A stretch of 64,000 bases of DNA. It comes from Perkinsela sp. CCAP 1560/9 (lineage: Eukaryota > Protista > Euglenozoa: Kinetoplastea). Within the stretch, counting starts at the first letter, position 1; every line of letters starts with the position of its first letter. Of the stretch, positions 1 through 64,000 are shown in pieces. Where the stretch lies: NCBI GenBank assembly GCA_965644495.1, contig CBFFSA010000008.1, positions 1-64,000 of the forward strand, given 5' to 3'. The translations under genes were made by a program, and so were the position numbers. Below the pieces are notes generated by a model. The model ran no database searches and was not told where the DNA came from. It saw only the letters and a list, made by a program, of their open reading frames with translations.

Positions 1-1035
1 AAGAGGGAGGAAGAGGGAGGAAGAGGGAGGAAGAGGGAGGAAGAGGGAGGAAGAGGGAGGAAGAGGGAGAGGAGAGAGGGAGGAAGAGGGAGGAAGAGGG
101 AGGAAGAGGGAGGAAGAGGGAGGAAGAGGGAGGAAGAGGGAGGAAGAGGGAGGAAGAGGGAGGAAGAGGGAGGAAGAGGGAGGAAGAGGGAGGAAGAGGG
201 AGGAAGAGGGAGGAAGAGGGAGGAAGAGGGAGGAAGAGGGAGGAAGAGGGAGGAAGAGGGAGGAAGAGGGAGGAAGAGGGAGGAAGAGGGAGGAAGAGGG
301 AGGAAGAGGGAGGAAGAGGGAGGAAGAGGGAGGAAGAGGGAGGAAGAGGGAGGAAGAGGGAGGAAGAGGGAGGAAGAGGGAGGAAGAGGGAGGAAGAGGG
401 AGGAAGAGGGAGGAAGAGGGAGGAAGAGGGAGGAAGAGGGAGGAAGAGGGAGGAAGAGGGAGGGAGGAAGAGGGAGGAAGAGGGAGGAAGAGGGAGGAAG
501 AGGGAGGAAGAGGGAGGAAGAGGGAGGAAGAGGGAGGAAGAGGGAGGAAGAGGGAGGAAGAGGGAGGAAGAGGGAGGAAGAGGGAGGAAGAGGGAGGAAG
601 AGGGAGGAAAGAGGGAGGAAGAGGGAGGAAGAGGGAGGAAGAGGGAGGAAGAGGGAGGAAGAGGGAGGAAGAGGGAGGAAGAGGGAGGAAGAGGGAGGAA
701 GAGGGAGGAAGAGGGAGGAAGAGGGAGGAAGAGGGAGGAAGAGGGAGGAAGAGGGAGGAAGAGGGAGGAAGAGGGAGGAAGAGGGAGGAAGAGGGAGGAA
801 GAGGGAGGAAGAGGGAGGAAGAGGGAGGAAGAGGGAGGAAGAGGGAGGAAGAGGGAGGAAGAGGGAGGAAGAGGGAGGAGAGGGAGGAAGAGGGAGGAAG
901 AGGGAGGAAGAGGGAGGAAGAGGGAGGAAGAGGGAGGAAGAGGGAGGAAGAGGGAGGAAGAGGGAGGAAGAGGGAGGAAGAGGGAGGAAGAGGGAGGAAG
1001 AGGGAGGAAGAGGGAGGAAGAGGGAGGAAGAGGGA
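1..1035 (+). repeat. 10-bp tandem array (GAGGGAGGAA)n, about 100 copies, runs off the window edge
   Basis: Read directly; near-perfect polypurine repeat. Confidence 0.98.
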
Positions 1036-2478
1036 CTTTCTTCCTCTTTCTTCCTCTTTCTTCCTCTTTCTTCCTCTTTCTTCCTCTTTCTTCCTCTTTC
1101 TTCCTCTTTCTTCCTCTTTCTTCCTCTTTCTTCCTCTTTCTTCCTCTTTCTTCCTCTTTCTTCCTCTTTCTTCCTCTTTCTTCCTCTTTCTTCCTCTTTC
1201 TTCCTCTTTCTTCCTCTTTCTTCCTCTTTCTTCCTCTTTCTTCCTCTTTCTTCCTCTTTCTTCCTCTTTCTTCCTCTTTCTTCCTCTTTCTTCCTCTTTC
1301 TTCCTCTTTCTTCCTCTTTCTTCCTCTTTCTTCCTCTTTCTTCCTCTTTCTTCCTCTTTCTTCCTCTTTCTTCCTCTTTCTTCCTCTTTCTTCCTCTTTC
1401 TTCCTCTTTCTTCCTCTTTCTTCCTCTTTCTTCCTCTTTCTTCCTCTTTCTTCCTCTTTCTTCCTCTTTCTTCCTCTTTCTTCCTCTTTCTTCCTCTTTC
1501 TTCCTCTTTCTTCCTCTTTCTTCCTCTTTCTTCCTCTTTCTTCCTCTTTCTTCCTCTTTCTTCCTCTTTCTTCCTCTTTCTTCCTCTTTTCTTCCTCTTT
1601 CTTCCTCTTTCTTCCTCTTTCTTCCTCTTTCTTCCTCTTTCTTCCTCTTTCTTCCTCTTTCTTCCTCTTTCTTCCTCTTTCTTCCTCTTTCTTCCTCTTT
1701 CTTCCTCTTTCTTCCTCTTTCTTCCTCTTTCTTCCTCTTTCTTCCTCTTTCTTCCTCTTTCTTCCTCTTTCTTCCTCTTTCTTCCTCTTTCTTCCTCTTT
1801 CTTCCTCTTTCTTCCTCTTTCTTCCTCTTTCTTCCTCTTTCTTCCTCTTTCTTCCTCTTTCTTCCTCTTTCTTCCTCTTTCTTCCTCTTTCTTCCTCTTT
1901 CTTCCTCTTTCTTCCTCTTTCTTCCTCTTTCTTCCTCTTTCTTCCTCTTTCTTCCTCTTTCTTCCTCTTTCTTCCTCTTTCTTCCTCTTTCTTCCTCTTT
2001 CTTCCTCTTTCTTCCTCTTTCTTCCTCTTTCTTCCTCTTTCTTCCTCTTTCTTCCTCTTTCTTCCTCTTTCTTCCTCTTTCTTCCTCTTTCTTCCTCTTT
2101 CTTCCTCTTTCTTCCTCTTTCTTCCTCTTTCTTCCTCTTTCTTCCTCTTTCTTCCTCTTTCTTCCTCTTTCTTCCTCTTTCTTCCTCTTTCTTCCTCTTT
2201 CTTCCTCTTTCTTCCTCTTTCTTCCTCTTTCTTCCTCTTTCTTCCTCTTTCTTCCTCTTTCTTCCTCTTTCTTCCTCTTTCTTCCTCTTTCTTCCTCTTT
2301 CTTCCTCTTTCTTCCTCTTTCTTCCTCTTTCTTCCTCTTTCTTCCTCTTTCTTCCTCTTTCTTCCTCTTTCTTCCTCTTTCTTCCTCTTTCTTCCTCTTT
2401 CTTCCTCTTTCTTCCTCTTTCTTCCTCTTTCTTCCTCTTTCTTCCTCTTTCTTCCTCTTTCTTGCTCTTTCTTCCTCT
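1036..2478 (+). repeat. 10-bp tandem array (CTTTCTTCCT)n, about 144 copies
   Basis: Read directly; reverse complement GAGGAAGAAA differs from the adjacent array unit GAGGAAGAGG at 2 positions. Confidence 0.98.
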
Positions 2479-2801
2479 GCAGCAACAACGACAATTTCAG
2501 GAACATCGTCAGCCTGGGCCTTCAGATACTGCTTCGACTCGACCTACTCTTCCCAATAGCGAAACACAGAATTCAGCTCAGATGGGTGCTCAAGCCATGA
2601 GTGAAACGGAACTTCGCACTCGTATTCGGCACATATGTGAACGTTTGGAAAATGAACAATTGGAATTGACCGTTACTTGGTACCCGGAAGAAGCAGGCCC
2701 TAGCAACACATTTACCTGGTTAGGAAACCCACAACCGGCCTTTTTAAACCACAACCGGCCTCCAGACACGGCCTCCCACAACCGGCCTCCCACAACCGGC
2801 C

Positions 2802-2838
2802 TCTTTAACGATAAAGATACAGTTTCTGTACCTTGTTG
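2802..2838 (+). other. Spliced-leader exon-like sequence at the 5' end of a CRE element
   Basis: TCTTTAACGATAAAGATACAGTTTCTGTACCTTGTTG, identical at 50834-50870; the ATACAGTTTCTGTAC...TTG core matches the kinetoplastid SL. Confidence 0.85.
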
Positions 2839-2880
2839 TTGTCTTGTTGATTTGTTTACTATTTTTACCCCCCCCCCGTC

Positions 2881-5544
2881 ATGGGCATGTTTACCCGCAG
2901 CAGGGCGAAGGACACTGGAGTAGCTCCAGAGGTCCTACCGCTGCCACCTTCACGCCGAAAGAAGAAAGCACCCGAGGAGCGACCTCTGCCGCCACCACCG
3001 CCGCCGCCATCCACACCACCAACACCCCCAACACCGCCGCCGCTCGCGCAGTCGCCGCCCTCGTCCGCTTCACCGACATCTCCCCCACCTCCTCCTCCGC
3101 GGCCTCTTCAGTCGCCTCTCCAATCGACGTCACCTTCGACTCCTCCGTCTCTTCCGCCGGCCCCGAAGCCATCGCCGACACCATCGCCGACGCCACTGAT
3201 GCCGCCGGCGCCATCGTCACCGCCACCGCCGCCACCGCCGCCGCCACCATCGTCGCCGCCACCGCCGCCACCGCCGCCGCCGCCACCGCCGCCATCGCCG
3301 ACGAGACCGCCATTGTCACTGAAACTAACACTGCCAACACCACGGGTAACACCGCAAATGGCAACCCCAAAACGGGCAACTGAAATAAGCGAAACGGCGT
3401 CAAAGAAGCCTTCTTGTTACGACACTCTGGCAGCGAACTTTCCGTCAAAGTTTCCGACCAGGTTTAACACACGTCGCCGACTTGAAATCCCTTCGCCGCG
3501 AAGTGAGGTGGATCCAGAACGTGAGGATCTGCCTCCGACATCGCAACAGGAAGATACGGAGACGACGCCTATCATAGTAGCCCCTGTGCCGATAGAAGCA
3601 TCGCAAGCCCCCGCGCCGTCCATAAAGATATTGCAATCGAACGAGGCGGATAATCGGAAAAACAAACAACCTTCTATACCTCAAGCATCTCCAGTGCCAT
3701 CTTTGTCGCAGTTGCCAGCGCCCCTTCCCCCGCCACAGAAATCAAAGAAGAAGGCGTTCGTTTTCCCGACGCAGAGAGTATCTTCGCCGCCAACGCCACC
3801 AGCATTCACGCCAAAGCCTTCATCGCCACAGCCTGTGACATCGTCGCCGAACACAGCTCGCACGCGCCGAGTCAGGATCATTGGTTCGTCGGGCGACTTT
3901 TCGGCGAAAGACTTTCACCGACTGCGGAAGGTGCAGGAAGAGATCGGCAAACAAAATATGCCGCCCAAAGCAGCTACACTAGAGCAACACCTTCCAATCT
4001 CAAGCAGCAAAATTCCACAGAAAGATACAAATGAACCCGGAACATGGAGCAGCAGAATCAGGAAAACGTGTTCCACGGCGGCGGCTGCCATTACAACAAC
4101 GACAAATGCCATATTCAATTCCGAAAGCGCAGCGCAATGTTGTGTTGAAGCTCACCAAGCAATCGACACATCGTCCGATTCTTCAAGAGAGGAAGATGAT
4201 CCACCCGTTGTCTCTGGCAAATCATCGCAATCGCCTATTGAATTGGACGATCAACTCGTGTATGAGTTTCACGACTGCACGTCACCTCACAGCGAAAATT
4301 TTAACGATATTGATATGCAAGAGCCAGGGCAAATGGAGGAACAGGAAACCAGCGCAGGACTGCTAGGAGAACCAGTAAATCAAGAAAATGCAAGTGGGGA
4401 AAGGTTGCTGCAACTGGCGGACAGGCGAGTCGACGCGATTAGATATGTTGGAGAGAATCTAATGACGGAGGATTATGCGGTGACAATTGCTGACTCGATT
4501 AACCCTGCCGCTCAATTTCCCATTCCGGCTGATGAAATTTGGCGCCAATCAAAGCAGATCAAGACAGGAGCCCAGTGCACAGTAGTCTGGACATTTTACC
4601 GTCAGAAGGAACTGAACATATCCAATGGGAAGGTAATAAGGACTTACAGCAAACGCGGGGGCATGGGGAAGCTCACCATAGCCTACACGGGGTATCGGGG
4701 ATACAGAAGAGGAGAGGAGTTCAAAGGTTTTCTTCCGCCACAGGACTGTGTCCGAGTCTATCGTATTTGGTGGCACCAGGCGCCGCCAGCAATCGATGAC
4801 ATCGTGCTTCGGGACTCCTTTCTGGAGAATCAAGAAATACCATTGTCTACCCCTCCAGACTCTGAAGGTATCGACCGTCTCCCTATACCTACCATGCGAG
4901 CCATCGGACCCGAATTCGCGCCATGTGTAATTTCATTGCTTCGCAACATCGTGCAGAATTACTCAACAGCAGATTACCCACTACGAAACCAGATCTGGCA
5001 CCGCCTGCTGTCGGCTATGAAATTATCCCTGGCAACGATCCGGCGCGCCGAATCAAAGGGGAGAAGGCGACGACCCCTAGAAGAAAGAACGTCTGCCACG
5101 CAGGGCAACGAGCAAGCTCAAGACACCCGGGCGATTAAGAAAGCGATGCGCCTGGCTCTGGAATGGTGTACAACAAAAGCATCAAAAACAATGGACCAGG
5201 ATTTCAAACCCAGCGGACTGTCCGATGAGGAGACTTTGGACAAGCTTGCCGAATTGCACCCGCAGAAACCATGTGATTTTAGAGCCCCGGAGGAGGCTCC
5301 GATCATGTCCAGCATATCACAAGAAGAATTACGCAGTGCGGGCAAACGACTCGCAAAGGGCGTTAGCCCAGGTCCGACAGGTATGACGGATATAATCGTG
5401 CGGTTAATGATCGATGATGAAGTATCATGTTTGAATCTTTGCCATATGCTTTGCGACCTCATAAACGGTTTCCTTGTGAAAGACGTAACTAATAGGCTGA
5501 AACGTTCACGGTTGGTGGCGATCCCGAAAGAGAATGGTGGAGTG
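2881..5544 (+). pseudogene. CRE family 1 ORF, N-terminal part (Pro-rich, Tudor-like domain, start of RT)
   Basis: SPGPTG and AIPKENGGV motifs; continues as RPVAMGE at 6658. Confidence 0.88.
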
Positions 5545-6650
5545 AAGAAGAATCATACAAATGTCGAGTGAGAAAGGCAACTACGAATGGTTACAATCTA
5601 GTGCTAGGTTGGTGCCATCCCTTCAATTCAGTTTAGCGATTCGCCCCCGACTAGGACTACCTTTACAACAACTTCCCGACAGTATTTTATGTCCCGGTTG
5701 TAGGTTAATTCTGGACTCGAGAAAAGCATTAACACATATTCCAGGATGTTCTACATGCCCAGGAAGCAACGCGACAACAAAGCATAATGCGCTTGTTAGG
5801 TATATATACGAGCTATGCTTGAAAGCCGGGATACCGTGTGAACGAGAACCACGACAATTCGCATCGTACCGTTGTTTAGGTTGCTCAGCAACCTTGAACG
5901 ACGAACAACAAAAAGAGCATCACCATAGATGCAAGAACCGCAAACTACAACGGTCAGGACCTGATCTTTTAATCCACTGGGTTTCGGGAGCTGTATTTTA
6001 TGACTTTACGGTCATACATGAATTTTCTCCATCGAATCTAGGGAAAAAGAGCTGGCAACTAATGAAAGACGCGGCGAAAAGAAAAAACGATACGTATGTC
6101 AAAACGAACAAAATCCCTGCTGAACAGTTTGAGTGCTTACCAGTTCTCTCCGGAGGCTTGCTCCACGTGAATACCCGTAATCTGCTACACAATCTCGCGG
6201 ACAGGTGCCAGATAGACCGCGAATTCATATGCCAGGATTTTTGTTTATACATGCAAGAGCTGACAGGATCGACTTTATCAAGCCACCTAAAAAAATATGG
6301 AATTACCACAGCAGCAGATGCGACTTTAGGGATATGATTTTGGGAAATGAATCTAGAATAAAGGAAACAAAAAAAAACTACAGATTAGCTGGAGTAGAAG
6401 TATACGTTTAGAAATTTAGGATGATTGACATAATGGCCCTTCGTGGCACATAAAAAAAACTCTTACAAGTTATTTTATTAGTGTGCAAAAAAAAAAAAAA
6501 AAGTTTGTAGTATGTACTTAGGGGAGACTCTCAAAAAAAAAAAAAAAAAAAAAAAAAATATTGTAAGACCTTTCCTTATTGTAAGACCTTTCCTTATTGT
6601 AAGACCTTTCCTTATTGTAAGACCTTTCCTTATTGTAAGACCTTTCCTAT
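5545..6650 (+). mobile_element. Composite insertion: 5'-truncated CRE (RLE domain, ORF 5561-6337) + poly(A) + short 3' tail + poly(A) + five 18-mers
   Basis: TSD TGGAGTG at 5538-5544 and 6651-6657; CPGC..H..C and SGPDL..YDF motifs. Confidence 0.88.
6559..6648 (+). repeat. 18-bp tandem array (TATTGTAAGACCTTTCCT)x5
   Basis: Read directly. Confidence 0.97.
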
Positions 6651-6657
6651 TGGAGTG

Positions 6658-8637
6658 CGCCCAGTCGCAATGGGAGAGGTCCTGTCTAAACTAGCTGGGA
6701 TTGTCCTGATGCAACGCTACGAAGATACCTTGGCGCCCATGTTTGCACCGATGCAGCAGGGAGTGTTTTCAAGAGCGGGATGTGAACGGATCGTTCACAA
6801 ACTTCGCGAGCGGTATACTGAAGGATACTCCATACTATCGGTTGATTCCAAAAACGCGTTCAACTCACCATGCAGGAATCTAATCGCAAAGCATGTATTC
6901 GCGTTTAGCGCACTGCGCCCATTTCAAAGGTATTTCGAAGTTGAGTATGCTGGAGCATCCGAATTATTGTACTATGGCTCGGAAAGTAAACTCGTCGGAA
7001 TTGTCCCAAGTTCGATGGGGCTTAGGCAGGGCTCTCCACTAGCTTCTCTATATTATTGTGCATTTTTACAACCAACGCTGGAAACATTGTCGCAAGAGTT
7101 TCCCGAGGTCGAGTTTCATGCCTATATCGACGATATAACGATGGCTTCGCTGGACGGCAATCGGCTCGAGAAGGCTTTTGCCCGCTTACAGGAGTTAATG
7201 TCAGCTCAGTCCATTGATTTGGCAACCGAGAAATGCATATGGTTTGGAGGCCTGGAAAGACATGACATACCAGCGTCAATGCAAGAAATCGGGGTTAGAA
7301 AGGCCGAAAGCGTGACGAAAATATTGGGTGCACGTATAGGAGAAGAATCTGAGGTGAGGAAGCTTTTGGTGGAACAATTGGAAAAACACGATAACAGTTT
7401 CAGACGGTTGAAGATGATGGGGATCAATAACATCTCGCTAAAGCTCCTGGCTCAAAGCTTGAATGTGAAGCAACAATACGCAATCCGCGTACACCCACCT
7501 TCAGAGACAGGTGAGGCTGCAGAATTGTTTGATGAAAAGGTGGAGGAGGTTATTCAGACGTGGCTGGGACTGCTGACGGCAGAGAAAATCGAGATGGCTC
7601 GCCTTTCTATTAAGAAAGGGGGATTGGGATTAACTTCGTGTAATAATATTAGAGAGGCGGCATATAATACTTCGCTTCATATGGCAAAAGAGCGCCAAAA
7701 TTCCTTTTCTGCTCGTGCCAGTGGAGTGAGGGGCAGTGGAATTCGCAACGTCGGTAACTCTCACGATCTACCACCAACACACGACAAAACGATCGCTGCG
7801 ATACACCACGACGAAGTATTGGAAAAAATAAAGAAGGACCCATTCATCTCTAAGATCCTAAGGGCAACGACCCGAAAAGGCAGCTATGATTGGATCACGT
7901 CTGATGTACGTTTAGTGCCATCCCATCATTTCGAAATTGCTATCATGGCTAGATTGGGAATTGGCCATCCACGACTCCCGGACAGACTGTTATGTCCGGG
8001 GTGCAAAATGGTGCTCACCAATCAGACCGCGTTGTTGCACATTCCAGGCTGCGTGCGGTGTGCGGGTATAAACGCCACGACGAAACATAACGCCCTGGTC
8101 AAGTATATTTTCGATTTATGCGGAAAGGCGGGCATTCCCTGCGAGAGGGAACCTAGAGCGTTCAGCACATGGCGATGCGGTGAGTGTGGTACACAGGTTC
8201 CTCCGGAAAACGAAGCGATCCATGAAAAAACTTGCAAAGGAAGGCAATATTATCGTTCGGGGCCTGATCTGGTGGTATTCTGGAACACGGGCGAAATTTT
8301 CTATAACCTATCGGTAGTCCATGAATTATCATCATCCAACCAAAACAAGACTTGCACGAAACTTCTGCAAGATGTCATCGCACGCAAGAATGAAACGTAC
8401 GTCGCCACTGGAATGATTCCTGATTACGCCTTCCAGTGTCTACCTGTGCTTTCTTGCGGATCTCTTCACCAAAACACGAGGTTCGTACTTCACGCGTTGG
8501 CGGATGCGGCAATGCTGGATCGAGGGAAAGTGGAAATGGAATTCAAATTGATGCTTCAAGACTTAAATGGAAACGAAGTCTATGCCCAGATGCATAGCTA
8601 TTTATCAAATCGGCAGACGCAGAAAATTAGTCTCTAA
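6658..8637 (+). pseudogene. CRE family 1 ORF, C-terminal part (RT + RLE)
   Basis: D.KNAFNS, GLRQGSPL, YIDD, GGLGL, CPGC, SGPDL motifs. Confidence 0.9.
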
Positions 8638-8845
8638 TCATCAGAAAAAAATTAAAGTATTAGCTTATCTCATCTTTAGATTCAGCTTACAAAGACGCGT
8701 AAGCTTACATGTTTACGGATTGAAATTCAGGAGGGATTATTTTTGAATAAAAAAAAAAAAGGAGTTTTCTTGGGTGGGGGGCCCTTTTCTATGATGGGGG
8801 GATGTGGCCAGCGTCCGGATTTCCTTTCTTAGACACCAAAAAAAA

Positions 8846-9550
8846 CCGGCCTTTGCGGAAGACGGTACTCAGATACTGAAAATTGTTTATAGAAATGGGC
8901 AGATTTTCCCTATCCCGAATCCTGGCGTGAAGTTCGTATCGATTGAAGCTGCAAGTATCCGCAACGACGTACCCCTGACTGCCTCATTATTTCAAAGTGA
9001 GTTCCGCAATTACGATGTGGGCACATGGAATGGCTATTTCCGTACAAACAGCGAATTTGCAAAAGAAATCCTCCTACAGCGATTGCGCACGGAGTTCCGA
9101 GTGCCAGTAAACATGCCACAATATCTACAAGAATATTGGGATTCTCTTTACTATTGGGTTTGTGACACATTCGTCCGGCGCGGGGTAGATAAAAACGAAA
9201 ATCCGGCGCACGCGCAGCGCGGCCAGCACGCGGTCGATTCATTACGCATGCGACTAGCTACCATGCGGGGTGGTGACGCAAACTACATTCAGGCCCAATA
9301 TGCAGTATCCCGTGATCCTGCTGATTCCCTCGGAAATATGTTGTACCGAAGCATCGACTATGCACGTACCCATCCTCCTCTTACTCGCCCTACAACTTAC
9401 ACCCCCTATTCTTCTGCACGCGCATATATACCGCAGGGCCGAGGCCGAGGCACATCAGACCTTACATTCCGAAGGGGGCGCTCAGGAACAGGTTTCGAAC
9501 GCCGTCCGGTTTTTCACCGAGGGGGGTATGGCATACAAGGCCGCCAATAG
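8846..9550 (+). pseudogene. Gag-like ORF of YR1, C-terminal part
   Basis: Lies upstream of YR/RT; RGG-rich tail; similar to the ORF at 14946-15650. Confidence 0.65.
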
Positions 9551-12362
9551 ACGGCCACCTCCCGCACCCAAGCCAGTTTACAACAAGTATAACTCAAAGC
9601 CAGTGCGTCCTTGGCGCTCATGCAATCGTACCTACGCAACTCAAGCGAACACAGGACCAAAACCAATCCAAGGCAAAACGATTCAAGTTTTTTCCACCTC
9701 AGGCAAATCTAGCCCTATGCCAATTAACACCGGTTCCGCAGTCTCGGTTCCACCCACCGGTCCAAACAAGCAATCCCGCAATTCGGACACAATCCTCGAT
9801 GAACAGAAACATACCACAGACGGAAATCCCAAAACCAATAAATGTCGCGGGGCGACCAGAAGAAAGGGACTGGAGGGATCAAGCCGATTTTCTGTTAAGG
9901 GCAGTGCTCCGGATCACGGATCCAACAATTCGGCAAGCGTTACTAAACCTCTGGTCACCTCGAACATGGGAAACCAGAACGCGCCTAATCAAAGCAATGT
10001 CCCAAAAAGGTTACCCCCTCTCAGAAAGCGGTACCATCGCGTTTATTCGACAAACCTCGGTATCGCTCCAGACCAAGCGAATCTACCTTCGGCACCTTAT
10101 TTCAATTTTAAAAAAATTGAACCATCCAACCCAAAAATCCGAAATGTATTGTCAGGTACTGACGAGGCAAGGGGCAACACAACCGATACATCAAGCTCAT
10201 CCATTACATCCATCCCAGATTCCACGCTTGATAAAAGCCATGTCACGGCCCATGAGCATCGTAACGATGATCGCGTACAAAACAGCATCACGCGCCGGCG
10301 AAATAGCGCATCTCACAAGACAAGACATCATTCTAAACACTCCCACGCGAATAATCATTTATTGGGGGCGCAAAACGAAAACCACCAAAACCCAGCCTTA
10401 TCGGCCAGACAGCTTCACAGTGATCGAAGGCGAGTACACTCAACAGATCTACGAATACATCGCGACCCTCCGGCCGCGCCAACGGATCGCCGATATCACA
10501 ACACAACAAATTACGCGAGTCATGCAACAGGTTCTAGGCCCCAAATACTCCAGCCATTCAATAAAACACGGCGCAACTCATACGCTGATGCAGTCCGTTG
10601 CAGCGGGACAAGCCGATCTGGAGCACGTGATGCGACTGACACATCACAAACATCTCACAACGCTACTTCGTTACTCCGGCGTAAACGAAGCAACCGCAAT
10701 CGCTCTGGGCACGCAAAACGTAACCCGCCTCCTATAAAAAGCGAGCTAGATACGCACAATAGTAAGTTTGAATTTTCGACGAGCATATGGATGCATGATG
10801 ATGATAAAGCAATCTGGGCTCCTCGTCGAAGCATTGGTAGAATACGTCGGAGTACACACAAGCCTACCCCTGGCGAAATGAAATATCCTATCCACACGAA
10901 ACCGGTAAAACCTATGAACATATTAAAGGCCAAAGAAGAAATGTTACCAAGTGTGCGAAAGCGATTCGAATTAATTTATCAATATATAAATCAACCGAAT
11001 GTTTTTCAAAACGAATTGCATGAGTCAAATGAACCGAGTATTAGCTCTATGGATATTAAAGAACTAGTTCGCACGGTCATTATTCAGCAAGTATCAGTGG
11101 AGCAAGAAACCGAAAGACCAACAAAAGGAGTGGTGAAACCTTTTGCTACTCTTGAAGTCCGTGATGATGGCCCCAGACGAAGATTCATAGTCTGGCCGCA
11201 AGCACATAACGAAGCGGTTAAAACATTATACGAAGCACAAGTACCGATTTCGCAACCATATACGTATGTCCCAAGAATCTCACATTCTGGCGCCATCAAG
11301 AGAGATTTGATGTGTGGGTTCTACCAGGTACCGCTGTCATATGAAGCGCGGGCGTTCTACCGATTTAAATATCGCGGTATGGTATACGAAATGGCGCGAT
11401 TGCCAATGGGACATGCATGTGCACCGGAATTGCAACATATTCTTACTGCAGTTCTCGCGGGGCATCCTGATTATGCGCGGAATTCATACCCACAAAAAGG
11501 AGACATTGATATATACCTTGACGGTTTTCGATGGAGTGGTGCGACATGTCAGAGGGATGAGTACGAGACATGGGTTGAAAACAGAGCTAAAAAGCTGGAT
11601 ATGACTTTCAAACCGTCGGAATCTGTCAACGGCACGGCTTACGACTTCCTCGGCGTTTCTTACAATCATAAAGATAAACTATTCCGTCTGTCCCAGCGCT
11701 TTGTTAAAAAATTGCCGAAAGACATGCCCGTAAAACTCCCTTTTCACGAATTGGAGACTCTAACTGCAAGATTAATATACGCAAGTTCAATATTAAACAT
11801 TCACTTATCCCGCTTTTATTGGGCAATTAAGTTTGCAAGGCGCCAAATCGCCCGTGCGAATAAACAATTCATCTGCGATTCTTCTACTATTTTCTTACCG
11901 TCTTGCGTAATCGAACAATTCAGGACCTGGTTGCAACTTGTTGTCCGCAATCCGTGGACACTCTTCACCGCGCCTCGTCAAGGAAAACGTGCAACATTAT
12001 ACACGGACGCCTCGCTATCAGGATGGGGGGCAGTTCTGATGCTTCCCTCAGGAGCAGTATACGCTACAGGTGCCGCATGGCCTCGGAAAATGGAAATAAA
12101 TGAAGGTGAAACCCAGGCTGTGGAACATGCATTGCGACAATTCCAGCAACATTGGAGCAACATTGCGGCCATTGATCTCCGCGTTGACAATACAAGCGCC
12201 GCAGCAGCACTGCGGAAAAAATGGAGAGACTCAGAATCAATTTCACGCGTTCTCGCTCGGATAATGAAATATGCGGAATATTACAAGTTAAAAATCACTC
12301 CATCCTACGTACGTTCAGCCGAAAACCTTGCCGATAAATGGAGTCGGATATACGCAGCATAG
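9270..12362 (+). CDS. RT-RNase H polyprotein of YR1
   Basis: DLMCGFYQVP, LPMG, YLDG, FLG; RNase H motifs YTDAS, E, DNT, NLAD. Confidence 0.88.
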   Translation: MVTQTTFRPNMQYPVILLIPSEICCTEASTMHVPILLLLALQLTPPILLHAHIYRRAEAEAHQTLHSEGGAQEQVSNAVRFFTEGGMAYKAANRRPPPAPKPVYNKYNSKPVRPWRSCNRTYATQANTGPKPIQGKTIQVFSTSGKSSPMPINTGSAVSVPPTGPNKQSRNSDTILDEQKHTTDGNPKTNKCRGATRRKGLEGSSRFSVKGSAPDHGSNNSASVTKPLVTSNMGNQNAPNQSNVPKRLPPLRKRYHRVYSTNLGIAPDQANLPSAPYFNFKKIEPSNPKIRNVLSGTDEARGNTTDTSSSSITSIPDSTLDKSHVTAHEHRNDDRVQNSITRRRNSASHKTRHHSKHSHANNHLLGAQNENHQNPALSARQLHSDRRRVHSTDLRIHRDPPAAPTDRRYHNTTNYASHATGSRPQILQPFNKTRRNSYADAVRCSGTSRSGARDATDTSQTSHNATSLLRRKRSNRNRSGHAKRNPPPIKSELDTHNSKFEFSTSIWMHDDDKAIWAPRRSIGRIRRSTHKPTPGEMKYPIHTKPVKPMNILKAKEEMLPSVRKRFELIYQYINQPNVFQNELHESNEPSISSMDIKELVRTVIIQQVSVEQETERPTKGVVKPFATLEVRDDGPRRRFIVWPQAHNEAVKTLYEAQVPISQPYTYVPRISHSGAIKRDLMCGFYQVPLSYEARAFYRFKYRGMVYEMARLPMGHACAPELQHILTAVLAGHPDYARNSYPQKGDIDIYLDGFRWSGATCQRDEYETWVENRAKKLDMTFKPSESVNGTAYDFLGVSYNHKDKLFRLSQRFVKKLPKDMPVKLPFHELETLTARLIYASSILNIHLSRFYWAIKFARRQIARANKQFICDSSTIFLPSCVIEQFRTWLQLVVRNPWTLFTAPRQGKRATLYTDASLSGWGAVLMLPSGAVYATGAAWPRKMEINEGETQAVEHALRQFQQHWSNIAAIDLRVDNTSAAAALRKKWRDSESISRVLARIMKYAEYYKLKITPSYVRSAENLADKWSRIYAA
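9799..10737 (+). CDS. Tyrosine recombinase of YR1, overlapping the RT ORF in another frame
   Basis: ASRAGE, KT, HSIKHG, THH, LLRY pattern; paralogues in YR2 and YR3. Confidence 0.85.
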   Translation: MNRNIPQTEIPKPINVAGRPEERDWRDQADFLLRAVLRITDPTIRQALLNLWSPRTWETRTRLIKAMSQKGYPLSESGTIAFIRQTSVSLQTKRIYLRHLISILKKLNHPTQKSEMYCQVLTRQGATQPIHQAHPLHPSQIPRLIKAMSRPMSIVTMIAYKTASRAGEIAHLTRQDIILNTPTRIIIYWGRKTKTTKTQPYRPDSFTVIEGEYTQQIYEYIATLRPRQRIADITTQQITRVMQQVLGPKYSSHSIKHGATHTLMQSVAAGQADLEHVMRLTHHKHLTTLLRYSGVNEATAIALGTQNVTRLL

Positions 12363-12627
12363 ACCAGCACAAGAAAGTATCAAAAGATGCAATAAACTAA
12401 ATAACTCAAAAAATACATGAATCATACATACATGCATATACAAAAAAAAAAAAAAAAATACATCTCCCCCAACCCCCCACAGAACGGACGAGTTCTGTAA
12501 CCATACGCGATCACAGACACTGAAATGAGTTAGACTGTGGGTATTAGGGTGCCTTCGGTCCAGCCCAACAACTGCATACACTATGATTACGATACTAGAC
12601 TCAGCGATTGGACGAACTAGCGAATAG

Positions 12628-13210
12628 GGAGGCTATTGAAGTAGTTTCCCATTCGTTAGTACTGTGAGAAAATGAATTATAGTAGCGCTACTAAGTGACA
12701 TATGTTGTTTTACTTTATACTTTATATATTGTCGTACAAACATATTCGATGGATTTGACGAAGGGTAGGGTTACATTAATGTATTTTACACTTCATTTGA
12801 GTTTTTCAATCTTCACGAATACAATTTTATACGAATGCGCTGATTATGAGAACTTGTGAAAGTAATCTGCGTATTCAATTTAGTTCAATACACACGAATA
12901 TTTCAGCACGTAAAGCATAATATTTTACTATATACCAAGGAAAGTGTTTATATCCACGTTTAAAAAGTTTTTCCCACCCACCCGCCCGGAGGCTATTGAA
13001 GTAGTTTCCCATTCGTTAGTACTGTGAGAAAATGAATTATAGTAGCGCTACTAAGTGACATATGTTGTTTTACTTTATACTTTATATATTGACGTACAAA
13101 CATATTCGATGGATTTGACGAAGGGTAGGGTTACATTAATGTATTTTACACTTCATTTGAGTTTTTCAATCTTCACGAATACAATTTTATACGAATGCGC
13201 TGATTATGAG
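12628..13210 (+). repeat. Split direct repeats of YR1: B1 12628-12850, spacer (putative A2) 12851-12987, B2 12988-13210
   Basis: 223-bp direct repeat with 1 mismatch, downstream of RT/RNH. Confidence 0.85.
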
Positions 13211-15735
13211 TTGATGCCATACGTCATCGAAACGATCTTTTGTCTGCGAATTCATTAAAGCTCTTACCTTCTCTAGCTGAATAGCTGAAACCTTGGTAAC
13301 ATGCAGAGGTACAGTGTCCCTCTGTTCTCTTGTTGAGAGTTTTGTTCGCCGATGCATTCTACTTAACGTTCTTTTCTGTGCCGGTAATAGGCTTTCATTC
13401 AAAGCAATCCAATCTCCATTCATCAAATTGTTCGGCTTATTTATAGTCTTCGCGTGGTATTTTGAGTTCCGAGTGCAAGTGCCGTCGCTTCGCTGGGCCC
13501 CGCGTATCTCAAAAGTGTTGCCACCTGCTTGTGATGAGAGAGCCTCATGACTTGTTCGAGGGACTGATGCTCCGTAGCTACGTGGTGCATTAGACTGGTG
13601 ATGGCTCCATGTTTGAGGGAATGGGATGTGTACTGGAGACCCATGTGATGTTTGAGGAAACGGGAAATACTGGTGGTTGTAAGTGTACTGATTTTCTGGT
13701 TCGATTTTATATTCTTCACATAGTTGTAAATAAGGGTCGTACTCGGGCCTTCGATAACAACCATGTTGTCCGGTCGAAAAGTCTGATCTTTGCTAGTCTT
13801 GGTTTTCGCACCCCATTTGATAACTATAGTAAAGGTCTTAATAAAAGTAAAGGTCTTAATAAAAGTAAAGGTCTTAATAAAAGTAAAGGTCTTAATAAAA
13901 GTAAGTAGCATTGTCATGCTTTCCGATTGAGTCAGATTCTTTGGATATTTTTTTTTTTCACATAACTATTCTGTTCGGAGTTCTGACCACAAAATCTCGA
14001 CCCACAAGATTGCAAACCTCGCCAACCCGCGAAGCCGTTTTGAACGCTAAATGCATTACCGCAGCCATCTCCTTTGACATGATCGGTGTAGGCCGTTCTA
14101 TAGCTTGACGATTCATCGGCGCTGCTTGTCTCCGAGGGATAACCGTCCCACGCCTGACCAATGCCTTCGAATACATTTCTGTCTGAGTTGTAGGTCTGCG
14201 CAGTCGGCGGAGTACCGAAATCAAATGTCGCAGGTATACCAATTTGGTTTGAATGGTGGTATGTATTCGTATGATATACAGGACCACACCCTGGTCCGTG
14301 AGCGGCAATCTGCGGCGCCACATGTCCAAAATCAGGCGTGCCCTCGTATTCCATGTTGAGGTGGCCCATATTCCGCGTATTTTCTCTCTGATTTCCGGAT
14401 TCGTGACCTGCAATACGTTGTTGAGGATAAAGTCGGACGAGGCTGTTTGGATTCCAGACGTTCGCATATTTGTTTCTCTGATCGTACCACCGCATCTTTG
14501 GGTGACCTGTGATATCGCATTCTTCGTGACTCGAGATTTCTTCCACACTGTATTGTTCACGTTTGTGGTCTTGGGGCGAACGTTTGGCTTCTTGATCTTC
14601 TGCTTTGGAGCGAGGTTTCCGGTATTTTTCGCTATGGTGTTCGTATTTGACTTGCTTTTGTATTGTTTCCGAATTTGAAGTGAAATTTTTGTTTTTATTT
14701 TTACTGACTTGCAATTTTGCACTGAAATTTTTGTTTTTAGTATCTGTTGCTGACTTTGAATTCTGCTTTTCTGGCATGATAATGCTATTTTCACTGGCAA
14801 AGGAAGTTTGTATAGAGACTGATTTTGAACTTTTATATGTTTTGTTTTTAACTGGCTTTGGAGGGGGTGGAGTACTGGGAGTCACATTCGGCGGCCAGCG
14901 CCCCCCGCGGAGAAATCCGATGTGGGTGAGTACTGGGTCTTTCTGTTATTGTCCGAGGTGTAAGAGTGAGTTGAGTTTGGGATTAGGAAGGTGGTAGTTT
15001 CCCACATTATTCCTAATAACGACAGTTTTCTGCTCTTCAAATTCACCTTCTTCTATCGGAATACCGCGCCATGTTGTTGCTTCGCTTGGAGAACTTGTGG
15101 CCGCAAACCAAGTTACTTCTACCTCCAAGTCATATCGTGCAATCTTGTCCAAGATCTCCTGCACCTTAGAAGAAAGATTTTCTGGCTTGATGACAGGTAA
15201 GCTTGCGTACAACGCATTGGTAGCACTGTCCACGCAACAACGAAAAGTATTTGTCATGTCTTGGCGATCTTTCCGAACTGAGAAGGGAAAAGTTGAATGT
15301 GGCACTGCTTGTGTAGAGGGAGGTTCCGCCGACGAGGAACGAGACTGAAAAGCCTTCATTTCGTCGCGCACTATCCCTTGTAACTCTTTTCTCAACACTT
15401 CCTGTACATCTTGTCGGATGGTTCGGAGCACATCTTCTTGAACAATCGCCATTCGCGATGTTAAATTTTCTAGCGATTGGTCAAGACGACTTACTCTGGT
15501 GGGTATATCACTGGTGCATTCCAACGAGTCCACACTTTCTACAGGATCGTCCCGACCTGGAGTTTGAAAAACCACTGGAGCTTCTTCCTCGCGTGTGCGC
15601 GCCCGTGTAGATACCATCCCAAAAAATGTAGTATTACAGTAGGAAAACAAGAAAAATTGCTATACGACGAAAAGTATCAATTTATAATACAATTAGTCAC
15701 TGACATTCTATATTTCCCACTTCGGTGAATTATTA
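13211..15735 (-). mobile_element. YR retrotransposon YR2, degenerate (gag 14946-15650, YR 13441-14800 interrupted, RT start cut at 13211)
   Basis: ASRVGE, HSLKHG, SHH, LLRY; PLHVTK RT leader; 5' end TAATAATTCAC resembles YR3 TAATAGTTCAC. Confidence 0.82.
13828..13904 (-). repeat. 18-bp tandem array (TTTATTAAGACCTTTACT)x4 inside a 134-bp insertion (13828-13961)
   Basis: TSD ATAACTAT at 13820-13827 and 13962-13969; removing the insert restores PNRIVIKWG. Confidence 0.93.
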
Positions 15736-15740
15736 TCCTT

Positions 15741-17074
15741 AAAGTCTCGTAACCGGCCGAAGGCTTTCGCCAGGAGGGTACTGTTTGCTGAGGCCAAGTT
15801 GATGTCATCAATGAAGGCAAAGATTTTGATTCCAGGAAATTCTTCTGCCAGCGTCTCGAGTATTGGTTGCATCAAAGCGCAAAAGTAGAGCGTCGAGAGA
15901 GGGGAGCCTTGACGCACGCCAGAGGAACTTTGCACCACTCCTGCAAATTTCCCGTCTGCGCCGTAGAAAAGAAGCTCGGATGGATCTGCGTACTCAGCTG
16001 TGAACATCCTTCTGAAAGGTCTCAGTGTGGAAAAACCGAAAACACATCTTGATATGTCGTCGCGGGACGGCGAGTAGAATGCGTTACGGAGGTCTACCGA
16101 AAGAATCGCATGCCCTAAGCGATGTAAGTCAGTTAATTTGTGTATTACTTTTTCGCAACCGCTCTTCATCATTACCCCGTATTGGTATGGCGCGAACAGT
16201 GGGGGTAAAGACTTTTCATAGCGCTGAAGAAGAAGTATTTCCGCGAGTTTCAAGATTACCTCACCCATTGCAATCGGTCTGACACCATTGTCCGGTTTTG
16301 GAAGCGCTAGGAGCCTGGCTCGTTTAATTCGGTGCATGATATCTTTGGACAGATTTCCATTTACCAAATCCCTCATCATGTGGCAGAGGCATGAGCAACA
16401 GATCTCGTCATCGAGAAGAATGCGTAGGATACCGTCCGTCATGCCAGAAGGACCTGGAGCAGCCCCCTTTGCCAGACGTCTGCCTGCTTCTCGCAATTCA
16501 ACGGATGTGACACATGCGATAGCGGGTGCATCGGTGGGGAGTTGGAAACTTCAGGGCAATTGTGGGTGAAGAGTCTCTAACTTTGCAAGAGTTTCAGCGT
16601 CGGATAATCGATCTTTTCTTACCTCTACACTGTATGTCCAGAACCTTTGTTGCTTTGGAGGTGCAACCCTCCAAAGCAAGACGGATAGCTTTTTTTGCCG
16701 CACGTATATCTGCCTTTTCGAGGTTTTCCTCTGCAGGTGAACACTGGGACACCTCATGGGGATGCAGCTTCCGCCGCCGCTTCTTGCCTGCAGTTTCTCG
16801 GATTGTGGCTAATGAATGTTTCGTAGCAGACATCAAACGGTGCCATATTCTATTGCGATACTCGTAATTGCTGTCGGGATAATCTCGAAGTATGTCTCTA
16901 AAAGTCATCACGACTCCAGGAATATATTAGGCAGGTATGGTACGCATGGTGGGCAGCGGCTCGAAATCTAGATCCTGTTCCGTAGTAGAAGTAGTATTAA
17001 GCTGATCTGTGTTATGTAGCTCTTCTTCGACATTCTTTCCAGATAATTTTGTAGACACGGACGTTGTTATGTGG
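15741..17074 (-). pseudogene. CRE family 1 RT fragment with frameshifts
   Basis: GAAPGPSG, RPIAMGE, GVRQGSPL, FIDD motifs. Confidence 0.88.
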
Positions 17075-17850
17075 GGACAATAAATTACCCCCATTTTGTT
17101 TAATTACCCCCTTTTTGTTTAATTGTCCCCTTTTTGTTTAATTGATTGATTTTAAGGGCATTTATACCATAGGGACGTACCCTCCCGGAGATAGCCGGGC
17201 ACTATAAAATTAGCTGCTTTTAACCGCGCGCGCCAGGCTATGAAAATCATAGCTTTTGCCATGCGTCACAGTTTTTAGGCCGTGGGCATTACAGACTGCA
17301 CAGCGGCCAAGCATCCAATGATTATTAGTTAGTACGTATGGGTATCTACCCTAGTTTCCTAGTGTTTTGTTCTGTTAACACCGGGTAACCCCATACGCGG
17401 GAAAGAATTCTGTCCTAGTTATTTAGTACCTTGATATATTGGTGCCGGGCACACTCTTTCCGCGGCGTTCCTCACACCCTAGTTCTTCGGCGCCTTGTTT
17501 TGTTGGCGCCGGGTGCTAGAATTGCGTTTTGCATTAAAACAATCTCACCGTATTTTCTGCCTCCCGGGGGCGTTCGGTTTTTACCGCCTTCTTTCTCGCC
17601 ACCCTCCGCTCCGGGAACCGGGCTTTCACCTTCTGCCCACTTATTCTGCACGAAAGGCTTTCGCCTTAGGTTTATCATCTCTCGCGTGCAGGTTACTGCG
17701 GTGATTTTGCGTCGTACCGATGTGTCATTTCGTGGAGGCGGATAAGAAGGTGACGGGGACCGTGGCACAGGGGGAGATGACGCACTCGTTGGACGTGGCG
17801 GGGAAATTGGGCATGGCAGCGCAGGAAGGGGTGACGGCCCACGCAACGGC

Positions 17851-17952
17851 AAGCTGAATCTAAAGATGAGATAAGCTAATACTTTAATTTTTTTTCTGAT
17901 GATTAGAGACTAATTTTCTGCGTCTGCCGATTTGATAAATAGCTATGCATCT
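17851..17952 (-). other. Near-exact inverted copy of 8588-8688 (CRE ORF end and 3'UTR)
   Basis: Reverse-complement match, differing by one T in a homopolymer. Confidence 0.9.
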
Positions 17953-19241
17953 TCGACTGTCAAGAATAGCTAAACGTATCGAAAGGAACAGTCAAAAATG
18001 TGCGAGGAAGAGCTGGAAAAGGAAAAATAAGCCTGGAGTATTTCGGAATACACGGACACAAACAGGGTAAATCATTCAGTGGCTTCCTTCCTCCACAGTC
18101 CAATGTGCGTGTCTATCATCTTGTTTGGAAAAACGGAGAAGGAAACTATGATCTTTCGCAAGCCGCAAGCGATCCAGCACTCAACGATTCCTCGATGGCG
18201 TACAATCACACAACTGCGGACATGAATTTTGAACCAATCCCGACACAACGCAATATAAGTCCCGAATATGCTTCATGCGTTGTCGCCATATTTCGAGGAA
18301 TAATTGGTGACTATAAGGAATGCAATTATGGTGAGAAAAATCTTATATGGAATCGCGCCTTATCAGCCGTTAAGTACTCACTCACAACCGTCCAGATAGC
18401 CGAGGACAAACGCAGACGGCGACGTCCACTGAAAGAAAGCCTTGAATCAACCACATGGCCTCAACAAGAAATCGACAAACGAGCAATTAAAAAAGCTATT
18501 CGATTAGTGCTGGAAGGTGCAGTCTCAAAAGCCACTAAAGTACTAGACAGGAAAATCAAGCCAAACACTCTATCCGACGAAGAAATTTTCTCCCAGCTTA
18601 AAATATTGCATCCGGATGGCCCGATAACATTTCATTTGCCTCATGATGCACCCAAAATCGCATGCATTACAACCGAGGAGCTCCGTTCTGCAGGACGTCG
18701 TTAGGCAAAGGGGGCAGCACCAGTCCCCACAGGACTGACCGACGGCATCATTCGTGTACTGTTAGATGATGAAGTCTGTTGCATAAACTTAAGCCACATG
18801 CTTCTCGATTTAATCAATGGGTGTCTGTCCAAACAGCTCATGACACGCCTGCGACGCGCTCGACTTGTTGCCCTCCCCAAAGCCGGAGGTCGCGTACGGC
18901 CTATTGCGATGGGAGAAATCCTCCTAAAACTTGCTGGCCTTGTTCTGCTACAACGAAACGAAGGGACTCTAGAAAGTCTCTTCAAGCCAATGCAACACGG
19001 CGTAATTATGAACGGAGGATGTGAACAAGTGGTCCATAAACTACACGCTTTGTACAATGACGGACATGCAATTCTTTCTCTGGATGTCAAGAATGCCTTT
19101 AACGTCCCCACCCGCGACGACATTGCGAAAGCAATGTTTGCCTTCCACACGATGAAACCATTCCAAAGGCTGTTTCACAGCGAATATTCAGAGAGCTCGG
19201 AGTTGTTATTCTACGGTTCAAGTGGCAACCTCCATGGAATA

Positions 19242-21266
19242 CAGTGAAGCCAAAATTTAATGTCGCTAATATTCGTGGGACAAAAATTAATGTTTTTTTT
19301 ATTAAAAGTGGTCGTTATTTCGGTTTTCCGGAGTAAAATCTTTTTTTTGTCATTATTTGAACCCTCTGTTATGGATATCCAAAATCACTTCATCACTGCT
19401 AACGCCATCGAACTTGGTAGAAACATGCAGTCGACTGCGAAAAACTTAAATCGCGAAGAGCGCGAGTGGCTTTTCGAGAATACGCGAGGCGAGTGCAAAA
19501 ACGCTCTCGTACATGAGCGATTTTTAGAACGTTTTGGCCGCGTCATTTCTATATCGTGCGTAGGGTTATACAAAGGCATGAAGGATTTAAACGAAATGGG
19601 CTCACGTGGTCTCCATAATATACTGAATGATCAGGAGTCATCTCTTCTCCTGCGAGTATTCGACCAATTACGTGAACAAAGTATCCCTATTTACGCATCA
19701 CTTATAGCAAGCGTCGCCCGAGGAATCAAAGAGGGTTGTTCACCTAGATCCACGACTTTGAATGGGGGTTGTCTAAAGTTTTCTTCCTCTTGGGCAAAGG
19801 ATTGGATGAAAAGAAATAACATACGCGTGCGTCATGCCACAAGCGACCGTACCGTGACTCCAGGCGAAGTAATCGAATCATCTAAGAAATTTTTCTCGCA
19901 ACTTGAGGTCTTCAAAGGTATATGCGATGAAGAGTTTGTATTCAATTCTGACGAATTTTTTGTGTGTTTGGGATTAGGCAGATCGAACGCTACTTGGACA
20001 TGGGAGCGCATTGATCGCGGAGAATCGTGTACAATCTGTTCGTAAAGAAAAACAGGGATTCACTTGCAATGTTTTGTCATCTGCGGCAGGAAGTGTTAAG
20101 ATGTTGCAATTCATTTACCAAGGAACAAGTCGTGTATTTGTAAACACAGGCAATGACCCACGCGTTCTTCAATGTGCCAGAAAAGAATCTCATTTCCAGG
20201 ATTCTTCAACTTGGTCGACTTTTTTAGCGCGTTTTAAAGAAATAGTTTCTTTGGAGCGTGAAGCGCAAAAGAAACCGGAAGCTCGGGCTCTTCTGATCAT
20301 TGATGAAGCGACCCAGCATGGTAGTACAGATTCTATCCTTCAGGATGCGTCTTGTGGAGTAGTTTAAAAAAATGACTCACGTATTTCAGCCAGCGGATCA
20401 GTTCATTATTTCTGGGTTAAAAGAGCGTGCTGTGCAACTTTATAACAGTGATATAGCCCGTATTTTTTCGCGCTCTGAGAACAGCACGGCAGTATCTAAT
20501 ATGGTACGCACATCCCGCACTCTCTGTCGCGAAAAAAAGGTTTCCTATATCATCCAAGCAATGAATGAAATTTCTCCTGCGCAAATTCTTGCCTCTTGGG
20601 AAGTTACAGAAATACCCAAGGTTTTGTTTGGTGAAGTAAAAACGCGCTCTTCTCGCCTTGATGCGTATAAAAACTTACAAACTCAGTTAGGATCATCAGG
20701 GGACAACATATTCGTTGACGCGGATGATCAAGAGCAAACTCCATTGCCTATACCAAACGACGAGATAGCTACCTCCAATTTACCTAGTGAAAGAAGAAAA
20801 CGCGGACGCCATCGGAAAATACTATCGAGTGGGGACCTCGAAACGCAGCGACGCGAAGCCGAAGATATTGCCAATCTGCGCCACCGCCTACGCGGAATGA
20901 CACGTAAGAGTAGAGAGCAATATAAGTCCGCCAAAGAATTGCACATTGACATCCTATGGAATACGGCCGCGCAATTGATCAAACTGGATTCGCTCAATAT
21001 AGTCATGAAAGAAATGATGAGTAATGATTACTTCTTTATTGGTAAACTTTTGAATTTCCAGAGAGCTTTCATTAGTTATTTTGGGGTTTTTTACGCCGTG
21101 TTATGGACATACTGTAATACTTTTTCTCCTCTCGAAATTTTTCTAGCTCTCTGGCATTTTTTGTTTCGCCATACAAATATTAGTGGGACAAAAATTAACA
21201 TTTTTTTAATTAATATTTGCACGGGTCCAACACTAATTAAAAAAACATTAAATTTTGGCGGCAGTG
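19242..21266 (+). mobile_element. pogo/Tc1-mariner-type DNA transposon with frameshifted DDD transposase
   Basis: TA TSD at 19240-41 and 21267-68; imperfect TIRs CAGTGAAGCCAAAATTTAATGT / CACTGCCGCCAAAATTTAATGT; FSSSW..W, NSDE, LIIDEATQH, FQPADQ motifs. Confidence 0.88.
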
Positions 21267-21698
21267 TAGTTAATAGCACAACAGGGGTCCGACAGGGTTC
21301 ATCGTTATCTACGTTATACTTCTGTACATTTTTCCAGCCATTGCTGGAAACGATGGCACATGAATTTCCCGAACTATATATCTACGCATACATCGATGAC
21401 GTAAATTTTGCTTCTAAAGATCTTGCGCTCATTAGCACGGCTTTCCAGCGGTTTAAGGTACTTCTTCAGGAGAAAAGAATAGAGCTGTCATGCCAAAAAT
21501 GCGTTTGGTTCACCGGGAAGAATGACATCGCAATGCCTGATACTCTAGAGTGTCAAGGCACTTCAACAGAAGCTGAAGCCGCCAAATTTCTCGGTGCCTT
21601 TGTTGGAGAGAATCAATCCGTAAGTTCGAAATTAGTTCAACAACTCGAAAAGCATGACACCATTTTCCGGAGGCTGGAGGCCATGGGCGCTAATAATA

Positions 21699-24600
21699 TT
21701 TTCTTTTTTAGGCTCTTCGTTAAACGCGGTGGTTGTTTTCAACTTAGAAGTCACTCATGCTACGCTCTCCGAGTTGAAAACCACCACAGCGTTTAACGAA
21801 GAGCCTAAAAAAGAAAATTTAGCCTGGAAAACGGAAAGATTATAGCCAAAAATAGCCGAATTTCGGGTACAAATGGGATCATTTTCGCATATTTTTGCTC
21901 TCAGAGCACTAAATCCGACATTTGCGCATGGGAAATCACTCGCAGGCATGAATGAAAGTCTACCGAACGTATTGGGTAGAGAATGCGACTCCAACAATAC
22001 CATTCTTTCGACACAAAAATGCCCCTTTAGGTCCGAAAAATACTTTTTCACCTTTTTTAGTCAAAAATGGGTCATTTTGGGGGGCGCACCACAGTTCGAA
22101 GAAGTGATACCTTGCGAAAACAACTGCGTAGAAAGCTAGTGTAGGTCCCAAACTATCAAAATACAATAGGGGAAACGATTTTGGAAAAATATTTTTTTTG
22201 TCATTTTTTTCGCCAAGTTGAATTGTTTTTCAAAAAAACTTGGCGGACCCGTCCTGCGGATACGTGGGGGGGTCAACCCCGGGTAGGGGGGTGGAAAATG
22301 CGCGCCAAGACCCCGGCTACCCTTTCTGCGGTTTTTTTTCGAAAACTAATTTTTTCGAAAAAATTTGCTCGACCATGCCCCCCCCCCTGGCCCCCCCCCT
22401 GGCCCCCCCCCATGGACCCCCCATTTTTTTCAAATTTTTTTTTCAGTTTTGGACCACCGGAGCCCCCTTTTATATTTTTTTCTTCTATTATATTACTGTG
22501 TTCCCCTTTATATTTTCACTGTTTTTGTTCACTGTTTTTTCAATAATCGAGTGTAGAGCGGTAGTTTTACAACCACCGCAATATTTGTTCATACGCAGTC
22601 TTTTTTTGTGTATTACTTATTTTCCTGGGACTCAGGGCTCAACCTGACTGGCTAAAAAAAACAAGAAAAAATAAAAAAAATAAAAAAAAATAACCTTTTC
22701 CAATGGTAATTCAGTCTCGCTTACAATAAAAAACCAAGCTCCGTTCGTCGAGCTTTTTTTTTACAAAAAAAATTGCGTTTTCATTCATCGAACAGGATGT
22801 CCTGTTCGATAAATATTCATCGAACGGACAGTGCGTTCGATGAGTATTCATCGAGTGCCCCCTCTCCCCGAGAAATCTTTGCCATAGTCGCTCCGACCGC
22901 CACCCGGTGTCCGACCGGCAGGCTTTTCTTGGTCGGATGAACCAGCCACCTTCCAGTGGCAAGATACGTGACTCGCATCACGTACCTATGCCGTATGGGG
23001 AGACACCCCATTACAGAGTAGTGCGGGACTTGCTAGGAAGGGCTTTGTCAATTACAAGACGTCCTGTTCCTACCGCTCACCCGCTAAAACTCTACGGCCC
23101 CGGAATGTTAGTCCGGGACGGTCCTGGCTGGAGAAGTGAAGGCTTGTACACCTCCACTCCTCCGGAGATGGGGTGGGATTTTCTTTTTTAGGCTCTTCGT
23201 TAAACGCGGTGGTTGTTTTCAACTTAGAAGTCACTCATGCTGCGCGCTTCGCGTTGAAAACTACCTCCGCGTTTAACGAAGAGCCTAAAAAAGAAAATTT
23301 AGCCTGGAAAACGGAAAGATTATAGCCAAAAATAGCCGAATTTCGGGTAAAAATGGGGTCATTTTCGCGTATTTTTGCTGTCAGAGCACTAAATCCGACA
23401 TTTGCGCGTGGGAAATCACTCGCAGGCATGAATGAAAGTCTACCGAACGTATTGGGTAGAGAATGCGACTCCAACCATACCATTCTTTCGACACAAAAAT
23501 GCCCCTTTAGGTCCGAAAAATACTTTTTCACCTTTTTTAGTCAAAAATGGGTCATTTTGGGGGGCGCACCACAGTTCGAAGAAGTGATAACTTGCGAAAA
23601 CAACTGCGTAGAAAGCTAGTGTAGGTCCCAAACTATCAAAATACAATAGGGGAAACGATTTTGGAATAATATTTGTTTTGTCATTTTTTTCGCCAAGTTG
23701 AATTGTTTTTCAAAAAAAAAATTCCGAAAAAATCCGAACTTGGCGGACCCGTCCTGCGGATACGCGGGGGGGTCACCCCCGGGTAGGGGGGTGGAAAATG
23801 CGCGCCAAGACCCCGGCTACCCTTTCTGCAGTTTTTTTTCGAAAACTAATTTTTTCGAAAAAATTTGCTCGACCATGACCCCCCCCCCTGGACCCCCCCC
23901 CATGGACCCCCCATTTTTCTCAATTTTTTTTTTCAGTTTTGGTCCACCGGAGCCCCCTTTTATATTTTTTTCTTCTATTATATTACTGTGTTTCTCTTTA
24001 TATTTTCACTGTTTTTGTTCACTTTTTTTTCAATAATCGAGTGTAGAGCGGTAGTTTTGCAACCACCGCAATTTTCTTTTTTAGGCTCTTCGTTAAACGC
24101 GGTGGTTGTTTTCAACTTAGAAGTCACTCATGCTGCGCGCTTCGCGTTGAAAACTACCGCCGCGTTTAACGAAGAGCCTAAAAAAGAAAATTTAGCCTGG
24201 AAAACGGAAAGATTATAGCCAAAAATAGCCGAATTTCGGGTACAAATGGGGTCATTTTCGCATATTTTTGCTCTCAGAGCACTAAATCCGACATTTGCGC
24301 GTGGGAAATCACTCGCAGGAATGAATGAAAGCCTACCGAACGTATTGGGTAGAGAATGCGACTCCAACCATACCATTCTTTCGACACAAAAATGCCCCTT
24401 TAGGTCCGAAAAATACTTTTTCACCTTTTTTAGTCAAAAATGGGTCATTTTGGGGGGCGCACCACAGTTCGAAGAAGTGATACCTTGCGAAAACAACTGC
24501 GTAGAAAGCTAGTGTAGGTCCCAAACTATCAAAATACAATAGGGGAAACGATTTTGGAAAAATATTTTTTTTGTCATTTTTTTCGCCAAGTTGAAATTTT

Positions 24601-25015
24601 TTTCAAAAATTTTTTTCCGAAAAAATCCGAACTTGGCGGACCCGTCCTGCGGATACGCGGGGGGGTCACCCCCGGGTAGGGGGGTGGAAAATGCGCGCCA
24701 AGACCCCGGCTACCCTTTCTGCGGTTTTTTTTCGAAAACTAATTTTTTCGAAAAAATTTGCTCGACCATGCCCCCCCCCCCTGGACCCCCCCCCTGGACC
24801 CCCCCCCTGGACCCCCCCCCTGGACCCCCCCCCTGGACCCCCCCCATGGACCCCCCATTTTTTTCAATTTTTTTTTTCAGTTTTGGACCACCGGAGCCCC
24901 CTTTTATATTTTTTTCTTCTATTATATTACTGTGTTCCCCTTTATATTTTCACTGTTTTTGTTCACTTTTTTTTCAATAATCGAGTGTAGAGCGGTAGTT
25001 TTACAACCACCGCAA
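21699..25015. mobile_element. Non-coding tandem element: three ~0.9-kb units (21699-22581, 23179-24071, 24072-25015) plus a 0.6-kb spacer; Helitron/Helentron-like
   Basis: No TSD, inserted at A^T; long 5' inverted repeat; subterminal GCGGTGGTTG/CAACCACCGC; terminal hairpin; variable C-rich microsatellite. Confidence 0.6.
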
Positions 25016-25428
25016 TTTCACTACAGTTACTATCGAAAAGCGTTAATGTAAGGCAAAATTACCACATAAGGGTGCACCCCCCACAAGCCTCCCTTGACCT
25101 GACCAGAAATTTTGACGAAAAGGTTAACAGCGTATTACAGTCATGGTTTGGCAAGCTAACTGCCGAGCAAATTTCATGGATGCGGCTGCCACTAAAGAAA
25201 GGTGGCTTAGGCCTGAGTCCGACAGAACCCTTTCGCCAAACGGCATACGAGACCTCTAAAAGCATCTATCTTGAGCACTTTAATCTTAATTCAGCTCGGG
25301 AGTGCTTATTAGCGGCCCCTAAACCCGTCGGCGAGAATTCGATTACGGACTCTAAGGCCAACACTGCGTTATATCACGAAAACATTCGTACACGTCTCAT
25401 GTTGAACCCAAAGACGGCGTCTGCCATC

Positions 25429-28400
25429 CTTTTTTTTTTTTTTTTTTTTTTTTATAGTTTTTTTGTCTTCAAGGAAAGGGATACAGATTTTAGCAGTCTT
25501 TGGTTTCGCCACAATGAAGCGTTCAAGACTGAAAAATTCTTTCTTCTAAAATATATTCTATTTTTTTTTGCAATTAATAGGGGGGAAGAGTATGAGTTCT
25601 AACTTTCTATGAATGTACGGTATCACTTTCTTACTTACTTTCCTACTTACTTTACTTCGCCCTTATCAACTTCGCCCGCTTCTCTCCCTTATCTCCACCC
25701 CTCAAAGAAACCATCCGCGACTTTCCGACTTCACCCGCTTCTTTCCCTCACTTCCCCCCCCCCCGAGCATCCATCCGCGCCTTCCAAACTTTGCCCTCCT
25801 CTTTCCCTCACTTCCCCCCAGAAATCAATCCGCGCGTGCTCCACCCCTTCTTCCAGCAGTGCGCGCTTCGGACCGGGTTTTTTTTTTTTTTTTTTTTTGC
25901 AATTAATAAGGGGGGAGAAGTATGAATCGCGGCATTGCCTCTATAATTTGACCCAGTAGACGAACCAAGTACATAGTAGGTCCATTAGGGGGGTATATGA
26001 ATTTAAAACAAGCAATCAAATTAGCAATTCTTTTCATTTCCACAGAAGTATATTTTCTTTTTCTTTTTTCTCAGCCCAAAACTAGCAATTCAATCTCCCC
26101 TAAGTATATACGACAAATAAGACACAGTAAAAATAAAAACAAGCAATCCGGACCCAATCCATTCGCGCGTTCCGGACCGGGTCTTTTTTTTTTTTTTTTT
26201 TTTTAATAAGGGGGGAGAAGTATGAATCGCGGCATTGCCTCTATATTTTGACCCAGTAGACGAACCAAGTACATAGTAGGTCCATTAGGGGGGTATATGA
26301 ATTTAAAACAAGCAATCAAATTGGCAATTCTTTTTATTTCCACAGAAGTATATTTTCTTTTTCTTTTTTTTTTCTCAGCCCAAAACTAGCAATTCAATCT
26401 CCCCTAAGTATATACGACAAACAAGGCACAGTAAAAATAAAAACGAGCAATCCAGACCCAATCCATTCGCGCGTTCCAGCGGCACGGTCACGAAGTTGGG
26501 TTTTGATCGCCGGATTCGGATGAATGTTCCGAATCCATACCTGTCTCACATTGGGGTACCTTGCTCGTGAAAGCGAGGCGTGAGGATAGGCACTGTCGGC
26601 TCGATCGGCCTCGGGCCGCTCTGGAGGCTATTCCTCCAGAGTTGCGATGGGGTCTTCGGAAGGTGAACGAGCAACCATCATGCGCGCTTGAAAGCGCATA
26701 AGGGTTATGTTTAGTTCAGCGAAGATTCGGCTCGTTGCCTCACCTTCCGAAAGTAGACCCCCCGAGGCGTGCGAACACCTCTCACCGACTTTGCGGAGCA
26801 CGGCTGAAGCGCTGGGGCTCCAGGCGCCATAACTTTCGACAACCATGGCCGTAAAGTCGCATCCTGCCTCTACGGCTTCTCGACGCTGCTTGCCCTTCTC
26901 CATTGAGGAATAATGTTCGGCAAATGACCCCGCGGCAACCCAGCTAGCGTTTCGGACTTTGTCCGTATATTTTAATTGCTGAGCATGGGTGACCGCGAAG
27001 TCAAGCACAATGGGATTTCCAAGAAAAAGGCTGGGCAAGTATATGTCGCCAGGTCTGGTGAGGGCCCCGCCTGGGCCCCTGTTCCCGAGACTCTTTTCTC
27101 GTTGAGGGGCGAGGCGGGCTCGACTGCACACGTCCGCGAACTGGTCCGTAACAGCGTTGTGCCTGGTCACAATACCATGGCCATGTTTTCAAGACAGTGC
27201 ATGGTCCCCTTTGCTGTCAAGGGGGAGCGAGCATTTCGGCATGGGGCACGTGCTATCTTCATGGTAGATGTCCACGCCTAACCACCAACGGGCCAAAGTT
27301 CGGAATTGTGTGGGGGTAAAGGCGTGCCCAAGGTCTTTCGAAGGAGTCACAAAGGCCCAGCTGCTCGCTCCCGTGCCACACTGGGAGATCCACCTTGCAC
27401 GGGTTCGTGCGTCAGTTGTCTCATATTCCTGGGAAAAGGCATGGGCTGCAATAGCATAACTGATTACCCGCTGGCGCGGGATCTTCCCTTTGGGCCACTG
27501 TGGGGGTAACATGTCCTGGCATTCTTCAGAACCGTAGAGGGGAGTCGAGAGTGGGTAGGCATCCGTGGGTGTGTTGGCCGTGCGGGAAGTCGTACGAAGA
27601 ATATGTCCCGGAGGCTCGTCCGGGGGGTGAGGATCATTCCCTGGCGGAGGGCGCCTTCTCTTCCGGTAGGAGTACGGCGCGCTCAGGGCCTTCTCGCATG
27701 GGGCGTTGGGAGTTGTGAGAACACGACCTCGGGGATCGAGGAGAGCAGTGCCGGCCTTCTGATTGATGTCGAGGATGGCCTCCGAGAAACCTTCAGCGTC
27801 TGTGGGATCCCAGGAATCTGTGGCAGAGGCAAAGGCGACGGATGCAACGTAAGCCGCGGAGGCGTGGAGAGCTGCGGATCTCAGACCTAATCCCCCATGA
27901 CGCTTCAGTCGCTGTGCTTGAGATTGTGCTGACCTGTCCAGAGGACAGATGATTGCCTCTATAGCGGTCATGAGAAAGTCGTCTAAACGGGAGCAAAGGT
28001 GAATCAGGGACTGTGGGGGCGTGCTTCTCATGGCATACACCATTTGACAGAACCCCGCACATTGACGAATTAGGGCAAGCGCGACCTGGGGGTCCTGAAT
28101 GTTGGTTATGGCATCGAGGGTATCCTCGGCTGGTTCTAGGGCGTGAGAAAGAAGATAAGCAGAGCAGTGGTCGGCGGATCCTACAGGACTCCCTAGTATG
28201 TCAAAGTTCCCCTGCGAATTGATCTTCTCGTCGGGTATGTCTGGGAAGTAATCAGCCTGGTGGGCCGAGCTGGGGGAAGTAATAATTTCGCATTTCGACG
28301 TATTGAGATACAAGCCCCATTGAGGTCCTACTCGGGCGATCGTGTCTCGGGCGTCTCTAACTTCCTGCGCCTGGCCAACGAGGACGCCATCGTCGAGATA

Positions 28401-31400
28401 CCAGAGTTGGGCGGGAATATCAGTTTGAAGGTTAATGGCTTCTGAGAGCTCCAGGGCCACTAACGAGAAGAGCAATGGTCCTAGGGGATCGCCCTGTTGT
28501 ACTCCTTCCTCGGAGGAGATGAATCGGGCCCCGTAGGTAAGAGAGCTGGGGTCGGAATAGCACCAATTGATCCAAGGGAAGAGTTCCGGGAAATATTCCT
28601 GTACTAGTGGAAGGAAGGCAGCCCTGCTTACGTTATTGAAAGCGTTACGTAGGTCCACTTTGCACATGACGAAGTTCGGGTTTTCCATATTGGACGACAT
28701 GGCCAGGCGACACATGTGAATGACTCTTTCGGCCCCGGCTGGCGCTGCCACTCCGTACTGTTTGCCTTCAAAGAGCTCGCTCGCTTTGGGTCGGATTGCG
28801 TTGCATACGGCTTTGCTCGCTAATCGCCGAAGGGTTTCACCGGCAGCGATCGGACGAACATCATTTTCGCCCTTTGATAGTGTGGGCTTTTGCAAATCAG
28901 GAAAAGATCAATATGGCGTGCGGTAAGGTAGTGCGAACGCATAGCAAGCGTGGAGGGATGGGGAAACTCTCAATGCAATACACGGGGATCTCAGGGTACA
29001 AAGAAGAACAGGAATACACAGGATCTCTGCCGCCCCAAGAAAACGTGAGAATCTTCCGCATTATCTGGCATCAAGCGCCACCTCCGATTGATGTTACCGT
29101 GTTACGTGATAGCACTATCGAGAATCATCTGATCACACTGACCCCAGACGACGTACATGGGGAGGGAGTTGATCTCTTACCAATACCCACCGTTCGGAAT
29201 ATCAGTCCTGACCTTATTCCATGCGTCATCGCAACTTTTCGTGAAATTGTAAAGGATTACATCAATGCCGATCACCAGCAGAGGAATATTATTTGGCATC
29301 GACTGCTGTCGGCGATGAAGCTGTCGCTTGCAGGAGTACGCCGCGCCAGTGGGAGGAGTAGGAGACAAAGACCATATCTTAAAAATAACGATGACAAGGA
29401 AGATCAGGCCGCCTTGAATGACCGGAGAGCTATCAAAAGAGCAACGCGGTTGGTTACTGAAGGGTGCGCGTCAAAAGCAGCCAGAGTATTAGATCAAGCC
29501 TTCACGCCAAGTAATCTTCCGGATGAGGAAACCTTGGACAAGTTGTCAGAATTGCATCCTCAAAAAGAATGCGACTTCAGAATCCCAGCAGACGCGCCAA
29601 TAATGTCTGGGATTGAAATGGAAGAACTCCGTGCTGCTGGAAAGCGCCTGGCGAAAGGGGCCAATCCGGGTCCAACAGGGATGACGGATAGCATTGTACG
29701 GCTGCTGCTTGATGATGAACTTTGCTGCATCAATTTGTGTCACATGATATGTGATCTCATCAACGGTTTCCTGGGCAAGGACGTGATTCGTCGCATCAAC
29801 CGCTCTAGGCTGGTTGCCATTCCCAAAAGTTGTGGAGGGGTTCGCCCAGTCGCAATGGGTGAGGTGCTCAATAAATTGGCCGGCATAGTCCTAATGCAAA
29901 GGTATGAGCATACGCTGGCTCCGTTATTTGCACCCATGCAACAGGGCGTTTTCTCAAAAGCGGGATGTGAGAAAATAGTGCACCAACTTCGGAATCGCCA
30001 CAGCAATGGATATTCCATTCTATCCGTAGACGTTAAAAATGCCTTTAACTCGCCGAGCAGAATGGATATAGCAAAGCACGTTTTAGCCTTCAGTGCACTC
30101 CGCCCTTTCCAGCGATTCTTCGAGGTCGAATACTCGGGGGCCTCTGAATTGCTGTATTATGGTTCAGAAGGAAAATTGGTCGGAACAGTCCTAAGCACAT
30201 CAGGTCTGCGGCAGGGTTCACCATTGGCTTCCATGTATTATTGCGCCTTTTTTCAACCCATGCTGGAAACACTGTCGATGGAATTTCCCGAAGTGGAGTT
30301 TCACGCTTTCATCGATGACGTTACCATGTCCTCCCTAAAAAGTGCTCAAATCGAAAAAGCGTTTCAGAGACTCCAAGAGTTGATGGTTCAATACTCGCTC
30401 ACGCTAGCAACAAAGAAGTGTATATGGTTTGGGGAGGGGTCGGCTCAGCCAATCCCACCAAGCCTGAAGGTACAGGGTGTGCGCAATGAGGAAGAAGCGG
30501 TCAAAGTATTGGGGGCACACATCGGCAAAGAGAATCAGATCAAGAAAAGATTAATGGAAGCAGTGGATAAACAAGATACAAGCTTCCAGAGATTAAAAGC
30601 AATGGGATTAAGCAATGTAGCATTGATACTTCTTTCGCAATGTATCAATGTTAAGCAACAATACGTCATGCGCGTACATCCGCCGTCTGTGACAAAGGAG
30701 GCCTCCACTAAATTCGATGACAATGTCGAGAGCGTATTGAAGAAGTGGCTCGGTCCATTGACGGAAAAGCAGGTGGAGATGGCCCGGCTGCCCATGAAAA
30801 AGGGAGGCCTAGGATTGACGTCTTGTTCAAAGGTTCGTGAAGCGGCATATTTGGCATCACGCTACCAAGCTCTTGAGCGAATAAAATCTTTTACTGCTCG
30901 GGCTTGGTTGCCAAACCAAAACGTCCCTTACACTGGAGAAGAAGAGAATTCAGCTTTGCCACCTATGGATGAAGTTACGACGGCAGCGGTACTTCACGAA
31001 AAAGTGGTTGCGAGGTTAAAACAAGATCCGGAGTATTCTAATATTTTAAGGGTAACAACCCGAAAGGGAAATTATGATTGGCTTAAATCGGAGGTCCGCT
31101 TCGTTCCCTCACATGCCTTTGAAATACCAGTTATGGCACGACTTGGAATTCCTCACCCAAGAATCCCAGCAACGATCCTATGTCCAGGTTGTAAGACTTT
31201 GCTGAACAATAAGACTGCTTTGGTACATATCCCAGGGTGCGCTCAGTGTTCGGGGCAGAACGCTACCGTGAAGCACAATCGTCTCGTCAAATACCTCTTT
31301 GACCTAAGTCAAAAGTCAGGGATACCTTGCGAACGTGAACCTAGGGCCTTCAGTTCCTGGAAGTGCGCCACATGTAAAGTGGCTGTGAATCCGGAAAACA

Positions 31401-32183
31401 GGGGAATTCATGAGAAGACATGCTCAGGGCGGCAGTTGTTCAGGTCAGGCCCTGACCTCGTGATTTATTGGTCAACAGGCGAACTGTTTTACGACCTTAC
31501 AGTGATTCACGAGCTTGCGCCGTCGAACATTAGTAAGACATGCGCGAACCTGGCAAAAGAAGCAATAAAACGGAAGCATCAAACATACGTAGAATCAGGA
31601 AAGATCCCTGACGTAGCTTTCCAATGCTTGCCGGTTTTTTCTTGCGGATCCTTGCATCAGAACACCCGATTCCTCATCCATGCTTTGGCGGACGCTGCGT
31701 GCCTTGATCGCCACAGAACAGAGATGGAGTTTAAATTACTGTTGCAAGAACAAAATGGGCTCGAAGTGTATGCGCAGCTTCGTAGTCACCTGGCCGACAG
31801 GAAGGTGCAAGAATTAAGTGTTTAGTGTGATAATCATAATCTATTAATGTCCTTTATTAAGACCTTCACCTTTATTAAGACCTTTAGGTAATACAATAGA
31901 AGTCTACGCATGGAAATTTAACCGAGGGGCTAATATCGGGTCAAATGCCCCGGAAGGGGGTTATAATTTTCAAAAAAAAAAAAAAAAAAAAAAATTCTAA
32001 CACACACTTTCATTCAAATATTTTCATCGCATTCAAACGAACACAGAATTTAGGCTCGTATTCCTCCGACCCATTTCTCTTCTGATACAAAAAAAAAAAA
32101 AAAAAAAAAAAAAATGATAGGGCGCATAAGCGCGCCCCTGCGAAGTGCGCCTGTACTTCAGAGGGTGCCTTCCCAGCTAGGAA
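25429..32183 (-). mobile_element. CRE family 2 element (RT+RLE 26628-28880, resumes 32121-32183) with stacked 3'UTR/poly(A) copies at 25429-26480
   Basis: GVQQGDPLGP, YLDD, RPGD..LDF; one in-frame stop at 27189; several poly(T) runs. Confidence 0.87.
28881..32114 (+). mobile_element. 5'-truncated CRE family 1 insertion (ORF to 31825) + poly(A) + ~95-nt fragment + poly(A)
   Basis: TSD TGATAG at 28875-28880 and 32115-32120; FIDD, CPGC, SGPDL motifs. Confidence 0.9.
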
Positions 32184-32329
32184 GGGGTACAGACTATGCG
32201 ATATGAAGGAACAATGGCAGGAATGTGTTTCGTTTTTTTTTGTTTTTGTTTTGATTTGAATAGATTGTAGGGTGTAGCGCCAAATTTGTAGTCGGAAGTC
32301 AACGTCCATGCTTGGTGTTGTACGTCCTG

Positions 32330-32576
32330 CTTGTTGTTGCATTCCTTTTTTCTACTTTTTCTTTTCTTAATGGGCGTGTTCACGCGCGCCAAAGCGAAAG
32401 AGGCTGGTGTAGCACCGGTTATTTTGCCCCTCCCCCCCACCCGGCGGAAAAAGCATTCTCAGAATACGCAGTGTGCTGCGCCGCCATCTCCCGCTGCGCC
32501 GTCTGCTGCGCCGCCATCTCTTTCCCCTGCGCCGTCTGCTGCGCCGCCATCTCCCGCCGCGACGTCTATTTGAGCC
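32330..32576 (+). pseudogene. 5' fragment of CRE family 1 (MGVFTRAKAKEAGVAP)
   Basis: Matches the N-termini at 2881 and 37932. Confidence 0.75.
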
Positions 32577-33141
32577 ATAGGCGGGAGCGGATCAAGGTCA
32601 CTCTGACCGTATTCGCATGAGATGTGCTCCGCTTGTTCCTCCAAATTTTGTGTCGGCATCTCGATTTTGAATAACTTAGTGGCTTGGAGGTTACAGATTC
32701 TGATTTTATTGGACGGTGGAAGATAAAGAAAACCGCATGGACCATCGTGACCTAGAGCCGGCTCGTATGAAATCTTGACTTTCACGGTTGATTTTCGCAC
32801 GGTCCTGCCTACAACGATGCCGTTTGACTTGTAGTTTGTAATGTTTAATAGTTCACGTTTTGAAATTTAGCCGAGGGGCGGCTATATATTTGCCTGCTGG
32901 CCCTTCGGGGCACATAATTTTCTCAAATTATGATGTAGTATTCTCTAATTGCATGGAGGGGGGTATTTACTCGTTTGTTATATTCTTGTTAGGTTGTTAT
33001 TTGTTACGTTTAAAGTTATAGTGGGCGGTATGGGAAGAGGAGCCAGATCGAGAGTATCCATTTCCCCACAAAGAGTTAAATTACTATCGCATTGATCTAG
33101 AAGACGGACTGGGACACTCGAGCGAAGGACAAGAGTGTGCG

Positions 33142-33840
33142 TTGGAAGGCGGACGGCCCCTGCCTATTAACGTGCAGCCCTTTGGATCTGTAGCGACCTA
33201 CAAGATTGATCCGTATGAACCTGTGACTTGGCCGGGGCATATAGATCAACGCAACGACGACGGCTTTCGAATTAAGGACCTTTTTCGAGAATTAAAGGAA
33301 GCTCCCGAGTATGGTTTGAGATTGAATCAATATTATCAGGACAAATCATTTCAGATGCAACAGGAGCGGAATTTCGATCAGTTGCTGGGAAAGTGGATAT
33401 TGTTGGCACGCCAAACTCCGGGCTGGAATGAAGGTCCGTTTTTGGAGTTGGGGAAAGCGATAATCCAAAGTCTACGTGATGCTTACTGGCGTGCTTGCAA
33501 GGTAGACGTGGAGGCGGTTCACCGAAAAATGGACAAAGATGATCGGGCGCACGACAAATTCTATCAGCATGTAACAGATCAGTTGAGTGAGCGTGAAAAG
33601 CAACGTAGTCGGTACACTTCTTTCTCTGCGCTACGACGAACAGGGACATATTTCGGAGGAGGATCAACAGGTCAATATTCACAATCGTTTCGCCCCTCGT
33701 ACGGAACTTATCGCGCGCAATGTTACAATTGCAGATCACCAGACCATTTGATTAAAGATTGCCCATACAAACGCACATCACCGCCGGATTTTCGTCAGCG
33801 GACGGCTGGCAACGCCCCCCAGGGCGGAAAGTCGTTATGA
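33142..33840 (+). CDS. Gag-like protein with CCHC zinc knuckle
   Basis: CYNCRSPDHLIKDC. Confidence 0.8.
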   Translation: MEGGRPLPINVQPFGSVATYKIDPYEPVTWPGHIDQRNDDGFRIKDLFRELKEAPEYGLRLNQYYQDKSFQMQQERNFDQLLGKWILLARQTPGWNEGPFLELGKAIIQSLRDAYWRACKVDVEAVHRKMDKDDRAHDKFYQHVTDQLSEREKQRSRYTSFSALRRTGTYFGGGSTGQYSQSFRPSYGTYRAQCYNCRSPDHLIKDCPYKRTSPPDFRQRTAGNAPQGGKSL

Positions 33841-34008
33841 AACGCCCGTCCATTAATCGCCAGTGTTCCTCGAGTCACATACACGCGTATAGATCCAGGA
33901 ACGAACATCTCGCATATAATACCCGCCAAACGCGGCAGAAGCAAAGCAGTCAAATACAAGAGGATACATCCAGGGGATCAAAGGGAAAGTGTAGCGAAGA
34001 GAACGCGA

Positions 34009-35423
34009 GTGATACAAGGGGGTGTAAAAAATGTGAAAGACTCGAATGGAAGATCAATTGCTTGTGGAAATTTGTACCAGGGAACATTGAGCCTGGAATG
34101 CAGGAGTGTGGCTCGGAAAAATCTTTTGAGTCTGTTGATGGGTGTAAGCAGGATTACTCCCGAGGTACGCGTGGCATTGGACGCGATGTCCGGAATGTGG
34201 AGCTCGTCGACGTGGGAGACACGAGCAAGGTTGTGGGAAAGGTTCCTGGTATATTGCACCGGGAATCATATAAGACAGACACCCCTTCACGCAGTGACGT
34301 TCGTGCAACTTCTGCCAGTGTCAATACAAACCAAGGTGTAATAGTTCACGTTTTGAAATTTAGCCGAGGGGCGGCTATATATTTGCCTGCTGGCCCTTCG
34401 GGGCACATAATTTTCTCAAATTATGATGTAGTATTCTCTAATTGCATGGAGGGGGGTGTTTACTCGTTTGTTATATTCTTGTTAGGTTGTTATTTTGTTA
34501 CGTTTAAAGTTTTGTGCCCACCCACCGAGCCCCCAGCCATTTGGCCGAGGGTTCCGGTGGGGGGGAACCCCGTTAACAGAGTGACATTGATTGTGTTGTT
34601 TTATGCAGGCTTGTTTCTTTTCCATCTTTGTGCGTGTGAAATGAATGAATGATATGTTGTGTCATTTTGAATTACGATTGAGCTATTCATAGTTGTTCAT
34701 TTATTCATATATGTTATCAGTGTATATGTTTCCAGGGAGCCCCTCGGCGTGGATTTCTCCTACGGAAGGGGGCTAATGACCTTATTCAACCTGATCGGAT
34801 TAAATACTGTCCCAATAAAATTCTTTTGCAAAGCTCTTCAGGCACAAGGAGCAGAGGAGCCAGTACATCAGATGCAGCCGTTGACACCATTCCTACTGAA
34901 CAAGATACGAAGAAGGTGCGCCCAATCCGAAAGTCAAACATTGCTGATGTGCTGGAAGGCAGCATCCCGTTGGTCCGAAACCGCCAATTTGACCAAGGAC
35001 AAATTCGTGGAAATATCACCGCAAAAGGTTGTAATTGCTTGGGGAAGGGGGACAAAGGCTACAAGGTGCAACCCGTGGCGCGAATCGATGTACACAGTCA
35101 TCCAGGGCCAGGGCACAATCGAATTGGCTCAATACGTACGTACGCTCAGGTCATGGGATCGAATGTGCCGGACAAATGTGAGAGAGATGGACAGGAACAT
35201 AAAGAGGGTTCTGGGAGAGGGTTTCGGCACACATTCCGCCAAGAGAGGAGCGGTAACGCAATTATTCCAGGAAGTTGTCAAGGGGACAGTGGGAATCGAA
35301 GATGTGAAAAAATTAGCGAAGCACCAGCAGATCGAGTCCCTGTTGCGTTACAATTCAAACCCAGTTACCACCGCGCTAGCTCTAGGAACGGGGAAGGCGA
35401 CAGCCAAACTGAGGACGCTTTAG
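34009..35423 (+). pseudogene. Tyrosine recombinase of YR3, interrupted at 34339-34757
   Basis: Rejoins as QTKV|SYGRG; ASRWSE, HSAKRG, AKH, LLRY. Confidence 0.85.
34339..34757 (+). mobile_element. Solo A-B mini-element of YR3 (SIRE-like)
   Basis: 34339-34511 matches 32846-33017; 34541-34757 matches 37589-37805; no TSD. Confidence 0.9.
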
Positions 35424-37072
35424 CAATGAAGGAGTTATTTCGAGAATATTTGCGGGACATGCCGCAGGAAAAGCATCGATACACGATTGTACGTACCAGA
35501 CGTACGACAAAATTGGCCACGGAGGAAGATTTAAAGCTACCACTGCACGTAAAGAAAATTCCCAAAATGGATGTCAATGAAATTGAGAACATGATGAATG
35601 GAAGTACAAGAAACCGGTTTAGAGAAACGTTGAATACTTTGTTGGATCGGAGGAAGAAACCCGATAGTGAGCCAAAGGTAAATCCACGATTGAACATGGA
35701 AGATATTAGTCATTTGCTAGACGCACGTATTGTTTCGCGTGTTTCCCCTGAGGAGGAGAACAAAAGACCATCCAATCAATGGGTGATACCGTTCACAGTA
35801 GTTGAGCCTGCGGACGATAAAGGGGAAACGGAGAGGCGGCGCTTCATAGCCTGGACGAAGGAGGATAATGAGCGAATTAAGAACGAGTACATGCCGCACG
35901 TCCCGTTAAAACACGCGGCTTATTATCTCCATCGAGCGCAGGAAGCTTTTGGTGTGAAGCGTGACCTGACATGTGGATTTTATCAAGTACCGATTCCGGT
36001 AGCAAGTAGAACAAAATTTCGATTTCGCGCAGTAAACGGTGAGTTGTTTGAACTTAATGTGATGCCAATGGGGCACCGGTGCGCCCCGGAACTGATGCAC
36101 ACCATTACATCCACAATCGCAGGAGATCCGGAGTATTGCAGAGCCGAGACGGCGTATACAGAACAGTTTAAGGTCGATGTATATGTGGATGGATTGAGAA
36201 GTGCAGGTTCACTAGACCAAGTTCAGCAGTATACGGAATTTGTGGAAACTCGCGCGGAGAAAGTTAACGCCACGTTTAAGGATAAAGAAAAGGAGCCCAT
36301 GAAGCAGTATGTTTTTAATGGCGTGGAATACAGCCATACCGAAGGTAAGGTAAGAATGGGACCGAGGATCGTGAAAAAGATGCAAGGCGATACTTTTCGG
36401 AATGCAACGTACGGAAAACTAGAATCAGCTGTGGGTAGATTAGTCCATGCATCAGCAGTACTGGGAGAACCCGTTGCCAATTACCACTTCACCTTAAAAT
36501 TAGTGCGGCGCCGTATAAATGCGTTAAACAATGATCCGACATTATTGGATGTGAAGGTTCATCTTCCCCCCAATGTAACCATGGACTTGACGCGATGGAA
36601 GAAAAAGTTGATTTCAAACATATTCGTGGCGCCGCCGCCTCATCCCGACACTGTACCACATAGCCACGTTTTGTATACGGACGCTTCGTCAAAAGGTTGG
36701 GGAGGAATAATATATTTGGACCACGGTTCCGTGATATGTGTGGGAGGTCGCTGGGAAGATGATTTCGATTATGAAGTCAATCGAGCGGAGACGAGGGCCG
36801 TTCGTCTCGCGTTCGAGAAATTGTCGCACCATTTTCAACGAGGTACCTGCGTAGACCTATTTATTGATAATACATCATGCTTAGCTTCCATATGCAAAAA
36901 ATCGACCAAATCGGATGGAATAAATATCGAATTGATAGGTTTACTTAAGTTTTTAAAGAGACAGGGTATAATAGTACAGCCGCATTACATTCCGTCAAAA
37001 CTGAACCCTGCGGATCCAATAAGCCGAGGAGGATGGGATTGCGACAATGTGGCGAAAGGGGTGAAAGATTGA
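34826..37072 (+). CDS. RT-RNase H of YR3
   Basis: DLTCGFYQVP, MPMG, YVDG, YTDAS, DNT, NPAD. Confidence 0.88.
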   Translation: MQSSSGTRSRGASTSDAAVDTIPTEQDTKKVRPIRKSNIADVLEGSIPLVRNRQFDQGQIRGNITAKGCNCLGKGDKGYKVQPVARIDVHSHPGPGHNRIGSIRTYAQVMGSNVPDKCERDGQEHKEGSGRGFRHTFRQERSGNAIIPGSCQGDSGNRRCEKISEAPADRVPVALQFKPSYHRASSRNGEGDSQTEDALAMKELFREYLRDMPQEKHRYTIVRTRRTTKLATEEDLKLPLHVKKIPKMDVNEIENMMNGSTRNRFRETLNTLLDRRKKPDSEPKVNPRLNMEDISHLLDARIVSRVSPEEENKRPSNQWVIPFTVVEPADDKGETERRRFIAWTKEDNERIKNEYMPHVPLKHAAYYLHRAQEAFGVKRDLTCGFYQVPIPVASRTKFRFRAVNGELFELNVMPMGHRCAPELMHTITSTIAGDPEYCRAETAYTEQFKVDVYVDGLRSAGSLDQVQQYTEFVETRAEKVNATFKDKEKEPMKQYVFNGVEYSHTEGKVRMGPRIVKKMQGDTFRNATYGKLESAVGRLVHASAVLGEPVANYHFTLKLVRRRINALNNDPTLLDVKVHLPPNVTMDLTRWKKKLISNIFVAPPPHPDTVPHSHVLYTDASSKGWGGIIYLDHGSVICVGGRWEDDFDYEVNRAETRAVRLAFEKLSHHFQRGTCVDLFIDNTSCLASICKKSTKSDGINIELIGLLKFLKRQGIIVQPHYIPSKLNPADPISRGGWDCDNVAKGVKD

Positions 37073-37931
37073 CTGGCGAAAGGGTGGTCCCCGCGTGGAC
37101 ACCCGTTCGAGAAAGGGAGGGAAGGGAGTTCTCTCCAGGAAAAAGTTCATGAGGTATATAAAATAGATTTGATACTTACTTCGCGAAGTTGATATTACAG
37201 TACTGGTGAAGATAATGTCTTTTACTCTGTTGTCCATGATGGATGTTATATTTCGGTAGCTCTGTAGTTCTACAGATTAAACATTACAGTTTACATACGC
37301 TTACTATATCTGATTGACTATATGTTTTTCTTCCGGAAGTGCAATTCTAAAAGTTTACGAAAAGAATTGTACAATGGAAATTTTGATTTCTGAGAATTAT
37401 ATTTACGTTAGTTGGCCGACGGGCATTGTACGTTTGTTATTCATAAACTAGTTTATATAGTGACACAAAGCATTATACAGTGAACTGGTAATAGAGCGCG
37501 TTTTTATCCTTTGAAACTTTTTGCCCCACCCACCAACCCCCAAACCACTCCCCGCGTGGACACCCACTATCCCATACCGCCAAGCAGGTTGGCCGAGGGT
37601 TCCGGTGGGGGGGAACCCCGTTAACAGAGTGACATTGATTGTGTTGTTTTATGCAGGCTTGTTTCTTTTCCATCTTTGTGCGTGTGAAATGAATGAATGA
37701 TATGTTGTGTCATTTTGAATTACGATTGAGCTATTCATAGTTGTTCATTTATTCATATATGTTATCAGTGTATATGTTTCCAGGGAGCCCCTCGGCGTGG
37801 ATTTCCTGTCGGAAGCCCCATTCGATCACACATTCTGTACCCTTGCCCCACTTGGAAACGATGTTGTACACTTGGTCGGGCGATTTGTTGCCGGCGATTT
37901 GTTGTTTTTTTTTTACTTTTACTTAATAGGA

Positions 37932-40900
37932 ATGTTCACGCGTAGCAGAGCCAAAGAGACGGGAGTAGCTCCTGTCGTTGAGCCCTTGCCGGCGAATCGT
38001 AGAAAGAAGAAATCCATTGGACAACCGGCGCCACCGCTAGCGCCACCGCCTGCGCCATCACCTGCGCCACCGCCCACGACACCTCCCCCGTCACCGCCGG
38101 CACAACCATCATTCACTGCTCCGCCGTGCGCCACGTCACCCCCTCTTCCCGCTTCGATGGTTACTACGCCGCTTCCTCCGCGCGTTGCGACGTCTCCCAA
38201 TGCACTTCCGCCGCCTCTTCCGCCACCGCCTGCGCCATCGCCCGCGCCATCACCTGCGCCACCGCCCGCGCCACCTCCCCCGTCACCGCCGGCACAACCA
38301 TCTTTCACTGCTCCGCCGTGCGCTACGTCATCCCCTCTTCCCGCTGCGATGGATACTGCATCGTTTCCTCCGCGCATTGCGACGTCTCCCAATGCACCTC
38401 CACCGCCTCTTCCGTTGCTACTTTCACCGCCATCTTCGCCGATACACAGCCAGGCGTCATCTCCACAGTCTCTCGAAACTCCCTCAATGACACGCCCAAG
38501 CATGCACACGTCGGCTAGGCGAGCCCAAACGAGAGCGCTCAATTACCGACGTAGCAGCAACTTAACTGTTGGGGTTACATCGGCAGAGTCTGGGGTTACG
38601 TCGACGACGGATACCACAGCGCTTAGCGTACCGACGGTACCCAGAACAAGGAAAATCCGATTTGCTACCTCGACGAACGGAAAAACTACGAAAGAAGCCG
38701 TAACTACGACAGCAAACGAATCAACAAACGAATCAGAGTGGGGGAATCGTTTGAAGCAAACTTGCGCAGTAGCGGCTTCTGCTCTTGTAACGGCGACCAA
38801 CGCCATGTCCGGAGCGATGTTTAACTATGAAAAATCCCATTACCAGAAGAACGCCACGTATATACCGATACCTTCCAAGGGAGTGTCATTCAACGGCGAA
38901 GGATATGTACACGACGTGCGGGCATTCGACATATTTGCAGACAATCCGTTGCAAGATGACGCGTTCCCATCAGTTAGCAGCGGGACCACACAGCCGCTCG
39001 CACCAAGCCCGCAGACTACACCCGGAAATTCTCGTGGGGAGGTTACAGCGGGAACTTTTAGCAATGCAACCTTGCTCTCAGACACCCCGAACGGTGGAAA
39101 CGTGAGGAATTTGGAAGCATGTACCGTGGAAAGGAACGACGCTAGAATCGTGCCGGGATCTCTTCCATCCCCGGTTCCCATCGCATCCGAGTTCCTGGAC
39201 TGCGAATCGCCAATACATATACTTTCCGACTCTGGAGACAACGCAAATACCAACCTTGTCGAAGATCCAGTACATCAGTTTTTCAGTGAAACGCCAGACT
39301 TTCCAAGAGTCGCGTCACAATTCCGTCATATCGACCCCAAGGTTCATTTTCCTATCCCTCCAGACGAGCTGTACGACGCAACCCTTCACGCAAAAGTGGG
39401 AGACCGATGCATTTTGGCTTGGAGCTTTGATTGTTCGCCAAGCCTCAACATATCACAAGGAATCGTTAAAGCGTCGCAGAAAAGAAAGCACTTGAACAAA
39501 TGGACCATGGAGTATGTGGGGATTGTGGGACACAAGATCGGAACAACCTTCACTGGTCATATTCCCCCGCAAGCAAACGTTCGCGTCTTTAAGATCGTGT
39601 GGGAAAATAACACACATCAGGAAAGTGATCCTGGAAGTATAAAAAGCTGCCGGTCTGAAGAAAGAATTAACCGGGCGCTTCGCGTTAATTATCAACACAC
39701 AGAAAACGACCTAGATCTTGAGCCCATGCCTACTCTGCGATCAGTTGCACCGGAATTCATTCCTTGCGTAGTTGCAATTTACCGAGACATCGTTCGAGAT
39801 TACGCAGAATCCCCATACCCACAAAGGAACCGCATATGGCATCGAACGTTATCAGCCATGAAATATTCTCTTGCCACAATTCGGAAGGCAACGGCGAAAC
39901 GACGTCGACGTCGCCCGCGCGATTTTTCGTCATTGCAAGACGGCGAATCTCAAAACGGACACACCTCCACCGCCAACGGACCACGTCTTATAGATGACAA
40001 ACGGGCCATCAAGAAAGCAACTAGTCTGGCATTAGACGGGTGTGTTTCCAAAGCGTCCCGAGTTATTAACCAGGAAATTACACCACGAACACTCAGCGAC
40101 TCGGAAACCATTGAAAAACTTCGTGCTTTGCATCCAGATCTCCCCACCACATTTCGCCTCCCGCAAGATGCTCCGATGACAGCGTGTATTACGCCTGTCG
40201 AGCTTCGGGAGGCCGGAAGACGCATGGCCAAAGGGGCGGCGCCAGGACCAACAGGCACAACGGATTCAATTTTGCGCATCCTGTTAGACGACGAGGTGTG
40301 CTCGTTAAGTTTGTGTCACATGATTACCGACCTGATTAATGGATCACTGTCTGAAGAAGTAATGAAACGCGTGAAGAGAGCGCGACTTGTAGCGATTCCC
40401 AAACCTGGAAACGGAATTCGTCCAATCGCTGTGGGGGAGGTCTGGTTGAAGCTTGCCGAAATCGTCCTTCTGCAGCGGCACGAGAAACAGCTTGTCCCGC
40501 TCTTTGCGCCTTATCAGTTTGGTGTTATGATAAAGTCTGGCTGCGAGCATGTCGTGCATAAGCTTAACGAGAAATACACAGAGGGATGCGCCATTCTGGC
40601 TATTGATCTCAGAAACGCCTTCAATTCACCAGCCAGGGATGAAATTGCAAGAGCCGTGTTCGGATTCCACGGTCTCCGCCCCTTTCAGCGTCTCTTTAAT
40701 GCCGAATACTCCAGTCCATCAGAACTTCTTTATTACGGGAGCAACGGCAATCTTGGAGCCACCTTGAAAAGTTCAGCCGGGGTGAGGCAGGGGTCGCCGT
40801 TGTCCACGATTATGTTCTGCGCGTTTATGCAACCAATTTTAGAGATCGTTGCTTCAGAATTCCCGGCACTTCGCTTATACGCCTACATCGACGACATCAG

Positions 40901-42158
40901 CTTCGCATCAAAGGACTCAGAACTAATTGCCAACGCTTACAACCGTCTTCGAGTTTTATTGACTGCTAAGCTAGTGGAATTATCCCCAACAAAATGCGTC
41001 TGGTTTGAAGGCATCGAAAGAATCCCCATTCCGCACGTCTTGCAGGAGGCGGGAGTTTTATCCGAAAGCCGGGCTACCAAAATTTTGGGGGCCTTCGTCG
41101 GAGAGAAAGAAAGCGTTAGCGAAAAATTAGTCCAAAAAGTTGTGAAGCATCAAGCAGCTTTCCGGCGCCTACAGCACATGGGGGCCAGCAACGTCTCTAT
41201 CGTTTTACTATCGCACTGCGTGAATATGCGTCACAGGTACGACATACGCGTGCATCATCCTGATGCGTCTTTGGAACTCAGTCGGCAGTTTGATTCCCAG
41301 GTGGCAAACACGCTATGTTCATGGTTCGGGAACCTCAACGAAGACCAAATATCATGGATGAGGCTACCACTGAAGAAAGGAGGACTCGGGCTCACCCCAA
41401 CTGAACCGATTCGCGAGGCAGCGTTCTTCAAATCCAAACGAGCAGCTATGGAGCGACCAATTCATCTTTCAGCTCCCGCTACTCTAATGGATTTGCCAGC
41501 GCTGAACTCGCTCTCCAGCCAACGACCTCTCACTGATGAAGCGGTTACGGAAGAAGTCCACCACAATGCAGTGCGCGAGTCTTTGATGAAAGACAAGGGT
41601 CAGGCTGATATCATTCGTGTGGCCAGTGCGAAAGGGAATTACAATTGGCTCACCGCTTGCACCAAATTCATTCCTTCGCGACTTTTCACGTTGGCGATAA
41701 TGCCCCGTTTCGGAATAGAGCATCCGTTGCTACCATCGAAGGTACAATGTCCTGGGTGCCACGTTCTCCTCACCTCCAGCAGCGCAATTGCTCACGTGTC
41801 CGGATGCGTTAAATGCTCTGGGATTAACGCTACCACAAAACACAACAGAATGGTGCGTCAACTCTATGCGCTATGTATTAAGGCCGGCATTCCCTGCGAG
41901 CTCGAACCTAGACAATTCGCGACATACACCTGCGGAAAGTGCGGTACCACTGTTGACGGTGAAAATAAAGCGTCACACCAAAGGACTTGCGGATCTGGTT
42001 CATTCCACCATTCCGGGCCAGATTTAGTCATCCATTGGGCAGACGGGGACATCTTTTATGATTTTACCGTCATACACGAGCTTTCACAATCCAACATCAA
42101 ACGCAGCGGCGCAATTCTCATGCGAGACGCTATCAAGCGTAAGATTAACCGGTACGTC
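37932..42158 (+). CDS. CRE family 1 polyprotein, open but cut near the C-terminus by the family 3 element
   Basis: MFTRSRAK start, Pro-rich region, YIDD, CPGC, SGPDL..YDF. Confidence 0.9.
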
Positions 42159-44386
42159 GTTTCTGTACCTTGTTGGTTTTTTTTATAACAATTTAATCAC
42201 TATGACACGCCCTGCTCGGGGAACCGCCAACACACCGAAGAGCATGAGTGTGAAGTCTGGTCGTGTAACTGTAAAAATACGGACGCAAGACGCGAGCAGC
42301 AAAGAAAAGATTGTAAAAAGCGATGCAGTAATTAAGAATTCTTCCACGGAAAAGCCGAAGAAAACACCACGCATCCGAGTCATTGGAGCCGAACCTTTAT
42401 CGAAGAACTGGGTCGATCACGGAACACCCACCATTACCCCGGTAAAGAACATCATCAAAATTACTCCGCAAAAATTTAAAATGGTCTCGAACCAAGAAAA
42501 CTCTGGAAACGCACGCGAAATCAACACACAATTTTCGTTTCCAACAGCTGAAAACGGGCAAGAGAGTGACATCGAAAGTGAGCGTGATCAAATGACGCTA
42601 GACAGTGATTCCGACGCTGATCAGGGAGAAATGGCGATGCGAAACAACAGCACAAAAGCAGCAGATCAAGTTCACAACACCGTAGCGAAATGGGGGAAAG
42701 GCACTGAATGCGTAATAGAATGGGGGTTTCGGCAGAATTCAGAGAGCTACAAGTCGAAAGGGACTGTTGTTGGACGAACCGCGCGAAAAGGCAATGTTAA
42801 AATTAAAGTATCCTACGTACCAGCCTTAGGAAACCAAGGACCCAGCGGCGTCTTATACCTTCCATAGTCGGACAAAATCAAAATCTACAGTCTTCGGGCG
42901 ACGAAACTTCTTCAAGTGGAGACGGCGATCCAGAACCTGGAGGAGGAATCAGAAAATGTCTCGTCTGACGACAGTGGCTGCGATCTCGACCCCCTCCCGG
43001 ACCTTCCCAACATCGAGCCATCCTTCGCGGTGCATGTGGTAGCAATCTTCCGTGCGATTATCCGAGGCTATGCCACTGTTGAACTTGATTCTGAGAAAGC
43101 AGCGATCTGGCACAAATTTATGAATGCGCCGCGAGACTCACTTGCTACAGTGCGGGATGCAATTAGAAGAACCCAAAGAGTGGGACACGTGCGAAAGGAA
43201 CGTAACGAGCTATCAGATGGCATAAATCTAAGTGCAGAACAACGAGCCGAACTAGAAATCGACAGGCGCGCGATCCGAAACGCGTTGCGAACAGCCAAAG
43301 CAGGGAATCTGGGGAAAGCCACTCGAATTCTAGATAACATTTACAAGGACTCCACTCTTTCGGCCGAAGAAAAATTTCAGAAACTACGAGAATTGCATCC
43401 TGTTGGACCCCCTATCCAAATACCGGAAGCTGACTTCCCACGCATCGGAGTTGTTGAAAGTTCGGAACTTCGTCTGGCAGTTGAGAAATTGGCTCGTGGA
43501 GCTTCCCCCGGACCAAGCGGGCTAAGTGAGAGTATGATGCGGTTGCTTGTAGACGATGATGTATCATGCCTTTCACTGTGCCACATGATTCGAGATGTAA
43601 TCAACGGAGAAGTTCCACTAAGCGTCCGGAAGCGCCTTACTCGCTGCAGAATCATCGCCCTACCAAAGCCGCAGAACGGGATACGGCCAGTTGCCATGGG
43701 AGACACTATTTTGAAAATCTGTGGATCTATTCTACTGCAGCGACATGAAACCACCTTGAAGACATTCTTTGCGCCAATTCAACGAGGAGTCCTACACAAA
43801 AATGCCTGCGAATCCATCGTCCACGAACTGCTTCAAGAATACGAGGACGGACATGCGTTGCTTACGGTAGATTTCAGCAATGCGTATAATACCCCGCGAC
43901 GCGATGCCATTGCACAAACACTGGTAAGCAATCCCATATTCAAACCTTTCCTGCGCCTGTTCTACTTTGAGTATGGGCTACCTTCGGAGCTCCTCTTCTT
44001 CGCGCATAATGCCCTCTACGCTGTCTTGGAAAGTTCTTCCGGAATCCGCCAAGGTTCAGCTCTATCCTCCATGTACTTCTGTGCCCTTCTACAAAGCCCA
44101 ATACGAGAAGTAGCCAGCCTATATCCCGACGTAACGATCAGGGCATACCAGGATGACGTGACCCTAAGCTCGAAAAACGTGTTGTCACTTGAGGCAGCGT
44201 TCTTGCACTTGCGCGAACTTACCAGTGATCTTAACCTGCATGTCAAGTTTCAGAAATGTGAATGGTTCCAAAAGAATACTACATTTGATGACGAACTATT
44301 GTCTCTGAACCGCTTAGGCGTTAACTCCCGGAATGATGCGCTTAAAATATTGGGAGCGTACATAGGAGCAAATGAGGTGTTAAAAA

Positions 44387-44474
44387 TTGTAAATTTTATT
44401 AAGCTTGTAAATTTTATTAAGCTTGTAAATTTTATTAAGCTTGTAAATTTTATTAAGCTTGTAAATTTTATTAA
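44387..44474 (+). repeat. 18-bp array (TTGTAAATTTTATTAAGC)x4.9
   Basis: Read directly. Confidence 0.97.
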
Positions 44475-47400
44475 TGGAAATTGATAAAATTCGGGCGGAG
44501 GCGTCCGGACCCTTTGAATCTTTGCTTTTGATCCAGGACAAACTTCGAAGGGCCACGTTCAAGCGGGGAAACCTCTTTTTGCCTCCTCGGCAGAGAGAGG
44601 GAGTAGCTTTACTCCGGCCGCGGGCCCTGAGCCGGCTGGCTTTATCTTTATCTTCAGGGAAGCGCTTTGCTGTCGCGTGGTGTACTACGTATGATAAGTG
44701 TACGAGGCTATGGGAAGGGACGGTTATATCGTGTGGGAACGGGTCCAGCCTGATCAGATATGATGTAGCTAAGGATTGTCTTTTTCCATTCCCTCCGAAG
44801 GATTCCCGAATTTTAATTCAAGGCGGAAAAGTAGCAACTCTGAAGGTAAAGGTATATCGCAAAAGGTTTAGGAATCGCAAATGCTGCTCTCGGCGCGGCG
44901 TCCGAGAGCAGAAGCCCATGATATCAGCTATGAACGAGGGGTTGAATATCGGTACCTTAAATATTGACACGTTGAAGGTTAAAAGCGCTGATGTAAACGC
45001 TCTGCGGAAGTGTCTCAGATTGCAAAAGGTGGTTGTTTTTATGAAGAGCTGTAAGGCTCCTATCTTTGGATTGCAAGAAACTAGGCTCACTTTTGAAAGC
45101 AGCGAACCGATAGTTCATCGTAAACTCTATATTGAAGGCATTTGGCTACATGTATATCTTATGAGCGCAATAAATGGATATAATGGTATGGCATTTATTA
45201 GCCGCATGCAATTATTTGTTGAAAAGGTCTCTGACAGAATTATGAAAGGGACGGTTCGTTTTGGAAGCACAAAAGCAACGCTATTCAATGTTTATTCCCC
45301 CATTGCTTCTTCAAAACAAGATATTCAGGAGGATTTTAATAAGTCACTGTTTGACGCTTGGCACGAGTCTAATGCAGCACTAAAAATTATCTGTGGTGAC
45401 TTTAATGCTCCTCTACAGAATCCGTCGGGCCGAAAATGCTCGTCAAAGAGAGCTAAGGCTTTAAGAGAGTTTCTTGAGAGTTTGGGTGCGAAATCAGCCC
45501 ACGAGACCTGTACCTCGCCTCGGAAATGGACTTTTCGTTTTCCACCAACCAGAAAAAACCCAGACGGGAAGACAAAACAATTAGATCACATAGTTTTTAA
45601 TTCGCGCTTTTGTTCAGCTGTACGTTTACAACGAGTAATGATGGCCCCTTGTCCGACACCCCATTGTGCAGTCATTGTAAATTTCCAAATTCGTTGGAAA
45701 ACCAAGGCCAGAGAACAGGAGGATAGGCCATATTGGGGCTCTCTTAAAAATTCAGAAACAAGTCAAAAATTTAATGCAAGTGTCAAAGCAGCTATGCGTG
45801 CTCCATGTAAAAGATCCCAGAAAGAATCCGAAGAAACTAATCGATGGGGCAGATTCTCTTCCTCATTGATCGCTGCATCGAAAACTCTTCCAAAACTAGC
45901 TAGCAGCGTTGAGGAAAAGAAATCACCAAATACTCACAATCTCAACTTAGGGTCAATAATACGGCTCGCAAAAAACAAGGAAAAATTTAAGGTATGCGAA
46001 CAACGCTATTCAAATGAAATGAACGAATGTATTATTTCTGAATGCAACAATATCGAGAAAGATTTAAAGCGAAAACCTAAATCCGCTTTTAAAGCAATTA
46101 GAACCATGCTTGGAGAACATAAGAAGGACTTTCCCGTTTTCGGAGATTCTCCACAAAAAGGCTTGATAGCTGTACGAAATCATTTTCACAGTACAGACAC
46201 ACTCTCGATAGCCTCACAATCCTTTGCTTTTACGCCTTCTAGTAAGTGCAAGATTCCTATACTAGACGAAATGTTTACAAAAGTGGAATTAATGGATGCC
46301 ATTTCTAAGATGAAGTATGGAAAATGCCCTGGAGCTGACAATATTCCAGCAGAAGTTTTAAGATCCATCGTTCAAGAAGACGAGCTAGCCAGCATCCTCC
46401 TAGAAATTATGAATGAAATTTACCTCACAGGGGCATCTCCGGATTCATGGAAAACAATTCTTCAAATTCCGATACCTAAGAAGGGGAATCTTAGCGAAAT
46501 CATCAACTGGAGACCTGTTTGTATAGTGAATCACGTCGTAAAATTGCTTAACCGGATGGTGTTAACAAGGATACAACCTGCGGTAGAATCTATGCTGCGT
46601 CCTAATCAATTTGGATTTCGCCCCCATCACTCCACAAATGGGGCACAAGCGGTTTTTAATGAAATTTCGTCCAAGGCGATGAGGGGTAGTGGTGTGGTTG
46701 TCGGGTTTGTGGATTTTAAGCAAGCATTTCCATCGGTTACATGGCAGGCTATTCGAGCAGCTCTGCAAGCTTTTGGTATCCCTGAAAACCTAGAACGAGT
46801 CATAATGTCTATTTACACAGATTTACGAGCATATATCAGGACTCCATACGGAAACACTGAAGAATTTCCAATTTCAACGGGAACACTTCAGGGTGATGTT
46901 CTTGCCCCTTACATATTTATTATGGTTCTTGATCGCGTTCTTGAAACTGCAATTGATAAAAACTCATACGGCTTGGTCACGCACTCTACGGGAACGAAAA
47001 GTCGAGGTGAAAAAGCTATTAGAATTTCGGATGTAAATTATGCAGATGACATTGCTTTATTTGCGCATACAAAGCAGGAACTCGGAAATATGCTTGAAAA
47101 ATTAGCAGAAGTTGCAGGAAAAGTAAATTTAAAAATGAACATGGGAATAAATAAAACTGCATGGATGACAATCGGAAAATGTCCCGATACAAATGAGGAA
47201 CTTGTCTTGCCTTCCCTCGGTCTAATACCAAAAGTGAAGACATATAGGTACTTAGGTAATGCAACAAACCCCGAAGATAACTTATCAACCCCAAGGGACC
47301 GGATTAGACTTGGGTGGTATACTATGCACAGGCTGCGTCCAGTTTGGAACTCACCTCTTTCAATTCTTTGCCGCACTCGTATATTTCAAACTTTAGTTAT

Positions 47401-48742
47401 GCCAGTTATTTCCTATGGTTGTAGCACGTGGAAGATCTCGACCTCCGATTTACTGAAAATGGACACTGAAATTTCTAAAATGAGACGAATAGTGTGCTGC
47501 GTACATAAATCCTGGGACGGTCAACGAAGCATGCGTCTTGAATCATTGTATCAGGGAGAAAACAAGCTCAGTACAGTCTCTAAATGTCAGCGAGCAAGTT
47601 TAATAGGGCATTTAGTACGACATTCACCAGTTTTCTGTAATACAATGTCATGGCGCGATGAAGATTCCAGTAAAAATAGATCAGTCTCCGAATTATGCGC
47701 GGAAGATCTCAATTTAAGTACAGCAGAGATGCTGTATTATCCAGTAAGTCGAACGTCATGGGCAAAGAAAGTTGATCAACTTCGCGATCGGTTGGAGCCA
47801 AGACCTTCATACACACAGTTCAATAAATCTGGATGGGAAAGAAAAATTTCTGCAATCACTAACACAAAAGCGTCACAATTCGTAGAAGAAGGTCCCAAAC
47901 CATACGCTCGGCGTAAAGGTGAATTGCATATATATACAGATGGTTCTCTATCCACAAAGAAAGGTGCATCTGTAGGTGGGTCTGGGTTTTATATTTTGGG
48001 ACAAGGTTTTGATCAAGTCATGGTAAGCAAAAAGCCCCCGGAAGATATTGAAAGTACAATTACAGCGGTTGAACTTTATGCGGTGATTGAGGCACTTCAA
48101 TTTTCCCAAGATTATGGAACAGACATCGTTGTACACACAGATTCGCATTACATATGGGAATTTTTTCACATCCACAGGCACCGCAATAGATTGATAGGGT
48201 TTAGTGACTTTCAAAATCCAGAAATCCTACGAAAGCTGTGCAACATTTGTATCAAAATTGAATCAGGATCGAAAAATTTGTTTTGCGTAAAAGTTCGCGC
48301 CCACGAGGGGAACCCCCATAATGAAATAGCGGATTGGCTTTCCAAGGAAGCAGGAACACTTGATCACACCAACGCCGTCACTTATAGGCGATGCTCCGGA
48401 AATGTGATAGGGAAGAGACTAATTAGCACCCGTGAGGGTATTGACAATCACCCAGCAGGAAAGAGGAACCCCAATCCTTCAAAAGAAAAATATCCTCCAA
48501 AAGAAAAATTTCAAACTAAACGTGACAGCAAAATAAAAACAAAGGAATCATCTAAAAACGACGTGATGAATAATATTCCGAAACGAACGCGAAGCGAAGA
48601 TCCAGAACGTCTAAAACTTCAACGAAACAACAAGAACCAAAAGGCTCAGACAAATATAGACGGGAAAAGTGAAATTAAACCAAAGCTGCGAAGCCCACAA
48701 ACAAAAAGAAAGCATTCTACAGAACGCGTTTCACGTGACTAA
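44474..48742 (+). CDS. APE endonuclease-RT-RNase H polyprotein (RTE/Ingi-like), 1422 aa
   Basis: LQET, VYSP, GDFNA, LDHI; QGDVLAP, YADD; YTDGS, HTDS, GNPHNEIAD. Confidence 0.93.
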   Translation: MEIDKIRAEASGPFESLLLIQDKLRRATFKRGNLFLPPRQREGVALLRPRALSRLALSLSSGKRFAVAWCTTYDKCTRLWEGTVISCGNGSSLIRYDVAKDCLFPFPPKDSRILIQGGKVATLKVKVYRKRFRNRKCCSRRGVREQKPMISAMNEGLNIGTLNIDTLKVKSADVNALRKCLRLQKVVVFMKSCKAPIFGLQETRLTFESSEPIVHRKLYIEGIWLHVYLMSAINGYNGMAFISRMQLFVEKVSDRIMKGTVRFGSTKATLFNVYSPIASSKQDIQEDFNKSLFDAWHESNAALKIICGDFNAPLQNPSGRKCSSKRAKALREFLESLGAKSAHETCTSPRKWTFRFPPTRKNPDGKTKQLDHIVFNSRFCSAVRLQRVMMAPCPTPHCAVIVNFQIRWKTKAREQEDRPYWGSLKNSETSQKFNASVKAAMRAPCKRSQKESEETNRWGRFSSSLIAASKTLPKLASSVEEKKSPNTHNLNLGSIIRLAKNKEKFKVCEQRYSNEMNECIISECNNIEKDLKRKPKSAFKAIRTMLGEHKKDFPVFGDSPQKGLIAVRNHFHSTDTLSIASQSFAFTPSSKCKIPILDEMFTKVELMDAISKMKYGKCPGADNIPAEVLRSIVQEDELASILLEIMNEIYLTGASPDSWKTILQIPIPKKGNLSEIINWRPVCIVNHVVKLLNRMVLTRIQPAVESMLRPNQFGFRPHHSTNGAQAVFNEISSKAMRGSGVVVGFVDFKQAFPSVTWQAIRAALQAFGIPENLERVIMSIYTDLRAYIRTPYGNTEEFPISTGTLQGDVLAPYIFIMVLDRVLETAIDKNSYGLVTHSTGTKSRGEKAIRISDVNYADDIALFAHTKQELGNMLEKLAEVAGKVNLKMNMGINKTAWMTIGKCPDTNEELVLPSLGLIPKVKTYRYLGNATNPEDNLSTPRDRIRLGWYTMHRLRPVWNSPLSILCRTRIFQTLVMPVISYGCSTWKISTSDLLKMDTEISKMRRIVCCVHKSWDGQRSMRLESLYQGENKLSTVSKCQRASLIGHLVRHSPVFCNTMSWRDEDSSKNRSVSELCAEDLNLSTAEMLYYPVSRTSWAKKVDQLRDRLEPRPSYTQFNKSGWERKISAITNTKASQFVEEGPKPYARRKGELHIYTDGSLSTKKGASVGGSGFYILGQGFDQVMVSKKPPEDIESTITAVELYAVIEALQFSQDYGTDIVVHTDSHYIWEFFHIHRHRNRLIGFSDFQNPEILRKLCNICIKIESGSKNLFCVKVRAHEGNPHNEIADWLSKEAGTLDHTNAVTYRRCSGNVIGKRLISTREGIDNHPAGKRNPNPSKEKYPPKEKFQTKRDSKIKTKESSKNDVMNNIPKRTRSEDPERLKLQRNNKNQKAQTNIDGKSEIKPKLRSPQTKRKHSTERVSRD

Positions 48743-51700
48743 TGGTATTTGAAATCTTGTGAAATATATTCCCCCCCCCATAATTTCAAATTTTGAGTAG
48801 CAATTTTGTAGCCCGGACAAGGCGAGCAGTTCTTATTCATGTTTTTTCTGTCAGGTTGTTTTTATTCTTATTACTATATTTATTATTTATTGTAGATATA
48901 TAAGGTTATAAGTTTTATGTTCATATTTATATGTTAGTTGTATTGTTTTATTTTAGCGCTCAAGTAGTTGATACCTTCAATTTGCGTTGAACTCTAGGGG
49001 CGTTGGTGGTTCCATTTCCTGGTTTATTGTAATGAAAAGACTCATCATTATGCGAGGACTCATTAAAACAAACATTAAATTTGAGATATGGCAAACAGTT
49101 GTGTGGTCAGTGTTTTTAATCTAAGGTGTGAAGATGTTTAAGGGAAAATATTAACCCCTTAACTGATTATATCAGTGTTGTTGTTGTTGTTGTTGTTGTT
49201 GAGGTGTTAAAAGATCTTCTTCTACGGAAGATGGAAAAACACAAATGCCTCTTCCGTCGACTCCTGCTCATGGGTCCAAGCAATCTCTCCCTCGCAATTC
49301 TACGTCGATGCACGATTCCGCGACAAGATTATCATCTGCGAGTTCATCGTCCGGAAGCAACCACGCGGCTAGCCGAAACCTTCGAAGACCACGTTCAACA
49401 AGTTCTTAAGAAATGGTGCGGAGCTGACACACAAGCCTTGCAACTAGCGGTCCTTCCTCAGAAACTAGGCGGCCTAGGATTGATCTCTTCGACTTTGAAG
49501 CAGAAATACTACTTTGAAACTGCTAGGAAATCTATTGTTGAGCACCCAAAACCCAATAACGCTCCAGTAGGTATAAAAGGTGGAGATAAAGTACACGCCA
49601 ACGGACAAAGTCGTAGTGAAGTCGCCCAGAAGCTTCTGAAAAAGAAGATGAAAGAGGAACACGAAAAGAAGGCTTGCGAGCTACGGAAGAATTCGCAATT
49701 GGAGCTTGTAATGAAACGCACTATGGAGAACAACTTGCATCTCGAAAGCACGAGCAATTATATCAATCCTTATTTATTTCGATACACACTCATGATGCGG
49801 TTAGGAATCAGTTTACCTCAAGCTCCTGCCAAAGTCACATGCCCTGGATGCTGCACCCAAGAATCCCCATCCAGTATCATTCCACATGTTGCAGGCTGCT
49901 CTCGTTGCTCTGGTATGAACTGCACACGCAAACATTCCCACATCGTCCGCTACCTATCAGAGTTATGTTCCAAAGCAGGTCTTCCGAACGTCACTGAACC
50001 GCGCATTCACTCCTCATATTACTGCACCAAATGTAAATGCTCCATCGCCGCCGACGTAGCCGAACAGCATCCATGTAAAGCACGCCGTATCCGCTCGGGA
50101 CCTGATCTCGCCATCATGTGGCCACACATGGGGGAAGTGCTCTATGACTTCACGGTGGTGCACACCTGTTGCAACAGTTACGCGAAACAGACCAGTTCAG
50201 CACTCATACAACAAGCGATCGATCGAAAAATCAAGAAATATGTCTCCGAAAAGGGTGTCGATAGTGAATACTTCCGTTGTCTGGCCACCTCAGACTGTGG
50301 CCTTCTACACAATGACACCAAGGCACTTTTGAAGGCAATAGCGCAGCGCGCAAAAATGAACTACGACAATGTACGACAGGGATTTCAACTTGAGATTGAA
50401 AAGATGTCCGCATACACGGTGGTATCTCAACTACGTGAGTACATTCCGAAGGATAACTGGATAGGTGGACTTCGCTTCTAGAAGGTCACTAAGTGTGTTC
50501 GCATACTCTCCCTCCCCCAGTCTTCTCTCACTTTGCTTCTTCTTTCACTTTGCTTCTTCCACCTAGTTGCTTGCTCTTTCCCAGCCAAAGACGATGCGCT
50601 AGCCGAGCTACTCCCATCCTCCTCTTCCTCCTAATACGCAGATCAGAATATTAGGTTCCTTTATAATATGTAAACTTGTGTAAAATAGTGATTGTATTTC
50701 ATATGTATACCGCAGACTCCCCCTTCAAAAGCGTATGAATGCCGCAGGCATGAGGAAGATTATAAGGAAAAAAAAAAAAAAAAAAAAAAAAAAAAGAATC
50801 TTTATCTTTATCTTTAAAGATAAAGAATCTTTATCTTTAACGATAAAGATACAGTTTCTGTACCTTGTTGAATTTTTTTTTACGTAGTATTCTCTCGGGG
50901 CCCAGCTCTTTTATGACGCAAACCAATACTCCTCAGAGCCCCGCACGCTCGAACGAGGACCACTCCTCATTCCATATGAGTGCAAAGGAAGGAGCTCTCA
51001 GCGTAGGCGCTCTCGCCGACGAAGAACGTGCGCACTCTCTCGGCAGTTGGGACCAATTCCAAGGAAACAAGCATTTGATTCGCGCTGTCAGCACATACGA
51101 CGAACAACTCTACACTACACCAATCCCGGCGAATATTCCTAAGGAATGGTTGGAACGCGCACGTCACATCTCCCAGGAAAAGGAAACCCCAGACACGGGC
51201 CACGTAGAGGCCGAAGACGAGGAGATGCAGCACTGTGGGGTGAGAAGGCAGAAAATTACTCACGAGGCTACACCCACATCAAAGATCCCCGATGAAGCTC
51301 GGACGCTCAAATCCGCAGTGAAGGATGCTCTTTCCCACCAAGGTCGAAACACTTCCCCATCGAAAGGAGTGACCAAAGCGGACTCGCGCTCGTCAAGGCG
51401 AACACCGGAGCCCCGGACATATTTCTCTTCACCGCGACACGCCGCAAACCAAAATAACTTCGCTGAAAAGACACAAACAAGAGAAGAGACTCGGGAATGT
51501 CCGGCCATGGGATGCACTTGGAGAAGTCTGCCGCACGGAGGGTCTTGGCAAGCGTTTTATAACCACGTCGCGTGTCGCCACGGAAACGGAGTTCCCGCTA
51601 CCTGGTGGGATGCAGAAGGCCGATTTCTTTGCAACTTATGCGGGCGCCATTATGACATCAACAAAAGGGAAGCTCATCCACAAGCCTGCAAAGGGAACGT

Positions 51701-52829
51701 TGCGAACCCCCAAATCCCATCGCGCGCAGCACACTCGAGCGACCCAAGCCACCTTCCGGGGACTCAAACTCATCACTCTGAACTTCCCTCGCTATCCTCT
51801 ATCTGCACGCTGCGCCTGAACACTTGCAAGGACGTGCCTCCACGTTGCCGTCAACTGTGGGGAGAAATTATCACCAAAGCAGCCCAAAACGCAGTCACCG
51901 AAAACTCTACAGCCGCGTGGACCCTATTCGCCATGCTCCCCAAGTGCTTACTACCCGCCCCACACCGAGGAGGACGTAAGAACCACACAACTTACGCATC
52001 ATACGTCCAGAAGTGCATGAACCGATGGCTCGCGCAAGATTATGTCTCCCTATGGAATGAAGCAGTAGACAACGCACTCAAGAAACAATCTGTAGCCCCT
52101 ACAACCGTTCACGACGAAGAGGAAAAGGCAGCTATCCGAGCAGAGCTTCTAGCTCGACAAGGCGAGTACTCTAGGGGTATGGCTGCACTCACGGCGGATG
52201 CTATGGCGCCTGACGACGAAGACACACTCCTCAAACTTCAGAGCAAGCACCCGCCCCGACATCCAGACAGTGACATCATCGACTATACGCCTCCGCCCAC
52301 AGCGCCCCTAATAATGGATGAACCCGTGGTAGCGAAAACTATCAAGAGCTTTCACCGGGGTTCCTCGTCCGGAACCATGGGTTTACGACCCGAGCACTTG
52401 CAAGCTGTACTCCTGGCGCACGTAGATAACACCGTGAAACCCCTTACTGCCCTTAAAAACCTCGTGAATCATCTACTAGCCGGGAAAGCACCCCTAGAGG
52501 TACAACCATATTTTGCGGGAGCCAGACTTTGCGCGCTTGAAAAGGGCGAAAATGACGTCCGCCCCATAGCAGCGGGAGAAACGATACGTCGATTGGTAAG
52601 CAAAGCGGCTTGCAATGCAGTGAGGAGCAAAGCCAGGGAATTTTTTAAGGGACTACAGTTCGGCGTCGCGACACCGGCCGGTTCGGAACGAATAATTCAC
52701 ACTTGCCGGCACGCAATGACAATTCATACGGACAACCCCGACATGGTATTATGTAAAGTCGACCTAAGCAACGCATTCAACAACGTTAGCAGAGCAACTT
52801 TCTTGAAACTTGTAGCTTGTAACTGTTCT

Positions 52830-55800
52830 GATCAACCTTTTTATTAAGATCAACCTTTTTATTAAGATCAACCTTTTTATTAAGATCAACCTTTTTATTA
52901 AGATCAACCTTTTTATTAAGATCAACCTTTTTATTAAGATCAACCTTTTTATTAAGATCAACCTTTTTATTAAGATCAACCTTTTTATTAAGATCAACCT
53001 TTTTATTAAGATCAACCTTTTTATTAAGATCAACCTTTTTATTAAGATCAACCTTTTTATTAAGATCAACCTTTTTATTAAGATCAACCTTTTTATTAAG
53101 ATCAACCTTTTTATTAAGATCAACCTTTTTATTAAGATCAACCTTTTTATTAAGATCAACCTTTTTATTAAGATCAACCTTTTTATTAAGATCAACCTTT
53201 TTATTAAGATCAACCTTTTTATTAAGATCAACCTTTTTATTAAGATCAACCTTTTTATTAAGATCAACCTTTTTATTAAGATCAACCTTTTTATTAAGAT
53301 CAACCTTTTTATTAAGATCAACCTTTTTATTAAGATCAACCTTTTTATTAAGATCAACCTTTTTATTAAGATCAACCTTTTTATTAAGATCAACCTTTTT
53401 ATTAAGATCAACCTTTTTATTAAGATCAACCTTTTTATTAAGATCAACCTTTTTATTAAGATCAACCTTTTTATTAAGATCAACCTTTTTATTAAGATCA
53501 ACCTTTTTATTAAGATCAACCTTTTTATTAAGATCAACCTTTTTATAAAGATCAACCTTTTTATTAAGATCAACCTTTTTATTAAGATCAACCTTTTTAT
53601 TAAGATCAACCTTTTTATTAAGATCAACCTTTTTATTAAGATCAACCTTTTTATTAAGATCAACCTTTTTATTAAGATCAACCTTTTTATTAAGATCAAC
53701 CTTTTATTAAGATCAACCTTTTTATTAAGATCAACCTTTTTATTAAGATCAACCTTTTTATTAAGATCAACCTTTTTATTAAGATCAACCTTTTTATTAA
53801 GATCAACCTTTTTATTAAGATCAACCTTTTTATTAAGATCAACCTTTTTATTAAGATCAACCTTTTTATTAAGATCAACCTTTTTATTAAGATCAACCTT
53901 TTTATTAAGATCAACCTTTTTATTAAGATCAACCTTTTTATTAGATCAACCTTTTTATTAAGATCAACCTTTTTATTAAGATCAACCTTTTTATTAAGAT
54001 CAACCTTTTTATTAAGATCAACCTTTTTATTAAGATCAACCTTTTTATTAAGATCAACCTTTTTATTAAGATCAACCTTTTTATTAAGATCAACCTTTTT
54101 ATTAAGATCAACCTTTTTATTAAGATCAACCTTTTTATTAAGATCAACCTTTTTATTAAGATCAACCTTTTTATTAAGATCAACCTTTTTATTAAGATCA
54201 ACCTTTTTATTAAGATCAACCTTTTTATTAAGATCAACCTTTTTATTAAGATCAACCTTTTTATTAAGATCAACCTTTTTATTAAGATCAACCTTTTTAT
54301 TAAGATCAACCTTTTTATTAAGATCAACCTTTTTATTAAGATCAACCTTTTTATTAAGATCAACCTTTTTATTAAGATCAACCTTTTTATTAAGATCAAC
54401 CTTTTTATTAAGATCAACCTTTTTATTAAGATCAACCTTTTTATTAAGATCAACCTTTTTATTAAGATCAACCTTTTTATTAAGATCAACCTTTTTATTA
54501 AGATCAACCTTTTTATTAAGATCAACCTTTTTATTAAGATCAACCTTTTTATTAAGATCAACCTTTTTATTAAGATCAACCTTTTTATTAAGATCAACCT
54601 TTTTATTAAGATCAACCTTTTTATTAAGATCAACCTTTTTATTAAGATCAACCTTTTTATTAAGATCAACCTTTTTATTAAGATCAACCTTTTTATTAAG
54701 ATCAACCTTTTTATTAAGATCAACCTTTTTATTAAGATCAACCTTTTTATTAAGATCAACCTTTTTATTAAGATCAACCTTTTTATTAAGATCAACCTTT
54801 TTATTAAGATCAACCTTTTTATTAAGATCAACCTTTTTATTAAGATCAACCTTTTTATTAAGATCAACCTTTTTATTAAGATCAACCTTTTTATTAAGAT
54901 CAACCTTTTTATTAAGATCAACCTTTTTATTAAGATCAACCTTTTTATTAAGATCAACCTTTTTATTAAGATCAACCTTTTTATTAAGATCAACCTTTTT
55001 ATTAAGATCAACCTTTTTATTAAGATCAACCTTTTTATTAAGATCAACCTTTTTATTAAGATCAACCTTTTTATTAAGATCAACCTTTTTATTAAGATCA
55101 ACCTTTTTATTAAGATCAACCTTTTTATTAAGATCAACCTTTTTATTAAGATCAACCTTTTTATTAAGATCAACCTTTTTATTAAGATCAACCTTTTTAT
55201 TAAGATCAACCTTTTTATTAAGATCAACCTTTTTATTAAGATCAACCTTTTTATTAAGATCAACCTTTTTATTAAGATCAACCTTTTTATTAAGATCAAC
55301 CTTTTTATTAAGATCAACCTTTTTATTAAGATCAACCTTTTTATTAAGATCAACCTTTTTATTAAGATCAACCTTTTTATTAAGATCAACCTTTTTATTA
55401 AGATCAACCTTTTTATTAAGATCAACCTTTTTATTAAGATCAACCTTTTTATTAAGATCAACCTTTTTATTAAGATCAACCTTTTTATTAAGATCAACCT
55501 TTTTATTAAGATCAACCTTTTTATTAAGATCAACCTTTTTATTAAGATCAACCTTTTTATTAAGATCAACCTTTTTATTAAGATCAACCTTTTTATTAAG
55601 ATCAACCTTTTTATTAAGATCAACCTTTTTATTAAGATCAACCTTTTTATTAAGATCAACCTTTTTATTAAGATCAACCTTTTTATTAAGATCAACCTTT
55701 TTATTAAGATCAACCTTTTTATTAAGATCAACCTTTTTATTAAGATCAACCTTTTTATTAAGATCAACCTTTTTATTAAGATCAACCTTTTTATTAAGAT

Positions 55801-55833
55801 CAACCTTTTTATTAAGATCAACCTTTTTATTAA
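52830..55833 (+). repeat. 18-bp array (GATCAACCTTTTTATTAA), about 167 copies
   Basis: Read directly; only about 3 variant units. Confidence 0.98.
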
Positions 55834-55847
55834 TTTAATTTGATAAA

Positions 55848-58800
55848 ATGGCGGACGCGTCCGGGCCACGAGAGTCCACTGAAATCATGAATCTTCTCTC
55901 GCGTTCCACGCTTGATCGGGGGGTTTTGTTTTATCCTTCCATGGGTAAATCAAGGCCTGCTAAACTCCGCGCGAGGTCGTTGCGCCAACTAGCGCGGCAG
56001 ATGTCTTCTGGGTGCGAACTGGCAGTTGTATGGAGGCTCGAGAATACATCAGATTTTAAGCTATGGGAGGGGGTCGTTGAACGTTGGAGTCCATTCCGTT
56101 CAGGATATCCTCGTAATGATGGTCGTTGGCGAGTGCTCTATGCTCAACGTCCGCGTGAAACACTTCCTTTTCCGCCTTATAATCCAGTAGTAGTACTGTG
56201 TGCAGCACGTCTGCGAGTGCCTAGGGATGTCTGTCGCAAGAAAAAGCGACATCGCAAATCGAGGAAACAGTCTGGCAAACGTTTTCTACGCGACTCGGAG
56301 GGTCCAAGAGACCTCGCTGTGAAGAAAATGCTCAGCATTGCAACATTAAACGTGACTACTCTAAAGCTGAAGGGTGATGATGAATTTTCTCTACGAAAAA
56401 GTGCTCATCTGTATGAGGTGATTGGTTTTATGAATCGGAAAGGAGTTCATATACTATGTATGCAGGAGACGCGCTACAGGTTTTCATCTACCGAAATGGC
56501 TGAAGTCCTACATCGCAAAGTACGTTACCGGAAAACGGATTATCATCTTTACCTCACATCGGCTCGCGCTAAAGACGCATATAATGGAATGGGTGTTATT
56601 AGCAGCACTCCACTGATTAATGTTTCAAAACTGACTGAGCGAATCATGGTAAGCGAATTTGAAATGGAGGACGGAGTTGGACACATTGTCAACGTTTATT
56701 CTCCTACTAGAGACTCTGCCGAGACAGAGATTACAGAGTTCCATGGGGATGTAGAATCCTGCTGCGCAGGAATTCGGGAGAACAATTTACACAGACCTCT
56801 CTTCGTTCTAGGTGACTTTAACTCACCACTTACACTTTTGACCAATAAGGATTTAGATCCACATGCAATTGCACGTTTCAAGGGATTATTGTGTTCAATC
56901 GGATGCAAATCTGCTCATGCTCTCTGTCCAAGCAGCCGAACATGGACATGCGAATTGCCAAACAACACACCAAAGAGTGAAAAACAAACGAACGTCAAGA
57001 AGCCAAAGAGAGTCTTGCGGCAATTGGATCACATATGTATTTGCAACAGATTTGCTTCTGCAATACAACGTCATAAAGTTATTATGGCACCTATTCCCAC
57101 AACGCACTGCTGTGAACAAGCGCTCGTAAAAATCAAGTGGAAATCAAGTACTTCAAAGGCATCAAAAATCATTCCTTGGTTTCAACTTCGTGATGAAACA
57201 AAACGAGCGGAGTACGTCAAGAATGTGCATAAGAAATATGAGCAAAATAGCGATGCACCAACCAAGTGGACAGCTCTCTCAAAATGCATTCTACAAGCAG
57301 CCAGAGAGCTCCACAGACCACAAAAACGGAATTCTGATAGAAAGCCCGCACGAGAGTCCATGGCTCATGGGCTTAGAGAGTTATACCAACAGAGTAAAAG
57401 TATAGCAACTTTTAAGAGCCTGGTTAAGGAGCATAGAGCAGAAGTCGAGACGGAAATCACCAATGAATGTGTAGAGCTCGAAAAAAGTATTAAGAAAAAC
57501 CACTCGAACCCATGGAGAACACTACGGCAAGTGTGCGGAACCTACCGCGTGTCCTTCACTACGCCTGGTAATGCAAAGAAAAATAAGCTCCAAGAGGTAC
57601 GTAAGCACTTTATGAATTTCACAGGGTACGATCGGGGAGACCCCAACATTTCTTTTAATGAAGTACATCTTCCCTTTATACCAATTTCAGATGGCAAGTT
57701 TACTGCCGAGGAGCTCTTTTATTCGCTTTCGCACTTCGGGAAGAATAGAGCCCCAGGGGGGGACGGTATTCCCATGGAGGCCTTACAAGCAATTTCGACA
57801 CATCAGGATTTTAGAGATTTATTGCTGGAGCTAATCAATGAAGTGCATGAAACAGGCGTTACCGAAGCATCATGGAAAGTCATTCTTCAAATACCTATTC
57901 CAAAGAAAGGGGATTTATCGCAGCTTTCAAACTGGCGCCCTATTTGCCTTGTAAACAGTATAGTCAAGCTGATGAATTTTATGATTCTTACTCGCATCCG
58001 CCCCAGCGTTGAACCACTTCTTCGAGACAATCAATACGGTTTTCGTCAAAATAGATCTACCGCTGGTGCGCAAACAATCATGAATGAAATAAAGTCCAAG
58101 GCATTTCGGAATAAAGGTGTTTGTGTAGCGTTCATTGATTTCGCAAAAGCATTCCCATCTGTATCTTTCGCTGCGATAAAAGCGAGTCTGAAAGCATTTC
58201 ACGTGGGCGTTCGTCTATCCGAAATGATCATGTCATTGTACTCAAATCTGAAAGGAGTAGTCCGCACACCTTTTGGTATCACAGATTCTTTTCCGATAAC
58301 TACAGGAATACTCCAAGGGGATGTGTTGGCCCCTTACCTTTTCGTGATGGTTATGGATCGCATTCTTAATAAGTCGCTGGACCTGGAAAATCGCGGATTA
58401 CTTTTGAGTTCAAGCGGGACAAGAAAACGGAACCTACAGGAAAAACGAATTTCTGATATTGATTTTGCAGATGACATTGTATTGTTCAGTGATACAAAGG
58501 AAGGTCTCCAGGAAATGATTGACGAAACGTCAAAGGATGCTTCCTTGGCGAACCTAAAGATAGCTGTAGGTGTTACAAAAACCGCATGGATACCTTTCGG
58601 TAAGGTTGCCGGCTCAAATAAGAATCTCCAGACAAAAGAACTGGAAAAGGTACCTAGAGTAGATTCGTATCGACATCTAGGGCATCTTCAAGACAATGAA
58701 ACATCATCTACAATCAAAGATCGTTTGAAACTTGCTTGGTCCTCATTTGCCCGCATGCGAGGAATATGGATTTCATCTTTAAGCTCTCATCTTAAACTCA

Positions 58801-59981
58801 GACTATACGACGTGCTTATATACCCTATTCTGAACTTTGGTTCAGGCGCATTGCACATTTCTCAAAAAATGTTGCGTTCGATTGATGTCGAAATTAATAC
58901 GATGAGAAGAATTGCATCTCAGTGCAACAAATTGGACGAGTATGGTTTTTGTTATCCTACAGACTCTCTCTACGTAAATACATCACGATTTTCCACCATT
59001 CACAAAGTTCAGAGAGCCAAACTTACCGGACACATGCTGAGACATTCTTCGAACTATCGAGAGCTGGTGCAATGGAGACATAAATCTAATTCGAGACGTC
59101 CTTCTCCAAGCGAAGCATGTATTTCAGACTTGGGTATAACTTTAGAAGAGGCATTGGTTTATGCTACAGATCGAGAACATTGGTTTCGTCTCACCGAAAA
59201 GCTAAAACTTTCACTTGAGCCAGTGGTTGACTACGAGCGTGCTACTACAAAAAAATGGAAAGCATTGAAAGCCACAGCTATCAAGAACAAGAGTTATAAA
59301 GAGCTACAATTTATTGAAGAATCTAGCGTGCCATTCCCCAAACTTAAATCTATACATTTCTACACGGATGGTTCAGTGAGAGTTTTGCGCGGAACACAAA
59401 CGGTGCGTAGCGGTGCTGGCGTTGTTTTCTTGAAGATTAAGGGTGACCCTGATTACTACTCTATTCCGTTGGAGGTGGGAACAAGTGAGAGGGCCGAATT
59501 ATTAGCATTTCGTGAGGCTATTTCGAAAATTCCAGAAGGATCACTCTCTTGCGTTTTTCATACTGATTCTTGTTACGTTTGGCAATATTTTCACAGTTTA
59601 AGATCACGTTTTCGCGTTGTAGGCTACATCGGAATTGCAAATGGAGACTTGATGGATCAAATCGACCATAAATTACGCGCGTTGAAGGGTCAAGGGGTAC
59701 AAATATACATGTGTAAAGTTAAATCTCACTCGGGAAATCCTTGGAACGAGGCAGCAGACTCGCTCGCATTGTCTGCATCTAGAAAGAAAGTAAGCGAACC
59801 TGAAATAAAGAGAAGAAAGTCTTCAAATTCGCAAACCACTGCTCAGCAGTTTGCAAAACGAAACGCGAAAAGTCAGCGTGCAGTGAAAGCCTCATCCGCG
59901 CCTAAACGTGAGGCAGAGGAAAGAGTTGTTATTCGCCAGAAAGTTACGAGAACTGGCGGTGGAAGGGGGACACCAAAGTAA
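55848..59981 (+). CDS. APE-RT-RNase H polyprotein, 1377 aa, paralogue of 44474-48742
   Basis: MQET, VYSP, GDFNS, LDHI, QGDVLAP, FADD, YTDGS, GNPWNEAAD. Confidence 0.93.
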   Translation: MADASGPRESTEIMNLLSRSTLDRGVLFYPSMGKSRPAKLRARSLRQLARQMSSGCELAVVWRLENTSDFKLWEGVVERWSPFRSGYPRNDGRWRVLYAQRPRETLPFPPYNPVVVLCAARLRVPRDVCRKKKRHRKSRKQSGKRFLRDSEGPRDLAVKKMLSIATLNVTTLKLKGDDEFSLRKSAHLYEVIGFMNRKGVHILCMQETRYRFSSTEMAEVLHRKVRYRKTDYHLYLTSARAKDAYNGMGVISSTPLINVSKLTERIMVSEFEMEDGVGHIVNVYSPTRDSAETEITEFHGDVESCCAGIRENNLHRPLFVLGDFNSPLTLLTNKDLDPHAIARFKGLLCSIGCKSAHALCPSSRTWTCELPNNTPKSEKQTNVKKPKRVLRQLDHICICNRFASAIQRHKVIMAPIPTTHCCEQALVKIKWKSSTSKASKIIPWFQLRDETKRAEYVKNVHKKYEQNSDAPTKWTALSKCILQAARELHRPQKRNSDRKPARESMAHGLRELYQQSKSIATFKSLVKEHRAEVETEITNECVELEKSIKKNHSNPWRTLRQVCGTYRVSFTTPGNAKKNKLQEVRKHFMNFTGYDRGDPNISFNEVHLPFIPISDGKFTAEELFYSLSHFGKNRAPGGDGIPMEALQAISTHQDFRDLLLELINEVHETGVTEASWKVILQIPIPKKGDLSQLSNWRPICLVNSIVKLMNFMILTRIRPSVEPLLRDNQYGFRQNRSTAGAQTIMNEIKSKAFRNKGVCVAFIDFAKAFPSVSFAAIKASLKAFHVGVRLSEMIMSLYSNLKGVVRTPFGITDSFPITTGILQGDVLAPYLFVMVMDRILNKSLDLENRGLLLSSSGTRKRNLQEKRISDIDFADDIVLFSDTKEGLQEMIDETSKDASLANLKIAVGVTKTAWIPFGKVAGSNKNLQTKELEKVPRVDSYRHLGHLQDNETSSTIKDRLKLAWSSFARMRGIWISSLSSHLKLRLYDVLIYPILNFGSGALHISQKMLRSIDVEINTMRRIASQCNKLDEYGFCYPTDSLYVNTSRFSTIHKVQRAKLTGHMLRHSSNYRELVQWRHKSNSRRPSPSEACISDLGITLEEALVYATDREHWFRLTEKLKLSLEPVVDYERATTKKWKALKATAIKNKSYKELQFIEESSVPFPKLKSIHFYTDGSVRVLRGTQTVRSGAGVVFLKIKGDPDYYSIPLEVGTSERAELLAFREAISKIPEGSLSCVFHTDSCYVWQYFHSLRSRFRVVGYIGIANGDLMDQIDHKLRALKGQGVQIYMCKVKSHSGNPWNEAADSLALSASRKKVSEPEIKRRKSSNSQTTAQQFAKRNAKSQRAVKASSAPKREAEERVVIRQKVTRTGGGRGTPK

Positions 59982-62722
59982 GTGTGAGTGCTTGCTGTGT
60001 ATCTCCGTACGTGTGCTAGAATATGCCTTGAGGAAGTTTTTATATTCCATTACTTTATGCGGTTTGTGTGCTCTAGTATTGGAGGCACAAAAACTCTGAA
60101 TTTGGAGGTGATAGAGATGGAAGTGTTTGATGTGAAAGTGCTAAGTATTTTAGCCGACTTTGTCGGTATTTTGGATTGGATTGGATTGGATTGAAACTTG
60201 TAGGCGAACATTTTCCGGAATTGTTCCCCTGGGCTAGCTGGTGCTATACGACAACTAGTGCTTTGACCTATCGTGACCACACACTCCTTTCGGATGAAGG
60301 CGTCCAACAGGGCGATCCCCTGGGACCACTTTTCTTTTCACTGGTCTCCTTGGAACTTGCAAAAGAAATCTATCACCAGGCCGACCTGGACTTGCAGCTA
60401 TGGTACCTAGACGACGGGATTCTCATTGGCAGGGCAGAAGACGTCAGGAATTCGTTGGATACAATCGCCAGAGTAGGTCCGCGATGGGGCCTATATCTGA
60501 ACATGTCCAAGTGCGAAATAATCACCCCCCCTGCCTCGGCTAACGTTGTAACCATATTTCCGGACATACCCGACGCCAAAATAAACGTGTGCGGTAACTT
60601 TAGTGTCCTAGGAAGCCCAATTGGGTCCCCTGAGTACTGTACTGAATATCTGCTGACACACGCGGTTGAGCCCGCTGAAATGGCCCTTGATGCCATAACC
60701 AGAATCCGGGACCCCCAGGTAGCCATGGCGCTAATTCGACAATGTGCTGGATTCTGCAAATTGGTACATGCTCTACGAACGACGCCCCCGCAATCAGTTA
60801 TGAACCTCTGCAAGCGGCTCGACGACTTCCTAATGCACGCGGTCGAATCCACTCTATGTCCTTTGCCTCCCTCCGCACGCGCCCAAATTCAGCGCTTGAA
60901 AAGACACGGAGGTTTCGGTTTAAAATCGGCGACCGTGCACGCATCCTCCGCTTACGCCTCCTCTGTAGTTTTCGCGGCGGCCACGGACTCATGGGATGCT
61001 TCAGAAGTGGAGGGCTTTCTACAATCGATTGAAGACGTGAATTCGAAAGTTGGTATCAGTCTACTCGACTCAAACGGACTCGTGCGTTCCATCCCGCGCC
61101 ATAAATGTGAAGAACTCTCCCCCAAAGCTCGCTTCACCAAGAGATCTCGCGAGGGAGAAACCAGACATCCCTTTGAACCCGCAAATCCGCCTTCCCTTCC
61201 TCGTGACCGCGCATTGCCTCATTCCGAAGACTTTCCACACGATACAAACCCCCTTTACGCATCCGAAGATTGCGTTGACGCGCAGCCACCCGACTGGGCA
61301 AGTAATAGCGTCCCCCGCCAAAAAGACATAAGTTACGCGATCTCTGCCACAGAGTTCTCGCACGCATATGAAAACGCCGACGCCCGGACTCGCGCACGCT
61401 GGGCTTCTCAGTGTGGTAAAGGAGCAAGCAGTTGGGCGTTCGTAACTCCTTCCAGAGACACGGGCCACGCCTTTAACCCCACAGAATTCCGCATCCTATC
61501 CCGCTGGTGGTTAGGTGTGCCCGTGTACGGGGAAGAAGGTACATGTCCCAAGGGGAACTGCACACTCCCATTGGACATACACGGCGATCACGCTCTCACA
61601 TGCAAGCACGGGGACGGTATCATCGGCCGTCACAACGCCTTGGCCGATCACTTTGCCGATACTTGCAGTAACGCACGCCTAGCTCCCCAACGGGAAAAAA
61701 GCCTCGGGAACCGGGGCCCCGGAGGCGCTCTGACTAGGCCCGGGGACGTCTTCCTTCCGAGTCTCTTCCTCGGGAAACCTATCGTGCTTGACTTCGCGGT
61801 CACTCACGCCCAGCAATCTAAATACACGGACACAGTCCGAAATGCTAGCTGGGTGGCCGCGGGGTCCTTCGCAGAGCATTATGCCTCAGAGCAGAAAGTC
61901 CGACAACGCCGTGAATCTGAAGATGCCGGAAGCGATTTCACAGCTATGGTGGTCGAGAGCTATGGCTCTTGGAGTGCCAGTGCTTTAGCCGTTCTCCGGA
62001 AGGTTGGAGAACGAAGGGCAAAAGCGTCCAACGGTATCTTGACAGACGAGGCCTCTACGCTCCGTCTCGTGACCGACATGAACGTAACATTGATGCGTTG
62101 CCAGGCACGCATGATGATTACGCGCCTGCCGGCTGTGGACCCCTTGCCCCCTTTAATCGAGCAATAGCACGATGACGGATGTGCAAGATGGGCCGCTCAG
62201 CCGGAACTCGAACAGCTGGTCCGGATGCTGGTCGATGCCGGCAGGGTCTATGCTCACGCCTAGTCCGCCAGGGCTAGGTACTCCAAGTGAGGTAGGACAT
62301 GGGTAGGGAACTTTGTTCCTCCCCGTCGGCCAGCATCATGCTCCGCGACCGTGCCGCTGTCGGCACAGGCCCATTGCTTGCGCCCTCTCGTACAACAAGA
62401 GAAGGGTTACCAAGGCAAGCTGGGAGAGGTCGAAAGACCCGGTCCGGAACGCGCGAATGGTTCGGGGAAAGTCTGCCCCTCCTAGCCGAGGGAGACCTTA
62501 CCCTCCCTGGAAAGCTGGTAAGATTGGTAAGGGGAAGTGGGTAAGATGGGAAAGCATGTATTTGCTAGTTATATATTTTGCTCGTTTTTAAAATGGGGGG
62601 AAGTGAGGGAAAGAAGTTGAGCAAGTAGGAAAGTAAGTGAGAAAGTCATACCGTACATACATATATAAAGTTAGAACTCGTACTCTTCCCCCCCTATTAT
62701 CTGCAAAAAAAAAAAAAAAAAA

Positions 62723-64000
62723 GGCAGGCTGACCCTCGCACTCGCGCACTGTGGGTTTCAGAGTCGGGTAAGGGAGCAGGTAGCTGGTCTTTCGTGACGC
62801 CCTCTAGGAGCAAAGGATACGCCTTCACACCAACAGAGTTCCGCACGCTGTCCCGCTGGTGGCTGGGATCCGACATATATCAAGAAGATCGCCCTTGCCC
62901 AGCGAAGGGATGCATATTACCTCTGCAGAAAAATGGGGAACATGCATTGTTATGTAAGAACGGACATGGCCTCATCACCCGTCACAACGCGGTCTGTGAG
63001 CAATTCACAGCATTCTGCAGAAAAGCCGACATAGCTCCGCAAAGGGAGAAAAGCCTGGGAAATCGTGGTCCAAGAGGGGGTCTCACCAGACCTGCTGACG
63101 TGTTTCTCCCGAATTACACCCTGGGAAGTGGTATGGTGTTAGACTTCGCAGTCACCCACGCACAGCAACTAAAGTATTTGGACTCTGTCCGGAATGCTAG
63201 CTGGGTGGCTGCGGGATCTTTCGCTGAACACTACTCAGCAACGAAGGATAAACAACGCCAGGAAGCGGAGGAAGCGAAATTACTTTTTACGGCCATGGTA
63301 GTTGAATCCTTTGGCTCGTGGAGTAAAAGCGCGATGGCTGTTTTGTGGAAGGTGGGGGCGTTACGCGCAAACGCGTCAAACGGTCTACTCACAGACACTC
63401 AAGCCCGAAATGACCTTCTCAAAGAGCTGAACGTGGCTCTCATGCGCTCCCAGGCCCGGATGATGGTCTCTAGGATAGTCGTCAGTGACCCTGACGCTCC
63501 CCTGGAAGGGGCCTAAGGGATCTCGGGAATACCCACTGGGACATAAACCGCTGGTCCGGATGCTGGTCGGTGCCGACAGGGTCTATGCTCACGCCTAGTC
63601 CGTCAGGGCTAGGTACCCCAAGTGAGGTAGGACAAGGGTAGGGAACTTTGTTCCTCCCCGTCGGCCAGCATCATGCTCCGCGACCGTGCCGCTGTCGGCA
63701 CAGGCCCATTGCTTGCGCCCTCTCGTACAACAAGAGAAGGGTTAACAAGGCAAGCTGGGAGTGGTCGAAAGACCCGGTTCGGAACATGCATGAGGAAGAT
63801 GGGAGCGCCCTCCCACATAACAAGGGAATGGTTCACAAGTCAGGCCGTGGAGAGGTCGAAAGACCCGGTCCGGAACGCGCGAATGGATTGGGTCTGGATT
63901 GCTTGTTTTTATTTTTACTGTGTCTTGTTTGTCGTATATACTTAGGGGAGATTGAATTGCTAGTTTTGGGCTGAGAAAAAAGAAAAAGAAAATATACTTC
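62723..64000 (+). mobile_element. 5'-truncated CRE family 2 element (RLE ORF to 63516, then 3'UTR)
   Basis: RPAD..LDF; 3'UTR nearly identical to 62215-62460. Confidence 0.88.

Follow-up and report, generated by a model that had tools for sequence, protein, structure and literature searches.

The window, the 64-kb stretch of DNA analyzed here, is a nest of retroelements. Two of its members, D (44386-49199) and E (52816-60190), are intact non-LTR elements of the APE-RT-RNase H type, with Pfam domains Exo_endo_phos, RVT_1, and RNase_H in both ORFs. They display the features of APE-type non-LTR elements (LINEs): an AP-endonuclease followed by a reverse transcriptase (RT) domain, a target-site duplication (TSD), a defined 3' tail, and no LTRs. 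The two proteins share 35% identity, and neither has an exact database match. Both insertions are framed by perfect 13-bp TSDs, and excision of either one in silico restores the frame of the ORF that it interrupts. At both sites, homology of the ORF halves to intact paralogues is contiguous over the junctions. The interrupted ORFs are reverse-transcriptase ORFs of other retroelements. At their 3' ends, D terminates in (TGT)n and E in (GGATT)n.

At their 5' ends, both elements carry an array of 18-nt units (Table 1). The D array directly abuts the left TSD, and 14 non-repeat bases separate the left TSD of E from the E array. Of the 166 full units in the latter, 163 have the same sequence; one substitution and two 1-nt deletions account for the remaining three. 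Since each array is enclosed by an exact TSD pair and each interrupted ORF regains its frame once the insertion is taken out, the arrays must have arrived with the insertions rather than having been satellites of the target. An earlier note on this DNA, which had described two divergent intact paralogues with pure 18-nt arrays of about 5 and 167 units that were not pre-existing target satellites, is borne out on each of these points. Its statement that host ORFs rejoin in frame is right about the rejoining and wrong about the host genes. Likewise, the array does lie between the left TSD and the element start in both D and E, as that note had it, but the array and the TSD are not in direct contact in E, where the 14-nt leader intervenes.

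Table 1. Coordinates of elements D and E, of further arrays, and of a spliced-leader remnant in the window.
Feature	Position	Strand	Evidence or remark
Array, 18 nt x 5.3, unit identical to that of L005	6559..6652	+	joined out of phase to 5'-truncated H copy
Array, 18 nt x 4.3, same type as clade arrays	13828..13904	-	followed by sequence without assigned identity
Two array-like units in 3' UTR of H copy	31850..31890	+	
Left 13-bp TSD of D	44373..44385	.	exact 13-mer also at 49200
D 5' array, 18 nt x 4.9, ending ...TTATTAA/T	44386..44474	+	TRF: 44387-44474, 100% matches
D ORF, APE-RT-RNase H, 1422 aa	44474..48742	+	Pfam
D 3' (TGT)n tail	49176..49199	+	tandem repeat
Right TSD of D	49200..49212	.	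exact 13-mer
Spliced-leader remnant, 5' end of H-type element interrupted by E	50826..50870	+	others at 2803-2838, 42160-42175
Left 13-bp TSD of E	52803..52815	.	exact 13-mer also at 60191
Non-repeat 14-nt leader, 5' of E array	52816..52829	+	sequence
E 5' array, 18 nt x 167	52830..55833	+	TRF, 99% matches
E ORF, APE-RT-RNase H, 1377 aa	55848..59981	+	Pfam
E 3' (GGATT)n tail	60173..60190	+	sequence
Right TSD of E	60191..60203	.	exact 13-mer

The window also houses H, an unrelated RT family, three copies of which begin with a remnant of a spliced leader (Table 1). The core of this remnant matches positions 17-32 of published 39-nt kinetoplastid spliced leaders exactly and in register, and the remnant is also similar to the leader of Diplonema, which is tabulated with them (PMC3795323). 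The presence of a kinetoplastid/diplonemid-type spliced leader at retrotransposon 5' ends indicates that the window's organism is a euglenozoan. Further retroelement copies, of the H type, begin with the same 16-nt remnant in contigs L002 and L006; both contigs belong to ENA assembly ERZ24900291, which therefore contains the same or a very close organism. Insertion into spliced-leader genes in the manner of CRE/SLACS (PMC12278014) is an unlikely source of the remnants, because the sequence that follows the remnant varies between copies and is not the spliced-leader intron.

How widespread is the 5' array? Homologues of the D protein were traced to contigs, yielding eleven relatives in six assemblies, approximately 28-52% identical to D or E; a scan of JGI metagenomes contributed four loci, one of them new and useful. 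Nine of the eleven relatives possess a 5' array with a period of 18 nt, or of 19 nt in two of them. In the long-read contigs, reliable copy numbers range from 8.6 to about 72: 8.6 units in the first copy of L003, 26.5 in L002, 70 in L005, and 71.7 in L006, while a second, D-like copy in L003 retains about 0.7 unit. Lower bounds were obtained for L004, from another sample (at least 7.9 units), L007, from JGI (at least 5.5), L008, from Logan (at least 1.4, period about 19), and L011, also from JGI and 28% identical (at least 6.4, period 19). The two relatives that have no array are L014 (27% identity) and L009, a clade member from another species in which the 3' part of a spliced leader is fused directly to a T-rich segment resembling a last unit, followed by the UTR. 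A period of 18 was found in 16 of 35 tandem arrays in clade sequence (179 kb), versus 1 of 11 in the negative control, 163 kb of distant non-LTR contigs from a GTDB genome scan (21-30% identical, contaminants in MAGs).

Although the units differ in sequence between lineages, they share a common layout. When nine units are aligned in a register anchored at the junction, G occupies position 1 in all nine, T positions 10-13 in eight or nine, and A positions 17-18 in eight or nine, while positions 2-9 are variable. A unit thus consists of a variable stretch of 8-9 nt, a U-rich tract, and A A/G, and all arrays stop in one register, just short of the G of A/G. Their 5' starts have no fixed phase. 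As in the 5'-UTR monomers of L1, a variable number of lineage-specific tandem units, the first of them truncated, precedes the ORF. The earlier note had pointed out that D and E share unit length and end register, and both features extend across a deep clade. The 3' tails of the relatives are (TGG)n, (TAGG)n, (TTAG)n, and (AGGAT)n; in all, microsatellite tails are present in D, E, L002, L004, L007, and L009, none of which ends in the poly(A) of Ingi/L1Tc elements. Judging from these sequences, D and E belong to a previously undescribed euglenozoan clade of APE-RT-RNase H non-LTR elements, whose apparent hallmarks are a 3' microsatellite tail and a 5' UTR of tandem 18-19-nt mini-monomers. A literature search returned no description of this clade, or of such arrays, in transposable elements of kinetoplastids, diplonemids, or other euglenozoans. 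The arrays are a conserved, lineage-specific, length-unstable 5'-UTR module that travels with the insertion. A conserved hairpin at the ORF start was considered and rejected, as its stem of 4 bp falls on codons for a conserved A-S-G peptide and lacks compensatory changes.

Is the array made anew at each insertion, or is it inherited? Evidence comes from a short, non-autonomous, SINE-like element that consists of a 44-nt leader, an 18-nt array of about 12 units, a body of about 75 to 260 nt, and a (GTT)n tail resembling that of D. One copy resides in L001 and two in L006. The L001 and L006 copies have different flanks and share three degenerate units at the 5' edge as well as 11-12 units, differing only by one unit and in the order of a G/A variant. 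Because differently flanked copies share edge variants and unit number, the array of this family was inherited through RNA: it is template-encoded, internal to the RNA, and passed on almost unchanged. The two L006 copies also differ from each other by one unit and may be parts of one duplicated block.

These observations bear directly on the mechanism put forward in the earlier note, in which the RT, once at the 5' end of the RNA, would realign again and again on a terminal 18-nt template and copy it anew in the manner of telomerase; most of the array would then be synthesized de novo at each insertion. Much about the arrays is compatible with such a process. They lie within the TSDs on the side synthesized last, the E array is highly pure with singleton variants only, and copy number among relatives spans about 0.7 to 167 while the period stays at 18-19 nt despite diverged unit sequences. 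In some places, moreover, unrelated sequence, such as a 5'-truncated H copy, is attached to an array out of phase, which fits template switching onto array RNA. As stated, however, the claim is not supported. A 14-nt non-repeat leader lies 5' of the E array, so the E array was not the last part copied, and the 44-nt leader of the SINE-like element likewise contradicts a terminal cDNA product; the D array, which abuts its TSD, has no such leader. In the SINE-like family, the only one examined in this respect, the full-length array was already present in the template RNA. Sister copies sharing array length and variants, which the earlier note had named as evidence against its reading, occur in this related family; the sequences compared include no sister copies of D or E. 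Moreover, it is the 5' edge that holds the degenerate units, and of the variants in the four long arrays all 13 fall in the 5' 73%, leaving the ORF-proximal units pure, the opposite of what growth at the 5' tip would give. This trend is weak, with a p value that we estimate at roughly 0.02-0.05 under a uniform model. Variants are common to neighboring units in L005 (units 21-22) and L002 (units 9-10), which also speaks against reiterative copying and points to slippage on the scale of the unit. Overall, the evidence falls short of demonstrating a telomerase-like process and in part runs against it, and we regard this reading as unlikely.

A role for the RT could take a different form. In retroviral RTs, the polymerase site and the RNase H site lie about 17-18 bp of hybrid apart, a spacing that matches the 18-19-nt period, and elements of this clade encode an RNase H; this counts in favor of the telomerase-like reading too. 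Plain slippage does not account for the conserved period. We therefore tentatively entertain, as a minority view, that the RT itself regenerates the array: RNase H would cut about 18 nt behind the polymerase, and the freed cDNA end would re-pair with a neighboring unit and be re-extended. If true, a cycle resembling strong-stop transfer or telomerase would set the 18-19-nt period and counteract 5' erosion, and it could turn a few units into a 3-kb satellite within one insertion event. Could the RT be uninvolved altogether? A few units may have entered with the insertion and expanded later as an ordinary minisatellite through replication slippage or unequal exchange, as the variants shared by adjacent units in L005 and L002 and the one-unit difference between the two L006 SINE-like copies, if these are one duplicated block, would suggest. 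Expansion of this kind would have had to be very fast, given 167 near-identical units in E and the young appearance of D and E, with their intact ORFs and perfect TSDs, and it would have had to reach 70-167 units independently in three lineages. It also leaves the conserved period, the conserved end register, and the one-sided purity unexplained, and we consider it distinctly improbable. Over-expansion of the repeat during assembly is a very improbable source of the 3-kb array in E. Two of the three variants there are 1-nt homopolymer deletions typical of sequencing errors, but two independent long-read contigs of the same organism, L005 and L006, contain arrays of 70 and 71.7 units, and the E array is bounded on both sides by unique sequence and is shorter than a typical HiFi read. 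Hardly credible, finally, is the suggestion that the units are relics of spliced leaders, accumulated in successive cycles of trans-splicing and retroposition of the kind known from dinoflagellate genes. The organism does trans-splice, spliced-leader remnants are retrotransposed, and one such remnant forms the 5' end of L009, yet a single genome contains different units in different lineages, and none of them corresponds to the 3' part of the spliced leader of that organism, on which ground this origin was rejected. The absence of a fixed phase at the array start and the 167 rounds required for E weigh against it as well.

The explanation toward which we lean, from the sequences compared here, is that the array is a heritable 5'-UTR series of mini-monomers whose length drifts by slippage and which possibly acts as reiterated trans-splice acceptors. 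The array would be part of the element RNA and be copied into every new insertion, as is shown for the SINE-like partner and, we infer, holds for D and E. Units of one lineage would evolve in concert, with copy number remaining very unstable. This instability would arise from realignment of the growing strand on a repeated template, during reverse transcription, DNA replication, or both, and growth of the array would be offset by 5' truncation. The 3-kb array of E would then be the extreme of one length distribution and not a separate phenomenon.

Why maintain such an array? In a host that trans-splices every mRNA, the U-rich tract and AG of the unit resemble a reiterated 3' splice-acceptor site. 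The array may thus provide acceptors together with a sacrificial 5' buffer, and a copy landing anywhere in a polycistronic unit could thereby still be capped and translated. This putative role is suggested by the euglenozoan context, by the spliced-leader remnant in L009, and by a short insertion in L003 that ends in 6.8 units followed by A8, the arrangement that would be expected if RNAs were polyadenylated within the array upstream of the acceptor in use. Against it, seven clade copies of the window's organism bear no spliced-leader remnant at the 5' edge of the array, from which it follows that their templates were not spliced inside the array. Furthermore, the last unit always lacks the G of AG, the L008 unit has no AG, and the U-tracts are short (4-7 nt).

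Arrays also occur apart from the elements of this clade. In the window, the array at 6559-6652 directly follows an A26 tract, with an A12 tract at the other end, and the H copy behind it (6653 onward) is truncated inside the RT domain. In L003, an array at 1557-1502 on the minus strand runs into sequence without assigned identity, as does the array on the minus strand of the window (Table 1). BLAST searches with the sequence beside out-of-phase arrays (13827-13150, minus strand; L003 7354-7561; 31879-32088) gave no informative match. The joined arrays fit template switching onto abundant array-bearing RNAs together with polyadenylation within arrays; DNA-level rearrangement may instead have produced them.

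How LINEs preserve a functional 5' end in the face of 5' truncation has long been a question, and this clade makes it countable. The system is simple, with an 18-nt unit present 1 to 167 times, TSDs that are exact, and a partner element that is non-autonomous, and it permits inheritance to be separated from RT-driven regeneration in one organism. It bears on the expression of retrotransposons in genomes without gene-specific promoters, where every mRNA is trans-spliced, and it shows one way in which kilobase-scale satellite DNA can be seeded by mobile elements.

Among known systems, Ingi/L1Tc is closest in host and domain order, and the 5' monomers of mouse L1 are closest in architecture. With Ingi/L1Tc, D and E share the host phylum, a single APE-RT-RNase H ORF, dispersed insertion, TSDs of about a dozen bp, and short non-autonomous partners (PMC12278014). 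Ingi/L1Tc elements begin with Pr77, a conserved 77-nt promoter/ribozyme, and end in poly(A) (PMC12278014), whereas D and E have an 18-nt array at the front and a microsatellite as their tail. Rfam detected no ribozyme family at the 5' ends of D and E up to an E-value of 10, and no match in 122 kb at gathering thresholds. No trypanosomatid protein was found among the homologues of D, the named ones being from fish, plants, and fungi.

Mouse L1 elements carry tandem 5'-UTR promoter monomers of about 200 bp, variable in number, with the first often truncated, which fall into lineage-specific types and evolve in concert; how these elements keep up their monomer number in the face of 5' loss is an unsolved problem there. 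The arrays described here resemble them in all of these respects, namely variable tandem units at the 5' end, a truncated first unit, lineage specificity, and concerted evolution. They differ in having a unit of 18 nt versus about 200, in reaching up to 167 copies, and in residing in a polycistronic, trans-splicing host where a promoter role is not obvious. As with telomerase and the telomere-dedicated retroelements HeT-A/TART and Athena, a 3' end could be lengthened by an RT that copies a short RNA segment over and over, and the array may be an expendable buffer. Unlike those systems, D and E are internal insertions with TSDs, the units vary by lineage, and the arrays of the SINE-like element are template-encoded. 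The spliced-leader relic arrays of dinoflagellates likewise consist of short units in tandem that precede retroposed sequence in a trans-splicing host, but the units here are not spliced-leader sequence. Lastly, the array fused to a truncated H copy at 6559-6652 resembles the RNA-to-RNA switch of U6/L1-type chimeric retrocopies, from which it differs in that the phase of the junction is variable and the donor is a repeat array rather than a small nuclear RNA.

Copies of two RT retroelement families, H (unrelated to the clade of the APE-RT-RNase H elements D and E) and H2, carry at their 5' ends the remnant of a 39-nt spliced leader of the kinetoplastid/diplonemid type, and in four of the six copies the remnant starts exactly at leader position 24. 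These remnants indicate that trans-spliced RNAs were retrotransposed, and they identify the host as a euglenozoan. Immediately 5' of one remnant lies a 29-nt duplication of palindromic content that includes an inverted copy of the 5' part of the spliced leader and may have arisen by snap-back during second-strand synthesis.

Coordinates of retroelement-associated features in the window and in contigs outside it
Feature	Sequence	Position	Strand
Spliced-leader remnants, H/H2	Window	2803-2838, 42160-42175, 50826-50870	
Spliced-leader remnants, H/H2	L002	near 336, near 13325	minus
Spliced-leader remnant, H/H2	L006	11193	
29-nt duplication	Window	50793-50851	
SINE-like element	L001	3029-3345	
SINE-like element	L006	10676 to ~11190	
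SINE-like element	L006	15833 to contig end	
A-runs at array/leader 5' edge	Window	6533-6558	
A-runs at array/leader 5' edge	L003	3299-3309	
A-runs at array/leader 5' edge	L002	767-775	
A-runs at array/leader 5' edge	L001	3012-3028	
A-runs at array/leader 5' edge	L006	10657-10675	
Insertion within H copy	L003	7224-7561	minus
Animal-type element, array and tail	L015	1-139, 3575-3600	
10-nt satellite, purine-rich	Window	1-1035	
10-nt satellite, pyrimidine-rich	Window	1036-2478	
177-bp satellite with truncated D-like ORF	L001	4455-8309, 15498-19454	
Diverging H copy	Window	16500-17134	minus
Diverging H copy	Window	17952-21790	plus
19-nt repeat	Window	17083-17143	
Third-type RT/RNase H ORFs	Window	9270-12362, 34826-37072	
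Third type with 360-bp direct repeats	Window	9270-13210	
Third type with 360-bp direct repeats	L005	8487-9425	

The SINE-like element is non-autonomous: behind its 44-nt leader come ~12 units of an 18-nt array and then a short body, and it closes with a (GTT)n tail. This tail is similar to that of D, (TGT)n, and D-type elements probably mobilize it. Arrays or leaders repeatedly have an A-run directly at their 5' edge, in most cases the poly(A) tail of an element lying upstream; either a target preference or insertion head to tail may account for it. The short insertion within an H copy on L003 runs from ~208 nt that gave no informative BLAST match through 6.8 array units to A8. This order suggests that an RNA was polyadenylated within an array and then retrocopied.

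L015, from the negative-control set of distant non-LTR matches, bears an animal-type element (25% identical) with a 5' 18-nt array of 7.7 units and a (TAAG)n tail. Binned within a Nitrosopumilaceae MAG, this contig is a eukaryotic contaminant. Its element hints that short 5' arrays are present in other LINE clades too.

The window starts with two 10-nt satellites placed end to end (~103 and ~144 units; composition refers to the plus strand), and an H copy follows just downstream of the pair. On L001, which is made up of an 11-kb tandem repeat, a 177-bp satellite of ~18-20 units stands directly 5' of a 5'-truncated D-like ORF. Elsewhere in the window, two H copies point apart with nearly equal truncation points (residue ~544-562), the minus-strand copy having 3.2 units of a 19-nt repeat at its inner end. 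RT/RNase H ORFs of a third retroelement type are also present, and the 360-bp direct repeats that follow such ORFs call to mind the split direct repeats known from VIPER/TATE or DIRS-like elements.
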